This document shows, piece after piece, positions 1-60,127 of a DNA stretch of 60,127 nt (its first letter is position 1; each line of letters starts with the position of its first letter). The notes under the pieces were generated by a model. The model did no database searches and was not told the DNA's origin. It saw only the letters and a list, made by a program, of their open reading frames with translations. The position numbers and the translations under genes were made by a program. Location: positions 1-60,127 of the forward strand of contig CAZTKP010000001.1 in assembly GCA_964614215.1 (NCBI GenBank). The letters run 5' to 3'. The stretch comes from an uncultured Spirochaetales bacterium (lineage in GTDB: Bacteria; UBP6; UBA1177).

Positions 1-219
1 ACTTTTGTATCTATTTTTAAAACTCAGTTCATTTCCTGAGGAAAACTTCACTTTTCCTGTTTCGATCACAGTTTTTCTATTTACGGACCTGGAAGGAAAG
101 TGAAATCTTGTAAACTGTTTATAGAAATTATTGTAAAGACTGAGGATGGTCAGAACCCCCAGAATTATCAGTGCTGTAGGTCCTTTTTTTGAAACTTCTG
201 ATCTAATTTTTCCGAGCAT
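1..219 (-). CDS. hypothetical membrane protein, N-terminal part only (gene runs off the window start)
   Basis: ATG at 219, 4 nt downstream of the dnaB stop, and open for all 73 codons to position 1 (MLGKIRSEVSKKGPTALIILGVLTILSLYNNFYK...). It has one hydrophobic N-terminal helix. It is absent from the ORF track because there is no stop inside the window. Confidence 0.45.
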   Translation of the reverse strand, partial: MLGKIRSEVSKKGPTALIILGVLTILSLYNNFYKQFTRFHFPSRSVNRKTVIETGKVKFSSGNELSFKNRYKS

Positions 220-222
220 TTA

Positions 223-1587
223 TCAGATTTCGTCCGAATAGTTATCCATCGGCATAAACTTTGTGTACTGAGGAACAAATCTCAGTTTTACAATTCCCTG
301 CTGACCGTGTCTATTCTTCTGAACATAGATATTTGCAACATTATTCTTTTCACTTTCCTGCTTATAGACATCGTCCCGATGAATGAACATTACCATATCG
401 GCATCCTGTTCAATAGCTCCGGAATCCTTAAGGTCACTAAGCATCGGAATTTTTGTGGATCTGTCTTCAAGCTTTCTGTTCAGCTGGGCAAGAGCAACGA
501 TCGGGATACCCATATCCTTTGCAAACAGCTTTATGTTTCTTGAAATATCCTCGACCTGACGGACTCTATCCTCTCTGTAGACATTTGATGACATAAGCTG
601 AAGATAGTCTATCATTATGCAGTCAAGCTTCTTCTTTCTGCCCTGCTTCATCAGCTCCGAATTAAGCTTCTTTGACCTTGATCTCAGATCGGAAACTGTA
701 AGTTTTGAAGTATCATCAATATAGATAGGCAGTTTACTGAGACTGTCATAGTATTTCCACAGCCTGTCTGTTTCTCCTTCGGCAAATTTGCCTGTAAGAA
801 GATGCTTGGCGTTAATGGAACATTCTGTCGCCATGATCCTTGTTCCAAGCTGACTTCGGGGCATTTCCAGAGAAAAGATCAGAATATTACTTCCCTTTTT
901 AGCCATTTCAATGGCCATATTGAGAGCAAAACTTGTCTTTCCCATTCCCGGACGTCCTGCAAGAACGATCATGTCACCCGGCTTAAAACCACTGCACAGA
1001 TTGTCAAGATGAGGATATCCCGAAGAAATTCCCGAAATGGTCTGGTTGCTGTCAACCCTTTCCTTGAGTTTTCCCATCTCTTCTTCCACAACATCCTTTA
1101 ACGGAAACACTGTGGAAGCATGCTTTCTGTTGCTGAGATCGATCAGCTCTGTCGTTGTCTGATCAACAACTTCATCAAAACTCAGAGTCTGCCTATACGC
1201 ATTTTCAGAACTATCGGCACAGACCTTTATCATTGACCTGTAAAGAGATTTTTCAATAAGAATATCGCAGTATTCCTTCAGTATATTTTCAGAAACGACC
1301 GGAGCTTTGTTGGCAAGTTCATACAGGTATTCAATATCTGGAACTCCTGTCTTATCCTGTATCGCAGACAGCTTATCAGAAACCGTTACAACATCAGGAG
1401 TCTTTCCTTCGTCAACGATCTGCATAATAGCCCGGAAAACATGACTGTTCCTTTCTTCATAGAAATCTTCTTTATAAAGACCCGTACCTTCAACGACACT
1501 AGCCAGTTTTCCATTAATAAGAAGACACCCCAGAAGAGATGTTTCCGCTTCTAGATGTCTCGGTAGCGTAAGAGGTGTAAGATCCAT
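223..1587 (-). CDS. dnaB: replicative DNA helicase DnaB
   Basis: 454 aa. The N-terminal DnaB domain reads LPRHLEAETSLLGCLL. Walker A is AGRPGMGKTSFALNMA, followed by IMIDYLQLM and ALAQLNR motifs. Confidence 0.95.
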   Translation of the reverse strand: MDLTPLTLPRHLEAETSLLGCLLINGKLASVVEGTGLYKEDFYEERNSHVFRAIMQIVDEGKTPDVVTVSDKLSAIQDKTGVPDIEYLYELANKAPVVSENILKEYCDILIEKSLYRSMIKVCADSSENAYRQTLSFDEVVDQTTTELIDLSNRKHASTVFPLKDVVEEEMGKLKERVDSNQTISGISSGYPHLDNLCSGFKPGDMIVLAGRPGMGKTSFALNMAIEMAKKGSNILIFSLEMPRSQLGTRIMATECSINAKHLLTGKFAEGETDRLWKYYDSLSKLPIYIDDTSKLTVSDLRSRSKKLNSELMKQGRKKKLDCIMIDYLQLMSSNVYREDRVRQVEDISRNIKLFAKDMGIPIVALAQLNRKLEDRSTKIPMLSDLKDSGAIEQDADMVMFIHRDDVYKQESEKNNVANIYVQKNRHGQQGIVKLRFVPQYTKFMPMDNYSDEI

Positions 1588-1592
1588 ACAGC

Positions 1593-2183
1593 TTACTCTT
1601 CAGGCTGAGGTTCTTCGGACTCGACAGTTTCTTCTGTCTCTTCTTCTTCCGTAGTCTCAGTTTCAGGAGTATCTGCTTCTGTAGTGGTTTCAGGTTCAAT
1701 AGATTCAGCTTCCATTTCAGGAGCTACAGTTTCATCGCTATCTTCAGCAACGACCCACAGCTTAAAAACACCGCGAACTTCTCTGAAAAGCTTTACTTCA
1801 ACTTCGTATACACCGCTTTTCTTAATGTTTCCATCAAGAATTATGTTGCGATGATCTATGTCAAAGCCCTGCTCTAAAAGAGCTTCTTTGATCTCACGGG
1901 TAGTAACGCTGCCGAAAAGTTTACCTTCTTCGCCGACTTTCTTTTCGATCCTGATCTCACATTCGGCAAGTTTATTGGCAAGAGCTGTAGCAACGCCAAC
2001 TTCGGTATCAATTCTTTTTGCTATCGCTCTTTTGTTGAACTCAAGCTCCTTGACATTTTTTTCATTTGCTAAAAAGGCAAATTTCTTCGGGATAAGATAG
2101 TTACGTGCATAACCGTCCTTAACCTTTACGATATCGCCCGCGCTTCCAAGTTTTTCAACATCTTTTGTAAGTATTACCTTCAT
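1593..2183 (-). CDS. rplI: 50S ribosomal protein L9 with a long acidic C-terminal extension
   Basis: MKVILTKDVEKLGSAGDIVKVKDGYARNYLIPK is the canonical L9 N-terminus. About 45 extra C-terminal residues are rich in E, T and D. Confidence 0.95.
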   Translation of the reverse strand: MKVILTKDVEKLGSAGDIVKVKDGYARNYLIPKKFAFLANEKNVKELEFNKRAIAKRIDTEVGVATALANKLAECEIRIEKKVGEEGKLFGSVTTREIKEALLEQGFDIDHRNIILDGNIKKSGVYEVEVKLFREVRGVFKLWVVAEDSDETVAPEMEAESIEPETTTEADTPETETTEEEETEETVESEEPQPEE

Positions 2184-2192
2184 TTTCGCCCC

Positions 2193-2414
2193 CTATCTTC
2201 CAGTTACGGTAAAGGGAAGCAGAGCAATTGTTCTAGCTCTTTTAATTTCCCTGGAAAGTTCTCTCTGATGTTTTGAGCATACACCGCTTATTCTTCTGGG
2301 AATTATTTTTCCTCTTTCTGTTACGTAGTTAAGAAGAACATCCGGATTTTTGTATGAAAGTTCCATGTCGCTGTTTATGCAGAAACGACATACTTTTCTT
2401 TTCTTATAAGCCAT
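2193..2414 (-). CDS. rpsR: 30S ribosomal protein S18
   Basis: 73 aa with CRFC near the N-terminus and the [32 protein letters not shown] signature. Confidence 0.95.
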
Positions 2415-2429
2415 TTTTTACTCCTCTAA

Positions 2430-2936
2430 TTAAAGTTCCACATCCTTTTCATCGTCATCATCTTCAGCACCGTCAAGAGATTTCTGAAGCTCTTCGTTGT
2501 ACTTTCTTGAGTCTTCGATAGTCTTCTTTTCCTCTTTCTTTTCGACAGGCTTTTCCTCTTTCTTTTCAACAGGCTTTCTTTCTTCTTTCTCAAAAAGTGA
2601 AGCAACGCCTTTTGCATTTTCTTCAAGTTCTGCGATATCTTCAGCCTTGTCAACAACGATGGTCATGTACTTGAGAACACCTTCCCAGATGTTAAAGTTT
2701 CTCTCAAGCTCATCAACAAGTTCGCCGTTACCGACCAGATCAAAGAAAAGGTAATGACCCTTAAGGTTCTTTTTAATTTCGTAGGCGAGTTTTCTTTCGC
2801 CCCAGGATGCAAGATTAATTACTTTGCCGTTGTAATCATTGATAATTCCATCAACTCTTTCAACGAACTGCCTGATAGCTTCGTTTCCACCTTCAGGCTT
2901 AAGAATGGTAGTAAGCTCGTAATGTCTTTTTTTCAT
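2430..2936 (-). CDS. rpsF: 30S ribosomal protein S6 with a charged/acidic C-terminal extension
   Basis: MKKRHYELTTILKP and WGERKLAYEIKK are S6 motifs. The tail has repeated PVEKKEEK units and ends in DDDDEKDVEL. Confidence 0.93.
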   Translation of the reverse strand: MKKRHYELTTILKPEGGNEAIRQFVERVDGIINDYNGKVINLASWGERKLAYEIKKNLKGHYLFFDLVGNGELVDELERNFNIWEGVLKYMTIVVDKAEDIAELEENAKGVASLFEKEERKPVEKKEEKPVEKKEEKKTIEDSRKYNEELQKSLDGAEDDDDEKDVEL

Positions 2937-3021
2937 GTTTCCTCCTTACGGCTTTAAAGTCCAATTACTTACATTGAACAAGGAGATCTTTCCAATGTCC
3001 AAAAACCAATTTAACCCGCGG

Positions 3022-3049
3022 ATTGTAGTTAGGAAAGTGGATTTTGCAA
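3022..3049 (-). promoter_or_regulatory. candidate sigma70-type promoter of the rpsF-rpsR-rplI-dnaB array
   Basis: On the minus strand, TTGCAA (3049-3044), a 16-nt spacer, then TACAAT (3027-3022). This lies about 85 nt upstream of the rpsF ATG. Confidence 0.35.
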
Positions 3050-3067
3050 CTTTTTTATTTCTAGATA

Positions 3068-3913
3068 TTAATCTTCACAGACTTCCGGAAGATTATAACC
3101 AAGCTCAGAGGCATAGACGGGATCGATTAGTTTTCCTGTGGCGGAAACTTCAATATCGGTTGTGGTGAGTTCCTTAACTTCGAGTTTTGCTTCGCCGGAA
3201 ACTGCCCGGATACATTTGATGGCAACATTTGAGCCGTCATAGGAAAGATCTCCGTAAAGCGTATAGACCTGATTTTCGACAAAATCTATATCTGTGCCTG
3301 CCGCTAAGTTATCCGGAACATTAATCGCGAAAAATTTGGGGGTAAATGAAACAGCATCTATCCATGTTGTTGTGATCATTCCACCATCGCTAAATGCTGC
3401 AAACGGGAAGTCAACAACATCTTCAACATGCAGAACTGTGAACGTAAAATCTTCCTCAAAATAGGTGAATTCAGCATCCCCTGTTCCCGGAGTTATGTCA
3501 GACGGATTGCTTGTAGCATTTATCGGACCTTTGAAATCAACAGTGAAATCTCCTATCTCTGTCATCTCAGTGTCGGAAATACATTCACCATTTGTCGGGT
3601 GATAACCTTCATCACATTCACAGACAGCTTCACCTTCTTCATCAACACAGGTTGAATTTTCAGGACATTCTTTTTCGGCACAGGGATCAACAACATCTTC
3701 ATCCTGAACTTCTTCATCAGTAACATCCTTATCCTGTTCTGAAACATCTGTTGTCTCATCTGTAGCTTCATCTGTCGTTTCATCTGCCATTTCATCTGTT
3801 GTCTCGGCTGTATCTTCATCGTTTTCATCAACAGTTTTCTTGTCGTCACCACATGAAATAGTGAAAAGCGCAAAAACAACTACAAAGATGGTCAGCATTA
3901 GGCCTTTTTTCAT
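3068..3913 (-). CDS. secreted acidic lipoprotein with an EGF-like Cys-rich module (paralog of 32631..33524)
   Basis: Start moved to the ATG at 3913 (GGAGA upstream). Signal peptide plus lipobox (FTISC). D/E/T-rich linker. CAEKECPENSTCVDEEGEAVCECDEGYHPTNGEC has six-Cys EGF-like spacing. The beta-rich C-terminal domain ends in VCED. Confidence 0.75.
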   Translation of the reverse strand: MKKGLMLTIFVVVFALFTISCGDDKKTVDENDEDTAETTDEMADETTDEATDETTDVSEQDKDVTDEEVQDEDVVDPCAEKECPENSTCVDEEGEAVCECDEGYHPTNGECISDTEMTEIGDFTVDFKGPINATSNPSDITPGTGDAEFTYFEEDFTFTVLHVEDVVDFPFAAFSDGGMITTTWIDAVSFTPKFFAINVPDNLAAGTDIDFVENQVYTLYGDLSYDGSNVAIKCIRAVSGEAKLEVKELTTTDIEVSATGKLIDPVYASELGYNLPEVCED

Positions 3914-3999
3914 TTTTTTCTCCGCTGAATTATTACACACACACCATATTTTCCGTTAAAATGAAGAAAACACAAATTTTTATACAGTCAATTAAAGGA

Positions 4000-4740
4000 C
4001 TATTTCAGAATGAACTTAGGAAGGTTTTTTTCTGACAACCATTTCCTGTTCATATTGAGGGTGTTTTCCCACTGAGCAAAATCCAACTTCTCAAAAGGTC
4101 TATGCTCATAATGATATCCCACACTTAAATTAACACCGCAGATTTTCTTACAAATAACACTGATATCATTTTCTCCGGAACGATCCGGCTCTTTAAATCC
4201 TGTTTTTTCTGCAACATAACTTCTAAAATCATCTGTACCCACGTTGTAGCATTTAAAATCATTTTCTCCGGACCTGTCATATTCAATAGCGAACTGATGG
4301 GTTTCATTTATTTCTTCAACTATTTCAGGGAATTCACTTTGCAGAAAAGAGCTTCCCTTTAACTGCTGCTCCTGCCCGTCAACTACAAGAATTGAATGCC
4401 CCGAATCCTTTAAGAGCCATAATATTGCACATCCGGCCCTGTCATCGGCACCTACTCCGACAGACTCCGTTTCACTACGGAAAACCCCGTCTCGATAGAC
4501 AACTTTGTGCTCAAAAGGAGTCCCTTTTTTCCTTGTTCTATCCCAGGCTGTGTCCGCATGAGCGATTAAAAGCACTCTGTTTTTTCTTTTTCCCGGGACA
4601 TAAACAAACTTTCTTGATCCGAACCCCTTAACAACAGCTCCTTTAAGCTCTGAAAATCTTTCTACAATTTCATCACCACTTCTAAGGGAACAATCTAGAA
4701 ACTCTTTTAATACAGCAAAATCATTCAACACTCTCTCCAT
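4000..4740 (-). CDS. putative zinc-metallopeptidase-fold protein (M20/M28/M42-like), function uncertain
   Basis: The ligand-like motifs LLIAHADTAWD, VGADDRAGCAILWLL and YHYEH resemble the HxD / D / H set of co-catalytic metallopeptidases. There is an internal duplicated DRSGEND motif. Confidence 0.4.
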   Translation of the reverse strand: MERVLNDFAVLKEFLDCSLRSGDEIVERFSELKGAVVKGFGSRKFVYVPGKRKNRVLLIAHADTAWDRTRKKGTPFEHKVVYRDGVFRSETESVGVGADDRAGCAILWLLKDSGHSILVVDGQEQQLKGSSFLQSEFPEIVEEINETHQFAIEYDRSGENDFKCYNVGTDDFRSYVAEKTGFKEPDRSGENDISVICKKICGVNLSVGYHYEHRPFEKLDFAQWENTLNMNRKWLSEKNLPKFILK

Positions 4741-4855
4741 CCTGAATTGTTTGTTTAGATTACTTAAAACCTAGTGTGGAGCATACTTACAAAAGGAGAC
4801 TTGTAAAGGAATACCCCTTCTGAAAGAGTAAAAAAGAGATGTCTGAGAACTTTTT

Positions 4856-4890
4856 AGAAAATCTAAGCGGGCGAACCAATTTATCCGCCC
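4856..4890 (-). terminator. possible intrinsic terminator after the RRM-protein gene
   Basis: Minus strand reads GGGCGGA-taaattgg-TTCGCCC (a 7-bp stem with one G-U pair, 4869-4890), followed by GCTTAGATTTTCT. Confidence 0.3.
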
Positions 4891-4935
4891 ACCAGATCAA
4901 TGTGAGTATTTCAGAAGACTAGAAAAAATCCTTAT

Positions 4936-5211
4936 CTATCTGCCGAAACCGCCTTTGGGGAATCTTTCTTCACGCGGACGTGCTTCGTTGACAGCAAGTG
5001 CTCTGCCCATCAGTTCCTTTCCATTAAGGGCACTGATTGCTTTGGTTGCCTCATCTTTGTTCGGCATTTCTACAAAACCGAACCCTTTTGAGCGATCAGA
5101 GTCGCGTTCAGTGATAAATCTTACTGATTCAACTGTTCCAAATTCTTCAAAAGCTGACCTGAGTTCATTTTCGCTTAATTTGTAAGCGATGTTTCCAACA
5201 TAAATGTTCAT
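4936..5211 (-). CDS. RRM-type RNA-binding protein (Rbp-like, glycine-rich tail)
   Basis: Start moved to the internal ATG at 5211. MNIYVGNIAYKLSE is RNP2 and KGFGFVEM is RNP1. The C-terminus is PKGGFGR. Confidence 0.9.
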   Translation of the reverse strand: MNIYVGNIAYKLSENELRSAFEEFGTVESVRFITERDSDRSKGFGFVEMPNKDEATKAISALNGKELMGRALAVNEARPREERFPKGGFGR

Positions 5212-5394
5212 TCTTTTTCTCTCAAAACTTACCATGATTAAAATAATGTGGATGACTGTCCATGGTATGACGGGAAATCCAAAATAATTCGAACGCTGTC
5301 CGTAGGTTGTTAAGGACAACAGCTAGGGTTATACTTATATAGTTCAATAATGTCAAGTCATTAATTTATAAGTATAAAAATTATCCGAAAATAT

Positions 5395-6498
5395 TTACTT
5401 CGCCATTTTCTTAAGAATTATTTTCTGGATGGTCTCAAGGAGAGGTTCACACTCATCGATCGTCAGATGTTTTGCATCTTTACAGAGCGGCTCTTCTGCA
5501 TTCTTGATCTTTTTAGAGTTTTCAGCATCAAAACTGTCTTTGTTGACATTTATATGAACACTGTCATCGAACTCTTTGCCCATAAAATAGGCCCTGTGTC
5601 CCGTCTGAGACGTATCTTCATGATTCTGGTAGAAGTTGTAGAACTCCTTTATATTCTGCCTGAAAAGCAGAATGTCGCCCGGATTATCGTAATGTCTTTT
5701 CACCTGACAGGACATATCAACACCAATGAACATATCAATTGGAATATTTTCAAGTCCACCTCGGGAGCCGCCTTTCTCTCCGGCAACAGCGTGATGAAGT
5801 TTGCATGCACCCATACTTTTTCCGACCATAATAACTTTCGGTTTTACTCCTGTAACTTCCTTCATCAGCATAATGGCATTCTTAATGTTCTCGCTGAAAA
5901 GCCATGTCGCCATCCTGGGTCTGCCGTAAGAACCGATGCAAAGAGCCTCGGGAGCTATTTCAGGAGTAAGATAGTTCTCACAGAACCACTCAATTCCGTC
6001 ATGACCGAGCATTCCGCCAAAACCGCCTGAAGCAACAACAAGGTATCTATGCTGCTTTTCAACTTTGAGCTTTCTCGGCCAGATCGCGTTCATAGCTCTG
6101 ATCTTTTCGCATGCATACCAGTTCGTTCCGGGACCCACAAAAGATTCTATTCTTGTAAATGCAACTCCGCAGTTAAAGGTCGGATAACAGTGGCTGCATT
6201 TGTAATTTTCTTTACAGAACTTCTGACATTTTTCCCAGTTATCACTTTTTACAGGTTTACAGGCAGAGTAGTTATTTCCCGGACCTGAAAATGTCTTTAT
6301 TTTTTCATGTTTTATTCTGCAGAAATTCGACTCTCTGCACTCTGTGCATTCCGGATCATCTGCGCAGTATTTCTGGCAGGCAACCTGATTTTCATTGAAG
6401 AAAGCGCTTTCTATCTCATAAGGGTCATACTTCTTTTCCTGAGCGGAAACTGAAATAACCACAAAAAAAGCCACAACTAGAAAACGTGCAACTTTCAT
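5395..6498 (-). CDS. secreted protein: two tandem 6-Cys modules plus an alpha/beta-hydrolase-like domain
   Basis: ATG at 6498 (the track start is TTG). Signal peptide present. Residues 41-80 and 91-130 repeat the pattern C-x3-C-x5-C-x2-C-x5-C-x11-GPG-x5-C. GKSMG is a GxSxG nucleophile-elbow candidate. Confidence 0.6.
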
Positions 6499-6506
6499 AA
6501 AAGGTC

Positions 6507-8600
6507 TCAAAGAAAAGGTGCAATTACAAGCGCGATAACACTAATGAGTTTTACAAGAATATTAAGACTTGGACCGGCTGTATCTTTAAAAGGATCACCA
6601 ACTGTATCTCCGACAACTGAAGCTTTATGAGCTTCACTGTTCTTTCCGCCGTTGTGACCTTCTTCAATATATTTTTTCGCATTGTCCCATGCTCCACCTG
6701 CATTTGACATGAAAATTGCAAGTGTAACACCTGAAGCCGTAACGCCTACAAGAAGTCCCGCCAGCATTTTCGCATCGTACATTCCTACAGCGATAGGAGC
6801 TGCAAGAGCAAGAAGTCCGGGAGCTATCATTTTTTTAATAGCTGCGGCAGTAGAGATCTCTACACACTTTCTAAAGTCAGCCTGTACACCCGGTTTTCCT
6901 TCAAGAAGTCCTGCGATCTCTTTGAACTGACGACGAACCTCTACGATCATCTCACCGGCAGCCTGTCCAACAGCCTTCATTGCAAAAGCACTGAAAAGAT
7001 ATGGTAGAACTGCTCCGATAAAAACTCCGGATACCACAAGCGGATTTGAGATGTCAATTCCGCCTTCTATCAGTTCAGGTCTCAGCGAAGTTTTAAAAGC
7101 ACTGAAAAGAGCAAGTGCTGTAAGAGCAGCTGAACCTATTGCAAAGCCTTTTCCGATAGCCGCAGTCGTGTTACCCACCGCATCAAGCTTATCTGTTCTT
7201 TCACGTACACTCTTATCTAGATGAGCCATTTCAGCAATACCGCCGGCGTTATCGGCGATCGGGCCGTAAGCATCGATCGCAAGCTGGATACCGATCGTTG
7301 AAAGCATCCCCACAGCCGCCATAGCAATTCCGTAAAGTCCTGCAAAATGGAAACATGCAAGAATAGCAAGCGCAATAATTATAATCGGATAGAATGTCGA
7401 TCTCATTCCTACACCGAGACCGCTTATAATGTTAGTTGCTGTTCCTGTTTCAGATTCTGTTGCTATCTCAACAACAGGTTTTTTACCGCTTCCCGTGTAG
7501 TATTCAGTAATAAAACCGATAGCCGTACCGACAACAACTCCGAGAACAACTGTTATAAAAAGTCCTAGTGATGTGTATTCAACTCCATCAACGGCAACTT
7601 TTGCAGGCATGAAAGAGTCAATAATGAACCATGCGCCTACGATCATAATGCCGGCTGCAATGAAAGTTCCCATATTGAGAGCCTTCTGAGGATCTCCCCC
7701 TTCCTTAACTCTTACAAAGAACGTTCCTACAACTGAAGCGATAACACCGAAAGCTGAGAGAAGGAACGGAAGAAGAACAGGGTAGAAATTTCCCGAACTC
7801 TTCGCCCAGACAACTCCAAGTATCATTGAACTGATAAGAGCTCCGATATAACTTTCAAAAAGATCTGCGCCCATTCCTGCAACATCACCCACATTATCAC
7901 CTACATTGTCAGCAATAACAGCAGGGTTTCTGGGATCATCTTCAGGAATACCGGCCTCGACTTTTCCCACCAGATCAGCTCCGACATCCGCAGCTTTTGT
8001 GTATATTCCTCCACCGACTCTCGCAAAAAGTGCAATAGAGCTGGCTCCGAGACTGAACCCGGTGAGAATGTTAAGAATTCTTATTATCGTTACATCGCTG
8101 GATAGATCCATTGTAAGACTACCGTTGAAAACGAACATATAGACAATGAAAAGCACTGAAAGTCCGAAAAGTCCGAATCCTACAACACTCAGCCCCATCA
8201 CAGCTCCACCGTTGAATGCAACTTTAAGCGCACTGTTCAGGTTGCTTCTTGCCGCATTTGCCGTACGGACATTACTCATTGTGGCGGTTTTCATTCCGAC
8301 ATAACCTGCAAGTGCACTGAACAAAGCGCCTAAAACAAACGAAAAAGCTATTATCGAATGACTACTTTCGCTATTAAAATTAATTATCCCCAGAATTACT
8401 GCAACAACGACCACAAAGATCAGAAGAACTGAATATTCTTTTTTAAGGAAAGCCATTGCACCGTCACTGATGTTCTTTGCAATAGTCTTCATCTCGTCAG
8501 TTCCCGCTTCCTGCCTTCTGATCCAGAAAAACTTGAACAAAGCGACCGCCAGAGCGATCAAAGCAGCAACAGGAACTGCAAAAATCATAAATTCTTTCAT
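6507..8600 (-). CDS. hppA: membrane-bound ion-pumping pyrophosphatase, K+-dependent type
   Basis: Motifs [18 protein letters not shown] and [26 protein letters not shown] has Ala rather than Lys, which marks the K+-dependent subfamily. Start set to the ATG at 8600, preceded by AGGAGGG. Confidence 0.93.
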
Positions 8601-8601
8601 A

Positions 8602-9216
8602 TTATCTAACCCTCCTATTAAAATCATTCATTGCATGGAACAGCCCTTTTTCCAAAATAGTTCTAAACATCTGCTCCCATGACAAAGCCCAGGAATTATC
8701 CATAAAGCTCAACTCATCGTCAAGAAAATTTGTCAGGACATAATCCTTTAACATTTCTCTGTCTTCGGGTTTTCCAATCCCCAGTTTTATTCTGTTAAAA
8801 TCACAGTGTCCCAACTCCTCCTGAATGGATATTATGCCGTTATGACCTCCGTCACCTCCGCCTCCGGACTTTATCCGGTGCACACCAAAATCAAGATGAA
8901 TGTCATCATGAACAATAAAGAGATCTTCCTTTTTCACTGAAAAGGCATCTACAGCGGGAGCAACAGATTTTCCCGACAGATTCATATAGGTGTTAGGCTT
9001 TATGATAACAATGTTTTTATCAAATTTTTCAGTTACCGAAATATAAGCTCTCATTTTTTCACAGTACTGATAGTCACTCAATTTAAAAGAGCTCACTATA
9101 TGATCTGCAAAAATGAAACCTATATTGTGACGTGTTGCGACATAACGATTTCCGGGATTACCAAGTGCAGCAAAAAGAACTGCCCCGTCCGGCTCGATAG
9201 ATGAACTTTCCTGCAC
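8602..9216 (-). CDS. pth: peptidyl-tRNA hydrolase
   Basis: [18 protein letters not shown] and HDDIHLDFG motifs. Confidence 0.9.
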
Positions 9217-9225
9217 GGATCTTTA

Positions 9226-9897
9226 CTATTCAGCTTTCTCTTCTGAAGCTTCTCCTGCTTCGCCTTGAGCTCCCTCAGCACCCTCAGCTCCTTCAGCTGC
9301 AGCGAGAGCTTCTGCTTCGGCCTCTTCTTCTTCAAGAGACTGGCCTCTTCCTTTATTGAAAACAAAAACAGGGGTATCCTGTACGAAAACAGGAGTAACG
9401 TTCTCAGGATAGGTAAGCTGAGAGATTGCAACTCTGTCCCCGATATCATACTGTGTGATATCAACATCTATTCCGGCAGGAATATAAGCTGGCCTGCATT
9501 TGACTTTGACATCTTTAACAACCTGAAAAGCTCTGCCGCCCACAATTTCGGCCTGAGATTTTCCGAACTTGGAAACAGGAACTGTAACTACAAGTTCCAC
9601 ATCTTCTTCAACAGCCATGAAATCAGCATGAATAATGTAGTTTTTTACAGGATGAATCTGAAGGTTGTGAGTAATTGCCTTTACAGGTTTTCCTTCAACA
9701 TTCAGCTCAAATACAACATTCGTACCCTGAGATGTATGAAGCGCCTTAATGTAATCTTTTCTTAAAACACTTCCGCTGATATTTTTTTCTAAACTTTTGC
9801 CGTAGATCTCCACAGGGATCATTTCATTTTTTCTTACAGCCTTTACCTGTTTTTTCCCAGGCTCTCTTTTTTCCACATTGAGCTTAATGTATTCCAT
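9226..9897 (-). CDS. rplY: 50S ribosomal protein L25 / Ctc form, acidic Ala/Glu-rich tail
   Basis: 223 aa. The Ctc-type two-domain L25 has VRKNEMIPVEIYGK. The C-terminal tail is EEEEAEAEALAAAEGAEGAEGAQGEAGEASEE. Confidence 0.88.
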   Translation of the reverse strand: MEYIKLNVEKREPGKKQVKAVRKNEMIPVEIYGKSLEKNISGSVLRKDYIKALHTSQGTNVVFELNVEGKPVKAITHNLQIHPVKNYIIHADFMAVEEDVELVVTVPVSKFGKSQAEIVGGRAFQVVKDVKVKCRPAYIPAGIDVDITQYDIGDRVAISQLTYPENVTPVFVQDTPVFVFNKGRGQSLEEEEAEAEALAAAEGAEGAEGAQGEAGEASEEKAE

Positions 9898-9916
9898 TTG
9901 TTCCTCCAGTGCTCTC

Positions 9917-9991
9917 TGGCTGGGGCGGGAGGATTCGAACCCCCGGATGCTAGGACCAAAACCTAGTGTCTTACCGCTTGACGACGCCCCA
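9917..9991 (-). tRNA. tRNA-Gln (anticodon UUG)
   Basis: The reverse complement folds as a cloverleaf. The acceptor stem is TGGGGCG/CGCCCCA. The anticodon stem is CTAGG/CCTAG with loop TTTTGGT. The T arm is GGGGG-TTCGAAT-CCTCC. G discriminator and encoded CCA. It is close to E. coli tRNA-Gln. Confidence 0.9.
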
Positions 9992-9994
9992 AAG

Positions 9995-10858
9995 CTATGT
10001 TAATAATTCTATCTTTTTCACTGACCGGTATTTTCCACCGCTAAATGACCGATAAGCCTTGTCTCTCTGTTCGGCACTTGAGAAAACTCCTATTATCGTG
10101 GAGCCGCTTCCTGACATAAATGTCATCTCGGCAACGTTCTCAAGCTCCTTTTTCAACAGTCCTATCTCAGGCCACTCAGAGAATACAACATCCTCAAAAT
10201 CATTATAGATTACAGTGGTCCAGTCTTTCAATGAACTACCATCAAAATTACGGACGGTATTTATAGTTACAGCCCCCCTATTTGTCAATTTTTTTTTGTC
10301 GAACAGACTGTACGCAAGTCCCGAATTCACTGTAATTTCAGGGCAAATCAGCAACAGACTCCTTCCTTTAGGATCTATGTCTATCTCTGTCAGTTTATCA
10401 CCTGTTCCGCCAACTAATGCAGCAGTACCTAAAAGAAAGAACGGCACATCACTTCCAACTTCTGATGCTATTTTGACCATTTCGCTCTGTTCAAGAGCTA
10501 GATCAAGATACCTGTTCAGGAAAAGAAGAAAGCCTGCCGCGTTACTGCTTCCTCCTCCAAGACCGGCACCTGCGGGAATGCTCTTTTCTATAGTTATATC
10601 AAACTTCGGAATTTCCTTTCCGAGATATCTGCCCAGCTCTTTCCAGATCTTATAGACAGTATTTTTCTGTGTGGAAATATTTTCTGCGACACCTTTTGTC
10701 CTTATGTGAAACTCGCTGGATTCTTCAACGATTACAGTATCATAAAGCGATATCGGCGTCATTATGGATTCAATAAAATGAAGATTGGTCTTGGGGTCCA
10801 CACTTCCAATTTTAAGAAAAATGTTTATTTTAGCGGGAGTTTTAAAGGCTGTTGTCAT
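9995..10858 (-). CDS. ispE: 4-diphosphocytidyl-2-C-methyl-D-erythritol kinase
   Basis: PAKINIFLKIG and the GHMP kinase motif IPAGAGLGGGSSNAAGFL. Confidence 0.9.
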   Translation of the reverse strand: MTTAFKTPAKINIFLKIGSVDPKTNLHFIESIMTPISLYDTVIVEESSEFHIRTKGVAENISTQKNTVYKIWKELGRYLGKEIPKFDITIEKSIPAGAGLGGGSSNAAGFLLFLNRYLDLALEQSEMVKIASEVGSDVPFFLLGTAALVGGTGDKLTEIDIDPKGRSLLLICPEITVNSGLAYSLFDKKKLTNRGAVTINTVRNFDGSSLKDWTTVIYNDFEDVVFSEWPEIGLLKKELENVAEMTFMSGSGSTIIGVFSSAEQRDKAYRSFSGGKYRSVKKIELLT

Positions 10859-10859
10859 T

Positions 10860-11339
10860 TTAAAATTTTTTCTTCAGCTCTTTTTCAACAGGAGCAGGAA
10901 CAAACTTTTTTAGACTTTTTTTATCCATAGAAGCTATTTCCTTAACCATACCTGATGAAAGAAAAGAATATTTATCCGACGTCATTAAAAAAACTGATTC
11001 AGCGGATGGACAAAGTACTCTGTTAACTGAGGCCATCTGCAGTTCCATTTCAAAATCCGATACCGCCCTGAGACCTCTGATAACAACATTTGTATTCAAT
11101 TCCTGCATCAGATCAACTAGAAGATTATCAAAAATGATCACTGAAGCTCTGTCTTTATCCTTAAATACTTTTTCGATCATTTCTTTTCTTTCTAATGCTG
11201 TAAAAAGCGGTTTTTTGCCGGTATTTTCACCTATTGCAATGTAAACATGATCAAAAAGCTTCAAGGCTCTCTGAGCAATATCAAGATGCCCCAGAGTAAA
11301 CGGATCAAAACTTCCAGGATAAATTGCTGTTCTTTTCAT
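10860..11339 (-). CDS. coaD: phosphopantetheine adenylyltransferase
   Basis: AIYPGSFDPFTLGHLDI, 159 aa. Confidence 0.93.
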   Translation of the reverse strand: MKRTAIYPGSFDPFTLGHLDIAQRALKLFDHVYIAIGENTGKKPLFTALERKEMIEKVFKDKDRASVIIFDNLLVDLMQELNTNVVIRGLRAVSDFEMELQMASVNRVLCPSAESVFLMTSDKYSFLSSGMVKEIASMDKKSLKKFVPAPVEKELKKKF

Positions 11340-11341
11340 TT

Positions 11342-11890
11342 CTACTCCCAGTTATAAAAAACGGTCAACAACGTATTCCCATACTTTTTTTCTTTTTTTG
11401 ACCAGTCTTTTTCGTTCCACTGGACATTGCGGTCACTTTCGATTCCAATCACACAGACATCATCAAAGATCTTCAAACTTCTGAAAGTATCAAGAAGTTC
11501 AGGGATCCTATCTCTCTGTACATAAGGAGGATCAATATACACTGCGTTGACACGTCCCAACCCTTCATAGGTAGTTTCTTTATATGCATCTCCTTTCAGA
11601 ATGCTCAGTTCTGAAATATCCAGAGATTCTTTATTCTGCAAAATTCCGCTAATCGCCTTTTTATCTTTTTCAACAGCAAAAGCTTTGGCCAGACCTCTGC
11701 TGATAGATTCAAAAGACATTGCTCCGCTACCAGAGAAAACATCCAGAAAAACTCTATTATCAAAGTTGATCAGAGAAAACAGAATATCAAAAAAAGCACT
11801 TCTCACCTTTTCCTCTGTCGGTCTGAGATCTGTATCCGGAACAGAAAAAAACCGGCCCTTTAAAGATCCGGATGTGATTCTTAGACGCAT
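11342..11890 (-). CDS. rsmD: 16S rRNA (guanine966-N2)-methyltransferase RsmD-like
   Basis: DVFSGSGAMSFESISRG SAM motif and VYIDPPY. Confidence 0.85.
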   Translation of the reverse strand: MRLRITSGSLKGRFFSVPDTDLRPTEEKVRSAFFDILFSLINFDNRVFLDVFSGSGAMSFESISRGLAKAFAVEKDKKAISGILQNKESLDISELSILKGDAYKETTYEGLGRVNAVYIDPPYVQRDRIPELLDTFRSLKIFDDVCVIGIESDRNVQWNEKDWSKKEKKYGNTLLTVFYNWE

Positions 11891-11893
11891 GAT

Positions 11894-12889
11894 CTACGGA
11901 CAGGCTTCCAGAAATGCCTGTACCTGAGCTTTATCACTTGCGTTAGGTGTTAACTGGATATACTTTCGATAATTCTTACAAGCCTGATTCTGATTTTGAA
12001 GATACGCATAGGCAATACCTATAAATTTATAGATCTTACCACTTCTCGGTTTTAAACGCATCGCATTCTTATACTCATGCAGAGCATCAGTGTATTTTTT
12101 CTGGCCAAGGGCCGCGTGGCCCAACTGGACGAAATCATTGTATTTCTTATTGACATCGACATTCTTTTTAGGAAGAGCTTTTTTCTTTGCTATTTTTCTT
12201 TTTTTAGGTGCCGGTTTTCTTTTCTTTTTAACAACCGGGGCCTTTTCTTTTTTTACTTCAGCTATTTTTTTCGCAGGCTTTTCTTCAACCGGAGCTTTTT
12301 CCTCTTCCTCTTCCTCTGCTGCAACAGCTTCCTCTTCCTCTTCCGGAACTGCTTCTTCTTCAGGTTCTTTTTCGTCCTCAACTTTTGCCAGAGCTTTTTC
12401 CTTTTCTTCGGGTTCAGCCTGTTCTTCTGCATCTTCTATCTCCGCGAACTCATTATCAGAATCCCCGGAACTTATTGAAATAACAGCAACAATAATAACG
12501 ATAACAACGGCTGCTCCAATTCCGGCCAGAATTTTCCAGTCAGGCAGTTTAAACCCGCCATTCCTCTTATCTTCATCAGGATAAAGCTCCTTGATAACGT
12601 CTGCTATTTCCTGCTCTTCCTTGTTTGGTTTCTGGTCAAAAAAATTGTCTGTAAGGGTAATTTTTTCCTGACGGACATTTTCTTCTTTTACAGCACTGCT
12701 TTCTTTAGAAACAGTTTTTTCTTGAGATTCAACCTTTTCCGGCACATCATCAGACACGGCATCCTGCTGTTTTTTACTTACAGGAACTTCTTCAACAACC
12801 GTAACGTTACTGCTGGCACACATAGGACAGTTCGGCCTTTTTTCTGGAATCTCCGCTGAAAAACCACAATTGTTACAAATAAATTTCAT
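11894..12889 (-). CDS. zinc-ribbon / single-TM / charged-linker / TPR protein
   Basis: N-terminal CNNCG...CPMC zinc ribbon. TM helix ILAGIGAAVVIVIIVAVISI. E-rich then K-rich low-complexity region. C-terminal TPR-like repeats (ALHEYKNAMRLKP...). Confidence 0.7.
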   Translation of the reverse strand: MKFICNNCGFSAEIPEKRPNCPMCASSNVTVVEEVPVSKKQQDAVSDDVPEKVESQEKTVSKESSAVKEENVRQEKITLTDNFFDQKPNKEEQEIADVIKELYPDEDKRNGGFKLPDWKILAGIGAAVVIVIIVAVISISSGDSDNEFAEIEDAEEQAEPEEKEKALAKVEDEKEPEEEAVPEEEEEAVAAEEEEEEKAPVEEKPAKKIAEVKKEKAPVVKKKRKPAPKKRKIAKKKALPKKNVDVNKKYNDFVQLGHAALGQKKYTDALHEYKNAMRLKPRSGKIYKFIGIAYAYLQNQNQACKNYRKYIQLTPNASDKAQVQAFLEACP

Positions 12890-12892
12890 AAT

Positions 12893-14413
12893 CTACCCAT
12901 TTACTGGTTTTGCTTTTATTACCGGTTTCCCGCCTTTGTCCTCGATCGTAAAACTTACGTCGGAACAGTTATATTTTGCCATAATTGATGCACGGTTTGT
13001 TCTAAGTTTCCCAACGAAAGATCTCTTTTCGTTGTCTGAAACTTTTTTACCATGCTTTTCTTTAATTCTGCAGTAATCTTCCCAAAGCTCTTCAAAAGGA
13101 TCTTTTTCTTCAGCTTCTTCAGAAATTTCAGGCACATCAGGCAAGCCCACAGGAGATGTTGCAAGCTGTGTCTTTTCATCATCATCTGTTGAAATAGGCG
13201 GAGCCGGAGCTTTTTTCTGGATTTTTTCCTCCGGAGGAAGTGCCGGAATAGGTTTTTTCGGAGTTTCTTCAATATCATCCACACCGAAAGGATCAGGAAT
13301 ATCTTCATCATACTCTCTGTTAACCTTCTGAGAATTAACATCCGGAGTAGGACCGGGAGTCATGGAAGACTGACCAAAGCCTAGTCCATCTCTTTCACCA
13401 TCTCTCAGATACTTTGCAATTAACGTATTTAAAGCTGAGACTGCTATATCTGCTCCATGACTGTATTTTTTCAGAACGAGCTTTTCTCCGACTTTCATTC
13501 TGGAAATATCGGCAGCAAGATTTCTAAAAACCTTATCGATCTCATGGGTTACAATAAAAGTGAAGAAAAAAGCGATAATTATTGTGACCAGAGTATAGAT
13601 CACTGTGTAAAAAAGAACTCTATTGTAGTCTTCCATTCCGGGAAGTGATGAGGAAAGCGTTATAAAAACAACTTTTTCTCCACCCAACATATCAACAGGC
13701 ATAAAAAAACTATGAAGATAGGTCCAGCTGTTAAGAGTTTTTTCTCCCTCAGACTTAACAAGTTCGGAAAGGGATTCTTCTACTTTTTCAGAACCACAGC
13801 CTTCCTCAACTTTTTTCCATTTTTCAGACTTTGTTTCAGAGATAAATTTACTTCCATGATAAACCCTTACAGGCATTGGAAAAACATCATCTCTGAAAGC
13901 GAGAGAAAGTTTTTCAAGACTTATTACAGCAAAAAGTTCTTCAGGGCCTTTCTGAGAAACTTTTTTCACTGTGGGAACGACACCCATAAGATACAGCTGG
14001 TCTCCGATCATTATTGTGCCATCAGAAGCGATCCCTTTTTTTAAAGCTCTTTCAACCGCAGGAATTCCCTTGTGGGAAGACATCAGTTTTGTCGTTCCCG
14101 CAACGAACTCAGCATTTTTATCTATCAATATGTAATCCTGCTTTGAACTTATCTCGCTTATCTTTAACGGGGCGTTCTTTGATGCTTTGCTAAGAGTCAA
14201 TTCCCGGGCAATTTCAAAAGAATTCCCTATAAGAGAGTACATCTTTGTTTTTACTTTTTCCTTAACGTAACGAACACTGTTCTGAGGACCCTGCTGGATA
14301 TCTATTTTGTCAATAAATGATCTGAACAGAACGAAATCCAGAATCGACAGCGCTGATATTACCACGGCCATTAAGAAAAAAACTTTAAGTTTCAGCCCAA
14401 GATTACTAAACAT
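12893..14413 (-). CDS. sensor-like membrane protein (TM, roughly 240-aa extracytoplasmic domain, TM, HAMP-like, Pro-rich linker, small conserved C-terminal domain)
   Basis: Two hydrophobic helices (residues about 12-32 and about 268-290). HAMP-like HEIDKVFRNLAADISRMKVGEKL. The C-terminal 65 aa resemble the C-terminus of the 54203..54763 product. Confidence 0.65.
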   Translation of the reverse strand: MFSNLGLKLKVFFLMAVVISALSILDFVLFRSFIDKIDIQQGPQNSVRYVKEKVKTKMYSLIGNSFEIARELTLSKASKNAPLKISEISSKQDYILIDKNAEFVAGTTKLMSSHKGIPAVERALKKGIASDGTIMIGDQLYLMGVVPTVKKVSQKGPEELFAVISLEKLSLAFRDDVFPMPVRVYHGSKFISETKSEKWKKVEEGCGSEKVEESLSELVKSEGEKTLNSWTYLHSFFMPVDMLGGEKVVFITLSSSLPGMEDYNRVLFYTVIYTLVTIIIAFFFTFIVTHEIDKVFRNLAADISRMKVGEKLVLKKYSHGADIAVSALNTLIAKYLRDGERDGLGFGQSSMTPGPTPDVNSQKVNREYDEDIPDPFGVDDIEETPKKPIPALPPEEKIQKKAPAPPISTDDDEKTQLATSPVGLPDVPEISEEAEEKDPFEELWEDYCRIKEKHGKKVSDNEKRSFVGKLRTNRASIMAKYNCSDVSFTIEDKGGKPVIKAKPVNG

Positions 14414-14440
14414 CTATTTTTCTCCCCGATTAATAACTAT

Positions 14441-15169
14441 TTAATACATTCCATCTTCAACAGTCGTAGAATAAGATGTAGAGTTCACGCTGGAAACCTG
14501 CCCGTCCTCTATTCTGTATCCCAGGTTCTGAGAAGCGTTTGAAACCATTACAAAATCTTCCTGATATATCCATTTGGTTCCATAATAAAATCTTATTGTG
14601 TAGCTTCCTGGCGAAAGGTCCGGGATGCTCATTTTGTTGTTTCCGGATTTGATCGGCAGAAGATAGGATGTTGAAAGAACTCTGAGATAAACCGTATTCC
14701 ACTGAAAAAGAGAATCAACGACCGTATAGTCCCCGGAAGTATCAAAGTTTTGAGTAATGCTTCCTTTTGCCGGAACCTCAACCTCTTTTTTCCAGTCCTT
14801 GTCGCCATCTTTAAAAAATATCAGCTTTCTAGAAAAATCTTCATTGTTTTTAATTTCAAGATTCCCGTTGAGAGGAAACAGTATGCTGTTTCTTGAAACA
14901 GAGGCTCCTGTTAGTTCAAGAACTTCAGTATAGTTCTTTATTGTGTCATATCCTTCTATTACTATGGAGTATGTTTCCGCTTCAAGAGAAGGTTGCGGAT
15001 CTATTACAGGCAGACGCCAGTAGCCGTCTTTTATGTTGGCTGAAGTCCCCATGTTTTTTTCCTGACCTGCTTTGTAGTTAACGAGAAGTTTAAGAACACC
15101 GCCTGTTATAGAAAAAGGTGCCGTAACACACAGTAGACAGATTAGTATCTCAACAATTTTTCTTCTCAT
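14441..15169 (-). CDS. secreted beta-rich hypothetical protein
   Basis: 242 aa with an N-terminal hydrophobic signal. Its start overlaps the upstream TPR gene stop by 4 nt. No recognisable motif. Confidence 0.55.
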   Translation of the reverse strand: MRRKIVEILICLLCVTAPFSITGGVLKLLVNYKAGQEKNMGTSANIKDGYWRLPVIDPQPSLEAETYSIVIEGYDTIKNYTEVLELTGASVSRNSILFPLNGNLEIKNNEDFSRKLIFFKDGDKDWKKEVEVPAKGSITQNFDTSGDYTVVDSLFQWNTVYLRVLSTSYLLPIKSGNNKMSIPDLSPGSYTIRFYYGTKWIYQEDFVMVSNASQNLGYRIEDGQVSSVNSTSYSTTVEDGMY

Positions 15170-17268
15170 TTTTCCTCTCCGGAATCTGAAGATTCCTTTG
15201 CTCTGATAAGCTCTTCTGTTTCTCTTATCTGATCACGAATTGTCTGCAGCTGCTCATCATCCTGGACACTCTGCTCAACTTTTCTAAGGATATCAAGGCT
15301 CTTGTTAAGATCTCCTGCCATGTCCCATGCCTGAGAAAGACCCATGAGACTTCTTATATCACCTTCTTCGATCTCAAGAGCTTTGTTAAAATAATCTATC
15401 GCATCCTTAAACATCCCCATGGACAGATGACTCATGCCCAGATCATAAAAATGGGATGATGATGTTTCACCATCAAACGATCTCTTCAGTGTCTCTCTAA
15501 CTTCATTAACCGTTCCTGCAAGGTCCTCTTCTTCTCTGACTGGAAGTATTTCTCTTATTCCTGCAAGAAAACTAGAGGAGGGGTAGTTGATTAGAAGTTC
15601 CTGTAAAAGCTGCGTAGCACTATTAAAATCCTCAATGCTTATATAAAATTCAAGCTCATCAAGATTTTCCTGAGGCGGTTCCTGAAGTTCGGAAATAATA
15701 TCGTTTGTCATCTTTTCAAATTCGCTGGCAAGATCTTCCTCCGGCTCCACAGTATGTGCCGTTTCTTCCAGTGCTATAGCTTCCGCTTCTAATACGCCTT
15801 CTTCCTCTACTTCATCTTCTGTTTCATCAACAGGTTCCAGAGTTACCGGACTCTCCTCTTCTTCATCTTCAGGGTTTCCATCTTTATCAGGGATACCGCT
15901 GAAAATATCGTCGGTCTCGACATCTTCAGAAAAATCACTTTGTCCAAAAGAGATCTTTTTCTTTCTTTCTGCCAGTCTTGGATCATCTTTTCCAAGCATA
16001 GACTCTGCATCCACCAGCAGCTCAGCAAGATCCGAAGTATCACCTTTTGCTATTTTAAGGTCGACAAGGGCTATGAGAAGATCTCCTGCTGTATCGACAT
16101 CTCCCGACTCTATATACGCCTCGATCAGAATATCAATAGTTTCAGAATGTTCCTTCCATCTGGGATATTTGTGAATTCTGTCTATAGCTTTGCTGAAAAG
16201 CCTGTAGCTCATAAAGACCTTTGCCTCTTTAAGAACCGTTTCGAGACTCTGTGTCGGCTCATCATCAGCTTCTTCAACATTCTCGACATCTTCAAGGTCA
16301 ATATCTATATCCAGTTCAAGATCTTCCTCTTCGGCAAAATCCAGATTTGTGTTGTCTATCTTGTCACTTATCAGATCTCTCAGTTTTCCTTCTTCCCTAA
16401 GGGCGGTCAAGGCTTCTCTATCATCCGGGTCAAGTTCCAGGATCTTTCTATAGACATTGTCTCTTTCTTCAAGATTCTGTCTTTTGGAACATACAACTGC
16501 TATCTGCTTATACGTTGCAATGAGTTTTCTTTTTTCACCCAGCTTTTCAAAAACGAAAGCCAGCTTTTCAAGGAATTCCATCGAATCAGGGTCTTCCACT
16601 ATAAGCTTTTGAAGAACCGTGAGAGCGTTAGTATAACTACCTGTTCTCAGGTAAAGATTTACCAGGTCCCTTCCTATCGTTATCTCTCCGTCTGAGGCAG
16701 TGTAGAGAAGCTTCAGGACGTTGGCGTAATCATTTGTCTTGCCGGTACCTTTCATTGATTCAGCCAGCGGAGCAAGAAGTTTCTCCGCCTCGTGCTTCAT
16801 GTTCTCTGCGATAAGCATATTGGCAAGCTTTACAATAAAGCCTGTGCTGTTAGGTGCCAGCTCCACCATCTTTCTGAGAATGTTTATCGCAGCAAGCTTG
16901 TTGTCCAGGCGGGCATAGTAATTAACCGCAGTCTGGTAGCGCATAATGGCATCTTTTACCAAGCCGCTCTGCCTGTCATAATCAGCAAGAAGAACATTGA
17001 TCTTTCCATGCTGGGCATTTATCATCAGAGCCTGCTTAAGAACAGCTTTAGCTTTGTTCAGGAATCCTTTTTTCTCAAAAAGATGTGCCGCTTTTTCATA
17101 GATCTCTATTGCCTTATCTTCGTTCCCGTCTCTTGCGTATAGTTCCGCCAGTCTGACATAAGCTCTATCATCATCGGGGTTTTTACTGATCACTTCCTGA
17201 TATTTTTCAATCTCCGTCGGACTTTTTTTGCCCCTGATAGAGAATCTTCCGGTATTTTTAGTAGCCAA
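15166..17268 (-). CDS. large TPR-repeat protein with an acidic central region
   Basis: 700 aa. It has multiple TPR-like units (AYVRLAELYARDGNEDKAIEIYEKA...), an acidic DxE-rich middle, and C-terminal TPRs. Confidence 0.75.
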   Translation of the reverse strand: MATKNTGRFSIRGKKSPTEIEKYQEVISKNPDDDRAYVRLAELYARDGNEDKAIEIYEKAAHLFEKKGFLNKAKAVLKQALMINAQHGKINVLLADYDRQSGLVKDAIMRYQTAVNYYARLDNKLAAINILRKMVELAPNSTGFIVKLANMLIAENMKHEAEKLLAPLAESMKGTGKTNDYANVLKLLYTASDGEITIGRDLVNLYLRTGSYTNALTVLQKLIVEDPDSMEFLEKLAFVFEKLGEKRKLIATYKQIAVVCSKRQNLEERDNVYRKILELDPDDREALTALREEGKLRDLISDKIDNTNLDFAEEEDLELDIDIDLEDVENVEEADDEPTQSLETVLKEAKVFMSYRLFSKAIDRIHKYPRWKEHSETIDILIEAYIESGDVDTAGDLLIALVDLKIAKGDTSDLAELLVDAESMLGKDDPRLAERKKKISFGQSDFSEDVETDDIFSGIPDKDGNPEDEEEESPVTLEPVDETEDEVEEEGVLEAEAIALEETAHTVEPEEDLASEFEKMTNDIISELQEPPQENLDELEFYISIEDFNSATQLLQELLINYPSSSFLAGIREILPVREEEDLAGTVNEVRETLKRSFDGETSSSHFYDLGMSHLSMGMFKDAIDYFNKALEIEEGDIRSLMGLSQAWDMAGDLNKSLDILRKVEQSVQDDEQLQTIRDQIRETEELIRAKESSDSGEEK

Positions 17269-17270
17269 TT

Positions 17271-17843
17271 TTACCTTCCGCCGCTTTTTACCCGTTCAAT
17301 ATAACTGTAGTCTTCCGTGTTGATCTTGATAACATCTCCTTCAGCAATAAACATGGGCACCATAACCTGTCCCCCGGTTGTGACCTTGGCCGGCTTATAT
17401 GATGATGTCACAGTGTCACCCTTAAATCCGGGCTCTGTTTCAGAGATCTCCACTTCAATAAACTGAGGAAGGTCCATTGAGATCGGCGATCCGTTATAGA
17501 ACTGCACTGTTACTTTTTCATTTTCCTTGAGAAAAAGAACGACATCCTCGACAACTTTGAGATCGATGGTTATCTGTTCAAATGTCTCGGAATCCATGAA
17601 ATAGTAGAACTCGCCATCCGAATAGAGAAACTCCATCTCCTTTTCCTCCATGTCAGGTTTTTCAACCCTTTCTCCGGAAAGAAAAGTTCTTTCAGCTATT
17701 GATCCGCTAAGGATGTTTTTCAGTTTTGTTTTGATAACGGCTCTTCTTTTCTGCTGAATATGTGTCATTTCAACAATTCTGTAAGGGGTGCCGTCAATTT
17801 CAATTCTAAGTCCCTTTCTAAATTCTGAGGTCGAAATCTGCAT
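17271..17843 (-). CDS. efp: elongation factor P (non-canonical beta3-beta4 loop)
   Basis: The full length aligns with EF-P (DGTPYRIVE..., GDTVTSSYKPAKVTTGGQVMVPMFI). The loop reads HIQQKRRA where the family usually has VKPGKGxA. Confidence 0.88.
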   Translation of the reverse strand: MQISTSEFRKGLRIEIDGTPYRIVEMTHIQQKRRAVIKTKLKNILSGSIAERTFLSGERVEKPDMEEKEMEFLYSDGEFYYFMDSETFEQITIDLKVVEDVVLFLKENEKVTVQFYNGSPISMDLPQFIEVEISETEPGFKGDTVTSSYKPAKVTTGGQVMVPMFIAEGDVIKINTEDYSYIERVKSGGR

Positions 17844-17944
17844 CTTTTCTCCTTAATTCTGCCTACAATTCTCCAAACACAAAAAAATAGGGCATAACAT
17901 ACTAAATGTAATGGATGTCATTGTCAAGTTTTAGAAGCGTAGCT

Positions 17945-18373
17945 TCAGACTACGGAAAGACTATTAAAAACCGCCTCAACGGCCAGACTGTATGTGTGAA
18001 CTCCGAAACCGCAGATAAATCCTTCCGCGACATCGCTGAGGTAAGAGTTCTGTCGAAACGCTTCCCTCTTGAAAATATTGGAGAAATGAGCCTCAACAAA
18101 AGGGACCTTTCTGAAAATCAGAGCATCTCTTATCAGAACACTGGTGTGAGTATATGCCCCTGGATTGATCACTATGCCGTCGGCACTGCACTCGGCAATT
18201 AATTTGGCAAGTTCTCCCTCAAAATAACTGCTTAAAAAAACGAGCTCGACACCTAAAGCAGACGCTTTTTCCGTCAAACTGCGAACAAGCTCTTCTCTTG
18301 TAAATCCGTATATTTCAGGTTCTCTTTCTCCGATCCTGTCCAGAAGAGGACCTTCTATAAGAGCTATTTTCAT
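17945..18373 (-). CDS. aroQ: type II 3-dehydroquinate dehydratase
   Basis: INPGAYTHTSVLIRDAL and VEAHFSNIFKREAFR motifs. Confidence 0.92.
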   Translation of the reverse strand: MKIALIEGPLLDRIGEREPEIYGFTREELVRSLTEKASALGVELVFLSSYFEGELAKLIAECSADGIVINPGAYTHTSVLIRDALIFRKVPFVEAHFSNIFKREAFRQNSYLSDVAEGFICGFGVHTYSLAVEAVFNSLSVV

Positions 18374-18382
18374 CGGTTTTCC

Positions 18383-18580
18383 TCACACTTCATTTATATC
18401 CAGCCAAAGCATCTGAGCCCACAAGCTTAAAAGGAGCTGTGCCTTTTCATCATCTTTTGCCGCATTTTCAGCAGCATTATAAATGACTTTCATTATTCCG
18501 TCCGGATCATTTTTCCCAAGCTCTTCCGACATTGTCTGAACCTCTATCCAGTTTCTCTGACGGATAGCTATGAGAAGCAT
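18383..18580 (-). CDS. small hypothetical protein
   Basis: 65-aa ORF, co-directional with aroQ and 9 nt upstream of it. No motif. The true start may be the internal Met (MSEELGK). Confidence 0.3.
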   Translation of the reverse strand: MLLIAIRQRNWIEVQTMSEELGKNDPDGIMKVIYNAAENAAKDDEKAQLLLSLWAQMLWLDINEV

Positions 18581-18732
18581 TGTTCTGGTAACCAGGATAC
18601 CCTCCCCCGATCTTTTATGGAAAGCTATCAGACAAGCTGTTTCAGGTCAAGAAAAGTTGCATTTACAGTGATATTCTGATAGATAAAAACCCCTGCACTT
18701 TCAGGTTGTTTTTTTACTATCAGGAGATGATC

Positions 18733-20292
18733 ATGACCAAAATTTCAAATGCAATTGTAAGTGTCTATGACAAGCGCGGCCTGACGGCTTTTGTTTCGGA
18801 ACTCGACAAGCTGGGAATAAAGATCTATTCAACCGGCGGAACATACTCTATGATCAAAGGTGAAGGTGTCAGCGCTGTGAAAGTTGAGGACTACACAGGT
18901 TTTCCGGAGATGATGAACGGAAGAGTCAAAAGCCTTCATCCGAAGATCCACGGAGGGATCCTTGCTGACAGATCGGAACAGGCTCACCTGGAAGCAGCGG
19001 AAAAACACGGGATCGCTCTTTTTGACATGGTTGTTGTCAACCTCTATCCGTTTCAGGAGACTGTTGAAAAAAATATGAGCATGGACGACATTATTGAGAA
19101 CATAGATATCGGTGGTCCGACACTTATCAGAAGCGCTGCAAAGAACTTCAGAAATGTTGCGATCGTCACCTCTCCTGACGACTACTGGTCAATCATAGAA
19201 GAGCTCAAGGAAAACGGTCAGTTAAGCATAGAAACAAGATTTGAACTTTCAAAAAAAGCTTTTGCTCACACAGCTTTTTACGACGGCTTTATCAGCAGTC
19301 ACTTCTCAAGGATAGACCATGCGGGGAACAGAATAAAGGAAGATCCGGAGATCCTGACCCTTCAGTTCACAAAAAAGGATACACTCAGATATGGAGAGAA
19401 CCCTCACCAGAAAGCATCTTTCTACGCTGACAGGAACGCCCCTTCCGGAACTGTCGCAACAGCGAAGCAGCTTCATGGGAAACAACTGTCCTTCAACAAC
19501 TACATGGATCTTGAAAGTGCAAAAAATATAGTCGCGGAATTTGACGAACCGGCTGCTTCAATAATGAAACACACGAATCCCTGCGGAGCTGCTGTCGGCG
19601 AAACACTTTGCGAAGCCTACAAACTTGCTCTTGAATGTGATCCTGTAAGTGCTTTCGGTTCAATTGTCGGTCTTAACAGAGAAGTTGACGAGGACACCGC
19701 TCTGGAGATCTCAAAGAATTTCGTTGAAGCCGTAATAGCACCTTCTTTCAGTGATAAGGCGTTGGATTTACTTACTAAAAAGAAAAACATCAGACTGATA
19801 GAGACAGGTGTTGTCTGCAGAGAGCCTGACATGGACTGGGAATTTAAAAAAGTATCAGGCGGACTTCTTATCGAAGACAGTGACAGATATATTGTTTCTG
19901 AAGAAGACCTTGAATTTGTTACAGAAAAAAAGCCCACAGAAGAAGAGATAAAAAAACTGCTTTTTGCCCAGAAGATAGTTAAGCATGTAAAAAGCAATGC
20001 CATTCTTCTTTCTGACGGCAAAGCAACAGTAGGAGTCGGCGCAGGACAGATGTCAAGGATAGATTCACTTGAGATAGCGATAAGCAAATCCAACAAACCT
20101 CTTAAGGGCTGTGTGATGGCAAGTGATGCTTTTTTTCCGTTCAGAGACAGTGTTGACAGGGCATCAAAAGAAGGTATCACCGCAATAATTCAGCCAGGTG
20201 GTTCAATGCGTGATCAGGAATCAATCGATGCATGCAACGAGCATGGAATAGCTATGGTTTTTACAGGAAAAAGATGTTTCAGACACCTTTAA
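18733..20292 (+). CDS. purH: bifunctional AICAR transformylase / IMP cyclohydrolase
   Basis: SVYDKRGL, MNGRVKSLHPKIHGGIL and GAGQMSRIDS motifs. Start set to the ATG at 18733, 6 nt after AGGAG (the track start is TTG). Confidence 0.94.
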   Translation: MTKISNAIVSVYDKRGLTAFVSELDKLGIKIYSTGGTYSMIKGEGVSAVKVEDYTGFPEMMNGRVKSLHPKIHGGILADRSEQAHLEAAEKHGIALFDMVVVNLYPFQETVEKNMSMDDIIENIDIGGPTLIRSAAKNFRNVAIVTSPDDYWSIIEELKENGQLSIETRFELSKKAFAHTAFYDGFISSHFSRIDHAGNRIKEDPEILTLQFTKKDTLRYGENPHQKASFYADRNAPSGTVATAKQLHGKQLSFNNYMDLESAKNIVAEFDEPAASIMKHTNPCGAAVGETLCEAYKLALECDPVSAFGSIVGLNREVDEDTALEISKNFVEAVIAPSFSDKALDLLTKKKNIRLIETGVVCREPDMDWEFKKVSGGLLIEDSDRYIVSEEDLEFVTEKKPTEEEIKKLLFAQKIVKHVKSNAILLSDGKATVGVGAGQMSRIDSLEIAISKSNKPLKGCVMASDAFFPFRDSVDRASKEGITAIIQPGGSMRDQESIDACNEHGIAMVFTGKRCFRHL

Positions 20293-20305
20293 TTTGGAGA
20301 GATCT

Positions 20306-21574
20306 ATGAAAGTTCTAGTAGTTGGAAAAGGCGGAAGAGAACATGCACTTGCATGGAAAATAGCACAGAGCGAAGCAGTTGAAAAGGTATATGCTTTTCC
20401 CGGCAATCCTGGAATTGCCGAAGTTGCCGAGATCCCGGATCTGCCTGACGATAAAAATGAAACTTTGAAGGAGTTTGCAAAAAATAACGACATTGATCTT
20501 ACTGTTGTCGGTCCTGAAGCATATCTTGCAAATGGAATTGCCGATGTTTTTGAAAAAGAAGGGCTGAAGATCTTCGGTGTAAATAAAAAAGCTGCACAGC
20601 TTGAATCATCCAAAGCTTTTGCAAAAGAGATCATGCAGGATGCAGGAATTCCGACAGCTGCACACAATACTGTTAACGATCTTGAAAAAGGATTGGAAGT
20701 GCTTGAAAAAAGTGAATATCCCATCGTTCTGAAAGCTGACGGACTTGCCGCCGGAAAGGGCGTTGTTATCTGTGAGACAAAAGAGGCCGCACAGAAAGAA
20801 CTTTCGGAAATGCTCAGCGGAAAATTTTCCGATGCAGGTTCAAAAGTTGTTATTGAACAGTTCTTAAAAGGTGAAGAGCTTTCGCTTCTTCTTTTTGTTG
20901 ACGGAGAAAATGTAAGGCCGCTTCAGTTCTCTCAGGATCATAAAGCTCTGCTTGATGGAGATAAGGGCCCGAACACAGGCGGAATGGGGGCATACACTCC
21001 CGTAAGTATTGCCGACAAAAAAACTTTCAGCGATGTTGACGATCAGGTTGTAAAACCTCTTCTTTCAGAGTTTAAGAAAAAAGGTATCGATTACCGAGGA
21101 ATTCTCTACATCGGGCTTATGATGGTAGATGAGATCCCGTATGTTCTTGAATATAACGTTCGTTTTGGAGATCCCGAGACTGAGCCGTTGATGATGATGA
21201 TGAAAAGTGACATTATTCCATTTATGACAGCAACCTGTGAAAAGAAGCTGGGCGAAACCGGTGACGTCCTCTGGCATGAAGGTGCAGGGGCGACAGTAGT
21301 TCTTGCAAGTGACGGGTATCCCGGATCTTATGAAAAAGGAAAAGTCATTGAAAATCTTGACAAAACAGACAACGAATGCGTTGTTTTCCATGCAGGAACA
21401 AAATTTGAAAACGGCAGTATCGTTACCGACGGAGGACGCGTCCTCATGGTGACATGCAGAGGGGAAAACATCTCTCAAGCCCTTGAAAGAACTTATAAAA
21501 ACACTGGAAAGATATCCTTTGAAGGTGCCTACTGGAGAAAGGACATCGGACATAGAGAAGTGGGAAGAAAATGA
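20306..21574 (+). CDS. purD: phosphoribosylamine-glycine ligase
   Basis: MKVLVVGKGGREHALAWK, ATP-grasp domain, GGMGAY. ATG at 20306 follows GGAGA. Confidence 0.94.
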   Translation: MKVLVVGKGGREHALAWKIAQSEAVEKVYAFPGNPGIAEVAEIPDLPDDKNETLKEFAKNNDIDLTVVGPEAYLANGIADVFEKEGLKIFGVNKKAAQLESSKAFAKEIMQDAGIPTAAHNTVNDLEKGLEVLEKSEYPIVLKADGLAAGKGVVICETKEAAQKELSEMLSGKFSDAGSKVVIEQFLKGEELSLLLFVDGENVRPLQFSQDHKALLDGDKGPNTGGMGAYTPVSIADKKTFSDVDDQVVKPLLSEFKKKGIDYRGILYIGLMMVDEIPYVLEYNVRFGDPETEPLMMMMKSDIIPFMTATCEKKLGETGDVLWHEGAGATVVLASDGYPGSYEKGKVIENLDKTDNECVVFHAGTKFENGSIVTDGGRVLMVTCRGENISQALERTYKNTGKISFEGAYWRKDIGHREVGRK

Positions 21575-22128
21575 TCATACAGAGTTCCGGATTTTTAAAA
21601 AGCGCATCATCAATGAAAGGTCTTCCGGAAGACGGACTGCCGGAATTTGCCTTCATTGGTCGTTCAAATGTCGGTAAATCAAGTCTGCAGAATATGCTGC
21701 TTGGAAGAAGCGGGCTGGTAAAAACATCAAAAAAGCCGGGAAAGACCATCCTGATAAACTACTTTCTGGTAAACGACAGCTTCTTTTTCGTCGATCTTCC
21801 GGGATACGGATTTGCCCATAGGTCAAAAGCTTCAAGAAACATGTGGCAGAAACTCATTGAGAGGTATCTGGTTGAAAGAAAAGAACTTCTAGACATCTTT
21901 CTTCTTATTGATTCCAGGCACGGAATTCTTGAAAATGACGGCATGATGATAGATTTTCTTGACCATTACAATATTCCGTTCACCCCAGTCTTCACTAAAA
22001 CCGATAAACTGAAAAAGAACGAACTTTCTGTAATAAAACAGAAGAATCCCGAATGTTTTTTCACCTCTGCTGCAAAAGGTTACGGCAGAGAGGAAATGCT
22101 GGGTTACATTGAGAGCCTCATGGTTTAA
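21571..22128 (+). CDS. engB: ribosome-biogenesis GTPase EngB/YsxC/YihA
   Basis: G1 is GRSNVGKSSL, G3 is DLPGYG and G4 is TKTDK. ATGA overlap with purD. Confidence 0.9.
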   Translation: MIIQSSGFLKSASSMKGLPEDGLPEFAFIGRSNVGKSSLQNMLLGRSGLVKTSKKPGKTILINYFLVNDSFFFVDLPGYGFAHRSKASRNMWQKLIERYLVERKELLDIFLLIDSRHGILENDGMMIDFLDHYNIPFTPVFTKTDKLKKNELSVIKQKNPECFFTSAAKGYGREEMLGYIESLMV

Positions 22129-22138
22129 GAGCAATAAA

Positions 22139-22672
22139 ATGAAGCACTTGCAACTTTTTACAATTTTTGTGGTCCTTTTATTACTGATCAGGGTCAACGC
22201 CGCGGAAATTGTTGAAAGCGTCGTGGCGAGTCTTAACGACAGAGCTATAACTTATTCAGAAATACTGCAGGAAGGAGAGCTTCTCAACATTGAGAACAAC
22301 GTTCCTCCTGAAACCCCGCTTACACCGAAGATCAAAGAAAAGATCCTCAACCTCATAATGTTCAGGATCATAATGTTCAGGGAAGCAAGAGACGAAAACG
22401 TCACCATTGATGACAAGATCGTTGACAAAAAAGTGAAGGACTACATGTCCAATGTGTATATGAAGAAATTTCTGAAAAAGTACAGTCTATCCGACCTTGA
22501 ATTTAAAACTCTCATAAAAATGCGTCTGCTGGCAGATAAAATGACAGACCGTTTTCTGGAAAAGAGGTTCAGGAAAAAAACTCCGACCAAGGAAGAAAAG
22601 AAAAAGGCGATAGAGGACTGGCAGAAAAATCTTTTTAAAAAACAGAAGCTTGTGCTATATTCTATTCCGTAA
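22139..22672 (+). CDS. secreted SurA-N-terminal-domain-like chaperone protein
   Basis: Signal peptide MKHLQLFTIFVVLLLLIRVNA. IVESVVASLNDRAITYSEI resembles the SurA/PpiD N-terminal chaperone domain. No PPIase domain. Confidence 0.5.
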   Translation: MKHLQLFTIFVVLLLLIRVNAAEIVESVVASLNDRAITYSEILQEGELLNIENNVPPETPLTPKIKEKILNLIMFRIIMFREARDENVTIDDKIVDKKVKDYMSNVYMKKFLKKYSLSDLEFKTLIKMRLLADKMTDRFLEKRFRKKTPTKEEKKKAIEDWQKNLFKKQKLVLYSIP

Positions 22673-22687
22673 TTATCAGGAGGATAC

Positions 22688-23452
22688 ATGGGAAAGATAA
22701 TTTCGGTCATAAATCAGAAAGGCGGCGTGGGGAAAACAACCACAGCGGTTAATCTTGCCGCCTGCCTGGGCGTTATGGAAAAAAAGGTTCTGCTGGTAGA
22801 TATGGACCCTCAGGGAAACGCCACATCAATGAGTTCCATAAAGGCAGAAAAGTTCAATACGATCTATGACCTTATGGCAGACCCGGAGATCAACGCAGTC
22901 TACAGCACCGAACTTCCGTTCATGAAGATAATTCCCTGTAACGAGGAGCTTACCGGAGCTGAAATAGAGCTTTTGCAGATGGAAGATAGAGAGTATGTTC
23001 TCAAGCAGACTATTGAGGACCTGAAGAACAAGTTCGACTATATCATCATCGACTCTCCTCCAAGTCTGAACATTTTAACAGTTAACAACATGGTTGCTTC
23101 GGACGGTGTGATCATTCCTATTCAGTGTGAATATTTTGCACTTGAAGGTCTCAGCCGGATAATGGAGACGATCGGAAACGTACGGTCTATTAACCCGGAT
23201 CTTGAGATATACGGAATTCTGCTGACCATGTATGATAAGAGGGTTAAGCTTACCTTTGAAGTTGAAAAGGACGTGCGTGAGCATTTCGGGAAAGATGTTT
23301 TTAAAACTTTTATCCCAAGGAACGTTAAATTAAGTGAATCACCCAGTTTCGGAACACCGATCGTGCTTTACGATATCTCATCGATCGGTTCGAAAAAGTA
23401 TCTTGAACTGGCGGAAGAATTCATAAAAAGAATGAAAAGGAGCGGAAAATGA
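22688..23452 (+). CDS. parA: chromosome partitioning ATPase ParA/Soj
   Basis: Deviant Walker A NQKGGVGKTTTAVNLAA, 254 aa, directly upstream of parB. Confidence 0.93.
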   Translation: MGKIISVINQKGGVGKTTTAVNLAACLGVMEKKVLLVDMDPQGNATSMSSIKAEKFNTIYDLMADPEINAVYSTELPFMKIIPCNEELTGAEIELLQMEDREYVLKQTIEDLKNKFDYIIIDSPPSLNILTVNNMVASDGVIIPIQCEYFALEGLSRIMETIGNVRSINPDLEIYGILLTMYDKRVKLTFEVEKDVREHFGKDVFKTFIPRNVKLSESPSFGTPIVLYDISSIGSKKYLELAEEFIKRMKRSGK

Positions 23453-24270
23453 AGGAAAAGAGAAAACTGGGAAAAGGTCTTGATGCACTTATTAAATCAG
23501 CACCGGCCAGCGACTATATGGTCGTTTCCATAGAAGATGTCGTTCCTAACGAAAATCAGCCTAGAAAAAAGTTTGATGAACAGAGACTGAGAGAACTCTC
23601 GGAATCCATAAAACAGTACGGGATCATTCAGCCGATCGTTGTTAAAAAGGAAGGTCGTCAATATAGAATCGTTGCTGGAGAAAGAAGATACCGTGCAGCA
23701 AAAATGGCAGGTCTTGAAGAGCTTAAAGTTATTCTTTTTAAAGGGGAAGAGGATTATCAGGTAAGCCTCATTGAAAACCTTCAGAGAGAAGATCTCAATC
23801 CCATTGAAGTTGCTGAAGCATATACCGAGCTTATTAAAAGATTTGACTATACTCAGGCTGAACTCAGCAAGAAAGTCGGTAAAAGCAGAAGCGAGATCAG
23901 CAACAACATGAGGCTTTTAAACCTTGTCGGAAAAATCCAGGACCTGGTAAGAAACGGAACGATCTCTGTCGGTCAGGCAAGACCTCTTACTGTTCTTGAT
24001 AAAGATGATCAAAAACTGTTTCTCGACCGGATCCTTGAAGACAAGCTTACCGCAAGGCAGGTTGAAAAACTGGTTTCGTCAAAAAAAGAAAAAAAGGAAC
24101 AACCTGATCTAAGCAAATACTGGAAAAAAGAACAGAACGAGCTGAATCTGGCAACAAATGCAAAAGTTACTGTAAAAGAAAAGAAAAAAGGTGTCTCTAT
24201 CGTCCTTGATTTTAAAAATATAGGCGACTATGAAAGTTTTAGCAACATGTTGAAAAAACTTAACAAATGA
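23449..24270 (+). CDS. parB: chromosome partitioning protein ParB/Spo0J
   Basis: VAGERRYRAAKMAG (the CTP-binding GERR box), LIENLQREDLNPIE and an HTH segment. Confidence 0.93.
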   Translation: MKEKRKLGKGLDALIKSAPASDYMVVSIEDVVPNENQPRKKFDEQRLRELSESIKQYGIIQPIVVKKEGRQYRIVAGERRYRAAKMAGLEELKVILFKGEEDYQVSLIENLQREDLNPIEVAEAYTELIKRFDYTQAELSKKVGKSRSEISNNMRLLNLVGKIQDLVRNGTISVGQARPLTVLDKDDQKLFLDRILEDKLTARQVEKLVSSKKEKKEQPDLSKYWKKEQNELNLATNAKVTVKEKKKGVSIVLDFKNIGDYESFSNMLKKLNK

Positions 24271-24950
24271 GCTTGAGGCTCTTTCTTTTCACATTAGTTT
24301 TCCTATCATCTTTCTCTATTTACGCACAGTTTACCGTATTTATCGATCCGGGACACGGTGGAAACAATAAGGGAGCTATTGCCGGAGGTATCGAAGAAAA
24401 GGATGTAACTCTCGAGCTTGCTCTGAAGTTGAAAGCTTTTTTTAAAAAACATCCTGATCCTGATATTAAAGTAATATTCTCAAGAACATCTGACGAAGAC
24501 CTTCTGATAAAAAAAAGAGTTGAGAAGATCGAAAAGGAAAAACCGGACCTGTTTCTTTCCCTTCACTTCAATTCACAGAAATTTCTTACAACGACAAGGG
24601 GTTTCGAGATCTATTATCCGGCAGATTCTCTCGATGGAAAATCAAAAGAAATGGCTGAAAAATATGACCGGGCAAACAGGTCTTTCGTTTATGGAAAAAT
24701 GTTTAAGGACCTTTATTTTAAAGCCAACATCCACACAACGTGGAAACTGCCCTTCAATCTTTTCACTCAGAAATACGGTCTGAAACTTTTTGAAGAAACA
24801 ACGGTACCCGGACTACTTCTAGAAATAGCCTATCTGACCTCACCGGATGACAGAGCGTGCGTCGAGAACAAAGATTTTATGGCTGATATCGCCTGGTATA
24901 TCTATGATGCGATCAAGAAAATATCTAAGAAAAAACTGAAAAAGAAGTAG
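24267..24950 (+). CDS. N-acetylmuramoyl-L-alanine amidase (Amidase_3 type), secreted
   Basis: Signal peptide, then VFIDPGHGGNNKGA, EKDVTLELALKL and LFLSLHFNS. Confidence 0.85.
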   Translation: MSLRLFLFTLVFLSSFSIYAQFTVFIDPGHGGNNKGAIAGGIEEKDVTLELALKLKAFFKKHPDPDIKVIFSRTSDEDLLIKKRVEKIEKEKPDLFLSLHFNSQKFLTTTRGFEIYYPADSLDGKSKEMAEKYDRANRSFVYGKMFKDLYFKANIHTTWKLPFNLFTQKYGLKLFEETTVPGLLLEIAYLTSPDDRACVENKDFMADIAWYIYDAIKKISKKKLKKK

Positions 24951-25889
24951 TTATCTAAATATTCTGCTGAATCTTGAGTTGAAAATCTCAATATATTTAT
25001 CTTTTAGTTCATTATTTAAGAATGAATCCGATATTTGGTTAACCATATTTTCACGTCTTTTTGCAAACTTTTCATATATCCCCATGACAACCTTGCTTTG
25101 GATCTGAAAATTTTCAGCTAAGAAGTCGAAGTCTTCTTTTTCTAACCTTGCCTTCTTTCCATTTATCGAAAGTGCAGACTCTTCTTTATCTTCAGGAATA
25201 GCAATTGCCGTATTTAGTAGATCATAAGCCGGAGATAGCTCAAAAAAATCAGTAGAACTGTAAAAAAGCGAATAATTTTTCAGGTGCATGTCTGCATTTC
25301 CTGAAAGAAAGGAAAAAAGAACGACTTCAAAAAGTCTCTGAAGATCATAGCCAGGGTTTGAAGAGTATTTTTTCAGTGTTTTTCCAATTTGCTCAACCGA
25401 TCCTCTGTACTTGTCTTCTGTGAGTCTCTCCTGAAGCTGACACATATCTTCCATATGTTTTTTTCCGCTTTTAGTTCTATCAATCCTCTTTGAGATATAG
25501 GCAAGCTCTCCGCTTTTAAACCTGACCATTCCATAGGGAACCGTTTTTATTCCAAAAGTCTGAGCCAAACTCATTGTAAGGTGTTCATTTTCAGGAAGAA
25601 ATGGATATTTTTCTGAAGGCGGTTTTAAAATATAACCTCCCCAGAGTCCGACAATCGTAAATTTACTGTTTCTTTCTCCTCTTACTTTTGACAAGTGAAG
25701 TGAAAGCTTCGGCTGAACACCCGTTACCGAAATACTTTTCAGTACAGAATCTTTTGCAATCTCATTTAGTTCATCAAGATCATAGTCAAGACCCGGGGCT
25801 TTGTCCGAATTAAAAAATTTCCGGCTGCATGAAGAGTGATACTCCTCTTTTCCGGCAACTTCATTGCCGCAGATGAGGCATCTAGTCAT
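24951..25889 (-). CDS. HipA-family serine/threonine kinase toxin lacking N-subdomain 1 (HipT-like)
   Basis: 312 aa. P-loop region KSISVTGVQPKLS. Catalytic GNADMHLKNYSL. Mg-binding SPAYDLLNT. N-terminal CxxC...H..C (CLICGNEV...YHSSC). Confidence 0.85.
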   Translation of the reverse strand: MTRCLICGNEVAGKEEYHSSCSRKFFNSDKAPGLDYDLDELNEIAKDSVLKSISVTGVQPKLSLHLSKVRGERNSKFTIVGLWGGYILKPPSEKYPFLPENEHLTMSLAQTFGIKTVPYGMVRFKSGELAYISKRIDRTKSGKKHMEDMCQLQERLTEDKYRGSVEQIGKTLKKYSSNPGYDLQRLFEVVLFSFLSGNADMHLKNYSLFYSSTDFFELSPAYDLLNTAIAIPEDKEESALSINGKKARLEKEDFDFLAENFQIQSKVVMGIYEKFAKRRENMVNQISDSFLNNELKDKYIEIFNSRFSRIFR

Positions 25890-26214
25890 TTTTTTCCCTC
25901 CTCACAGAAACAGCTCCAATGGTGTCACTACAGCACGAAAGCAGCAGCTCCATTCTATCTCTTGAGTCAATTTTCCAGCTCTTCCATGCAATATCAAGCA
26001 GCCATCCTTCCGGAATAAGACCATCAAAAAATGGAAATAATATTTTTGATTCGTATGACTCTTTTCTAAGAGGAAGTGTTTTGCTTACTGCAACAGGATC
26101 TGAAGCCAAAAGATATTCCGGATCATAGGTGAAAACATACCCTGAATCAGTTTGTTCAACAATTCCGGCAAATCTGTCATACATGTAGACATATCCATAT
26201 TTTTTTATCATCAT
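25882..26214 (-). CDS. HipA N-terminal subdomain protein (HipS-like)
   Basis: 110 aa with motifs FAGIVEQTDSGYVFTYDPEYL, FPFFDGLIPEGW and DTIGAVSV, typical of the HipA N-terminal domain. It overlaps the kinase gene by 8 nt and the HTH gene by 4 nt. Confidence 0.8.
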   Translation of the reverse strand: MMIKKYGYVYMYDRFAGIVEQTDSGYVFTYDPEYLLASDPVAVSKTLPLRKESYESKILFPFFDGLIPEGWLLDIAWKSWKIDSRDRMELLLSCCSDTIGAVSVRREKND

Positions 26215-26420
26215 GAACCTCTCTCAGTTTTTCCAGGAATCATTTCATGCCCGAACAGAAGAAGAACCTGATTGATCTTATCAAGCCTGAGCGTATCTTT
26301 ACCCTGCTCCAGCTCTCTAATAAACCTTAAACCTACTCCGCTTCTTTGTGCAAGCTCAACCTGTGTAATACCTAACTTTTTTCTTCTTTCTTTAACAAAA
26401 ACCCTTAACTTATCGCTCAT
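26211..26420 (-). CDS. hipB: XRE-family HTH protein (HipB-like)
   Basis: 69 aa. RRKKLGITQVELAQRSGVGLRFIRELEQGK is a Cro/C1-type HTH. It is the first gene of the three-gene cassette. Confidence 0.85.
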   Translation of the reverse strand: MSDKLRVFVKERRKKLGITQVELAQRSGVGLRFIRELEQGKDTLRLDKINQVLLLFGHEMIPGKTERGS

Positions 26421-26422
26421 TC

Positions 26423-26522
26423 TATACCTCTTCGGGTATAATTTATAACTATCAACGTAATTTTACACCCTTTCGGGTATATTTGTCAAGTTGTTTTTAT
26501 TTTTTACACCCGTTAGGGTATA
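26423..26522 (-). promoter_or_regulatory. hip cassette promoter with three phased palindromic operators
   Basis: TATACCtcttcGGGTATA at 26423-26440, TACACCCtttcGGGTATA at 26464-26481 and TACACCCgttaGGGTATA at 26505-26522, with 41 bp between starts. On the minus strand, TTGACA (26489-26484), an 18-nt spacer, then TAAAAT (26465-26460). The promoter brackets the middle operator. Confidence 0.65.
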
Positions 26523-26535
26523 TTTTAGTGAGTTT

Positions 26536-27213
26536 TTATCTAGATGCGCCGTAGATTTTATAATAATCTTCAATTCTTGCGGCAATTTCGTCATCTAAAA
26601 CAACTTTACCGTTTACTTCTTTGTTGTGAAGATATTCAACTACTTCCGCCATTGAGACGATGGGAAATGTTTTCATTCCGAAATGTTCATGAAGCTCGTC
26701 AAGTGCACTCTTTTCGCCTTTTCCTTTTTCCATGCGGTTTACGGAAATTACAAGCGCTGAAACGTTGACATCGGCCTGAGCTTTAAGAATTGGAACAGTT
26801 TCATAGATGCTCGTTCCTGCTGTTGTAACATCCTCAACGATCACAACTCTGTCACTATCTGCAAGTTTATGACCGATCACTGTTCCTTTTTCACCATGAT
26901 CTTTTGCTTCCTTCCTGTTGAAACAGAAGGCTGCATCTTTTCCGTACATTTCCTTTAATGCGATGGCTGTTGTGACTACCAGTGGAATTCCTTTGTAGGC
27001 GGGACCGAAAAGAACGTCGAACTCTCCATTCGTATGTTCCATAATTGACTGGGCATAAAACTTTCCAAGTCTTGCTATCTGCTCGCCTGTTCTGTACTTT
27101 CCTGTATTTACAAAGAAAGGAGTTTTTCTTCCGCTTTTTGTAATAAAATCTCCAAAGGTCAGAACCTCACTTTCAACCATGAAATCAATAAAATCCTTTT
27201 TGTAACTTTCCAT
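26536..27213 (-). CDS. pyrE: orotate phosphoribosyltransferase
   Basis: GPAYKGIPLV and the PRPP-binding motif VVIVEDVTTAGTS. Confidence 0.9.
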   Translation of the reverse strand: MESYKKDFIDFMVESEVLTFGDFITKSGRKTPFFVNTGKYRTGEQIARLGKFYAQSIMEHTNGEFDVLFGPAYKGIPLVVTTAIALKEMYGKDAAFCFNRKEAKDHGEKGTVIGHKLADSDRVVIVEDVTTAGTSIYETVPILKAQADVNVSALVISVNRMEKGKGEKSALDELHEHFGMKTFPIVSMAEVVEYLHNKEVNGKVVLDDEIAARIEDYYKIYGASR

Positions 27214-27378
27214 GTTTTACTCCGTAGTTTTTAAGAACAGTCCCTTGAAAATACTTAATAAAAATCGTTTATCCAATTTTTTTGATAATAAATGGAAAGT
27301 CATGTAGAATCCTTTGAAATTTGTTCATTTTTTTGTGAAAAGTGAGGGTTTCAGTAACAAAAATTTCAGGAGAATGAA

Positions 27379-28506
27379 ATGGCTAAGTATCGTATCGCCT
27401 GGTTACCGGGTGACGGAGTTGGGAAGGAAGTAATGGAAGCAATGAAGATCGTTCTTGACGGTCTCGGACTTGATGCAGAATATATTCACGGGGATATAGG
27501 CTGGGAGTTCTGGTGCAAGGAGGGAGATCCGCTTCCAAAAAGAACTACCGATATGATGAAAAACACCGATTGCGCTCTTTTCGGAGCAATCACCTCAAAA
27601 CCTCAGAGAGAGGCAAAAGAGGAATTAATTCCGGAACTTAAAGACAAAGGCCTTGTTTATTTTTCACCTATCGTAAGACTTCGTCAGGAGTTCGATCTTT
27701 ACTGTAATGAAAGACCGAATGTGGCATTCACAGGCAATCCGCTTAACCTTAAGGATAACATCAACATCACTGTTTTCCGTGAAAACACAGAAGGAAGCTA
27801 TGCAGGCGTTGAGTTCGGTCCTGTAACAGAAAAACTTAAAAATGCAATGCTTGAAGACGCTCCTAAAATGAAGAAGTTCATGGACACTGACGGCGAAGAT
27901 ATGGCGATCTCAACAAGAATTATTACAAGAAAAGGTGCTGAAAGAATTATCCGCTCCGCTTTTGAGCATGCTGACAAATTCAAAAAAGGCAGTGTGACAC
28001 TTGTTGAAAAACCGAACGTTCTCAGAAAGACCGGCGGAATCATGGTTGAGGTTTTTGAAGAAGTTGCAAAGGAATATCCTCATATTGACAGCTGGTTTGA
28101 CAATGTTGACGCAATAGCAATGTGGCTTGTTAAGTCACCTGAAAAATACGAAGTTCTCGTTGCGGAAAATCTCTTCGGCGACATTATCAGTGACCTTGCA
28201 GGACAGCTCGTCGGCGGACTCGGATTCGCTCACAGCGGAAACGTTGGAAACGGATACGCAGTTTTTGAACCTGTTCACGGAAGTGCTCCGAAATATGAAG
28301 GGCTTTACAAAGTCAATCCGATGGCAATGTTCCTTGCCGGAAGAATGATGCTCAACTACCTCGGAGAAACTGAAAAAGCTGAAAAGCTCATCAACGGAAT
28401 CGAGAAAACCGTCAGAGACGGCAAAGTCGTAACTTACGACCTTGGCGGAACTGCAAAAACTCTTGAAGTTGCTCAGGAAGTTCTTAAGAACGCACTGGAA
28501 TCATAA
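27379..28506 (+). CDS. isocitrate/isopropylmalate dehydrogenase family protein (substrate not assignable)
   Basis: IAWLPGDGVGKEV, VFRENTEGSYAG, NLFGDIISDLAGQLVGGLG and EPVHGSAP motifs. No leuCD or icd context. Confidence 0.85.
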   Translation: MAKYRIAWLPGDGVGKEVMEAMKIVLDGLGLDAEYIHGDIGWEFWCKEGDPLPKRTTDMMKNTDCALFGAITSKPQREAKEELIPELKDKGLVYFSPIVRLRQEFDLYCNERPNVAFTGNPLNLKDNINITVFRENTEGSYAGVEFGPVTEKLKNAMLEDAPKMKKFMDTDGEDMAISTRIITRKGAERIIRSAFEHADKFKKGSVTLVEKPNVLRKTGGIMVEVFEEVAKEYPHIDSWFDNVDAIAMWLVKSPEKYEVLVAENLFGDIISDLAGQLVGGLGFAHSGNVGNGYAVFEPVHGSAPKYEGLYKVNPMAMFLAGRMMLNYLGETEKAEKLINGIEKTVRDGKVVTYDLGGTAKTLEVAQEVLKNALES

Positions 28507-28508
28507 AA

Positions 28509-29393
28509 CTATTTCAAAGCTTCTGTATTCACAATGAAAAAATCAAATTGTCGCGGCACTCCTGATGTGAAATAATGTCCGTCATCATCTTCTTCGGTTG
28601 CCCTGATACTGTTTCTAACAAAATACTCATATCCTTCAGATGTTACGACTTCTCCATTACTGACAACAACAGGTTTCTTTCCTTCAATTGTAATTTTTAA
28701 CGGTGGCGCTATCAGAGAATCATACAGCAAGTCCCCTTCAAGCTCCATTGAAGCTCCGCTCTTATACTTAACACAGAAAGACTCACATGAAGGAATAACT
28801 TCCTGTTTCACACTGACTTCAGGTGCATATTTTGAAGGCCAGATTCCTCCCGATTCACTTTCATCACCTTCATTTACAATACTCTGCCCAGTTACAGCTA
28901 TCAATTCTCCGTCCTTATGTCGAACGACCTGAACATCACGGCTTATAGATTCTCCATTAATATCGCCATAAAATCCTTCTTTTTTGTAAACGGAAACCTC
29001 TTTACCTATAAGAGAATCTTTAAAAAATGATTTATCAACACCTACAAATCCAATGCCACACCAATCATCGTCTTTGCATTTCTCAATACACTTTCCTTTT
29101 AGTCCGACATTTTCCATTTCATGATATTGACCAAATTCAAATTTTTCAACGATAAATCTTTCACTTGTTTCGGAGCTAGAAGATTCAAATGAACAGCCTA
29201 CAATTAGTTGCCGTTTAAAGCTGTTATCACTATTTTGATACTCACAGTCTTCACCACCTCCACCTCCATTCTCCCATAAATCAGTCGTAAGAATACAGTT
29301 TTCATCACCCAGACCTGAATCATTATCGGTGGTTTCGTTGTTTTCACATGAGACAAACATCGCTACAAACATCAATAAAATCAGGCGTTTCAT
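28509..29393 (-). CDS. secreted acidic lipoprotein, tandem paralog A
   Basis: Signal plus lipobox (FVSC). Shares DNDSxLGDENCIL.TDLWE.GGGGGE.C.YQ and the C-terminal 70 aa (APPLKIT.EGK.PV.VSNGEVVTSEGYEYFVRNS...FDFFIVNTEAL) with the next gene. Confidence 0.75.
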   Translation of the reverse strand: MKRLILLMFVAMFVSCENNETTDNDSGLGDENCILTTDLWENGGGGGEDCEYQNSDNSFKRQLIVGCSFESSSSETSERFIVEKFEFGQYHEMENVGLKGKCIEKCKDDDWCGIGFVGVDKSFFKDSLIGKEVSVYKKEGFYGDINGESISRDVQVVRHKDGELIAVTGQSIVNEGDESESGGIWPSKYAPEVSVKQEVIPSCESFCVKYKSGASMELEGDLLYDSLIAPPLKITIEGKKPVVVSNGEVVTSEGYEYFVRNSIRATEEDDDGHYFTSGVPRQFDFFIVNTEALK

Positions 29394-29400
29394 AGTGCTA

Positions 29401-30243
29401 TCACCTCAAAGCTTCTGTGTTCACAATGAAGAAATCAAATTTATACTCGACTCCTAGATTTAAATATTTTCCGTCTTCATCATCTTCTGATGCACGAACA
29501 CTATTTCTTACAAAATATTCGTAACCTTCAGATGTCACAACTTCTCCATTGCTGACAATAACCGGATCTTTGCCTTCAACGGTAATTTTCAAAGGCGGAG
29601 CTACAAGAGAATCAACAACCCAGTCTCCCAGAGGTTCATGATCTTCACCTCTTTGATATTTTACGCAAAAAGGTTCGCAAGTTGAGAGTACCTCCTGTTT
29701 AATTGTTATTTGCGGAACCAAACTTGAAGGCCAAAGTCCATCAGTTTTACCCTGGTCATTACTTTCACAAAAAATATTAACGCCCATTACCGCAATAATT
29801 GTTCCATCCTTGTGTTTAACGACAACAAGACCTCCGAAATAGCTTTCCTTGTAATATACAGTAACTTCTTTACCGATCAGCGAATCTTTAAAAAGAGAAC
29901 GATCATAATTTTTAAATGTTATCCCACATTTATTTTCTTTTCCGCATTCACCTCTGGGGATAACTTCATTTCTATCTTCAAGAATAAGTATTTCATCAAT
30001 TACAAAAGATGTGCCATCTTCATCACCTGAACCTTCAACATATCTTTTCATAAAATCATCATAGTGTTGATACTGGCAACCTTCTCCACCACCGCCGCCA
30101 CTTTCCCATAAATCAGTCGCAAGAATACAGTTTTCATCACCCAGATCAGAATCATTGTCTACAGTCTCACCTTCTCCACAAGAAACAAAAACAAAAATAA
30201 CTGCCAATATTATGAAGTATTTACTCAATTCAATCTCCAGCAT
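29401..30243 (-). CDS. secreted acidic lipoprotein, tandem paralog B
   Basis: 280 aa with the same architecture and conserved termini as 28509..29393. The gap between the two genes is 7 nt. Confidence 0.75.
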   Translation of the reverse strand: MLEIELSKYFIILAVIFVFVSCGEGETVDNDSDLGDENCILATDLWESGGGGGEGCQYQHYDDFMKRYVEGSGDEDGTSFVIDEILILEDRNEVIPRGECGKENKCGITFKNYDRSLFKDSLIGKEVTVYYKESYFGGLVVVKHKDGTIIAVMGVNIFCESNDQGKTDGLWPSSLVPQITIKQEVLSTCEPFCVKYQRGEDHEPLGDWVVDSLVAPPLKITVEGKDPVIVSNGEVVTSEGYEYFVRNSVRASEDDEDGKYLNLGVEYKFDFFIVNTEALR

Positions 30244-30309
30244 AAAGATTTTAACAAAACTCGTTTATGATATTTTATTGAATAGTTAACAAAAAAGCAA
30301 ACGGGAGTT

Positions 30310-30327
30310 TCCTTTTCTTTGATAAAA
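30310..30327. repeat. 18-bp direct repeat, copy 1 (tccttttctttgataaaa)
   Basis: Identical to 30812-30829. The two copies bracket the DUF1016 remnant. Confidence 0.8.
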
Positions 30328-30392
30328 ATAATTTGACCGAAACACCGCCGACCTTTATATTTGATTTAGTTTAACTTTAATTTGGGGCCAAT

Positions 30393-30761
30393 ATGGTTAA
30401 AAAAAACTACACATCATCCATTGCTCTAAACAGCAAAGAAAATTATAAAAACTTACTTGCCGAACTAAAAAGCATACTCAGCAAAGGTAAGGCAAAAGCT
30501 TACAAGGCAGTTGACAACATCAAAGTTCAGACTTACTGGCAGATCGGCGAACGAATTGTGAGAGATGAAATTGAAAATAAGGATAGAGCAGATTACGGCA
30601 AAAATCTAGTAGATAGCATATCTTCAGACCTTGGAATCAACAAACGAGAACTGTATAGAATTATTAGATTTTTTCGCTTGTATCAAATTGTGGCTACAGT
30701 GTCGCCACAATTAAGCTGGAGTCACTATAAAGAACTTGTTGATATAAGACTAGTCCTCTAA
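30393..30761 (+). pseudogene. truncated DUF1016/YhcG-family (PDDEXK nuclease) gene: N-terminal domain only
   Basis: AYKAVDNIKVQTYWQIGERIVRDE...YGKNLVDSISSDLG...LYRIIRFFRLYQIVATVSPQLSWSHYKEL matches the N-terminal helical domain of the roughly 340-aa YhcG-like proteins. The ORF stops after 122 aa, before any nuclease domain. Confidence 0.65.
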
Positions 30762-30811
30762 ATTGTGGTTAGTTTTATGTTTTCGGCAGTATGCTCAAAT
30801 ATTAAGCTACC

Positions 30812-30829
30812 TCCTTTTCTTTGATAAAA
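30812..30829. repeat. 18-bp direct repeat, copy 2 (overlaps the metG -35 element)
   Basis: Identical to 30310-30327. Confidence 0.8.
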
Positions 30830-30848
30830 GTCACATCATCAGTATATT
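30821..30848 (+). promoter_or_regulatory. candidate metG promoter
   Basis: TTGATA (30821-30826), a 16-nt spacer, then TATATT (30843-30848). AGGAG lies 6 nt before the ATG at 30888. Confidence 0.45.
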
Positions 30849-30887
30849 AACTTCGTTTCGTTCATTTACGATTTTTAGGAGAATTTT

Positions 30888-32552
30888 ATGAAGTATCTTG
30901 TTACATCCGCACTACCTTATGCAAACGGCCCTATCCATCTTGGACACATCGCGGGAGCTTATCTTCCTGCCGACATCTATGTCCGTTATCTTCGCAGCAT
31001 GAAAAGAGACGTTCTCTACATTTGCGGAACTGATGAACACGGTGTTCCCATCACAATTAACGCTGAAGGTCGCGGAATTACACCCGAAGACGTTATTAAG
31101 GAAAATCACGAAAAGATAAAAAAAGGTTTTGAGCTTATGCAGATGTCATTTGATATCTTCAGCGGCACACATAACAAAATTCACAGCGAACTTTCACAGG
31201 AGTTCTTTCTTACGCTTCAAAAAGAAGGTTTCATCTCCGAAAAGGAAGTTGAACAGTTCTACTGCGAGCATGACAAGATGTTCCTGCCCGACAGATATGT
31301 AGAAGGAATCTGCCCGCTTTGCAAAGCTGAAGGCGCAAGAGGCGACCAGTGCGATGCCTGCGGTAACGCCTTGAATACATTGGATCTTATTGATCCAAAA
31401 TGTAAGATATGCAACGCGGTTCCGGTTGTAAAAACATCAAAGCACTGGTTTTTAGACCTTAACAAGTTTGAAAAAGACCTAAATGACTGGCTCGATACCA
31501 AAACAAATTGGAAAAGTAACGTCAAAGCTTTTTGCAAACAGTGGTTTGAAAGAGGTCTGGAACCTCGCGGAATAACGAGAGATCTAAAATGGGGCGTTCC
31601 CGTTCCTGTTGAAGGAGCTGAAGGAAAAGTTCTCTACGTCTGGTTTGATGCTCCCATCGGATACGCTTCTTTTACAAAAGAGTATTTCGCAAAAAAAGGC
31701 GCCGACGAAAATGAATGGGAAAAATGGTGGAAAGGCGGAGATGATGTAAAACTCACACACTTTATCGGCAAAGATAACATCGTTTTTCACTCAATAATAT
31801 GGCCCGCAATGCTTATGGGACAAAAAACCGGCTGGAAACTTCCTGATGAAATTCCTGCAAATGAATTCCTCAATCTTGAAGGACAGAAAATATCTACAAG
31901 TAAGAACTGGGCGATCTGGGTCCATGAATTCCTTGAGAGATTCAACTCCGACTCTGTCAGATTCTATCTTGCTGAAATTGCTCCGGAAACAAAGGATGCT
32001 GACTTTAGTTTTAAAAAGTTTCAGGAAGCAAACAACTCACTTCTTGCTGGTATTTACGGGAACTTTGCAAACAGAAACCTTGCCTTCATCAACAAGTTCT
32101 TCAAGGGAAAGATAGACGGTGAAATTGAATCCGGTGAAGAAGATGAAAAAGTTTGGAATGATGCGATCACTGAAGCGAAGAACGTTCTTGACTGCTATGA
32201 AAACTATAAAGTCCGGGAAGCTGTTGAAAGAATTATGGATCTTGGCCGCCATGCAAATAAATACTTCGACACAATGGCTCCATGGGCGCTCAGAAAGGAC
32301 AATAAACCAAGATGCAGAGGTGTCCTGCTCACATGTATGAACCTCATCAACCTCATAGGAACGGTGCTTTCCCCTATAACTCCGACAACAGTTGTTAAAG
32401 TCAGAAAAATGCTTAACCTTAAAGAAGAAGTTGACTTCAACACCGACCTTGAAAAAATGGTTCAACCCGGAGTTAAGCTCAATGAAGTTGAGATTCTCTT
32501 CAATATGATCGATGACGAAACCATCGAAGCGGAAAAAGCCAGACTCGGTTAG
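30888..32552 (+). CDS. metG: methionyl-tRNA synthetase (short form without the C-terminal tRNA-binding domain)
   Basis: PYANGPIHLGHIAG (HIGH), KISTSKN (KMSKS), and zinc knuckles CPLCKAEGARGDQCDACG and CKIC. Confidence 0.95.
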   Translation: MKYLVTSALPYANGPIHLGHIAGAYLPADIYVRYLRSMKRDVLYICGTDEHGVPITINAEGRGITPEDVIKENHEKIKKGFELMQMSFDIFSGTHNKIHSELSQEFFLTLQKEGFISEKEVEQFYCEHDKMFLPDRYVEGICPLCKAEGARGDQCDACGNALNTLDLIDPKCKICNAVPVVKTSKHWFLDLNKFEKDLNDWLDTKTNWKSNVKAFCKQWFERGLEPRGITRDLKWGVPVPVEGAEGKVLYVWFDAPIGYASFTKEYFAKKGADENEWEKWWKGGDDVKLTHFIGKDNIVFHSIIWPAMLMGQKTGWKLPDEIPANEFLNLEGQKISTSKNWAIWVHEFLERFNSDSVRFYLAEIAPETKDADFSFKKFQEANNSLLAGIYGNFANRNLAFINKFFKGKIDGEIESGEEDEKVWNDAITEAKNVLDCYENYKVREAVERIMDLGRHANKYFDTMAPWALRKDNKPRCRGVLLTCMNLINLIGTVLSPITPTTVVKVRKMLNLKEEVDFNTDLEKMVQPGVKLNEVEILFNMIDDETIEAEKARLG

Positions 32553-32602
32553 TTCTAAAAACAAACCTATTGACTTAATTTTCCAGACAACTAAAATTTT
32601 TA

Positions 32603-33507
<905 letters not shown>

Positions 33508-33524
<17 letters not shown>

Positions 33525-34356
33525 AAACAGCAACTCTTTCTATTCCCGCCAGATCCTTTACAACTTTTTCCAGTTTCAGGTCTTGAATATTTTTTAAGAA
33601 TTGAGCCCCTTCAAAACCAAGCTCCAGTATTAAGCTGCCGTTTTCATTAAGGTATTCTGATGCCTGGTCAATTATTTTTTTGGTAATTTCAAAACCCGTT
33701 TTACCACTTAAAAGCGCTTCCTCCGGTTCGTACTCAAGCCCGTTCTTACAGTAAACATTCATATCTTTTTCAGAAAGATATGGCGGATTTGCAGTTATCA
33801 CATCAAATTTATCGCTAATGTTTCCGAAAAGGTCACTTTGTACAATCGAAATCTCTTTGTCCGAAAACAGCTTTTCAGCATTAATCTTTGTGACCTCCAG
33901 AGCATCCTTTGAAATATCTGAAAGAGTCAGATCACAATTAGTATCCCGTTTTATACTGAGTCCGACACATCCGCTTCCGCAACAGATGTCTAGAACTTTA
34001 GTTTTTTTATTTATTTTTAAGAACTCTACGGCTTCTTCAACAAGAATTTCCGTCTCAGGTCTTGGAACGAGCACCCTGCTGTCAACATAGAAAGAGTCCT
34101 TATAAAAGTCTTTTTTTTGTAAAATATAAGCAACCGGCTCGCCGACAGCTCTTCTTTCAACAAGCTCTTGATATTGTTTATGTTCTCTGTCATCAATTGT
34201 TTCCTGTTTTTTAAAAAACAAGTCTGCTCTGCTAATATTAAGGACTTCACAAAGCAGAATTTCCGCATCCAGTTGAGGCGTTTCAGAAGTTTCTTTTAAG
34301 GATTGTACGCCCTCTTTCAGGACATCATTTACCGTCCTTGTCATTGCTAAGGTCAT
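33508..34356 (-). CDS. prmC: release-factor glutamine methyltransferase PrmC/HemK
   Basis: [15 protein letters not shown] motif and ITANPPY. It overlaps the prfA 3' end by 32 nt. The real start may be an internal Met. Confidence 0.88.
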
Positions 34357-35434
34357 CCATATTCTGATTGAGAAGGAGAGCGTTCTGATAATTTATTATG
34401 GGCTCTATAAGCTGATCCAGAGATCCTTCCATGATCTCATCAAGCCTGTAAAGCGTTAATTTTATTCTGTGATCTGTCACTCGACCCTGTGGAAAGTTAT
34501 ATGTTCTGATCTTTTCAGACCTGTCACCTGATCCGACAAGAGATTTTCTTTGAGAGCTAAGCTCTTTTTCCTGTTTTTCTCTTTCAAGTTGAAGAAGCTT
34601 TGCTTCAAGGATCTTCATAGCTCTCAATCTGTTCTGGATCTGACTCCTCTCATCCTGCATTGCAATAGATATCCCTGTAGGAAGATGAGTTATTCTGACA
34701 GCACTATCTGTCGTATTAACATGCTGCCCGCCAGCTCCACTGGCTCTATATACATCTATCTTTAGATCTTTTTCCTCTATATTCACCTCATCAATATCAT
34801 CAGCTTCAGGAAGCACAGCAACGGTAATAGCCGAAGTGTGAACTCTCCCCTGAGATTCCGTAACCGGAACTCTCTGGACACGATGAACTCCACCCTCATA
34901 TTTCAGTTTTCCGTATACATCGTGACCACTTACAGAACAGACAACTTCTTTTAGTCCGCCACCTTCAGAAGAGCTTAGCGACATCGTGTCAACTTTCCAT
35001 CCTTTGGTTTCGGAAAATCTAGTATACATCCTGAAGATCTCCTCCGCAAAAAGAGCAGCCTCATCCCCACCGGTTCCTGCTCTGATCTCAAGAATTGCAT
35101 TCTTTTCATCCATCGGATCTCTGGGAAGCAGAAGAACTCTTATATCTTCTTCAAGTTCTTCATACTTCTTTTCAAGCTCAGGCAGTTCACTTTTTATCAT
35201 TTCAAGCAGATCTTCATCTTTTTCAACCGAAAGCATTTCTTTCTGATCTGCAATTTCTTTTTCCAGAGATGTCCATTCTTTATATTTTTCAGAGATTTTC
35301 TTAAGATGCGTATACTCTTTCATCAAGGCTGTATATTTCTTAATATCGGAAACAACTTCCGGCTTTGAAAGCTCCTTTTCCATATTCAGGAAGCTCTTAT
35401 AAACCTCTTCCAGTTTGTCCTTTATATTAAGCAT
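34325..35434 (-). CDS. prfA: peptide chain release factor 1
   Basis: PVT tripeptide ([14 protein letters not shown]) and GGQ ([19 protein letters not shown]). Confidence 0.95.
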
Positions 35435-35458
35435 TCTGCATCTCCGTCCTTATTAAAT

Positions 35459-35500
35459 AAAAAAATCCCCCATTATTCTCGTAAATGAGAACAACAGGGG
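35459..35500 (-). terminator. intrinsic terminator after rpmE
   Basis: Minus strand reads CCCC-TGTTG-TTCTC-ATTTAC-GAGAA-TAATG-GGGGG, followed by ATTTTTTTA. Confidence 0.6.
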
Positions 35501-35519
35501 AAGAAAAAGGCGAGTCAGG

Positions 35520-35741
35520 CTATTTTTTGCCTGTGTAAGTATCTCTATTATACTTAGCTTTGAACTTCTCAATCCTTCCTGCAGTATCAACTATCTTAGT
35601 CTTTCCGGTGTAGAAAGGGTGACACTGTGAACATATTTCAACACTGTAACCGTCTTTCTTTGTTGAGCGTGTAATGATCTCATTCCCGCAGGAACATTTT
35701 ACTGTAACAACATTGAGTGTCGGGTGTATTTTGTCCTTCAT
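35520..35741 (-). CDS. rpmE: 50S ribosomal protein L31 (zinc-binding type)
   Basis: MKDKIHP..., CSCGNE...[10 protein letters not shown]. Confidence 0.93.
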
Positions 35742-35844
35742 CTCTCATCTCCTTAAAAATACAGAACAAAGTCAACGAAATCCTAGTCGGGACAATTAAA
35801 AAATCAAGATTAATTTAACAGAAGCCTGCAAAACCTTGAATTTA

Positions 35845-37164
35845 TTAGCCTTTCATGCCCTCATAGTATTCGTTGCCTAGGTGCGTAATAAGATCTTCGC
35901 CCATCATATGGCGGAGAGTATTCTTCAATTTTGTCTGCTGAATGAAAATATCATGTTCCGGATACAAGCCTTCTGCAACCATTGGTGATTTAAAATAGAA
36001 GCTCATCCATTCCTGTATTCCGTAGAACCCGGCTCTTGCAGCCAGATCAATAAAGAGAACCGTATCAAGAACAACCGGTGCAGCAAGAATTGAATCTCTG
36101 CAAAGAAAGTTAATCTTTATCTGCATAGGCATTTCAAGCCATCCGAAAATATCAATATTGTCCCATGCTTCTTTTGCATCACCTCTAGGCGGATAGTAAT
36201 TGATCCTGACTTTGTGATAATACTTTTCATAAAGTGACGGGTATTTCTCAGGCTGAAGTATTGTATCAAGAACAGAAAGTTTTGAAACCTCCTTACTTTT
36301 AAAATTGTCAGGATTATCAAGCACTTCACCATCTCTGTTTCCAAGAATATTTGTAGAGAACCAGCCGTGAAGTCCCAGAAGTCTTGTCTTAAGACCGGGT
36401 CCGAGAATAGTTTTCATCAACGTCTGTCCTGTCTTCCAGTCCTTTCCGGCGATCGGAACACCATTCTTTCTGGCCAGTTCCTGAATAGCCTTAACATCAA
36501 CTGTGAAGTTCGGCGCACCGTTTACAAACGGAATTCCCATTGTCAGAGCAGCATAGGCATAGATCTGACTTGGTGCGACCTCAGGATGATTATCAACAAG
36601 AGCCTTTTCAAAATCATCGAGTGTTTCATGAATTTCACAAGGTTTATGATAAGCTTCTGTCGATGCGTTCCATACCATAACAGCTCTTGTGCAGCCCTTT
36701 TCTTCCATTGTTTTTTTCATGTCATCCATAAGCTGCTCAGCAAGATCCATGTGGTTCTTACCTTTTTTAATATTTGTGCCGTCAATATTTTTTACCCAGT
36801 CATGATAGAAAACTGCAGACATGGGTTTAATTGCTTCCATTTCTTCTTTAACAGGTTCAAGATGCTTAGGAAGTACTACATCTGCTGTCTTAGCAGCTTC
36901 GTACATGTTGTCGTGAAAAATATCCCAGCCTGCAAACTCCATATTCTCTAACGAATAAAGGGGAACAAAATCCTTTATCATCGGCGAATTGTTATCCGTC
37001 CTCTTTCCAAGTCTGATGTGTCCCATCTGTGTAAGAGAACCAATGGGTTCGGCCAAACCTTTTTTAATGTTAAAAATACCGGCAAGAACTGTTGTTGTGA
37101 TCGCTCCCATTCCGGGAATAAAGACCATAAGTTTGCCGTCAGCGGGTTTAATTTCTCTTTTCAT
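35845..37164 (-). CDS. myo-inositol-1-phosphate synthase
   Basis: 439 aa. Rossmann start VFIPGMGAITTTVLAG, plus NILGNRDG and RDSILAAPVVLD, which match the LGNxDG and DSxLAAPxxLD MIPS signatures. ATG at 37164 follows GGAGG (the track start is TTG). Confidence 0.8.
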   Translation of the reverse strand: MKREIKPADGKLMVFIPGMGAITTTVLAGIFNIKKGLAEPIGSLTQMGHIRLGKRTDNNSPMIKDFVPLYSLENMEFAGWDIFHDNMYEAAKTADVVLPKHLEPVKEEMEAIKPMSAVFYHDWVKNIDGTNIKKGKNHMDLAEQLMDDMKKTMEEKGCTRAVMVWNASTEAYHKPCEIHETLDDFEKALVDNHPEVAPSQIYAYAALTMGIPFVNGAPNFTVDVKAIQELARKNGVPIAGKDWKTGQTLMKTILGPGLKTRLLGLHGWFSTNILGNRDGEVLDNPDNFKSKEVSKLSVLDTILQPEKYPSLYEKYYHKVRINYYPPRGDAKEAWDNIDIFGWLEMPMQIKINFLCRDSILAAPVVLDTVLFIDLAARAGFYGIQEWMSFYFKSPMVAEGLYPEHDIFIQQTKLKNTLRHMMGEDLITHLGNEYYEGMKG

Positions 37165-37392
37165 GATATCCTCCAAAAAGTTAAAAAAAATTCACAAAAC
37201 ATTTAGCGACGGCTTTGAGCAAAAAGCGTGCCGAACACAATATCTTGTATTTATTGGGTTTTACGTTTTTCACAGTATGGATTTTCGTAAATGCAGTTTA
37301 AACCGCCAGAGATATTGTAAAGTTTTTTTACGTAGCTCTGTTTGCCAAAGAAATAAATTAATGTAAAATCCTTTAGATTTTTGGAGTGGAAT

Positions 37393-38022
37393 ATGCAAAG
37401 CAGATCCTTAAAAGCGTTTTTTCTCGTTGCACTGGTTACAGGTCTAGCCCTTGCAATGAACATGACCAGATTTCAATACAGATACTACATTTTTCCTGCT
37501 GTTCTTGTCCTCTCTCCAGTTCTTTTTGACAGGAATTTCAACTTCAGACAGCTTTTTCTTCCGTCTAAAAAAGGACTTAAACTGTTTTTATGGATCGCCA
37601 TCCTGACAGTTGTTCTTTATCCCTTTCTGTTTTTCGGATACTGGGTCTGGTATAAGGGTAACTCTTTTGGAATTCCGGGAAACAGACAGATCCTTGCAGC
37701 TGTTTCAAAAGGACTTACCGGTGTTCTTATAGCTGCAATTCCGGAAGAGTTCTTTTTCAGAGGCTATCTTCAGGAACATATTTTTAAAAAGTATGACTTT
37801 AAGATCATCAAGATTCTTTCAATGAAGAACATCCTGACATCTGTACTTTTCGGAGCTGTTCATGCTATCGCATTTCTTGATATTACAAAAGCAACGACTT
37901 TTTTTCCGTCACTACTCTTCGGACTTATGACAGAAAGGAGTAAAGGGCGGATATTCTACAGCGTACTTTTTCATGTCGTTGCCAACATTCTTGCATATCT
38001 TCTGTGGACTTTTATCAGATAG
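37393..38022 (+). CDS. CPBP-family intramembrane glutamic endopeptidase (CAAX protease-like)
   Basis: Multi-TM protein with PEEFFFRGYLQ (the EExxxR motif) and FGAVHA (the FxxxH motif). Confidence 0.85.
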   Translation: MQSRSLKAFFLVALVTGLALAMNMTRFQYRYYIFPAVLVLSPVLFDRNFNFRQLFLPSKKGLKLFLWIAILTVVLYPFLFFGYWVWYKGNSFGIPGNRQILAAVSKGLTGVLIAAIPEEFFFRGYLQEHIFKKYDFKIIKILSMKNILTSVLFGAVHAIAFLDITKATTFFPSLLFGLMTERSKGRIFYSVLFHVVANILAYLLWTFIR

Positions 38023-39988
38023 TCAGCAACGAACAGCCGATACTTTCTTCCTGCACATCATCTTGCTCTTCAACAGGATCCTTTGAGTTATCTTCGATCT
38101 CATCTTTATTGTTGTCGGGAATTTCATTTTTATCATCAGCTTCTTCAGTATCAGTTTCCTCGTAGTTATCCTGAACTTCATTGTCAGATACTTCCTGCGT
38201 ATTATCTCGGTCATCGGTCTGATCGTCACGTTCTTCATCTGAAGATTCTATATCCTCATCCATATTACCGGAATCAGCATCTATATTGCCGGAATCAGCT
38301 GCATCATCTTCTGTGTCGTCTTCAAACTCTTCATCAGGAAACTCTATTCCTTCGAAATCCCAGCATTCATCTTTTGTGCAGGGCGATGATTCATCTATAT
38401 CCTCTTTAAGCTGCAGAGATATCTCTCCGCCACCTTTTATCCATGCCGCTGCCACAGCTCTTAAAGCATTTACCCTGCCATAACCGTATTTATTACTATG
38501 CCCTTTTTCATCATAGTTCGCATCACCTGTCGAGACTCTATCTGCTGTAACCAGAAGGATCTCTTTTATCTCGCCTGCAGACAGCTCTGGATTAACTTCA
38601 AGCATCAATGCTATTACTCCCGTCACAAGAGGAGCAGCGGAAGATGTATGTGAAAATCTGAAAGAATATTTTCCCCACCAGCCATCACCTCCTGCAACAG
38701 GTGAATTAGGAGTCCATCCCGCCTGGTCACTGCAGCCGTTTGACGGAGTTTCACCTTCTTCAAGACAATCCGGTCGAAGAAAATTGTCTGTTGACCATAT
38801 TCTGTCATAATAAGTGCTTGTTCCGGACTTTTCACCACCTGCTGTCGGAGCCATAATATCTAATTTTTCTCCATAGTTAGAGAAATTATACCTTTTACCT
38901 GTACTGTCTGTTGCGCCTACGGATATTGTATCAGGATGTGTTGCAAAAGGGTTCCATGAAAAATCTTCCCCGGCATTTCCTGAAGCAAATACAACAACCG
39001 TTCCGAGACCTTCTCTGCCTTCACTTGCAAAAGCTGAAAAAAGCTCATTGAAGTACTCACTGTTTATCGCTGCATCAGGACCCCAGCTACAGTTAATTAC
39101 CTCCGCCCCCTGCTCGTAAACCCATGTAAATATTGAATCCAGATACTGCTCAGGAGTTAACTGCGGATCAAACGAAGCATCAGCATCCATTCTCGCGCCG
39201 ATTATTCCGCAGAAAGGACAGACACCGGAAGGTCCCAGAGAATTATTCCCTCTTGCAGCAGCAATACCGGTTACCATTGTTCCATGAAAATTGTCCGTAA
39301 TTCCGACTGTTTCACTGAACATATTGTCCTGTTCAACGGGTCCTGAGAAATTTTTCCAGCTTAAAAAATTATCTTTGAGATCCTCATGCTGTATATCAAA
39401 ACCATCGTCTATAACACCTATCTTTCTATCCTGTCCGATTGTGTTTTCATCGGCGACACCGAGAAGCTTCAGCAGTCTCCAGGCTTCCTGGATATGTGCG
39501 TGATCATTACCTCTTACCGACAGTTTTCCGTCTGCTGATGTAACGTTTCCCGTATTATGGAAGTTCCATTGCTCACTTTGATAAGTGTCGTTGAGATACA
39601 TCGGCTCTATACCGTAAAGTTTAATCGGAACTAAAAGCTCCGGTCGGGCTGAAAATCCAATTTTTTTAAGTTGTTCCGCTTTTTTAACAGGATCTTCATT
39701 ACAGTCTGCAACAGCCCAGTTTCTTAAAAACAGCTCTTTCTTTTCACTACATCCCAGACTTTTTAAACACTCTTTCCGACCCTTTTTAAAGCACTCGTCG
39801 GTCATTTTTATGAAAAGATTCCCTGATATTTTTACAGGTTTATCGATGTTTTTCAGCTTTATTGCTTTAAAACCGTCGACTACAATAGTTTTTTCAATCT
39901 TTACATCCCTGCCGTTAACATCTAAAAAATTCTGAGCATTGAGAAATGAGATCATTAAAAGAATTGCTATCATAAACCAGCGTTTCAT
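38015..39988 (-). CDS. secreted subtilisin-like (S8) serine protease with a roughly 130-aa acidic tail
   Basis: Signal peptide. Catalytic Asp in GVIDDGFD, His in HGTMVTGIAAA and Ser in SHTSSAAPLVTG. The tail is extremely D/E-rich and ends in GCSLLTI. Confidence 0.88.
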   Translation of the reverse strand: MKRWFMIAILLMISFLNAQNFLDVNGRDVKIEKTIVVDGFKAIKLKNIDKPVKISGNLFIKMTDECFKKGRKECLKSLGCSEKKELFLRNWAVADCNEDPVKKAEQLKKIGFSARPELLVPIKLYGIEPMYLNDTYQSEQWNFHNTGNVTSADGKLSVRGNDHAHIQEAWRLLKLLGVADENTIGQDRKIGVIDDGFDIQHEDLKDNFLSWKNFSGPVEQDNMFSETVGITDNFHGTMVTGIAAARGNNSLGPSGVCPFCGIIGARMDADASFDPQLTPEQYLDSIFTWVYEQGAEVINCSWGPDAAINSEYFNELFSAFASEGREGLGTVVVFASGNAGEDFSWNPFATHPDTISVGATDSTGKRYNFSNYGEKLDIMAPTAGGEKSGTSTYYDRIWSTDNFLRPDCLEEGETPSNGCSDQAGWTPNSPVAGGDGWWGKYSFRFSHTSSAAPLVTGVIALMLEVNPELSAGEIKEILLVTADRVSTGDANYDEKGHSNKYGYGRVNALRAVAAAWIKGGGEISLQLKEDIDESSPCTKDECWDFEGIEFPDEEFEDDTEDDAADSGNIDADSGNMDEDIESSDEERDDQTDDRDNTQEVSDNEVQDNYEETDTEEADDKNEIPDNNKDEIEDNSKDPVEEQDDVQEESIGCSLLTI

Positions 39989-40108
39989 TGGTCTACCCCC
40001 TGAAAGTTAATTATCCACTTAAATAATTTTTCTTAATTTATCCGGATAGTCGACCAAGTATGAAATTTTAATTGAGTGAAAAGTCCAGATACGTAATTTT
40101 TATTGAAT

Positions 40109-40681
40109 TTATTGAGAATTTTCCATTATCTTTCTAAAGGCAATGCCGCGATGGCTAAGGGCATTTTTCTCTTCAGGAGTAAGCTCTGCCATGGTTTTTT
40201 CATAACCTTCCGGGATAAAAACGGGGTCATAGCCGAAACCGCCTGTTCCCTTTTCATCAAAACCGATAGTTCCGTGACATTTTCCCGTTTCCACAATTGC
40301 CGAGCCGTCACTTTTTAACAGAACCGCTGTACATTGAAAGTAGGCACGCCTGTCAGAGATATCTTTCATTTCATCAAGAAGTTTTTTTCTGTTAAGAGCA
40401 TCATTCCCATCTTCTCCGCCATATCTTGATGAATATACTCCGGGGTTTCCGTTTAAAGCAGGAACAACCAGTCCTGAATCATCACTCAGAACAGCAGTTC
40501 CACTAGTCATTTTAACAGCTTCCTCAGCCTTTATCACCGCGTTCTGCAAAAATGTATCGCCTTTCTCTACCGGATTAAAATCCGCAAAGAATTCCTTTAT
40601 CGAAACGATCTCATGTCCCTGAAATATCTCTTTAGCTTCTTTTAGCTTTCCCTTATTCCCCGTTGCGAACACTATCTTCAT
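40109..40681 (-). CDS. rdgB: non-canonical purine NTP pyrophosphatase RdgB/HAM1
   Basis: MKIVFATGNKGKLKE and GFGYDPVF. The ATG at 40681 forms an ATGA overlap with the trmB stop. Confidence 0.9.
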   Translation of the reverse strand: MKIVFATGNKGKLKEAKEIFQGHEIVSIKEFFADFNPVEKGDTFLQNAVIKAEEAVKMTSGTAVLSDDSGLVVPALNGNPGVYSSRYGGEDGNDALNRKKLLDEMKDISDRRAYFQCTAVLLKSDGSAIVETGKCHGTIGFDEKGTGGFGYDPVFIPEGYEKTMAELTPEEKNALSHRGIAFRKIMENSQ

Positions 40682-41277
40682 TTCTTCTCCAGCAGAAAGT
40701 AGTTTATCGGCCAACCGTCGGCGATCTGTTTCTTTTCCCACTTGGTCATGATCTCTCTGTCAGCTTCTCCGTACGGCAACTGCTTAAAAAACTGTTTTGT
40801 AAACTTCAACTCTTTTCTAATAAATTCACCGTATTCAGGGTGATCTGTTGCGATATAGAGTTTTCCGCCTTTTTTAAGTCTGTTTGAGAACATTATGAAG
40901 TTCTCAAAGCGTAAGGTTCGGAATTTATGATGTTTTTTCTTAGGCCATGGGTCAGGAAAGTAGACATGAATAGCGTCCAGTGAATTAAACGGAACAAGCT
41001 CCTTCATCACTGAAACCGCCTCAAAACAAACGACCCGGACATTATCCTGAACAAGCTTTTTCTTCAGGTTTTTCTTTCCTCTTTCAATAAACTTTCTGCT
41101 TATCTCAAGTCCCAGAAAACCTGTATCCTTTTTCAAATTTGCATATTCCCTTAAAAACAGACCACTGCAGAAACCGATCTCAACCTCTATCTTTTCTTTA
41201 TCAGGAAAAATCTCTCTGAAATTAAAAGGCTTTGACGCGATCTCTTCGAGAGGGAGCTCAAAATCACTCCTTGGCAT
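40678..41277 (-). CDS. trmB: tRNA (guanine46-N7)-methyltransferase
   Basis: EIGFCSGLF and VYFPDPWPKKKHHKFR motifs. Confidence 0.9.
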   Translation of the reverse strand: MPRSDFELPLEEIASKPFNFREIFPDKEKIEVEIGFCSGLFLREYANLKKDTGFLGLEISRKFIERGKKNLKKKLVQDNVRVVCFEAVSVMKELVPFNSLDAIHVYFPDPWPKKKHHKFRTLRFENFIMFSNRLKKGGKLYIATDHPEYGEFIRKELKFTKQFFKQLPYGEADREIMTKWEKKQIADGWPINYFLLEKK

Positions 41278-41283
41278 ATCCTC

Positions 41284-41796
41284 TCATTCTCCTTCGTAGA
41301 TCATTATATCTGGAAGGTTTCTATACTTTTCATCAAGATCAAGTCCATAGCCGATCACAAACTCGTTCTTTATATCAAAACCCAGAAAATCCACCTTAAC
41401 GCGGCCTTTATTTATCTCTTTTTTCTCAAGAAGAGAACATACTTTTACAGATTCCGGACCGACCTCTTCCATCTTTTCAAGGAAAAATGAAAGTGTGTTT
41501 CCTGTATCAACAATATCTTCAACAACAAGCAGGTTTCTTCCTCTGAACTTCTCAAGCTCTCCCATCAGCATCTCGACCTTTCCCGTTGACTGTGTTCCAC
41601 TGTAAGAAGCAAGCCTTATAAAATCAATGTCCATCTTATCAGACTGGATGGCTCTAATGAGATCTGCAGCAAAAATCGTACTTCCCTTTAAAATTATCAG
41701 GCAGGTAAAATGTCTGCCGTCATAATATTTTGTAATTTCTTTGCCAAGTTCCTGTACCCTGTCATGAATTGTATGTCTGCAGATCAGCTTTTTCAT
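41284..41796 (-). CDS. hpt: hypoxanthine phosphoribosyltransferase
   Basis: LLVVEDIVDTGNTL PRPP motif, 170 aa. Confidence 0.9.
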   Translation of the reverse strand: MKKLICRHTIHDRVQELGKEITKYYDGRHFTCLIILKGSTIFAADLIRAIQSDKMDIDFIRLASYSGTQSTGKVEMLMGELEKFRGRNLLVVEDIVDTGNTLSFFLEKMEEVGPESVKVCSLLEKKEINKGRVKVDFLGFDIKNEFVIGYGLDLDEKYRNLPDIMIYEGE

Positions 41797-43886
41797 CTTT
41801 TAATTTTCTCCAGTCTATTTATTTCTCTCATCCATTCCTTCTTTTTATAGCCAAATTCCAGTTTTGACATTTTTTCTCTTAAAAATGACGCAGCATCAAT
41901 ATTTCTTCCCAAAGCCTCAAGAACAGCAGCTTTTAACTCTATAGATTTTACATCTTCCCGTAACGCTACAGATTTTTCCGCAAAAGGAAGCGCTTTTTCA
42001 TTCTCGTCCTGCATATAGAGATAAATACCCATGTTCATTACAACTTTCTTATATACAGCTCCATCTTCCACACCGTTTTCATTCAGCTTTTTTAGGGCTA
42101 GTTCATTTATTTTAACAGCCTCTTTATACTTTCCTTTTGCGTATAATTCCGCTGCTTTATCATTAAGTTTCGCCGAATCAAGTTCCAGAAGACCTTCCTT
42201 GTCATCAATGATACCCGGGGTTTCTTCTGCTTTCTTGTCCTTAACTTCTGTTTTTGTTGCATTCTTGCTTTCAATCTCTATTTGAAATTCTTTTTTTGCA
42301 TCAACAGCAATAAAATTGTAGTAGTAATAAAATACACCAAGTCCTGTGGCAACAACAAAAAGAAATATTGCTATTTTGAGAAATCCTCTATCCTCTTTTT
42401 TTGTTTCAGAATGCTCTTCCTGCAGACCTTTTTCAAGTTTCACATCTTCCAGATGCTCATTCATTAATGTTTTCAGTTCTTCGTCATCAGAAACTGTGTT
42501 TATTATCTCTGTCTTAAGATCATCCTCTTCTGTGTCTAAAGGAATTTCCTCTTTTTCTTTTTCCTCTTCTTCTTCTTCTTTTTCCTCAATATCTACATCG
42601 ATCTCTTCAAAATTATCCTCCTGTTCAGGCTCTTTATCCTCAAGCTCTTCTTCCAGATTAAGTTCATCTGAATTTAAAAGAGATGGTGCTGAAACTTCAC
42701 TCTTCTTTTCACCAAGGTTTTTCAGTGATTCTAAAGACAGTCCATCAGCAGGGTCCAGAGTATCTTTCTGAGCCAGCGTAGGAGGAGGAACCAGTGTTTC
42801 CATCGGAGAATCATCCTGTTTCTGCTCCGGCTCTCCACCGAAATTTTCTAACAGGGACTCAAGCTCTGCTCCTTCTTCAGGTTCATTTCCAGTAAGCCAT
42901 GACGGTTCTTTAGGAAGTTTATACCTGGACTCCGTTCTTTCAACAGAAACAACTCCGAATTCAAGCATTTCTTTGAGACTGTTTACTGTCTGCTTCCTGT
43001 CAAGCTCAGTTCTTTCAATAATGTCGCTGAAACGGCTCCCTTCCGGACCGATACTTCTTACAATAATAGATATATTGTCCGGAAATCTGTTGATCTCCTT
43101 GAGGAATTTTCCAGGATTAAAATAGAGCATTGAATCCAGAGGGGGCATGTCACTAAGCTCGGAAGTATAGTCATCAAGCCAGTTTGCGGCTTTTACCAGA
43201 AGTCTGTCATGAGGCACTCTGACGTTTCTTTGAACATCAATATCCCTGTAGCTGATCGTAAAGTTTCCATCAAGCCATGAAAGGATCCGGAACAGTTCGT
43301 CAACACCATTATTGTTACTACTATCCTCAGTTTCGATTCTTGTTACAGCTCCGTTGGTAAAAAATATTTTTGCATTCTTTTCAGTTGACGAAGAAAGTTC
43401 CACCACGCCACTTGATCTGTTTTCAGCAATAATATTAAGCACATCTATAACTGAAATGCTTGACACGTCACCTTTAAATTCTTTTTTGCTTTTTGACGAT
43501 GAAAGCAGCTCGTTAAACTTTTTCTGGTCAAAAAAATCGTTAATTCTGTGCACAAGAACTTTGATGAAAATGGGTTTCATAAAAAAAGCTTCCGCCCCCA
43601 TTTCATGGGCAAGGATCTTGTCCTCCACATTTCTTGAGCTTGAAAGAAAAATGAACGGAGTATCCATTGTCTCAGGGTTCATCTTGACTCTTTTGAGGAA
43701 ATCAACTCCCGTAAGTTCAGGCAGCTCCATTTCCGAAATGATCAGATCCGGAGAAAAGTCTTTAACAACTTTTATTGCGTTTACCGTTCTTGAAAGCGAT
43801 TTAACATCATATCCCTGTTGGCGAAGCTTAAGCTCCAGAACTGCTGTTACCTGATCATCAGCATCAACTATCAGTATTTTTCTCAA
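41793..43886 (-). CDS. response-regulator receiver / PATAN (DUF4388) / acidic linker / TM / TPR protein
   Basis: REC domain: ILIVDADD...LIISEMELP...MKP. PATAN-like: GDVSSISVIDVLNIIAENRSSGVVEL...IFFTNGAV. One TM helix (IAIFLFVVATGLGVFYYY). C-terminal TPRs. TTG start preceded by GGAGGA. Confidence 0.8.
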   Translation of the reverse strand: MRKILIVDADDQVTAVLELKLRQQGYDVKSLSRTVNAIKVVKDFSPDLIISEMELPELTGVDFLKRVKMNPETMDTPFIFLSSSRNVEDKILAHEMGAEAFFMKPIFIKVLVHRINDFFDQKKFNELLSSSKSKKEFKGDVSSISVIDVLNIIAENRSSGVVELSSSTEKNAKIFFTNGAVTRIETEDSSNNNGVDELFRILSWLDGNFTISYRDIDVQRNVRVPHDRLLVKAANWLDDYTSELSDMPPLDSMLYFNPGKFLKEINRFPDNISIIVRSIGPEGSRFSDIIERTELDRKQTVNSLKEMLEFGVVSVERTESRYKLPKEPSWLTGNEPEEGAELESLLENFGGEPEQKQDDSPMETLVPPPTLAQKDTLDPADGLSLESLKNLGEKKSEVSAPSLLNSDELNLEEELEDKEPEQEDNFEEIDVDIEEKEEEEEEKEKEEIPLDTEEDDLKTEIINTVSDDEELKTLMNEHLEDVKLEKGLQEEHSETKKEDRGFLKIAIFLFVVATGLGVFYYYYNFIAVDAKKEFQIEIESKNATKTEVKDKKAEETPGIIDDKEGLLELDSAKLNDKAAELYAKGKYKEAVKINELALKKLNENGVEDGAVYKKVVMNMGIYLYMQDENEKALPFAEKSVALREDVKSIELKAAVLEALGRNIDAASFLREKMSKLEFGYKKKEWMREINRLEKIKR

Positions 43887-44406
43887 TATCTTCCTCCGAC
43901 TGTTCCCTTTTGCAATATTTAATCAAAGTGATCATATTGCCTTTTTTGTTAAAAAGAACCTTATCAAAAACTGAAGAAATTATCCTTAGGCCGAAACCAT
44001 TGAAACGTTCGTCATCACACCCTTCACATTTTTCAGCTCTTTTAAGAGCCTCCTCCCAGTTAAAACCTTTACCCTGGTCCTCAATTTCGATCACCTGCTT
44101 TTCGTCATCAACCGTTGAGGTTATTCTGACCCTTCTTTTTGCACAGGGCAGTCTATTTGTGAGCTTTTTTAAAAAAAGATCATACTCCCCTTTTTCCAGC
44201 AATTCTTTTTTTTCTTCACCGGTTATCTCAAGATTTCCGTGCTCAATAGCATTAAAAACCGCCTCATAAACCGCAATTTCAAGAAGATACAGGTCAGGGA
44301 AAAGTTTTGAGGACGAGCTGATAATTTCCGATACAGCCAGAGATATCTCGCTCATTCTGCTCTCTATTTCAAAAACTTTAACATCAGTCCCGGATCTTTT
44401 GCTCAA
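43864..44406 (-). CDS. RsbW/SpoIIAB-type anti-sigma serine kinase (HATPase_c_2)
   Basis: N-box AVFNAIEHGN, G1 EDQGKGF and G2 GFGLRII, 180 aa. Confidence 0.8.
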   Translation of the reverse strand: MSKRSGTDVKVFEIESRMSEISLAVSEIISSSSKLFPDLYLLEIAVYEAVFNAIEHGNLEITGEEKKELLEKGEYDLFLKKLTNRLPCAKRRVRITSTVDDEKQVIEIEDQGKGFNWEEALKRAEKCEGCDDERFNGFGLRIISSVFDKVLFNKKGNMITLIKYCKREQSEEDIEKNTDS

Positions 44407-44414
44407 ACCAACTC

Positions 44415-45494
44415 CTAAGAATACAGAGCATTTAAATACTCTGTCATTCTTTTAATATCGAATTCTTTATCAACAACACCCTTTTCTATAGCAGATCTGG
44501 GCATTCCTGAAACTGCACACTCATATCTGTCCTGCGCTATTGTTACAGCACCGTTCTTCTTCATCTCTTCAAGACCTCCCGCTCCGTCACAACCCATGCC
44601 TGTCATGATCACTCCTACGGCATTTGACCTTACAACAGAGGCTGCAGACTTAAAAAGAACGTCTACCGATGGCTGATGTCTGTTGACCTTAGGTCCTTTC
44701 TTGACAACAGTTTTATAGCCTTCCGGAGTTTTCTGGATCATGAGGTGGTGTCCACCTTTTGCTATGATAACATCTCCCTTTTTAAGCAGATGCCCGTTCT
44801 CAGCTTCAAAAACACTGAACGGATAGAGTTTGTTTAACCTGTCGGCAAAACTTTTTGAGAAAAAAGGCGGAATATGCTGAACGATCATTATCGGAGGCAT
44901 TATCCTGTAATCAAGACCGGACAGCAGCTTTTCGATCACTATTGTTCCACCGGTCGAGGCTCCGATAAAAATTACCGAGGTCATCGGATTCATTCTAATA
45001 TTTTCATCAAGAGGAACCAGTTTGATGGTCTGGCGGCTCAATGTCGTAAGAGACTCGTCTTTCTGCCTGTGTTTATGAAGATTAAGCCATGACCTGGGAA
45101 CCAGAGATGCCGCAACAAGCTTATCGTGAATAACTTCCGAAACTTCACTTAGAGAAGATTCGTTGTCCGGCTTTAAAATATAATCTATGGCCCCGAGCTC
45201 CAGAGCTTTCAGTGTATAGGCCGCATTTTCCGTTGTAAGAGAACTTATCATTACAACAGGGAGAGGAACACCTCTCATTATCTTGTCCAGAAAGGTCAGT
45301 CCGTCCATTTTAGGCATTTCGATATCCAGAGTTATTATGTCAGGCATCTGCCTTTTCATGATAGAATGAGCTTCAAACGGATCTGCAGCCTTTCCGATAA
45401 CCTCAAAATCTTCAAATCCATCTATGATCTGTGTAAGTATTTCTCTTGCTGTTCTGGAATCATCAACAATGAGTACTTTTTTCTTAACGATCAT
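44415..45494 (-). CDS. cheB: protein-glutamate methylesterase/deamidase CheB
   Basis: REC domain (VLIVDDS, ITLDIEMPKMDG) plus a methylesterase domain (IGASTGG, GMGCDGAGGL). The start could also be 45518. Confidence 0.92.
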   Translation of the reverse strand: MIVKKKVLIVDDSRTAREILTQIIDGFEDFEVIGKAADPFEAHSIMKRQMPDIITLDIEMPKMDGLTFLDKIMRGVPLPVVMISSLTTENAAYTLKALELGAIDYILKPDNESSLSEVSEVIHDKLVAASLVPRSWLNLHKHRQKDESLTTLSRQTIKLVPLDENIRMNPMTSVIFIGASTGGTIVIEKLLSGLDYRIMPPIMIVQHIPPFFSKSFADRLNKLYPFSVFEAENGHLLKKGDVIIAKGGHHLMIQKTPEGYKTVVKKGPKVNRHQPSVDVLFKSAASVVRSNAVGVIMTGMGCDGAGGLEEMKKNGAVTIAQDRYECAVSGMPRSAIEKGVVDKEFDIKRMTEYLNALYS

Positions 45495-46110
45495 CTGCCG
45501 ACCCTTTGCTACTGTCATTAAATAGTGTTATTCCGCCACTTATATCTTCCTGTTTCTTATGAAGTACAGAGGCCTTATATTTTCTTTCAACATCCATATC
45601 GCTCTCGTTATTTCCGTGTAGTTTTTTAACAAGGACCCTTCCATTTTCAGCAGGTAGAAAGATAACTTTTCTACCGATATTTCCGCCGATATCGCTTGCA
45701 AGAACCTCAATTTCCTCGTACTGGAGAAAAGTGCGGACAAAATTAAGGTTTGCTTCAGGAATATTTCCGTCAGACTTTCTAAAGTTCAACACATGGGCCC
45801 CTCCGAATATCTTCGCCTGAAGCTTGTTTCTTCTGGCTCCCATTTTCATCATTTCATTTATAAGTTTTTCCATCGCAAACATTCCGTAGCGACTGCTCTT
45901 TGATGCAAAGACCTCGTCATTCCTGAAATCACCAGGCAGCATAAAGTGGTTCATTCCGCCGATATTTCTTTCAAGGTCCATAAGGCATACGGCAACACAG
46001 GACCCCAGCACGGTCGCTATTCCTTCAGTTGAATGGTCCACGACATAGTACTCCCCGGGCTGTATCACAACGATATCTCTATTAAGCTTTCTGTTGAAAG
46101 ACTTATACAT
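45484..46110 (-). CDS. cheD: chemoreceptor glutamine deamidase CheD
   Basis: VLGSCVAVCLMD and GGMNHFMLPG motifs, with a roughly 40-aa C-terminal extension. Confidence 0.9.
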   Translation of the reverse strand: MYKSFNRKLNRDIVVIQPGEYYVVDHSTEGIATVLGSCVAVCLMDLERNIGGMNHFMLPGDFRNDEVFASKSSRYGMFAMEKLINEMMKMGARRNKLQAKIFGGAHVLNFRKSDGNIPEANLNFVRTFLQYEEIEVLASDIGGNIGRKVIFLPAENGRVLVKKLHGNNESDMDVERKYKASVLHKKQEDISGGITLFNDSSKGSADDR

Positions 46111-46127
46111 TCATTCTCCGCTTTAAG

Positions 46128-46982
46128 TTACTCCTGCATTTTTTTCTGATAAACTGTATTCTTAAGATATGTCAGACCATCCACCATATCAAAAAGTGTT
46201 TCGGAATGACCCATCATAATATAACCACCCGGGTTCAGGTATCTGTAAAGCTTATTCACAACTCTTCTCTTTGTTTCCGGATTGAAATATATGATAACAT
46301 TCCGGCAAAAAATAACATCAAAAGTTGTAGATATGGGATATTCAGAAGCAACAAAGTTCAGCTGTTTGAAAGTAACCATTTTTCTAATAAAATCTTTAAC
46401 CTTATAAAGGCCACTGCTTTCGTCTTTTCCTCTGAGAAAATACTTTCTCATATATTCTTCAGGCATCACAGAAACAATACTGCTGTCATAGATGCCTTTT
46501 GACGCAACGGTCAGAACACTCGTGTCAATATCAGTTGCAAGTATCTTTACCGGAATATTGTACTTCTCGACAAAATGCTTGGCCATGACCATGGCAATAG
46601 TATACGGCTCTTCCCCTGTAGAGCATGCGGCAGACCAGATCTTCACTATTCTTTTATTCTTAGCAAGCAAAGCCGGAATTATCTTTGATACAAGAAAATC
46701 AAAATGATGAGCTTCTCTGAAAAAATCAGTTTTATTCGTGGTTATAGAGTTTATAAAGTTCTGCACTTCCGTAAATCCTGAAGGAGACACAAGAAGACTA
46801 TGGTAGTCTGAAAAACTCTTCAATTTCAAAGCCTTAAGTCTTCTTGAAAACCTTGAGATAACTAGTTCTCTCTTTGTTTCTGAAAGACTTATCCCGCTAA
46901 TTTTATAAACCAGGTCTCTAAGTTTTGTAAACTCTTCATCGCTCAGAGCGATCTTTTTGATCTCAAATTTGTTCTCACTCAT
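46128..46982 (-). CDS. cheR: chemotaxis protein methyltransferase CheR
   Basis: TDFFRE and IWSAACSTGEEPYT. ATG at 46982 (the track start is TTG). Confidence 0.92.
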   Translation of the reverse strand: MSENKFEIKKIALSDEEFTKLRDLVYKISGISLSETKRELVISRFSRRLKALKLKSFSDYHSLLVSPSGFTEVQNFINSITTNKTDFFREAHHFDFLVSKIIPALLAKNKRIVKIWSAACSTGEEPYTIAMVMAKHFVEKYNIPVKILATDIDTSVLTVASKGIYDSSIVSVMPEEYMRKYFLRGKDESSGLYKVKDFIRKMVTFKQLNFVASEYPISTTFDVIFCRNVIIYFNPETKRRVVNKLYRYLNPGGYIMMGHSETLFDMVDGLTYLKNTVYQKKMQE

Positions 46983-48306
46983 TGTCAAGTATCTTCTCAA
47001 GGTCCAGAACTATTAGAAACCGTGCCGTTTTCGGGTCTTTGGCAATAAATTTAACATAATCTATGTTTATCTGCCTGCTTGTTACAGGAGTTATCTGCGT
47101 ATTTTCCGATTCAAGAAAGACAACATCCTCAATAGCATCGACAACACATCCTGTTATCTTATTGTTGACTTTAACTATCAGAAATACCGAAAATTCATCA
47201 TATTTTACCTTTTTCTTGCCCATTAAAAGCCTTAGGTCCACTACCGGAACAACGTTACCTCTAAGATTCATCACTCCCAGCATGTGGTTAGGCTGATTGG
47301 GAACCTTCGAACAGGGAAGCATTTCCTTCATATCAAAAACATCTTTTATCGAAATAGCGTAATATTCTTTCCCTATACAGAAAGATACAAATTCCTTTTC
47401 CTCTTCTTTTTCTATTTCCTGAACCTGCTCCTCAAAATTATCTTTTGTCTTATTCTGATAAGGCATCGTTTCAACTTCCGGATCATACTCTATTTCTTTC
47501 TCAGGCTCTTCTTTCTTTTCAGATCCCCGAAGAGGGCTCTGCGATCCAAATATCCTGCTTACCGTATCCTTGTCTATGAGGACAATCTTTTCTTTGGGAA
47601 TATCTTTCAGTCTATTTCTTAGCTTTCTGTCCGAAATATCACACAGGTAAAGGACCGAAACCGGAATTGAATCTTCATAAACATTCTCAATGTCAATAAC
47701 AGAATCCAGAATGTCTCCATACTCAAGCAGCTCGGAAATAAAATCCGTAAGCCCCCATTTATTCTCATCAAGATCTGTCATGGGATCAATATTCAGCAGA
47801 TAGAGGCTCTTTTTCTCAAGCTTCTTTTCAATTTCATGTAAATTAATGGAAAAAGAGAACTCTTTTCCATCAATATCAATTTTTACAGGACTCTCTTTAA
47901 CTTTTCCATTCAGGCTGTCAAAAAGAATGTTAACCTGTTTTTCAATTTTATTCAGGGGCCTTTTTTTGACCTTACCTTTATCCGCAAGGGAATCCTTTAT
48001 AAGCTTAAACAGGCCTTCTACAAGCCCTGCCGAAACTTTATCTGCGGGGATCTTTTTGTCTTTCAGGAAAAACAGTATCTTTTCGAGCCAGTTCGAGACT
48101 TTTTCTATATCCTCAAGCCCAAGAAAAGAACTTCCGCCACTTATAGAGTGAACAGCCCGGAACAGATATTTCTCTTTTTTAAGAGACGAAACATCACCCT
48201 TTTCAATATTTTCTATCAGCTCCGGAATTCTATGCTCAAAACTGTTTACCGAATCCAGCGATTCATTTAAGAATTCTGGTACTATGTTTAAAAAATCATT
48301 CATCAT
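46975..48306 (-). CDS. HPt-CheW hybrid protein (P1 and P5 domains only, no kinase core)
   Basis: The N-terminal LFRAVHSISGGSSFLGL matches the CheA P1 phospho-His box (compare FRSVHTLKGSSGMV in the adjacent CheA). The C-terminal CheW domain has FCIGKEYYAISIKDV...GVMNLRGNVVPVVDLR. No H-box dimerisation or HATPase motifs lie between them. Confidence 0.8.
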   Translation of the reverse strand: MMNDFLNIVPEFLNESLDSVNSFEHRIPELIENIEKGDVSSLKKEKYLFRAVHSISGGSSFLGLEDIEKVSNWLEKILFFLKDKKIPADKVSAGLVEGLFKLIKDSLADKGKVKKRPLNKIEKQVNILFDSLNGKVKESPVKIDIDGKEFSFSINLHEIEKKLEKKSLYLLNIDPMTDLDENKWGLTDFISELLEYGDILDSVIDIENVYEDSIPVSVLYLCDISDRKLRNRLKDIPKEKIVLIDKDTVSRIFGSQSPLRGSEKKEEPEKEIEYDPEVETMPYQNKTKDNFEEQVQEIEKEEEKEFVSFCIGKEYYAISIKDVFDMKEMLPCSKVPNQPNHMLGVMNLRGNVVPVVDLRLLMGKKKVKYDEFSVFLIVKVNNKITGCVVDAIEDVVFLESENTQITPVTSRQINIDYVKFIAKDPKTARFLIVLDLEKILDNE

Positions 48307-48310
48307 TCAC

Positions 48311-48817
48311 CTAAAGGTTATCCATCAGGTCAAGTTCCTGATCAGAAAGTATCTTTGCCATATCAAGTATGATCAGAAAACTGTCACTATCCTTTTTTAC
48401 CATTCCCCGTATGAACTGGGTTTTAACTCCTGCAAAAAATCTTGGCGGCGGCTGGATCTCTGAGCTTTTGATCTTAAGTATTTCATTGACCTTATCAACA
48501 ACGACACCCATGATCCTTCCACTTACATCAACGACCATTATAACACTGTACCGGGTGATCTTTGTGCTTTCTGCACCGAACTTTTCTCTTAGGTCTATTA
48601 CTGGAACAACTAGTCCTTTAAGATTAAGAACACCTTTTACAAAATGAGGCATTGAAGGAACTTTTGTGAGCTTTTTTATGTTGGTTATCTCAAAAACCTT
48701 CAGAATATCCGTTGCATACTCTTCTTCCCCAACAAGAAAGGATATGAACTGAAGCTTTTTCTCTTCAGCCGGTTTATTTTCCTTTTTAATTCTATCTATC
48801 AGATTTGATCGGTTCAT
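48311..48817 (-). CDS. cheW: coupling protein CheW
   Basis: FLVGEEEYATDILKV...GVLNLKGLVVPVIDLR, 168 aa. Confidence 0.92.
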   Translation of the reverse strand: MNRSNLIDRIKKENKPAEEKKLQFISFLVGEEEYATDILKVFEITNIKKLTKVPSMPHFVKGVLNLKGLVVPVIDLREKFGAESTKITRYSVIMVVDVSGRIMGVVVDKVNEILKIKSSEIQPPPRFFAGVKTQFIRGMVKKDSDSFLIILDMAKILSDQELDLMDNL

Positions 48818-50916
48818 ATTTTCTCCAACTGACTAAAACAGATCTTTTCTAATCCGTAAATATCCAGAATAAGAGATATTCTACCATCCCCCAGCACTGT
48901 TGCACCGCTAATTCCGGGCACCTGTTTGTAGTTCTTTTCAAGACTCTTTATTACAACCTGCTGCTGTCCGACAACATCATCCACCATCAGAGCTATTTTT
49001 TTATTATGTCCATCAAGGATAAGGATCAGGCTCTGTTTCGGGTCAGTTATTTCTGTTTCAAAGTTAAAGGCCTCATACAGTCTGATAAGAGGAATGTATT
49101 CATCTCTGTACTCGATAAGCTCTCCTCTATCTTCAATTGTCCTGACCAGATTTTCTTCCGACCTGACAGCTTCGACAATTGAAAAAAGAGGAACAGTGAT
49201 GATCTCCTTTCCGACAGAAACCTGCATTCCTTCAATAATAGCCAGTGTCAAAGGAAGGATTATTCTGAAAAGAGTACCTCTTCCCTGCTCCGAATAAAGC
49301 TCAATCGATCCCCGAAGGTTCTCTATGTTTTTTCTTACAACATCAAGCCCGACCCCCCTGCCGCTTATTTCAGTAACAGCTTTTGCCGTCGTAAACCCCG
49401 GAAAAAAGATGAAGTTTAAGATCTCTTTTTCTGAAAGGTCTCCTCCTTTATACATTCCTTTTTCCTTCGCCTTTTTAAGTATGGCCCGCTTATCTATGCC
49501 TTTTCCGTCATCTTCGACCTCAATAACGATCTTTCCTTCCTGCTGGTAAGCTCTTAACCAGATAGAACCCTCTATAGGCTTCCCGGAAGCTATCCTTTCT
49601 TCAGGAGATCCTATTCCATGGTCTACAGCATTTCTGATAAGATGCTTCAACGGTGCATCGATCTGTTCTATAAGTGTTTTATCAAGTTCTGTGTCAGATC
49701 CGGTCATAAAAAGGTTTATCCTTTTGTCAAGCTCCCTGGCAGTATCTCTTACTGTTCGCTGAAACCGTCTGAAAGTCCCTTCTATAGGAACCATTCTTGC
49801 CTTCATTACCTGTTCCTGAACATAGCGGGATATTCTGTCAAGATGTTCCGAAGCATCGTTGAGATCTCTATCTTTCAGATACTTCTCTGAAACCAGCTGA
49901 TTTATCCTGGCTATGCCGATCACCATCTCCCCGACCAGATTAACAAGACGATCAAGCTTGCCTGTATCCACCCTAATTGTATGGGAAACCTGAAAATCCC
50001 GGCTTTTCTGCTGACTCTGGAGAACCTTGCTTACAACATTCCCGTCCAGAGAATTCCTTTCAACTAGTAACTCGCCGAATTTCTTCTGAGAATCCTCGAC
50101 AGCTTTCAGGTCAAAATCCGTAAGATATCCTTCCTCCTGAAGAATTTCCCCCAGTTTTTTATCCGCGTATCTTATATCGACACCTTCAAAATACTTTTTG
50201 CTGACATCTTCGACAATGATCGTGTTGTTTTCCTGAACAAAAATAAAAATGTTATCGACCGAGGATCTTGGTTCAAACGTTTTTACAACCAGTTCCCAGC
50301 TTAGATAAAACTTTTCAAAACTTAGCTTTTCAATATCGGGGATGTTTTCCGGATCACATTTAACTCTGATAATTTCTCCAATAGAATCAAGCTCTTTTAG
50401 AAGCATTAAAGGGTCTGTTCCCGTTGAGAATATGTCTGGCTTAAATTTTAAAATTATCTGAAAGTACTTTTCAGAAAAAGAATTCTCATCCCTTTTTTCT
50501 TCCTCTTTTTTGTCCGGAGTATCTGCATTGTAACCTTTATATTTCCTAATGCTTTCTGTCAGTCTTCTTGTTTCCGGACCATGAATCGCCTCTGCTTCTT
50601 CCGGATCAGTTGAAACAAGGGCTTTCAACAGGTCTGTAACCTCAAGAAGCAGCGTAATAAGCCCTGCTGTGACCTTAACTTCTTCAGATCTGACCCTTGA
50701 AAGAACATTTTCCAGATCATGAGCAAAAGTTGTCAGGACTGAAAAATCCACCATTCCCGAGCTGCCTTTCAATGTATGAACTGAACGGAAGATGTTGTTT
50801 ATGAGCTGTTTATCGCCCATATTATTCTCAAGATCGAGCAGATCTCTTTCAAGAGAAACAACTATTTCCTGTGCTTCTTCTGTAAAAATATCAAAAAGAG
50901 ATCTTTTTCTGGACAT
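48814..50916 (-). CDS. cheA: chemotaxis histidine kinase CheA (P1-P5 complete)
   Basis: P1 FRSVHTLKGSS, P3 IRVDTGKLDRLVNLVGEMV, P4 HLIRNAVDHGI, DDGKGID and GRGVGLDVV, plus a P5 CheW-like end. ATG at 50916 (the track start is TTG). Confidence 0.93.
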   Translation of the reverse strand: MSRKRSLFDIFTEEAQEIVVSLERDLLDLENNMGDKQLINNIFRSVHTLKGSSGMVDFSVLTTFAHDLENVLSRVRSEEVKVTAGLITLLLEVTDLLKALVSTDPEEAEAIHGPETRRLTESIRKYKGYNADTPDKKEEEKRDENSFSEKYFQIILKFKPDIFSTGTDPLMLLKELDSIGEIIRVKCDPENIPDIEKLSFEKFYLSWELVVKTFEPRSSVDNIFIFVQENNTIIVEDVSKKYFEGVDIRYADKKLGEILQEEGYLTDFDLKAVEDSQKKFGELLVERNSLDGNVVSKVLQSQQKSRDFQVSHTIRVDTGKLDRLVNLVGEMVIGIARINQLVSEKYLKDRDLNDASEHLDRISRYVQEQVMKARMVPIEGTFRRFQRTVRDTARELDKRINLFMTGSDTELDKTLIEQIDAPLKHLIRNAVDHGIGSPEERIASGKPIEGSIWLRAYQQEGKIVIEVEDDGKGIDKRAILKKAKEKGMYKGGDLSEKEILNFIFFPGFTTAKAVTEISGRGVGLDVVRKNIENLRGSIELYSEQGRGTLFRIILPLTLAIIEGMQVSVGKEIITVPLFSIVEAVRSEENLVRTIEDRGELIEYRDEYIPLIRLYEAFNFETEITDPKQSLILILDGHNKKIALMVDDVVGQQQVVIKSLEKNYKQVPGISGATVLGDGRISLILDIYGLEKICFSQLEKI

Positions 50917-50920
50917 TTTA

Positions 50921-51298
50921 TTACCGTACAAATTTCTTAACTACCCACAATAACTGCTCCGGTTTAAAAGGCTTTACCAGCCATCCGCTAGCTCCCGCAG
51001 CTTTTCCCTCCATCTTTTTGGCATTTTCAGATTCTGTTGTCAGTATCAGGATCGGCACAAAACGGAAGTTTCCTTTTTTCACCTCCTTTATGAAAGAAAT
51101 CCCATCCATAACCGGCATATTGATATCAGAAATTATCATATTTATTTTCTGCTCAGATCTCGCGCATTCTTCCAGCTTGTCAAGCCCCTCTTTCCCATCT
51201 TTGGCCTGAAGAACTTCATATCCCGCATCTGTCAGTACAAAATTTACAGAAGCTCTTAAAGTTGCCGAGTCATCAACGATTAGAATTGTTTTGTTCAT
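50921..51298 (-). CDS. cheY: single-domain response regulator CheY
   Basis: ILIVDDSATLR, MIISDINMPVMDG, LILTTE and LVKPF, 125 aa. Confidence 0.92.
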   Translation of the reverse strand: MNKTILIVDDSATLRASVNFVLTDAGYEVLQAKDGKEGLDKLEECARSEQKINMIISDINMPVMDGISFIKEVKKGNFRFVPILILTTESENAKKMEGKAAGASGWLVKPFKPEQLLWVVKKFVR

Positions 51299-51582
51299 TT
51301 TTCAACCTCTTTAAAAAGACTGGTCAAGCCTGTCAGTTTCAAGTCTTTTTTCATTTCTTTCGGAATATTTTTCCATGTGATCTCGATTTCTGAAGACTTC
51401 ATCCACGAAATAAAGATCTGAAAAGTCGACATGTCCCAACTGTCAGCCCTTTTTAAGTTAACTGTTATCTTTTTGCTGGAAAAAGGCAGATCTTTAAAAA
51501 AATTATAGAGACTTTTTCCATCATTGATAGATATATCTCCTGAAATATGGATGGTACTGCCGTCAATTTTATAGTTGGCCAT
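51295..51582 (-). CDS. degenerate STAS-like protein
   Basis: 95 aa. Its length and pattern (IHISGDISINDG...VNLKRADSWDMSTFQIFISW...LKLTGL) resemble an anti-sigma antagonist fold, but the DxxxSSG phospho-site is absent. Confidence 0.5.
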   Translation of the reverse strand: MANYKIDGSTIHISGDISINDGKSLYNFFKDLPFSSKKITVNLKRADSWDMSTFQIFISWMKSSEIEITWKNIPKEMKKDLKLTGLTSLFKEVEK

Positions 51583-51593
51583 AACGTCTCTTT

Positions 51594-51902
51594 TTACCGC
51601 TTTATAGTTATCAGCTTATCAAGCCTTATGGCTCTAAAAAGAGAGAAAAGCTCTTCGCTTATACCTTTGATCTCTGTTTCAATTCCTGAATGTCTTGCCT
51701 TTTTGTAGAAGATCAGCAGTTTTCCTATTCCGGAACTGTTAATAAAATCAAGCTTTGATAGGTCAAGCTGTATCTTTTCTCCGCTTTTATTGAGCACCTC
51801 ATCAAGATTTTCCTGAAATTTCTGAATCCCTTCGTTGTCAATGCGGCCTTCTATTGACATTTGAATTGTTCCGTTTTTTTCTTCAGTCTGAATGTTCAGC
51901 AT
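51594..51902 (-). CDS. STAS-domain anti-sigma-factor antagonist (SpoIIAA/RsbV-like)
   Basis: LDLSKLDFINSSGIGKLLIF carries the canonical phosphorylatable Ser motif. ATG at 51902 lies 5 nt after GGAGG (alternative start at 51914). Confidence 0.82.
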   Translation of the reverse strand: MLNIQTEEKNGTIQMSIEGRIDNEGIQKFQENLDEVLNKSGEKIQLDLSKLDFINSSGIGKLLIFYKKARHSGIETEIKGISEELFSLFRAIRLDKLITIKR

Positions 51903-51925
51903 TTTAGCCTCCATGTATCGATCAG

Positions 51926-52654
51926 TTAAAACAACTCTAAACTGCCCGTATTTGAATATTCTTTATTTTCAGGGAACATTTCGTTGAGTATCTCAACATG
52001 TGCCCTCACCCTGAACTTTTCATATAGTCTCTCGGCAAGACCTGGATTTTCCGAAACCCCTGAACTGCTGATAATGCTCTGAACACAGAACAGTCCCATT
52101 TTTTTATTCACATCAACAGTATGCCTGGCGGACCTGTTAATTTTTTCCGAACTTGAATGTACAGAGGTTTTTGAATCTCTGACTGCTTCCTTGTAATCTT
52201 TCCCGTCCGTTATCTCCGAAACATTGTCCAGTATCCGGTCGGCTCTTTCAAGCTGCTCTTTGAGCTGAAGCAGTGTTGTACCGATAAGCGAAAAAGTACT
52301 CGTTGAAACAGCTCCGAGAAGTTTTGCAAACCTTTCCGCCTGATCAAGGTCAAGTTTCTGGTCAGTCGTCTTAAACCTTTTCAGCTCTTCAAAGATGACA
52401 TCAAAACTCTCAAAACTTTGTGAGATAATATCTCCGAACTGAAAAAGAGTGGCCATATTCAGAACCGACTCTTTGAGTTTCTCTGCCTCGACAGCATGAT
52501 AAACGTCCTTTTTGCCCAGCTCTTTTCTATCGTTCAGAATGTTTCCTGCCTTTTTTGCGACAAGATTACACAATTCAACGGTGGAAGTCATGTCTTTAAA
52601 AACACTATCCAGATTATTAGAAACACTGATTACAAATTCTTCAAGATCATGCAT
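51926..52654 (-). CDS. all-helical cytoplasmic protein, first gene of the Che operon (candidate CheZ-like phosphatase)
   Basis: 242 aa with no TM helix and no MCP signalling hairpin motif. LFQFGDIISQ contains a D-x3-Q arrangement like the CheZ active-site FQDLTGQ. The C-terminus is ...NTGSLELF. Confidence 0.6.
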   Translation of the reverse strand: MHDLEEFVISVSNNLDSVFKDMTSTVELCNLVAKKAGNILNDRKELGKKDVYHAVEAEKLKESVLNMATLFQFGDIISQSFESFDVIFEELKRFKTTDQKLDLDQAERFAKLLGAVSTSTFSLIGTTLLQLKEQLERADRILDNVSEITDGKDYKEAVRDSKTSVHSSSEKINRSARHTVDVNKKMGLFCVQSIISSSGVSENPGLAERLYEKFRVRAHVEILNEMFPENKEYSNTGSLELF

Positions 52655-52783
52655 GTTGCAACAAACCTCTCATTAAAAAGAACCCCTTACTATAACCTTA
52701 ATTTATTTTTGGGTCAATTTTAGCAACCCGGAACCTAATTAAAATTTGTATTTGAGGAACATTTTCAGTATTATTCTTGTGAA

Positions 52784-53332
52784 ATGTTTGTGTGGGAAAA
52801 AATGAAAGTTGCTATTGATTCTTTTTTGTCGGTTTTGCTGATTTTTTTGCTTGTTTTTTCAGTTTCAGGCTGTTCAAAAAAAGCACCTGAAAAAAGTATG
52901 ATCCTTTCCCAAATGGACGTTGACCTTCTTGTTCAACATAAGAAAAACATCGACAGAATAACAAAAAAGTATGATAAGATCCTCCGGAAAACTAAACAAC
53001 AGGACCGTCCTGCAGTGGTGAATAAGGGAAAGTCTGAAATTGACAACTTCCTAAGGTCCAAAAATCTCGACCCGACCTTTTTTATGCGAAAATCCAAAAA
53101 AATATTAAATGGTTACATAGCTTTTTATAAAACGAGCGATGCTGCTGTCGAAAGAAGAAAAAAAATCCTTAAGGAACAGAACCTGTCTGAAAAAGAGATT
53201 CGGGAAAACATAAAAGCTTTTAAAAAAGAAAAGGAAAGCGTCTTTAAGGAGCTTACCGATGGTCTTACAGACTACGAGATCGAACTTATCAGGACAAATC
53301 TTAAGAAAATAGCTTCTGTCGTAAAATTATAG
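52784..53332 (+). CDS. lysine-rich hypothetical lipoprotein
   Basis: Signal plus lipobox (FSVSGC). The start may be the ATG at 52802. No catalytic motifs. Confidence 0.55.
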   Translation: MFVWEKMKVAIDSFLSVLLIFLLVFSVSGCSKKAPEKSMILSQMDVDLLVQHKKNIDRITKKYDKILRKTKQQDRPAVVNKGKSEIDNFLRSKNLDPTFFMRKSKKILNGYIAFYKTSDAAVERRKKILKEQNLSEKEIRENIKAFKKEKESVFKELTDGLTDYEIELIRTNLKKIASVVKL

Positions 53333-53333
53333 A

Positions 53334-54134
53334 TCAGTCTTCAAGATTGTTGTTTGTATCAAGCCACTTAGTATGGAAGAATTCTGCCATCTTTTCAGCA
53401 ATGAACCGGATAAATTCCATATCATCTTCATTGAATCGAGATGCGTCTTTTTTATTAATAAGCTCCAGAACTCCGAAAGTGATCCCTGTCTCCATTGATC
53501 TTACCGGAGCACAGATTATCGAAGAGGTCTCGTAGCCTATCTTCTCGCTTATCTCCTTAAAGAACCTCGGGTCCTTGTGAACATCACCTACAGCTATAAA
53601 GCATGCGTGTTTCGCAGAAAATCCAACGAGTCCCTGTCCTACTTTAACTTTGATCCCGCAGACATCGTCACTTTTGGGACCTCGACAGGAAACAAACTCC
53701 AGGTCGGTTGAACTCAGATCACTTCTTGCATAACTACCGCTTTCACTTGGAATATACTTCAGCGCAAGATCCAGAAAAAAGTTATGGGCTTCTTTTTCGC
53801 TCAGATCCCATGCATCCATAGCATCTGTAAAAAGATTTGCCAGCATTTCATCTTTTCTGGTGATCTTCGGAGCCTCTTCTTTTTTCTCCTCAGCCTGAAT
53901 AGGACTTTTTGTAAGGTCAAGTTCTCTTACAACAAATTTTTTGCTTGTTACTGTATCTGTAACATTTATAGATCCGTCCTCTTTCACATCACAGATAATG
54001 TTTGCCATTGAATCTGCCATTCCCAGACCTGACAGGGCTGACTCGAGAGCACAGAACCAGTTAGGACCCTCTTCTCTTACAACCACTTCTTTTCCACCTT
54101 GCCCCATTGGCACAAGAACTTCAAATTTCGTCAT
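53334..54134 (-). CDS. GAF-domain protein
   Basis: The C-terminal 150 aa carry GQGLVGFSAKHACFIAVGDVHKDPRFF...SIICAPV...GVLELINK, a typical GAF fold signature. Confidence 0.75.
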   Translation of the reverse strand: MTKFEVLVPMGQGGKEVVVREEGPNWFCALESALSGLGMADSMANIICDVKEDGSINVTDTVTSKKFVVRELDLTKSPIQAEEKKEEAPKITRKDEMLANLFTDAMDAWDLSEKEAHNFFLDLALKYIPSESGSYARSDLSSTDLEFVSCRGPKSDDVCGIKVKVGQGLVGFSAKHACFIAVGDVHKDPRFFKEISEKIGYETSSIICAPVRSMETGITFGVLELINKKDASRFNEDDMEFIRFIAEKMAEFFHTKWLDTNNNLED

Positions 54135-54202
54135 TTTTTCCTCCTACTGTCGCATCTTTCACTGAGGCATTTTCACATTTTTTACGAAAAAAATCAAAAG
54201 AT

Positions 54203-54763
54203 TTATTCTTTTTCCGGCTTGATCTTTACTTTTCCGTCCTCAATGAACACTTTGAACTTGAATCTTTCTCCAACCTTTTTGCGGATATCATCTATCCGTT
54301 TTTCCAGCATTTTTGATACAGCATCTTTTGAAACTGTCTTGCCTGAATGCTTTTTATTCATTTCAACATATTTTCTGGCAGCCTCATCAATTACAGAAGC
54401 TGTCCTGAATGCTTCGTTGTCCTTTTCCTGCTGCGACAGATTACTGAAATCCTTTGAGATGTTCCCAAGTCCTCCAAAAAAGTTCCTGCCGGGAACTGCC
54501 CTGCCTTCTTCAATATCCTTGACTCCTCTTTCCCATTTTGTCCTGTAGGATGTAAATTTCTGAATAAAGGACTGAACCAGATACCTTTCTGCAGAATTCT
54601 TGGATTCTTCACCACTCTGCATGAGTAGAGTTATTTCTCTTTTTAGTTTTTCAAGAGATCTTAACGGAGGAACCCTTTCTCTGCCCGTAAAATAGAAGTT
54701 GAACTCTCTATCAAGGCGCTCAACACTGGAGATAAGTCTGTCGACAGTTTTCCGAAGGGACAT
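54203..54763 (-). CDS. cytoplasmic hypothetical protein whose C-terminal domain is shared with the 12893..14413 product
   Basis: 186 aa. The C-terminus ARKYVEMNKKHSGKTVSKDAVSKMLEKRIDDIRKKVGERFKFKVFIEDGKVKIKP aligns with WEDYCRIKEKHGKKVSDNEKRSFVGKLRTNRASIMAKYNCSDVSFTIEDKGGKPVIKAKP. Confidence 0.6.
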   Translation of the reverse strand: MSLRKTVDRLISSVERLDREFNFYFTGRERVPPLRSLEKLKREITLLMQSGEESKNSAERYLVQSFIQKFTSYRTKWERGVKDIEEGRAVPGRNFFGGLGNISKDFSNLSQQEKDNEAFRTASVIDEAARKYVEMNKKHSGKTVSKDAVSKMLEKRIDDIRKKVGERFKFKVFIEDGKVKIKPEKE

Positions 54764-54770
54764 TGAATTA

Positions 54771-55628
54771 TTATTTCGGAAGGTTGAGATCTTCGATGGT
54801 TATAAGCTCAGCAGGTGTTGCAACCTTAACAGCATAAACTTCCCACTGCAGTTTTCCAGTCCAGTTGCCGTCAATATCTCCGGCATCATATCCCGGAATA
54901 ATAACATTTTTCTCTTCGCCCGGCTTAAGCGGATAGATCTCTTCTATCTGACGGGTATAGATAATGAAAAATGTCTTTTCAAAAAGAACTTTTTCGTTCT
55001 TATCGTCCATGAACTTAACAAGAACACCGACATAACTGAGAGGTTTGTCTGTGTTGTTCTTTATTGTTGCGTCCATCATGTACTGACTCTGACCATTTGC
55101 AAATGTAACTTCTCCGTTTCTGAGTTCTTTAATTTCGATCTGGTCCTTAAGTTCCTTTGCAGTATTTATAAGTTCCGGATCTATCGGGATCTCGATCTTT
55201 GCCTGTTTGATCTCTTCCTTTATCTGATCGATCCTTTCTTTCATGTTGATCTGCCACTGTTCTCCATTTTTCTTCGTCCAGATGGTGATCTTGGCTTCCG
55301 GCAGTTTGTTCATCGCAACTTTCTGACCTGTATATTCCGTTTCTATCTGAGCCATAGTCTTATCCTTGTTGAACTTTACAGGTTTCTTTTTGAGAAACAT
55401 TGCGTTAAGTCCTATATTCTTTGCATCTTCAAGAAATTTTTCCTTGCCAACGATCTTCTTTGATTCCTCGTCGAGCATTTCCCATGCTTTTGCAAAATTC
55501 TTTGCTTTAAGAAGATCCATGTAGGCATCGGCTTTTTTTTCGGCTTCACTTTTAGTGACTGAACATGCCGTTGTAAAAACTGAAAAAATCAGCACTAATA
55601 ACAGTGCTGCGAATGAAAATCTCTTCAT
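54771..55628 (-). CDS. hypothetical lipoprotein
   Basis: MKRFSFAALLLVLIFSVFTTAC lipoprotein signal, starting from the ATG at 55628. No recognisable motif. Confidence 0.6.
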   Translation of the reverse strand: MKRFSFAALLLVLIFSVFTTACSVTKSEAEKKADAYMDLLKAKNFAKAWEMLDEESKKIVGKEKFLEDAKNIGLNAMFLKKKPVKFNKDKTMAQIETEYTGQKVAMNKLPEAKITIWTKKNGEQWQINMKERIDQIKEEIKQAKIEIPIDPELINTAKELKDQIEIKELRNGEVTFANGQSQYMMDATIKNNTDKPLSYVGVLVKFMDDKNEKVLFEKTFFIIYTRQIEEIYPLKPGEEKNVIIPGYDAGDIDGNWTGKLQWEVYAVKVATPAELITIEDLNLPK

Positions 55629-55799
55629 TGTCATCCCCGTTTTAATGTTAAAGGTTACCAAACTTTCACAAGTAGTATAAAAGAGCACTGTCGCATGTCA
55701 ACAAAATCAGTATGTAAGGGTTTTATTATATAGATTTTGATTTTCTTTGAACTGAAGTGTTTTTAAAATATAATCCGGAGATCATTTGTGGAGGTCAAA

Positions 55800-56087
55800 A
55801 TGAAAAATGTTTTCTTTCTTTTTCTGATTGTCTTTATGCTTTCAGTTACAGGATGCAAGGTAACGCAGACTCTGCCGCCCGATGCCGTAGTTCTTGAGCA
55901 GATAATCTATGTCGAAGAAGTTCAGAAAGGAACTCCCCAGACAATCCAGATGCCTAACGGCACGACGGTTACCTACAAAATGCCTGAAAAACTTCATGAC
56001 GGACAGATCATCAAAATAAGAGACATTCCGGGGGAAAGACCATACTACATCAAGATCCAGTTAAAACACCGCAGTAATGAAAAATAA
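55800..56087 (+). CDS. small hypothetical lipoprotein
   Basis: GGAGG lies 5 nt before the ATG at 55800. MKNVFFLFLIVFMLSVTGC lipobox. Overlaps the coaE start. Confidence 0.55.
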   Translation: MKNVFFLFLIVFMLSVTGCKVTQTLPPDAVVLEQIIYVEEVQKGTPQTIQMPNGTTVTYKMPEKLHDGQIIKIRDIPGERPYYIKIQLKHRSNEK

Positions 56088-56676
56088 ACACATCGCAGCT
56101 CTCACCGGCGGAATTTCCACAGGAAAAAGCACTGTTTCAAAGTATTTTAAAGACCGTCATGGTTTTTATCTTGTCGATGCTGACAAAATAGGTCACGAGA
56201 TCCTTACTTTTCCGGATATTATTAACAGAATTTCCAATGAATTCGGTAAAAAGATCATCGTTAATGAAAAAATTGACAGAAAAATTCTCGGCAGCATCGT
56301 TTTCAGTGATCCCGTGAAACTGTTAAAACTGAATAGAATTACTCACCCTGCCTTAATTGACAGAGCTCTTGAAATTCTTGAAAAACTTAACGACAGACCT
56401 GTTATTTTCGAGGCGGCTGTTCTAATCGAAGCCGGCTGGCATAGACATTTCAGTTCCGTTATTCTTACCACCTGTTCTAAGGAGATACAGATCTTAAGAA
56501 CAATGGAGAGAAACGGCTTAATCAGAGAGGATGCTGTAAAGAGGATCAACGCTCAGACTTCCGATGAGATTAGGAAGCAACATGCTGATTTTATTATAGA
56601 TACCAGCAATGGCCCGAAACCTGTTGAACCACAACTTGATATGATCGCCGAACATCTTTTAAAGGAGATCTCATGA
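56077..56676 (+). CDS. coaE: dephospho-CoA kinase
   Basis: ALTGGISTGKST P-loop, 199 aa. Confidence 0.9.
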   Translation: MKNKHIAALTGGISTGKSTVSKYFKDRHGFYLVDADKIGHEILTFPDIINRISNEFGKKIIVNEKIDRKILGSIVFSDPVKLLKLNRITHPALIDRALEILEKLNDRPVIFEAAVLIEAGWHRHFSSVILTTCSKEIQILRTMERNGLIREDAVKRINAQTSDEIRKQHADFIIDTSNGPKPVEPQLDMIAEHLLKEIS

Positions 56677-58001
56677 GAGAAAAGACTTTTCTAGGACATC
56701 CTGCGGGACTTTATATTCTGTTTTTTACTGAACTTTGGGAGAGGTTTTCCTTTTACGGAATGAGAGCGATACTGGTTCTTTACATGGTCGCTCCGATTTC
56801 TGATGGAGGTCTCGGCTGGAACGATGAAAAAAGCCTGAGTATTTACGGATGGTACGTTCTCCTTGTCTATGTTATGGCTATTCCAGGCGGACTTATCGCA
56901 GACAGATGGCTGGGACAGAGAAAAAGTGTATATATCGGCGGACTATTTCTGTGTGCAGGACATCTTCTTCTTGCATATCCGCCTGTCTGGGCATTCTACA
57001 CGGCTCTTCTTCTGATAATTCTCGGCGTCGGAATGCTTAAACCGAACATTTCAACGATGGTTGGAGGACTTTATGCTGACGGAGATCCCGCTAAAGATGC
57101 GGGTTTTACAATTTTCTACATGGGAATTAACGTGGGAGCGTTTCTTTCAAGCATTGCAGTAGGCTATCTTGCAGTTGAATACGGTTGGCATTACGGTTTC
57201 GGTCTTGCAGGGATCGGTATGATCGTCGGTCAGATAGTTTTCATGGCCGGTAAAAAATATGTTGAAGGAACAGATGCGGGAAGTGATTGTGAAACTGTTA
57301 GCAGAGAAGAAAAATCTCATTTTAAACTTACACCTGCTGAGAAAAAAAGACTCGTTGTTGTCTGTTTTTCGTTTCTGATAGTTCTAATTTTCTGGGCTGC
57401 TTACGAACAGGCCGGTGGACTTCTCAACCTTTACACAGAAAGATATACCGACAGGGATCTTTTCGGGTTTGAAATACCGACAGCCTGGTATCAGTCGCTG
57501 AATCCGCTTTACATTATGATCTTTGCACCTGCTGTTGCCGGGTTCTGGGTTTATCTGGGAAAGATCAGAAAGGAACCTTCTGCAATTGCAAAAATGGGCC
57601 TTGGAACAGTGATACTTGGAGCAGGGTTTATTTTGATGGTTTTCGCAGCTATTGAAAGAGAGACCAGTTTAACTGGAAAAAGCAGTATGATCTGGCTTTT
57701 TACCGCCTATTTTCTTCATACTATCGGGGAGTTGGCACTTTCTCCCGTTTCACTTTCGTTTATTACAGATACTGCTCCTAAAAGAATGACGTCTCAGGTC
57801 ATGGGCTGGTATTTTGCAGTTACCGGCGTTGGAGGCTGGCTTGCGGCTGAGATCGGTATTTTTGCTGAAACATCAGGAGAAACTACTGTTTTTGGTTCAA
57901 TTGCCGCTTTTACGATAATATTTGGACTTATCCTTATGGTTTTTGCTCCTGCGATTAATAGAATTGCACATGAAAAAGACGAGGCTCAAGTATGCAGATA
58001 G
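56673..58001 (+). CDS. proton-dependent oligopeptide transporter (POT/PTR2 family)
   Basis: ELWERFSFYGMRAILVLYM (the ExxERFxYY motif) and FYMGINVGAF. Multi-TM. Confidence 0.88.
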   Translation: MREKTFLGHPAGLYILFFTELWERFSFYGMRAILVLYMVAPISDGGLGWNDEKSLSIYGWYVLLVYVMAIPGGLIADRWLGQRKSVYIGGLFLCAGHLLLAYPPVWAFYTALLLIILGVGMLKPNISTMVGGLYADGDPAKDAGFTIFYMGINVGAFLSSIAVGYLAVEYGWHYGFGLAGIGMIVGQIVFMAGKKYVEGTDAGSDCETVSREEKSHFKLTPAEKKRLVVVCFSFLIVLIFWAAYEQAGGLLNLYTERYTDRDLFGFEIPTAWYQSLNPLYIMIFAPAVAGFWVYLGKIRKEPSAIAKMGLGTVILGAGFILMVFAAIERETSLTGKSSMIWLFTAYFLHTIGELALSPVSLSFITDTAPKRMTSQVMGWYFAVTGVGGWLAAEIGIFAETSGETTVFGSIAAFTIIFGLILMVFAPAINRIAHEKDEAQVCR

Positions 58002-58624
58002 ACAGAATTGAAACAGTTATATTTGACTGGAATGGAACCTTAATTGATGATGTCTGGCTCGGTGTTAAAGCTATGAACGTTCTGCTTGAAAAGCGGAATA
58101 TGTCTTTAATTACAGAGGATTACTACCGCGAGATCTTCAGGTTTCCGGTTAAGGAATATTACCGTGACCTCGGACTTGATGTTGATAATGAATGGGAACA
58201 GATCTCGCTTGAGTTCATGGACTTTTTTCTGCTTGAAGCACAAAAGGTTAAACTCCATGATGATGTTATCGAAACACTTTGTCATCTTAAAAATTCAGGC
58301 AAAAAACTATGCATTCTTTCAGCAATGCAGCATGAAGGACTTGTTAAACAGGCATCCTTCCTAAACGTCACTCAACACTTTGACTTTATTCAGGGAATAG
58401 ACAATCATTACGCTCAAGGCAAAGCTCATCTGGGAGTTAAAACAGCAAAAAGAACCGGCACTCCACCTGAAAGAATACTCTTTGTCGGGGACACCGTTCA
58501 CGATGAAGAAGTTGCAGAAGTTATAGGCTGCAAATCCGCCCTCGTCTCCCGCGGACATAATGACCTGAAAAGATTAAAAGAAACCAAATCTCCCGTCTAT
58601 GATGATTTTTCGTTTTTGAGGTAG
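57992..58624 (+). CDS. HAD-superfamily hydrolase (subfamily IA-like)
   Basis: Motif I is VIFDWNGTLIDD; the second acidic residue is Asn (DxN rather than DxD). Motif IV is FVGDTVHDEE. Confidence 0.75.
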   Translation: MQIDRIETVIFDWNGTLIDDVWLGVKAMNVLLEKRNMSLITEDYYREIFRFPVKEYYRDLGLDVDNEWEQISLEFMDFFLLEAQKVKLHDDVIETLCHLKNSGKKLCILSAMQHEGLVKQASFLNVTQHFDFIQGIDNHYAQGKAHLGVKTAKRTGTPPERILFVGDTVHDEEVAEVIGCKSALVSRGHNDLKRLKETKSPVYDDFSFLR

Positions 58625-58644
58625 GAAAACTTCTTAAAACCCTG

Positions 58645-58741
58645 TATCCGCACATTCCACGAAGCAGGCCGTTTGTGCGGATAGAGCGATTTTAAACTTG
58701 CGCATCCGCACAACCTGTGATATAAGTCGTTTGTGCGGATA
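58645..58741. repeat. two tandem copies of a 39-nt hairpin element (9-10-bp stems, 19-nt loops, 58-bp period)
   Basis: Copy 1: TATCCGCACA (58645-58654) with TGTGCGGATA (58674-58683). Copy 2: ATCCGCACA (58704-58712) with TGTGCGGATA (58732-58741). Both share cgtttgtgcggatag. The element ends 22 nt before the ATPase ATG. Confidence 0.8.
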
Positions 58742-58763
58742 GGAACTTTTCACGGAGAAAGAA

Positions 58764-60127
58764 ATGTTTTTCGGAAGATTTAATGAATCGGAAACACTAA
58801 ATAATCTCTACAAATCCTCAAAAAGTGAACTTCTTGTAATGTATGGAAGAAGGAGAATCGGAAAGAGCACCCTTGTGAAAAATTTTATGGAAAACAAGCC
58901 TTTTTATTCTTTTGAAGCAATTGAATCTCAAAACACCCTTGAACAGATAGATCATTTTGTTGATCAGTTGAAAACTCAATTTGACGACAGTCTGATCTCA
59001 CAGATGAAATTTGAATCATGGCATGATGTTTTTAATTATCTGACAGAAAAGATAATCAACAGAAAAAGAAATAATAAGATTATAATATTTTTTGATGAAC
59101 TTCAGTGGATGGCTACACGGAAAAGCACTCTTATTTCACTTCTGAAGTTTTACTGGGATACCAAGTGGAAAGATCACAATGTTATGTTTATCCTCTGCGG
59201 TTCTATCGCCTCGTTCATGATCGATAAAGTGGTAAATTCAAAAGCTCTTTACGGAAGAATCACATCTGAAATCCATTTGAAAGGGCTGCGGATTCATGAA
59301 GCAGCTCAGTTTTTTCAGAAAAAGAGAAGCAAAGAGGAGATACTTTCCTATCTTCTGGTATTCGGAACAATTCCTAAATATCTTGAAATGATCAGGCTTG
59401 ACAGATCTTTTGATCAGAATATCGGAGAACTTTGTTTTTCAAAACATGCTGTCATGATTCAGGAAGTGGAAAAAATCTTTTACAGCCAGTTTCAAAAGGA
59501 AACCAACTACCTTAAAATTGTTAATGCTCTGAAAAAGAACATGCTGAGCCTTGACGAGATAAGTAAAAAAATTCAGATGTCTTCAGGCGGAGGACTTAAA
59601 AAGTACATCGATAATCTGGTTAAAGCAGATATTGTCGGACTTCACATTCCCTGGGATAGAGACATCAACAGTAAAGTCAGAAAATACAAGATAAGTGACG
59701 AGTTTCTGAGTTTTTATTTCAAGTTTATTGAACCGAACAAAAAGCTTATTGCACAGTCAACGGCGGACAACCTTTTCAGAACACTTACCAGAGATAATTT
59801 CCACATCTGGTCCGGATTTGCCTTTGAAAGATTCTGTCTTAAACATTCTTCATATATGGCGGAACTTATGGGGTTTGGCAAAGAAGTTGCCATCGTGGGA
59901 TCTCACTTTTCAAAAGACGACAACCAGTTTCAGGTCGATCTCATCTACAAACGCTTTGATAAGGTGATAACCATCTGTGAGATCAAACACAGCAAAGATA
60001 AAATAACCACAAAAATCATCCCGGAAATGGAGCGGAAAAAGTCCCTGCTCTCAATTCCACGCGGATATTCAGTTGAAACAGCACTTATCAGCCTCTACGG
60101 CCCCGATCAGGCACTTTCAGACAGCGG
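58764..60127 (+). CDS. ATPase (archaeal-ATPase/DUF234-like) with a C-terminal PD-(D/E)xK-like motif, 3' end outside the window
   Basis: My own translation from the ATG at 58764 (GGAGA upstream) is open to the window end (454 codons). Walker A is YGRRRIGKST and Walker B is IIIFFDELQWM. Late in the sequence, FQVDLIYKRFDKVITICEIKHS gives D...ExK spacing. It is absent from the ORF track because it has no stop. Confidence 0.75.
   Translation, partial: MFFGRFNESETLNNLYKSSKSELLVMYGRRRIGKSTLVKNFMENKPFYSFEAIESQNTLEQIDHFVDQLKTQFDDSLISQMKFESWHDVFNYLTEKIINRKRNNKIIIFFDELQWMATRKSTLISLLKFYWDTKWKDHNVMFILCGSIASFMIDKVVNSKALYGRITSEIHLKGLRIHEAAQFFQKKRSKEEILSYLLVFGTIPKYLEMIRLDRSFDQNIGELCFSKHAVMIQEVEKIFYSQFQKETNYLKIVNALKKNMLSLDEISKKIQMSSGGGLKKYIDNLVKADIVGLHIPWDRDINSKVRKYKISDEFLSFYFKFIEPNKKLIAQSTADNLFRTLTRDNFHIWSGFAFERFCLKHSSYMAELMGFGKEVAIVGSHFSKDDNQFQVDLIYKRFDKVITICEIKHSKDKITTKIIPEMERKKSLLSIPRGYSVETALISLYGPDQALSDS

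What the first reader, a model, noticed from the sequence alone, without database searches (positions are those of the whole stretch)
24951..26420. Tripartite HipB / HipS-like / HipT-like (split HipA) toxin-antitoxin cassette inserted between the amidase gene and pyrE
Three overlapping minus-strand genes have junctions of 4 nt and 8 nt. They encode:
- a 69-aa XRE HTH protein
- a 110-aa protein matching the HipA N-terminal subdomain (FPFFDGLIPEGW, DTIGAVSV)
- a 312-aa HipA-core kinase (GNADMHLKNYSL, SPAYDLLNT)

This is the HipBST architecture known from E. coli O127:H6 and Legionella. There HipT phosphorylates TrpS, and the small HipS, not the HTH protein, is the antitoxin.

The kinase here even has an S-I-S triplet in the Gly-rich loop (KSISVTGVQPK, Ser52 and Ser54). 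This resembles the autophosphorylated SIS motif of HipT. It additionally carries an N-terminal CxxC...HxxC element.

The cassette abuts the amidase stop with no spacer. It is the only clearly selfish module in the window.
Basis: partly seen in the sequence, partly recalled or inferred. Interest (0 to 1): 0.6.

Follow-up and report, generated by a model that had tools for sequence, protein, structure and literature searches.

The report
Ordinary Legionella-type HipBST toxin-antitoxin cassette
This is an intact three-gene HipB-HipS-HipT kinase toxin-antitoxin operon of a type already described and very common in environmental bacteria, so the call is correct but ordinary, with a few small undescribed details.

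Summary
Three overlapping minus-strand genes (4-nt and 8-nt overlaps) encode:
- a 69-aa HTH protein (HipB)
- a 110-aa HipA N-subdomain-1 protein (HipS)
- a 312-aa HipA-core kinase (HipT)

All three match the solved Legionella pneumophila HipBST proteins best. HipT gives E 1e-51 and model TM 0.90. HipS gives TM 0.81-0.89. All kinase motifs are intact. 87 of 89 related loci are tripartite, so the split is not a frameshift artefact.

- The E. coli S57-I-S59 motif aligns to S54-V55-T56 here, not to S52-I-S54.
- The nearest characterised relative, HipT(Lp), does not act through TrpS or GltX, so the target is unknown.
- Amidase and pyrE are not neighbours in other genera, so a simple insertion cannot be shown. 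The cassette sits at this exact locus in a relative with 79% HipT identity and is under purifying selection.

The N-terminal C-x2-C...H-x2-C is invariant across the clade and is lost in the two solved HipTs. Three unique 18-bp palindromes spaced 41 bp apart overlie the promoter, and the array is clade-wide.

This scan has reported the same system type on much other DNA (242 notes), including the Cys2-His-Cys motif.

The parts
26505..26522 (-). Operator-like palindrome O3 (TATACCCTAACGGGTGTA), upstream of the -35 hexamer
   Evidence: 0 mismatches; 0.02 matches expected by chance in the window; perfect matches in the 2.83-Mb genome occur only at this promoter
26464..26481 (-). Operator-like palindrome O2 (TATACCCGAAAGGGTGTA), lying between the -35 and -10 hexamers
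26423..26440 (-). Operator-like palindrome O1 (TATACCCGAAGAGGTATA), ending 2 nt before the hipB ATG
   Evidence: The spacing O3-O2-O1 is exactly 41 bp. The same three-site array is kept in L027 and in most of 87 related loci.
26460..26489 (-). Sigma-70-like promoter: TTGACA, 18-nt spacer, TAAAAT (11 of 12 matches)
   Evidence: The TTGACA is conserved in L027. This is a consensus match only; no transcript data are available.
26211..26420 (-). hipB: 69-aa XRE-type HTH protein, the presumed operator-binding autorepressor
   Evidence: HTH_3 6.8e-9. TIGR03070 couple_hipB 4.8e-22, above its cut-off. The best solved relative is HipB(Lp) 8ezt, E 1.8e-5. It has no C-terminal Trp.
25882..26214 (-). hipS: 110-aa HipA N-subdomain-1 protein, the presumed antitoxin. 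E69 and W71 (codon 26002-26004) correspond to E. coli HipS E63 and W65.
   Evidence: Couple_hipA 2.3e-24. PDB hits: HI_0666 3e-15, HipS(Lp) 8.7e-14, HipS(Ec) 5.6e-10. AF2 model pLDDT 87. TM 0.81-0.89 to HipS(Ec) and HipS(Lp), and TMq 0.78-0.80 to the HipA N-subdomain. W71 is invariant in 45 clade HipS sequences.
24951..25889 (-). hipT: 312-aa HipA-core Ser/Thr kinase, the presumed toxin
   Evidence: HipA_C 5.8e-45. HipT(Lp) E 1.4e-51 and HipT(Ec) E 1.2e-17. AF2 model pLDDT 92. TM 0.90 to 7wcf and 0.84 to 7ab4.
25827..25880 (-). Codons 4-21 of hipT: the C4-x2-C7-x10-H18-x2-C21 motif in the N-terminal mini-domain, a probable zinc site
   Evidence: All four residues are invariant in 59 homologues. 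The motif is present in 117 of 120 close hits and 117 of 150 50%-cluster representatives; most of the rest are N-terminal fragments. The model shows a beta-hairpin followed by a helix starting at residue 19, at pLDDT above 90. HipT(Lp) keeps only C4.
25707..25736 (-). Codons 52-61 of hipT: Gly-rich loop S52-I-S54-V-T56-G-V-Q-P-K61. S54 matches Lp S54 and Ec S57; T56 matches Ec S59.
   Evidence: This is the lowest-confidence stretch of the model (residues 52-56, pLDDT below 50).
25221..25301 (-). Codons 197-223 of hipT: catalytic loop GNADMHLKN (D200) and Mg-binding motif SPAYD223LL
   Evidence: (N198, D200, H202, K204 and N205 invariant; D223 in 58 of 59)

Best explanation
The region is a complete, selectively maintained hipBST operon of the Legionella-type (HipBST-Lp) subclade.

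Shown by sequence and fold:
- HipT is a HipA-core Ser/Thr kinase with all four kinase motifs intact: K61, R135-x-D137-R138, D200 and D223.
- HipS is the detached HipA N-subdomain 1.
- HipB is a minimal XRE HTH protein.
- The three genes overlap, which permits translational coupling.
- Three unique 18-bp palindromes at 41-bp phasing cover a sigma-70-like promoter.

Inferred by homology to the E. coli O127 and L. pneumophila systems:
- Free HipT phosphorylates an essential translation-related protein and arrests growth. The target is probably an aminoacyl-tRNA synthetase, but its identity is unknown.
- HipS binds HipT as a lid and holds the Gly-rich loop in the ejected, inactive state. Here it probably does so with the invariant Trp71, as E. 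coli HipS does with Trp65.
- Dimeric HipB binds the three operators and represses the operon. It bridges HipS-HipT units but does not itself neutralise the toxin.
- S54 and T56 are the likely autophosphorylation sites.
- The invariant Cys2-His-Cys in the N-terminal mini-domain most likely holds a structural zinc ion.
For: - ORFs and overlaps.
- Domain and family hits above curated cut-offs.
- Best solved relatives are HipT(Lp), HipS(Lp)/HI_0666 and HipB(Lp). A profile of the clade matches HipT(Lp) end to end at E 2.4e-77.
- Folds: HipT TM 0.90 to 7wcf. HipS TM 0.81-0.89 to HipS chains.
- Catalytic residues are invariant.
- HipS W71 and E69 are invariant in 45 sequences.
- 87 of 89 related loci have the hipB-hipS-hipT order.
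- The same locus is found in independent assemblies L026 and L027.
- Purifying selection against L027: pN 0.10-0.14 against pS 0.63-0.74 in all three genes.
- Operators: 6 strand-matches at 3 sites against 0.02 expected. Perfect matches in the genome occur only here. The 40-41-bp array is conserved in L027 and in most related loci from many phyla.
- Literature for the mechanism: PMC6581861, PMC10627512, PMC9325769 and PMC10653801.
Against: - No experiment exists for this locus or any close relative. Toxicity, neutralisation by HipS, DNA binding by HipB and zinc binding are all inferred.
- The two characterised systems differ from each other in target, in dependence on the HipS Trp and in the role of autophosphorylation. 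This cassette mixes features of both: Lp-like overall sequence, but an E. coli-like HipS Trp and a two-site Ser/Thr loop. Details cannot be transferred safely.
- Long vertical retention at one chromosomal site under purifying selection is also what a domesticated, non-toxic regulatory kinase would show.
- dS is saturated, so the dN/dS values are only rough.
Confidence: 0.88

Rival explanations
1. A domesticated, non-toxic signalling module. The kinase and its lid have been kept as a chromosomal regulatory kinase, for example for stress-dependent control of translation, and no longer behave as an addictive toxin-antitoxin pair.
For: - The cassette is fixed at the same chromosomal position in lineages whose synonymous sites are saturated. 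pN is comparable to that of the neighbouring amidase.
- No integrase, transposase or repeats flank it.
- GC content is not distinct from the flanks.
Against: - Distribution is patchy among family members, and the genomic contexts are unrelated in other genera. That is typical of mobile TA modules.
- The full antitoxin and repressor apparatus and the operator array are retained.
- Every characterised HipT is toxic (PMC6581861, PMC10653801).
- Chromosomal TA modules are also kept by addiction, so retention does not discriminate.
Confidence: 0.07
2. The split is an artefact or a recent pseudogenisation. A single hipA gene has been broken by a frameshift or sequencing error into a 110-aa and a 312-aa piece.
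For: - HipS-HipT fusions of 408-461 aa do exist among distant members of the clade: 16 of 150 representatives at 38-45% identity.
Against: - The same split occurs in two independent assemblies and in 87 of 89 related loci.
- Both pieces are under purifying selection.
- hipT has its own ATG and the conserved N-terminal mini-domain.
- Stop-start overlaps are typical of coupled genes.
- The solved HipBST systems have the same split.
Confidence: 0.01
3. The physiological role is abortive-infection phage defence rather than persistence or addiction. Phage infection releases HipT from HipS and halts translation.
For: - Weak matches to the PADLOC candidate system PDC-M03A/B: E 1e-6 and 1e-3.
- The genome holds five HipA-family loci, a redundancy often seen for defence genes.
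- TA kinases of the Hip family have been proposed as defence candidates; this rests on my own general knowledge, not on a paper read here.
Against: - The PADLOC matches are far too weak for membership.
- The neighbours are housekeeping genes (parAB, amidase, pyrE, icd), not a defence island.
- No phage data exist for an uncultured host.
- This reading concerns the role, not the mechanism, and is compatible with the best explanation.
Confidence: 0.04

Closest known systems
HipBST(Lp) of Legionella pneumophila (Lpg2368-Lpg2369-Lpg2370; PDB 7vkb, 7vkc, 7wcf, 8ezr, 8ezs, 8ezt; PMC9325769, PMC10653801)
   Same: - Gene order hipB-hipS-hipT.
- It is the best solved relative of HipT and HipB, and the second-best by sequence of HipS, behind H. 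influenzae HI_0666. HipT: 37-41% identity, E 1e-51, TM 0.90.
- S54 sits at the same position as the Lp autophosphorylation site.
- The RxDR motif is present.
- There are three evenly spaced inverted-repeat operators upstream of hipB.
- The subclade is reported as widespread in the FCB superphylum.
   Different: - HipT(Lp) has only C4 of the Cys2-His-Cys motif.
- The Lp loop is S-V-Q (one site); here it is S-V-T (two possible sites).
- HipS(Lp) has I65/M66 where this HipS has the invariant Trp71.
- The Lp operators are separated by 53-bp gaps; here the start-to-start period is 41 bp.
- Lpg2370 is also described as a Legionella effector (PMC9325769). Nothing here suggests that.
HipBST of E. coli O127:H6 (PDB 7ab3-7ab5; PMC6581861, PMC10627512)
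   Same: - Tripartite architecture.
- HipS Glu and Trp (E63/W65) are conserved as E69/W71.
- There are two hydroxyl residues flanking an aliphatic residue in the Gly-rich loop.
- HipT has an N-terminal mini-domain.
- HipB lacks the C-terminal Trp used by HipB of hipBA.
   Different: - Only about 22% identity to HipT(Ec) (E 1e-17, TM 0.84).
- HipB here is 69 aa.
- TrpS as the target cannot be assumed.
Canonical HipBA (E. coli K-12 HipA/HipB; PDB 3dnt, 2wiu, 4yg7)
   Same: - Same kinase fold and catalytic motifs.
- HipS superposes on HipA N-subdomain 1 (TMq 0.78-0.80).
- An HTH repressor acts on multiple palindromic operators.
   Different: - In HipBA the kinase is one chain and HipB is the antitoxin.
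- The target of HipA is GltX.
- A canonical hipBA of this kind exists elsewhere in the same genome (contig C51).

Membership tests
HipBST tripartite toxin-antitoxin systems | Three co-directional, tightly linked genes in the order HTH gene, HipS gene, HipT gene | tested here: met
   Overlaps of 4 and 8 nt. The same order is found in 87 of 89 related loci.
HipBST tripartite toxin-antitoxin systems | HipS is homologous in sequence and fold to HipA N-subdomain 1 | tested here: met
   Couple_hipA 86 bits and TIGR03071 93 bits. PDB HipS chains at E 1e-10 to 3e-15. TM 0.81-0.89.
HipBST tripartite toxin-antitoxin systems | HipT is a HipA core kinase that lacks N-subdomain 1 and keeps the Gly-rich loop, activation (RxDR) motif, catalytic motif and Mg-binding motif | tested here: met
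HipBST tripartite toxin-antitoxin systems | HipB is an HTH protein of the HipB / Y4mF type | tested here: met
   TIGR03070 77.7 bits against a cut-off of 71.65. The best solved hit is HipB(Lp).
HipBST tripartite toxin-antitoxin systems | HipT is toxic, and HipS, not HipB, neutralises it | not testable with these tools
   Inferred only from homology. The HipS Trp71/Glu69 contact residues are conserved.
HipBST tripartite toxin-antitoxin systems | HipB autoregulates the operon through upstream inverted repeats | tested here: inconclusive
   Three unique palindromes overlap a promoter-like site and are conserved across the clade. Binding itself was not tested.
E. coli-type HipBST subclade (S-psi-S group, TrpS-targeting) | An S-psi-S double-serine motif at the positions of S57/S59 | tested here: not met
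   The aligned residues are S54-V55-T56. The S52-I53-S54 triplet is out of register by two. The clade consensus is A/S/T-V-T.
E. coli-type HipBST subclade (S-psi-S group, TrpS-targeting) | Phosphorylates TrpS | not testable with these tools
   The closer relative HipT(Lp) is not rescued by TrpS or GltX (PMC10653801).
Legionella-type HipBST subclade | Closer in sequence to HipBST(Lp) than to HipBST(Ec) or HipBA | tested here: met
   HipT: 179 bits to Lp, 68 bits to Ec and 43 bits or less to HipA. Profile search: 263 against 111 bits.
Legionella-type HipBST subclade | S-psi-Q loop and HipS without the wedge Trp, as in Legionella species | tested here: not met
   The loop is S-V-T and HipS has W71. 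These are traits of the Legionella branch, not of the wider subclade.

The most novel reading that the evidence does not exclude
The invariant Cys2-His-Cys knuckle in the HipT N-terminal mini-domain may be more than a structural staple. It could be a regulatory element: a zinc- or redox-sensitive switch placed about 30 residues before the Gly-rich loop. Such a switch could control loop ejection, HipS binding, or docking of HipB or the substrate. The mini-domain is 'of unknown significance' in E. coli HipT. It becomes disordered when HipS binds HipT(Lp). Both solved proteins have lost the ligands, so the ancestral, majority form of HipT has never been examined.
Probability: 0.12. Interest if true: 0.5.

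Novelty: new member of a known kind. Interest (0 to 1): 0.2.

Why it matters
As a gene call it adds nothing new. HipBST(Lp)-type operons are already reported as widespread in the FCB superphylum. The clade comprises hundreds of 50%-identity clusters (359 at E<=1e-30), and the scan has flagged the type many times.

Two details are useful for people working on Hip kinases.

1. The majority form of HipT carries an invariant Cys2-His-Cys motif in the mini-domain. Both crystallised representatives lack it, and I found no paper in the searched library that mentions it.

2. This branch combines an Lp-like kinase with the E. coli-type HipS tryptophan and a two-site Ser/Thr loop. It also has a highly regular array of three to four operators at a 40-41-bp period, conserved across phyla. 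A member such as this one would be a better model than Legionella for the typical HipBST.

Tried and rejected
- Frameshift or assembly artefact: rejected. Independent assemblies and 87 of 89 tripartite relatives agree.
- Simple insertion into a conserved amidase-pyrE junction: not demonstrable. The two genes are unlinked in the 30-odd relatives that have both. In genus g2 the amidase is followed by a response-regulator gene and pyrE by other genes.
- Compositional signal of recent transfer: none seen (GC 0.35-0.41 against 0.38-0.45 in the flanks).
- Searching the PDB with the N-terminal 63 residues alone: no meaningful hit. A clade profile was needed to align the HipT(Lp) N-terminus.
- Rfam scan of the window: only one tRNA, nothing near the cassette.
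- PADLOC: only weak matches to candidate system PDC-M03, not membership.
- Naming the organism: cluster look-up and an Icd search returned only 'bacterium' MAG labels. The lineage was left undetermined.
- Atomic distances between the four putative zinc ligands could not be measured, because model coordinates are not exposed.
- The claim that this is the only selfish module in the window was not tested.
Full report
**1. Observation**

The six-frame ORF list and the sequence show three minus-strand ORFs exactly as reported:
- hipB, 26211-26420 (69 aa)
- hipS, 25882-26214 (110 aa)
- hipT, 24951-25889 (312 aa)

The stop/start overlaps are 4 nt (ATGA) and 8 nt. The hipT stop codon (24953-24951) touches the stop codon of the convergent Amidase_3 gene (24948-24950). 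pyrE ends 115 bp upstream of hipB. All quoted peptide motifs are present.

**2. Identity of the three proteins**

- Pfam: HipA_C for the 312-aa protein (E 5.8e-45), Couple_hipA for the 110-aa protein (2.3e-24) and HTH_3 for the 69-aa protein (6.8e-9).
- NCBIfam: the HTH protein scores above the cut-off of TIGR03070 (couple_hipB / Y4mF antitoxin subfamily). The 110-aa protein falls in TIGR03071 (couple_hipA).
- Solved structures, kinase: HipT(Lp) of Legionella pneumophila at E 1.4e-51, E. coli O127 HipT at 1.2e-17 and the HipA proteins at 1e-10 or worse.
- Solved structures, small protein: H. influenzae HI_0666 (3e-15), HipS(Lp) (8.7e-14), HipS(Ec) (5.6e-10) and the N-terminus of HipA (8e-7).
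- Solved structures, HTH protein: the best match is HipB(Lp).
- HipT model: an AlphaFold2 model built on 59 homologues has mean pLDDT 92. It superposes on HipT(Lp)-AMPPNP with TM 0.90 and on E. coli HipT with TM 0.84.
- HipS model: pLDDT 87. It superposes on HipS(Ec) and HipS(Lp) with TM 0.81-0.89 and on HipA N-subdomain 1 with TMq 0.78-0.80.

HipS is N-subdomain 1, and the kinase has every catalytic residue: K61, R135-x-D137-R138, N198/D200/H202/K204/N205 and D223.

**3. Is the split real?**

- An exact-sequence look-up found a 99%-identical HipT on an independent metagenome scaffold with the same neighbours: pyrE, hipB, hipS, hipT, then the convergent amidase, parB and parA (L026).
- A 79%-identical HipT sits on a 52.9-kb contig from another sample, again with icd-pyrE on one side and amidase-parB-parA-purD-purH on the other (L027).
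- Across 89 related loci from the window's relatives and from named genomes of many phyla, 87 have hipB-hipS-hipT. One exception is cut by a contig end and one seems to lack hipS.
- Fused HipS-HipT proteins of 408-461 aa do exist, but only among distant representatives at 38-45% identity (16 of 150).
- Between the window and L027 all three genes show pN 0.10-0.14 against pS 0.63-0.74. That is strong purifying selection, although dS is saturated.

**4. Genomic setting**

HipT relatives are patchy among the 40 relatives searched: 21 have some match, but only a few have an orthologue at 66-67% identity. Those orthologues sit in other contexts with no amidase or pyrE nearby.

The amidase and pyrE are each present in nearly all family members, but never together. 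In G004 they are about 258 kb apart and in G028 about 283 kb apart. Elsewhere they lie on different contigs.

Synteny is kept up to the amidase (purD ... parA-parB-amidase) and for pyrE-icd, then breaks. The cassette therefore lies at a lineage-specific rearrangement junction. It cannot be shown to be an insertion into a pre-existing amidase-pyrE joint. Once there, it has been inherited vertically.

No mobile-element genes flank it, and the GC content is unremarkable.

**5. Which subclade, and what that implies**

Sequence places the cassette in the HipBST(Lp) subclade. Lin et al. (PMC10653801) report that subclade as widely distributed, especially in the Fibrobacterota-Chlorobiota-Bacteroidota superphylum. 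My searches agree:
- More than 8000 candidates in the 90% clusters, with named hits from Bacteroidota, Cloacimonadota, Chlorobiota, KSB1 and others.
- 359 50%-identity clusters at E<=1e-30.

For HipT(Lp), neither TrpS nor GltX rescues toxicity, and the target is unknown.

**6. Gly-rich loop**

Alignment to the E. coli crystal constructs settles the register. In the S59A construct the loop reads ...GMSIAGYQPK..., and in the S57A construct it reads ...GMAISGYQPK.... These align to the query ...SISVTGVQPK.... So Ec S57 matches S54, I58 matches V55 and S59 matches T56. Lp S54 also matches S54.

The conspicuous S52-I53-S54 triplet is two residues out of register. The motif belongs to the (S/T)-psi-T group listed by Baerentsen et al. 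(PMC10627512).

In the clade:
- Position 54 is Ala in most sequences (A-x-T in 88 of 120).
- Position 56 is Thr in about 90%.
- S52 is conserved in 51 of 59.

This gene is in the minority that keeps both hydroxyl positions.

**7. HipS wedge**

E. coli HipS neutralises HipT by inserting Trp65 next to the ejected Gly-rich loop. HipS(Lp) has Ile/Met there and does not depend on it. Here the FFDGLIPEGWL block, including E69 and W71, is invariant in 45 clade HipS sequences. I therefore expect an E. coli-like wedge in an otherwise Lp-like system. This is an inference.

**8. N-terminal Cys/His element**

C4, C7, H18 and C21 are invariant in 59 homologues at 50-79% identity. The pattern C-x2-C-x(6-18)-[HC]-x2-C occurs as follows:
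- In 117 of 120 close hits. The three exceptions are N-terminally aberrant.
- In 117 of 150 50%-cluster representatives down to 37% identity. Most of the rest are fragments that lack the N-terminus.

In the model this stretch is confident (pLDDT 91-94). It forms a short beta-hairpin followed by a helix that begins at residue 19. That is the usual geometry of a zinc knuckle followed by a helix-N-terminal ligand pair.

A clade profile aligns HipT(Lp) from residue 1 and shows MKHCPITYEKISD-QENYSQRG. Only the first Cys is kept.

The mini-domain is called 'of unknown significance' for E. coli HipT. It is disordered in the HipS-HipT(Lp) complex.

The four HipBST papers consulted here do not describe such a site; the only 'zinc' in them is in a reference title. 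A library search for HipT plus zinc found nothing relevant.

**9. Regulatory region**

The 115-bp spacer holds three 18-bp palindromes (TAYACCC-N4-RGGTRTA) at 26423, 26464 and 26505. They are spaced exactly 41 bp apart.
- Chance expectation in the window is 0.02 matches.
- In the whole 2.83-Mb assembly, perfect matches occur only here.
- The middle site lies between a TTGACA and a TAAAAT separated by 18 nt.
- The proximal site ends 2 nt before the hipB ATG.
- The array is preserved in L027 despite saturated synonymous divergence.
- An ACCC-N4-GGGT core with a 40-41-bp period recurs three or four times upstream of hipB in most of the 87 loci from many phyla.

Lin et al. showed that HipB(Lp) binds three evenly spaced 18-nt inverted-repeat operators separated by 53-bp gaps. 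The principle is the same here, but the period is shorter.

**10. Verdict**

This is a correct identification of a known system: a new member of the HipBST(Lp)-type subclade, intact and under selection. The interpretive extras are either out of register (SIS), not transferable (TrpS), not demonstrable (insertion), or clade-wide rather than special (Cys/His motif).

Interest is low. The residual novelty is the uncharacterised, probably zinc-binding mini-domain and the mosaic of E. coli-like and Legionella-like features.

Noticed in passing
L004 (own genome, contig C57:1175-4864), ORFs 2677-2874, 2357-2680, 1375-2445, all minus strand: A second, divergent hipBST-like cassette in the same genome: a 65-aa HTH protein, a 107-aa HipS and a HipT of roughly 320-356 aa at 32-36% identity. 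Its kinase has a Cys4 version of the N-terminal motif (C-x2-C...C-x2-C) and a true E. coli-like S-I-S-G-Y-Q loop. Its HipS has Asn where this one has Trp71. Its upstream repeats are different (TTGTGATTTTGC, twice).
   Followed up: partly
L002 (own genome, contig C51:4148-7891), ORFs 2714-2965 and 1390-2712, minus strand; operator-like site at C51:7158-7175: A canonical two-gene hipBA: an 83-aa HipB ending in Trp and a 440-aa HipA. A one-mismatch copy of the window's operator pattern (TATACCCTGGGAGGTATT) lies about 45 nt upstream of that hipB. In total the genome has five HipA_C matches.
   Followed up: partly
Proteins P0264, P0280, P0296, P0306, P0312, P0318, P0332 and others: Sixteen of 150 clade representatives are single-chain HipS-HipT fusions of 408-461 aa. 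Most keep the Cys2-His-Cys mini-domain between the HipS part and the kinase core, as a natural linker.
   Followed up: partly
Proteins P0372, P0374, P0385, P0391: HipT-like kinases of about 625-630 aa with a conserved C-terminal extension of about 320 aa. The extension contains a D...ECKRP block, which is reminiscent of PD-(D/E)xK nucleases.
   Followed up: no
window 24948-24953 and 24730-24744: hipT and the amidase gene converge with their stop codons touching, so there is no room for a terminator between them. The only terminator-like hairpin for the minus strand lies inside the amidase coding region, so transcripts of the two genes probably overlap in antisense. In L027 the spacer is 16 bp.
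   Followed up: no
L016 and L017 (relatives G006, G001), downstream of the amidase gene: In the sister genus the parA-parB-amidase string continues into a 460-aa response regulator and a 658-aa membrane protein, not into hipBST and pyrE. This marks a synteny break at the cassette.
   Followed up: partly
L063 (uncultured Paludibacter MAG), 1018-2294: This is the only complete related locus where hipB (1018-1248) is followed directly by hipT (1308-2294), with no detectable hipS between them.
   Followed up: no

Follow-up and report, generated by a model that had tools for sequence, protein, structure and literature searches.

Chemosensory gene clusters of the ancestral F7 type are known from Vibrio, Pseudomonas and Shewanella. 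Their published "stage 1" order, represented by V. cholerae cluster III (VCA1088-1096), is STAS-cheY-cheA-cheW-cheW-(receptor)-cheR-cheD-cheB-(receptor)-STAS/PP2C-kinase, and in none of the species studied is the flagellar motor driven by these ancestral systems (Ortega et al. 2020, PMC7184735). In Shewanella the F7 system Che1 is linked to the CrsR/CrsA partner switch, through which RpoS is controlled (PMC9855816); the sequence-only reading of the present DNA had named Che3 as its precedent, which the literature does not bear out. The HsbR/HsbA partner switch of P. aeruginosa likewise regulates RpoS. A STAS protein can also act on the phosphorelay directly, as in S. meliloti, where the STAS-only CheS binds to CheA and changes how phosphate is shared between the CheYs (PMC12654446), and STAS-only genes are named in a gene-order figure legend covering F3/F7/F8/F9/F14 clusters (PMC9239204).

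The window, a stretch of 60,127 nucleotides from an uncultured non-proteobacterial lineage, contains twelve tightly packed genes, all on the minus strand and running from 52654 to 41793 (Table 1). Measured on the longest ORFs, neighbouring genes from 52654 downwards are separated by 11, 11, 4, 17 and 8 nt or overlap by 4, 11, 4, 26, 35 and 23 nt, and the widest gap becomes 23 nt when the gene-caller starts for this contig are used. The ORF coordinates and Pfam matches thus uphold the earlier description of twelve co-directional genes with the domains named and gaps of at most 17 nt. When 39800-53400 was scanned for sigma-70-like promoters, the best match, agreeing with the consensus at 10 of 12 positions, fell in the 129 nt that precede the first gene; across the scan, matches were not enriched (35 found, 27.4 expected). 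At the other end, the last gene overlaps the PRTase gene by 4 nt, and hpt-trmB-rdgB continue the array through junctions that overlap or leave 6 nt. The locus forms a single operon, a real chemosensory array carrying its own STAS/serine-kinase partner switch. Its Che core is complete, as had been claimed, comprising CheA, CheW, an HPt-CheW scaffold, CheY, CheR, CheD and CheB.

Table 1. Features of the chemosensory locus and its flanks (positions in the window)
Feature	Coordinates	Strand	Support
Promoter-like match, TTGACC-17-TATAGT	52689..52717	-	sigma-70 consensus match only
242-aa four-helix protein, orphan family	51926..52654	-	no Pfam family
STAS1, canonical anti-sigma-antagonist type	51594..51914	-	Pfam STAS, 59.5 bits
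STAS2, divergent STAS	51295..51582	-	Pfam STAS_2, 22.9 bits, below curated cut-off
CheY, single-domain receiver (canonical Asp, Thr and Lys)	50921..51298	-	Pfam Response_reg, 89 bits
CheA (P1 Hpt, P3, P4, P5)	48814..50931	-	Pfam Hpt, H-kinase_dim, HATPase_c, CheW
CheW	48311..48817	-	Pfam CheW, 124.7 bits
HPt-linker-CheW hybrid (CheA P1 and P5, no kinase core)	46975..48306	-	Pfam Hpt, 29 bits; CheW, 94.7 bits
CheR methyltransferase	46128..47000	-	Pfam CheR, 218 bits; CheR_N
CheD deamidase	45484..46110	-	Pfam CheD, 101.5 bits
CheB methylesterase, canonical receiver	44415..45518	-	Pfam CheB_methylest, 192.9 bits; REC, 85 bits
RsbW/SpoIIAB-type serine kinase, stand-alone, 180 aa	43864..44406	-	Pfam HATPase_c_2, 56.5 bits
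REC*-PATAN: pseudo-receiver, PATAN/DUF4388, acidic linker, one TM helix, C-terminal TPR	41793..43886	-	Pfam REC, 64 bits; DUF4388/PATAN, 42.8 bits; TPR weak
PRTase (hpt-like), trmB, rdgB, housekeeping	40109..41796	-	Pfam Pribosyltran, Methyltransf_4 (TrmB), Ham1 (RdgB)

In at least six related metagenomic genomes (L007, L015, L008/9, L016, L095 and L097) the STAS-STAS...kinase arrangement keeps its synteny with the che genes, in line with the linkage proposed earlier. The whole array is conserved in all of these except L016, where the REC*-PATAN gene is missing, and L014, a partial locus, preserves the end nearest the kinase, cheD-cheB-kinase-REC*-PATAN. The gene order persists in wider relatives with the partner-switch parts fused: STAS-STAS-Y-A-W-HPtW-R-D-B-[REC-kinase-PP2C] in L066, [REC-kinase-STAS]-Y-A-W-HPtW-R-D-...-B-kinase in L027, A-W-MCP-R-D-B-STAS-STAS-REC/PP2C-Hpt-REC/kinase in Nitrospira and Y-A-W-W-Aer2-R-D-B-McpA-STAS-[REC-PP2C-kinase] in Vibrio (L101, the copy of cluster III). 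With cluster III the window shares a STAS gene directly upstream of cheY, the cheY-cheA-cheW-cheW...cheR-cheD-cheB order, the 3'-end position of the partner-switch genes, the McpA-type LQFxDIIxQ helix with its x[VIL]ELF tail, and an x[VI][TE][LI]F tail on CheD, which appears in a comparison of CheD C-termini as the conserved motif SGG[IV]T[LI]F. Unlike cluster III, it lacks an Aer2-like receptor gene and a true McpA-like one, has both of its STAS genes upstream, carries an HPt domain on its second CheW, and has a 180-aa kinase without PP2C in place of REC-PP2C-kinase; its host is not a proteobacterium, and its CheA is only 35% identical. The architecture, which the sequence-only reading had set apart from its precedent, is not new and matches the published F7 "stage 1" order (PMC7184735).

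On balance we favour the reading that this operon, with a complete Che core and a built-in partner switch, is a reduced, non-proteobacterial F7 "stage 1" variant, which would make it a stripped-down form of a known system and not a new kind of pathway. We infer the F7 affiliation from gene order, receptor length and motifs, CheA itself being about equally distant from the proteobacterial F7-type (35% identity) and F8-like (36-37%) references. The receptors of relatives align gap-free to Tsr (36H), whereas an F8-like control receptor shows 34H gaps against Tsr; those of Nitrospira end in the pentapeptide EFEEF.

STAS1 has the phosphorylatable-Ser motif FINSSGIG, conserved in all orthologues, which aligns with the DSSG of SpoIIAA. 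In the alignment of the kinase the N box (E48, N52, E55-H56-G57-N58) is invariant, as are G1 (D110, G112, G114) and G2 (G137, G139), so that all three boxes are intact, and the earlier account of a canonical STAS with its Ser in FINSSG and a separate serine kinase agrees with the sequences. STAS2 is more divergent; its phospho-site reads D-[M/T/S]-S-[T/S/A] across the alignment, with Met in the window copy, and its orthologue in L008 (46% identical) has unmarked precomputed STAS/STAS_2 matches with E of at most 1e-5. The window kinase, 83% identical to that of L007 and 40-41% to those of L095 and L097, lacks the N-terminal receiver found in relatives, where the forms REC-kinase, REC-kinase-PP2C, REC-PP2C-kinase or REC-kinase-STAS occur. 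As a Nitrospira REC-kinase matches the L008 kinase along all of its 298 aa (E 7e-29), the receiver appears to have been lost in this lineage. Since no genome of the lineage has a PP2C within 10 kb of the locus, the locus and its surroundings do not encode a complete switching cycle. In the window, as in S. oneidensis Che1-CrsR/CrsA, che genes are linked to a STAS antagonist as well as to an RsbW-type kinase domain, although CrsR is a single REC-PP2C-kinase protein and the window kinase stands alone, with no receiver and no phosphatase nearby.

The sequences show the domains, the conserved motifs, the shared gene order and the fused forms of relatives. Beyond that, we propose that receptors encoded elsewhere, of the 36H type in relatives, would gate CheA, and that CheA~P would pass its phosphate to CheY, CheB and probably the HPt domain of the hybrid. 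The kinase would phosphorylate STAS1, and the STAS1/kinase pair would switch partners to control a target. As the kinase has lost its receiver, its coupling to CheA would have to be by protein contact, for instance a STAS protein binding CheA as Sinorhizobium CheS does, or by CheY~P.

The same parts could instead form an ordinary motility operon, in which the motor of a flagellum or pilus is the target of CheY~P, the STAS proteins, CheS-like, tune the CheA-CheY phosphoflux and the kinase modulates them, the partner switch being a regulator and not the output. No other protein of the cluster is as well conserved as CheY (72-91% identity across orthologues), L008 carries an MglA/MglB-like pair directly ahead of the cluster, and both the action of CheS and the STAS-only genes of the F3/F7/F8/F9/F14 legend (PMC9239204) fit a STAS serving the phosphorelay. 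As described for Sinorhizobium/Agrobacterium, a small STAS gene stands immediately upstream of cheY-cheA; yet CheS acts by binding CheA (PMC12654446), whereas the window adds a dedicated, co-conserved kinase. A Pfam scan of 40 other larger ORFs of the window (most of those of at least 110 aa and a few shorter ones, up to 58624, the cluster and its three downstream genes being excluded) found no motor or pilus gene and, as reported before, no MCP, PP2C, sigma-factor or flagellar gene. Relatives, moreover, have CrsR-like proteins with fusions of REC, kinase, PP2C and STAS, of which the characterised one controls RpoS and not motility, and ancestral F7 systems are not flagellar-motor drivers where studied (PMC7184735). 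We consider the motility explanation unlikely and retain the reduced F7 variant. The 40 ORFs are mostly housekeeping genes; others among them encode a subtilase, a GAF protein and several products without a Pfam family.

The second CheW-like protein appears, from its sequence, to be a CheA-derived scaffold. It retains the His (FRAVHSISGGSS), and its P1 region aligns with the P1 of the CheA of the same operon (E 2e-4). The HPt-CheW form is kept in L007, L015, L016, L027 and L066, and its position is taken by a CheW-only protein in L008 (a plain CheW) and in L095/L097 (about 300 aa). In Rhodobacter sphaeroides, the P1-P5 protein CheA3 has no kinase core and receives its phosphate in trans from CheA4; the hybrid shares with CheA3 the HPt (P1) and CheW-like (P5) domains, the missing P3-P4 and a position beside a complete CheA, while its linker has no detectable similarity.

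A che operon without an MCP gene is not unusual in itself. The label "receptor-less" given to the locus holds in that no MCP signalling domain was found in the scanned ORFs, and the signalling hairpin is also absent from the 242-aa product of the first gene. It needs qualifying, as this protein bears two McpA-like signatures, LFQFGDIISQSF in a helix and GSLELF at the C-terminus, and as sister genomes encode a 1050-aa MCP in the same direction five genes downstream. Among 6239 ORFs the LQFxDIIxQ motif and xLELF tail co-occur only in the 242-aa family and in McpA-like MCPs, whose published C-termini are DLELF, EVELF and similar; profile comparisons with McpA were marginal (E 0.009-0.036). Only 11 representatives of the family exist among 1.84 billion proteins; Q72, D75, I76, Q79, F81, S83...E240 and F242 are invariant, and the AF2 model (pLDDT 74) has four long helices. 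On these two short motifs, and as part of the reading we favour, the protein would plausibly replace an McpA-like receptor, keeping only its signatures. The invariant mid-helix DxxxQ raises a second explanation, a highly divergent CheZ-type CheY~P phosphatase in which D75-x3-Q79 would act as D143/Q147 of CheZ and the C-terminal peptide would tether CheY. The sole stretch that hhalign pairs with E. coli CheZ (sequence verified against 1KMI), FGDIISQSFES/FQDLTGQVIKR, does place D75 on D143 and Q79 on Q147, and the tail is acidic, hydrophobic and Phe-ending as in CheZ, but the alignment is not significant (E 0.62, probability 0.08). No family member matches Pfam CheZ, the family profile retrieves no CheZ from the PDB, and the four-helix-bundle model has no CheZ among its best 50 Foldseek matches. 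The same motif and tail in McpA-like receptors are the better-supported relationship, and we regard a CheZ identity as improbable.

At the opposite end of the array, the sequence-only reading had CheA phosphorylate both CheY and the REC-PATAN-TPR protein, the latter being the terminal output of a Che, partner-switch and PATAN pathway. The kinase and REC*-PATAN genes are adjacent in six lineage members, their overlap is 23 nt in the window and 4 nt in L095 and L097, and cyanobacterial PATAN-REC regulators are outputs of Che-like systems. The receiver, however, has Glu at the Asp57 position and Ala, Ser or Pro at the Asp13 position in 14 of 14 aligned homologues, Glu52 of an invariant S51-E52-M53 sitting at the phospho-acceptor site, so that the usual phosphorylation by CheA is not possible. 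The "terminal component" label is equally unsupported, as the L094 and L096 loci contain REC*-PATAN-hpt-trmB but no che gene, and the che+kinase block of L016 lacks REC*-PATAN. We therefore give the output model little credence, and judge the gene from its sequence and linkage to be a conserved neighbour with an apparently non-phosphorylatable receiver rather than a demonstrated output. On its other side, hpt-trmB follows it in all related loci and rdgB in L007, L008/9, L095 and L097. With PatA/PixG-type regulators it shares PATAN (DUF4388) and a receiver-fold domain; it differs in the reversed order (REC then PATAN), in the missing phospho-Asp, in the linkage of its homologues to hpt-trmB and not to a Che-like operon in two loci, and in being membrane-anchored with a predicted extracytoplasmic TPR. 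Those homologues that have no TPR stop at the TM helix.

The twelve-gene array put forward in the sequence-only reading is a real, conserved operon. Taken as longest open reading frames its genes are separated by gaps of 4-17 nt or overlap by 4-35 nt, and with gene-caller starts on the same contig, which differ slightly from those of the longest ORFs, the largest gap is 23 nt. A 4-nt overlap connects the end of the array with a PRTase gene, after which come trmB and rdgB; of the promoter-like matches in the region, the best is found directly upstream of the first gene. Pfam confirmed every domain that had been named, and the claim that the window lacks an MCP, a PP2C phosphatase, a sigma factor and flagellar genes held when 40 other larger ORFs were scanned. 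Most of these are housekeeping genes; the others include several ORFs without a family, a GAF protein and a subtilase. The possibility that an MCP is hidden among the ORFs without a Pfam family was rejected, as the MCPsignal hairpin (PF00015) gave zero matches in any scanned window ORF.

Features of the che operon, its relatives and the remaining window, with their positions
Feature	Locus	Position	Strand	Pfam match or remark
Whole array	window	52654-41793	minus	twelve genes
242-aa protein	window	51926-52654	minus	no family matched
STAS1	window	51594-51914	minus	STAS, 59.5 bits
STAS2	window	51295-51582	minus	STAS_2, 22.9 bits, weak, below cut-off
CheY	window		minus	CheY
CheA	window		minus	Hpt, H-kinase_dim, HATPase_c, CheW
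CheW	window		minus	CheW
HPt-CheW hybrid	window	46975-48306	minus	Hpt, CheW
CheR	window		minus	CheR
CheD	window	45484-46110	minus	CheD
CheB	window		minus	CheB
Kinase	window	43864-44406	minus	HATPase_c_2, 56.5 bits
REC-PATAN protein	window	41793-43886	minus	REC, DUF4388/PATAN, weak TPR
REC-PATAN/PRTase/trmB trio	window	40678-43886
REC-PATAN/PRTase/trmB trio	L094	10001-12262
REC-PATAN/PRTase/trmB trio	L096	10001-12361
GAF protein, 266 aa	window	53334-54134	minus
MglB-like and MglA-like genes	L008	298-1365		Roadblock/LC7; Arf/Ras-type small GTPase
REC-kinase-STAS fusion, 420 aa	L027	537-1799
MCP, 1050 aa	L095	13304-16456		Reg_prop/Y_Y_Y
MCP, 1050 aa	L097	11571-14777		Reg_prop/Y_Y_Y
CheD ending DDDVELF	L101 (Vibrio)	18766-19410
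CheD ending in or near AGSVELF	L011	9621-10352
CheD ending E[ED]VTLF	L012 (Nitrospira)	5779-6453
First MCP of F8-like cluster	L099	7008-8222
First MCP of F8-like cluster	L100	6979-8217
Protein with EGF-like matches	window	3068-3940		below curated cut-offs
Protein with EGF-like matches	window	32631-33524		below curated cut-offs
HipA-like kinase and 110-aa ORF	window	24951-26214

The contig derives from metagenome assemblies, and its closest entries in the genome collection carry the labels "bacterium" or "uncultured Spirochaetales" only. Homologues of the kinase, the first gene and the REC-PATAN protein were traced to their contigs, and about 100 loci were annotated with a BLAST script. The whole array was found again in five related metagenomic loci (L007, L015, L008/9, L095 and L097) and in part in L014 and L016, with identities across these loci of 72-91% for CheY and 40-83% for the kinase. 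The cluster with 83% identity lies on a contig of 2.83 Mb (ENA ERZ21878204, ctg9565l). This recurrence indicates that the linkage of the STAS, kinase and che genes is conserved rather than accidental. Upstream of the cluster on the same strand, and separated from the operon by an ORF of divergent orientation, lies a GAF protein gene whose position is kept in L007 (91%) and L015 (78%).

Both halves of a partner switch appear to be encoded. STAS1 conserves the phosphorylatable serine motif FINSSGIG, the phospho-site of STAS2 is degenerate, and the kinase is a HATPase_c_2 serine kinase in which the N, G1 and G2 boxes are present. The weak STAS2 match is real, since its orthologue in L008 (46% identical) carries unmarked precomputed STAS/STAS_2 matches with E ≤1e-5. 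We propose that receptors encoded elsewhere would gate CheA, and that CheA~P would feed CheY, CheB and probably the HPt domain of the hybrid protein, in which the histidine is retained and P1 aligns with that of CheA. The idea that the hybrid contains a P2-like middle domain was dropped, as beyond P1 the hybrid is not significantly similar to the CheA of the operon. The kinase would in turn phosphorylate STAS1 at FINSSG, and partner switching would control a target. A sigma factor, one candidate for a sequestered target, was absent from the scanned window ORFs, and no PP2C phosphatase was found among these ORFs or within 10 kb in L001, L007, L008, L095 and L097. As the kinase has no receiver and no PP2C lies nearby, its coupling to CheA would have to rely on direct contact or on CheY~P. 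The system could instead serve plain motility chemotaxis, with the STAS proteins as CheS-like accessories, which we consider rather unlikely; no flagellar gene is present among the scanned ORFs of the window. In L008, the most divergent orthologous locus, the cluster is closely preceded by an MglA/MglB-like pair, a hint that polarity or motility is controlled there.

Wider relatives place this proposed partner-switch pathway among known designs. In an Acidobacteria MAG (L066) the order STAS-STAS-Y-A-W-HPtCheW-R-D-B is followed by a single REC-kinase-PP2C protein, and in L027 a related che cluster is headed by one protein in which the partner-switch components STAS and RsbW-type kinase are joined with REC, as in a Rosetta-stone fusion. 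The Nitrospira loci read A-W-MCP-R-D-B-STAS-STAS-REC/PP2C-Hpt-REC/kinase. A full-length alignment was obtained between the 298-aa kinase of L008 and a Nitrospira REC-kinase (E 7e-29), which indicates that the bare 180-aa kinase of the window is derived, its receiver having been lost. On a Vibrio replicon (L101) the order is Y-A-W-W-Aer2-like-R-D-B-McpA-like-STAS-[REC-PP2C-kinase], which is the "stage 1" order published for ancestral F7 (PMC7184735). Shewanella Che3 had been named as the closest precedent; this was mistaken, as the precedent is the che1 (F7) locus, with CrsR/CrsA controlling RpoS (PMC9855816).

Gene order and Pfam domains show that the window shares with ancestral F7 a STAS gene directly upstream of cheY, the run cheY-cheA-cheW-cheW, in which the second CheW here carries a fused HPt domain, and the cheR-cheD-cheB block. 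In contrast, the Aer2-like 36H receptor with a pentapeptide, located between cheW and cheR in ancestral F7, is absent from the scanned window ORFs, whereas the Nitrospira relatives possess a 36H receptor ending in EFEEF. Likewise, the downstream STAS and REC-PP2C-kinase phosphatase are missing from the window and the 180-aa kinase stands alone; its identity to the corresponding domain of the Vibrio REC-PP2C-kinase is 25%. Class assignment by CheA similarity was indecisive: in tblastn the window CheA is 35% identical to F7-type and 36-37% to F8-like references, a tie within the 33-37% that it shows to everything in plasmids and chromids. The in-cluster MCPs of Nitrospira and a 1050-aa MCP located five genes downstream of the L097 cluster align gap-free to E. 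coli Tsr (36H), and in the F8-like control from L100 the symmetric gaps of 7 residues typical for 34H receptors are seen. Receptors of the 36H type have been assigned mostly to the F1, F3, F7 and Tfp classes, so judged from these alignments the relatives' receptors fit an F7-like affiliation of the group and do not prove it. In the sister genomes L095 and L097 the same-direction array runs from rdgB through a GH3 gene to the 1050-aa MCP, which senses through beta-propeller domains, has a signalling domain of 36H length and lacks a pentapeptide; at this position the window has the subtilase.

The last gene of the array was expected to encode a phosphotransfer target of CheA, and this expectation is not supported. 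In an alignment with the CheY proteins of E. coli and of the operon itself, Asp57 of the receiver is replaced by Glu and Asp13 by Ala, Ser or Pro in 14 of 14 homologues; Glu52 is invariant, and the equivalents of Thr87 (as Ser) and Lys109 are retained. The protein thus lacks both the acceptor Asp57 and the Asp12/Asp13 metal site of a phosphorylatable receiver. Its neighbourhood is independent as well: hpt-trmB follows the gene in every locus, the trio, in which a membrane-anchored pseudo-receiver-PATAN protein of signalling type is tied to two housekeeping genes, is conserved with or without an upstream che block and occurs in L094 and L096 without any che gene, and L016 has the che and kinase block without the REC-PATAN gene. 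The dead receiver, the che-free loci and the absence from L016 make phosphotransfer from CheA very unlikely and leave the protein a candidate member of the pathway. It is therefore improbable that this protein is the pathway output, as had been modelled, and in view of the translational overlap of their genes a contact-based link to the kinase may exist. As shorter homologues stop at the TM helix, the TPR part in the window is an extracytoplasmic addition. The protein is a caution for automated annotation, since its resemblance to a Che output is belied by the dead receiver and the gene neighbourhood of its own.

The 242-aa product of the first gene belongs to a tiny unnamed family, of which 1.84 billion proteins yielded 11 representatives, defined by an invariant helix-2 pattern, L-x-Q-[FY]-x-D-I-x-x-Q-S-F, and the C-terminus G-x-[LMI]-E-[LFI]-F. 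AF2 models it as a four-helix bundle (pLDDT 74), for which the structural matches are only generic. A DxxxQ stretch suggested a CheZ-like role, which we regard as quite doubtful: hhalign against verified E. coli CheZ aligned that stretch alone (E 0.62), neither a Pfam CheZ match nor a PDB sequence match was obtained, and the 50 best Foldseek matches listed were only generic or designed four-helix bundles. The window protein combines the helix motif LQFxDIIxQ with the McpA-like tail SLELF and has no MCP signalling domain. Both signatures recur in McpA-like short receptors (ALQFTDIIVQQ...EGEVELF in L101, ALQFEDMLTQ...AGSVELF in L011), and among 6239 ORFs of all fetched loci they occur together only in the 242-aa family and McpA-like proteins, with 0-1 motif matches after residue shuffles. 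The hhalign comparison of the family with McpA-like sequences gave E 0.009-0.036, with the motif region alone aligned, and tblastn of the plasmid collection for further McpA-like sequences returned Vibrio alone. Published McpA-like C-termini are DIELF, EVELF, DLELF, TVELF and EIELF (Supplementary Table 12, PMC7184735), and the role of the motif was called "important yet unclear" (PMC7184735). From these shared signatures, the 242-aa protein may be read as an McpA-derived module without the signalling hairpin, and not as a receptor.

A related tail is present on CheD. The CheDs linked to partner switches end in or near an McpA-tail-like peptide, which is E[ED]VTLF in all Nitrospira loci and SGG[IV]T[LI]F followed by 3-12 further residues in the lineage of the window; the F8-like CheDs of L099 and L100 are without it. 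We found no published description of this likeness between CheD and McpA. It is conceivable, albeit speculative and on balance unlikely, that the LQFxDIIxQ helix and an x[VIL][ET][LI]F tail form a portable docking module, common to McpA-like receptors, the CheD of these clusters and the 242-aa family, that physically links F7-type arrays to the STAS/kinase switch. If so, its free-standing, receptor-independent form would make the McpA C-terminus directly testable. On Aeromonas and Pseudomonas plasmids, the first MCP of the F8-like clusters contains LQFQDRVSQ and has D[VI]TFF as its C-terminus, a variant pair showing that the signature extends beyond F7-type clusters.

The function of the widespread ancestral F7 systems has been described as still unclear. 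Our analysis adds an uncultured lineage to those with the ancestral F7-type design: the same combination of Che proteins and partner switch exists outside Proteobacteria, pared down to a bare kinase without PP2C and without a receptor, and the minimal conserved core appears to consist of STAS, kinase, CheY-A-W-W, R-D-B and a carrier of the McpA-type motif. To this it adds the dead receiver of the PATAN protein and the occurrence of McpA-type motifs on a small free-standing protein, with the related tail on CheD. The separation of the McpA signature from the receptor body provides a small soluble protein with which the binding partner of the motif could be sought.

Elsewhere in the window, two predicted proteins have EGF-like matches, one of them also a collagen triple-helix repeat above the cut-off, domains that bacterial genomes do not usually encode. 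Beside parAB, a 110-aa ORF overlaps the gene that follows it, which encodes a HipA-like kinase (312 aa); the two probably form a toxin-antitoxin pair.
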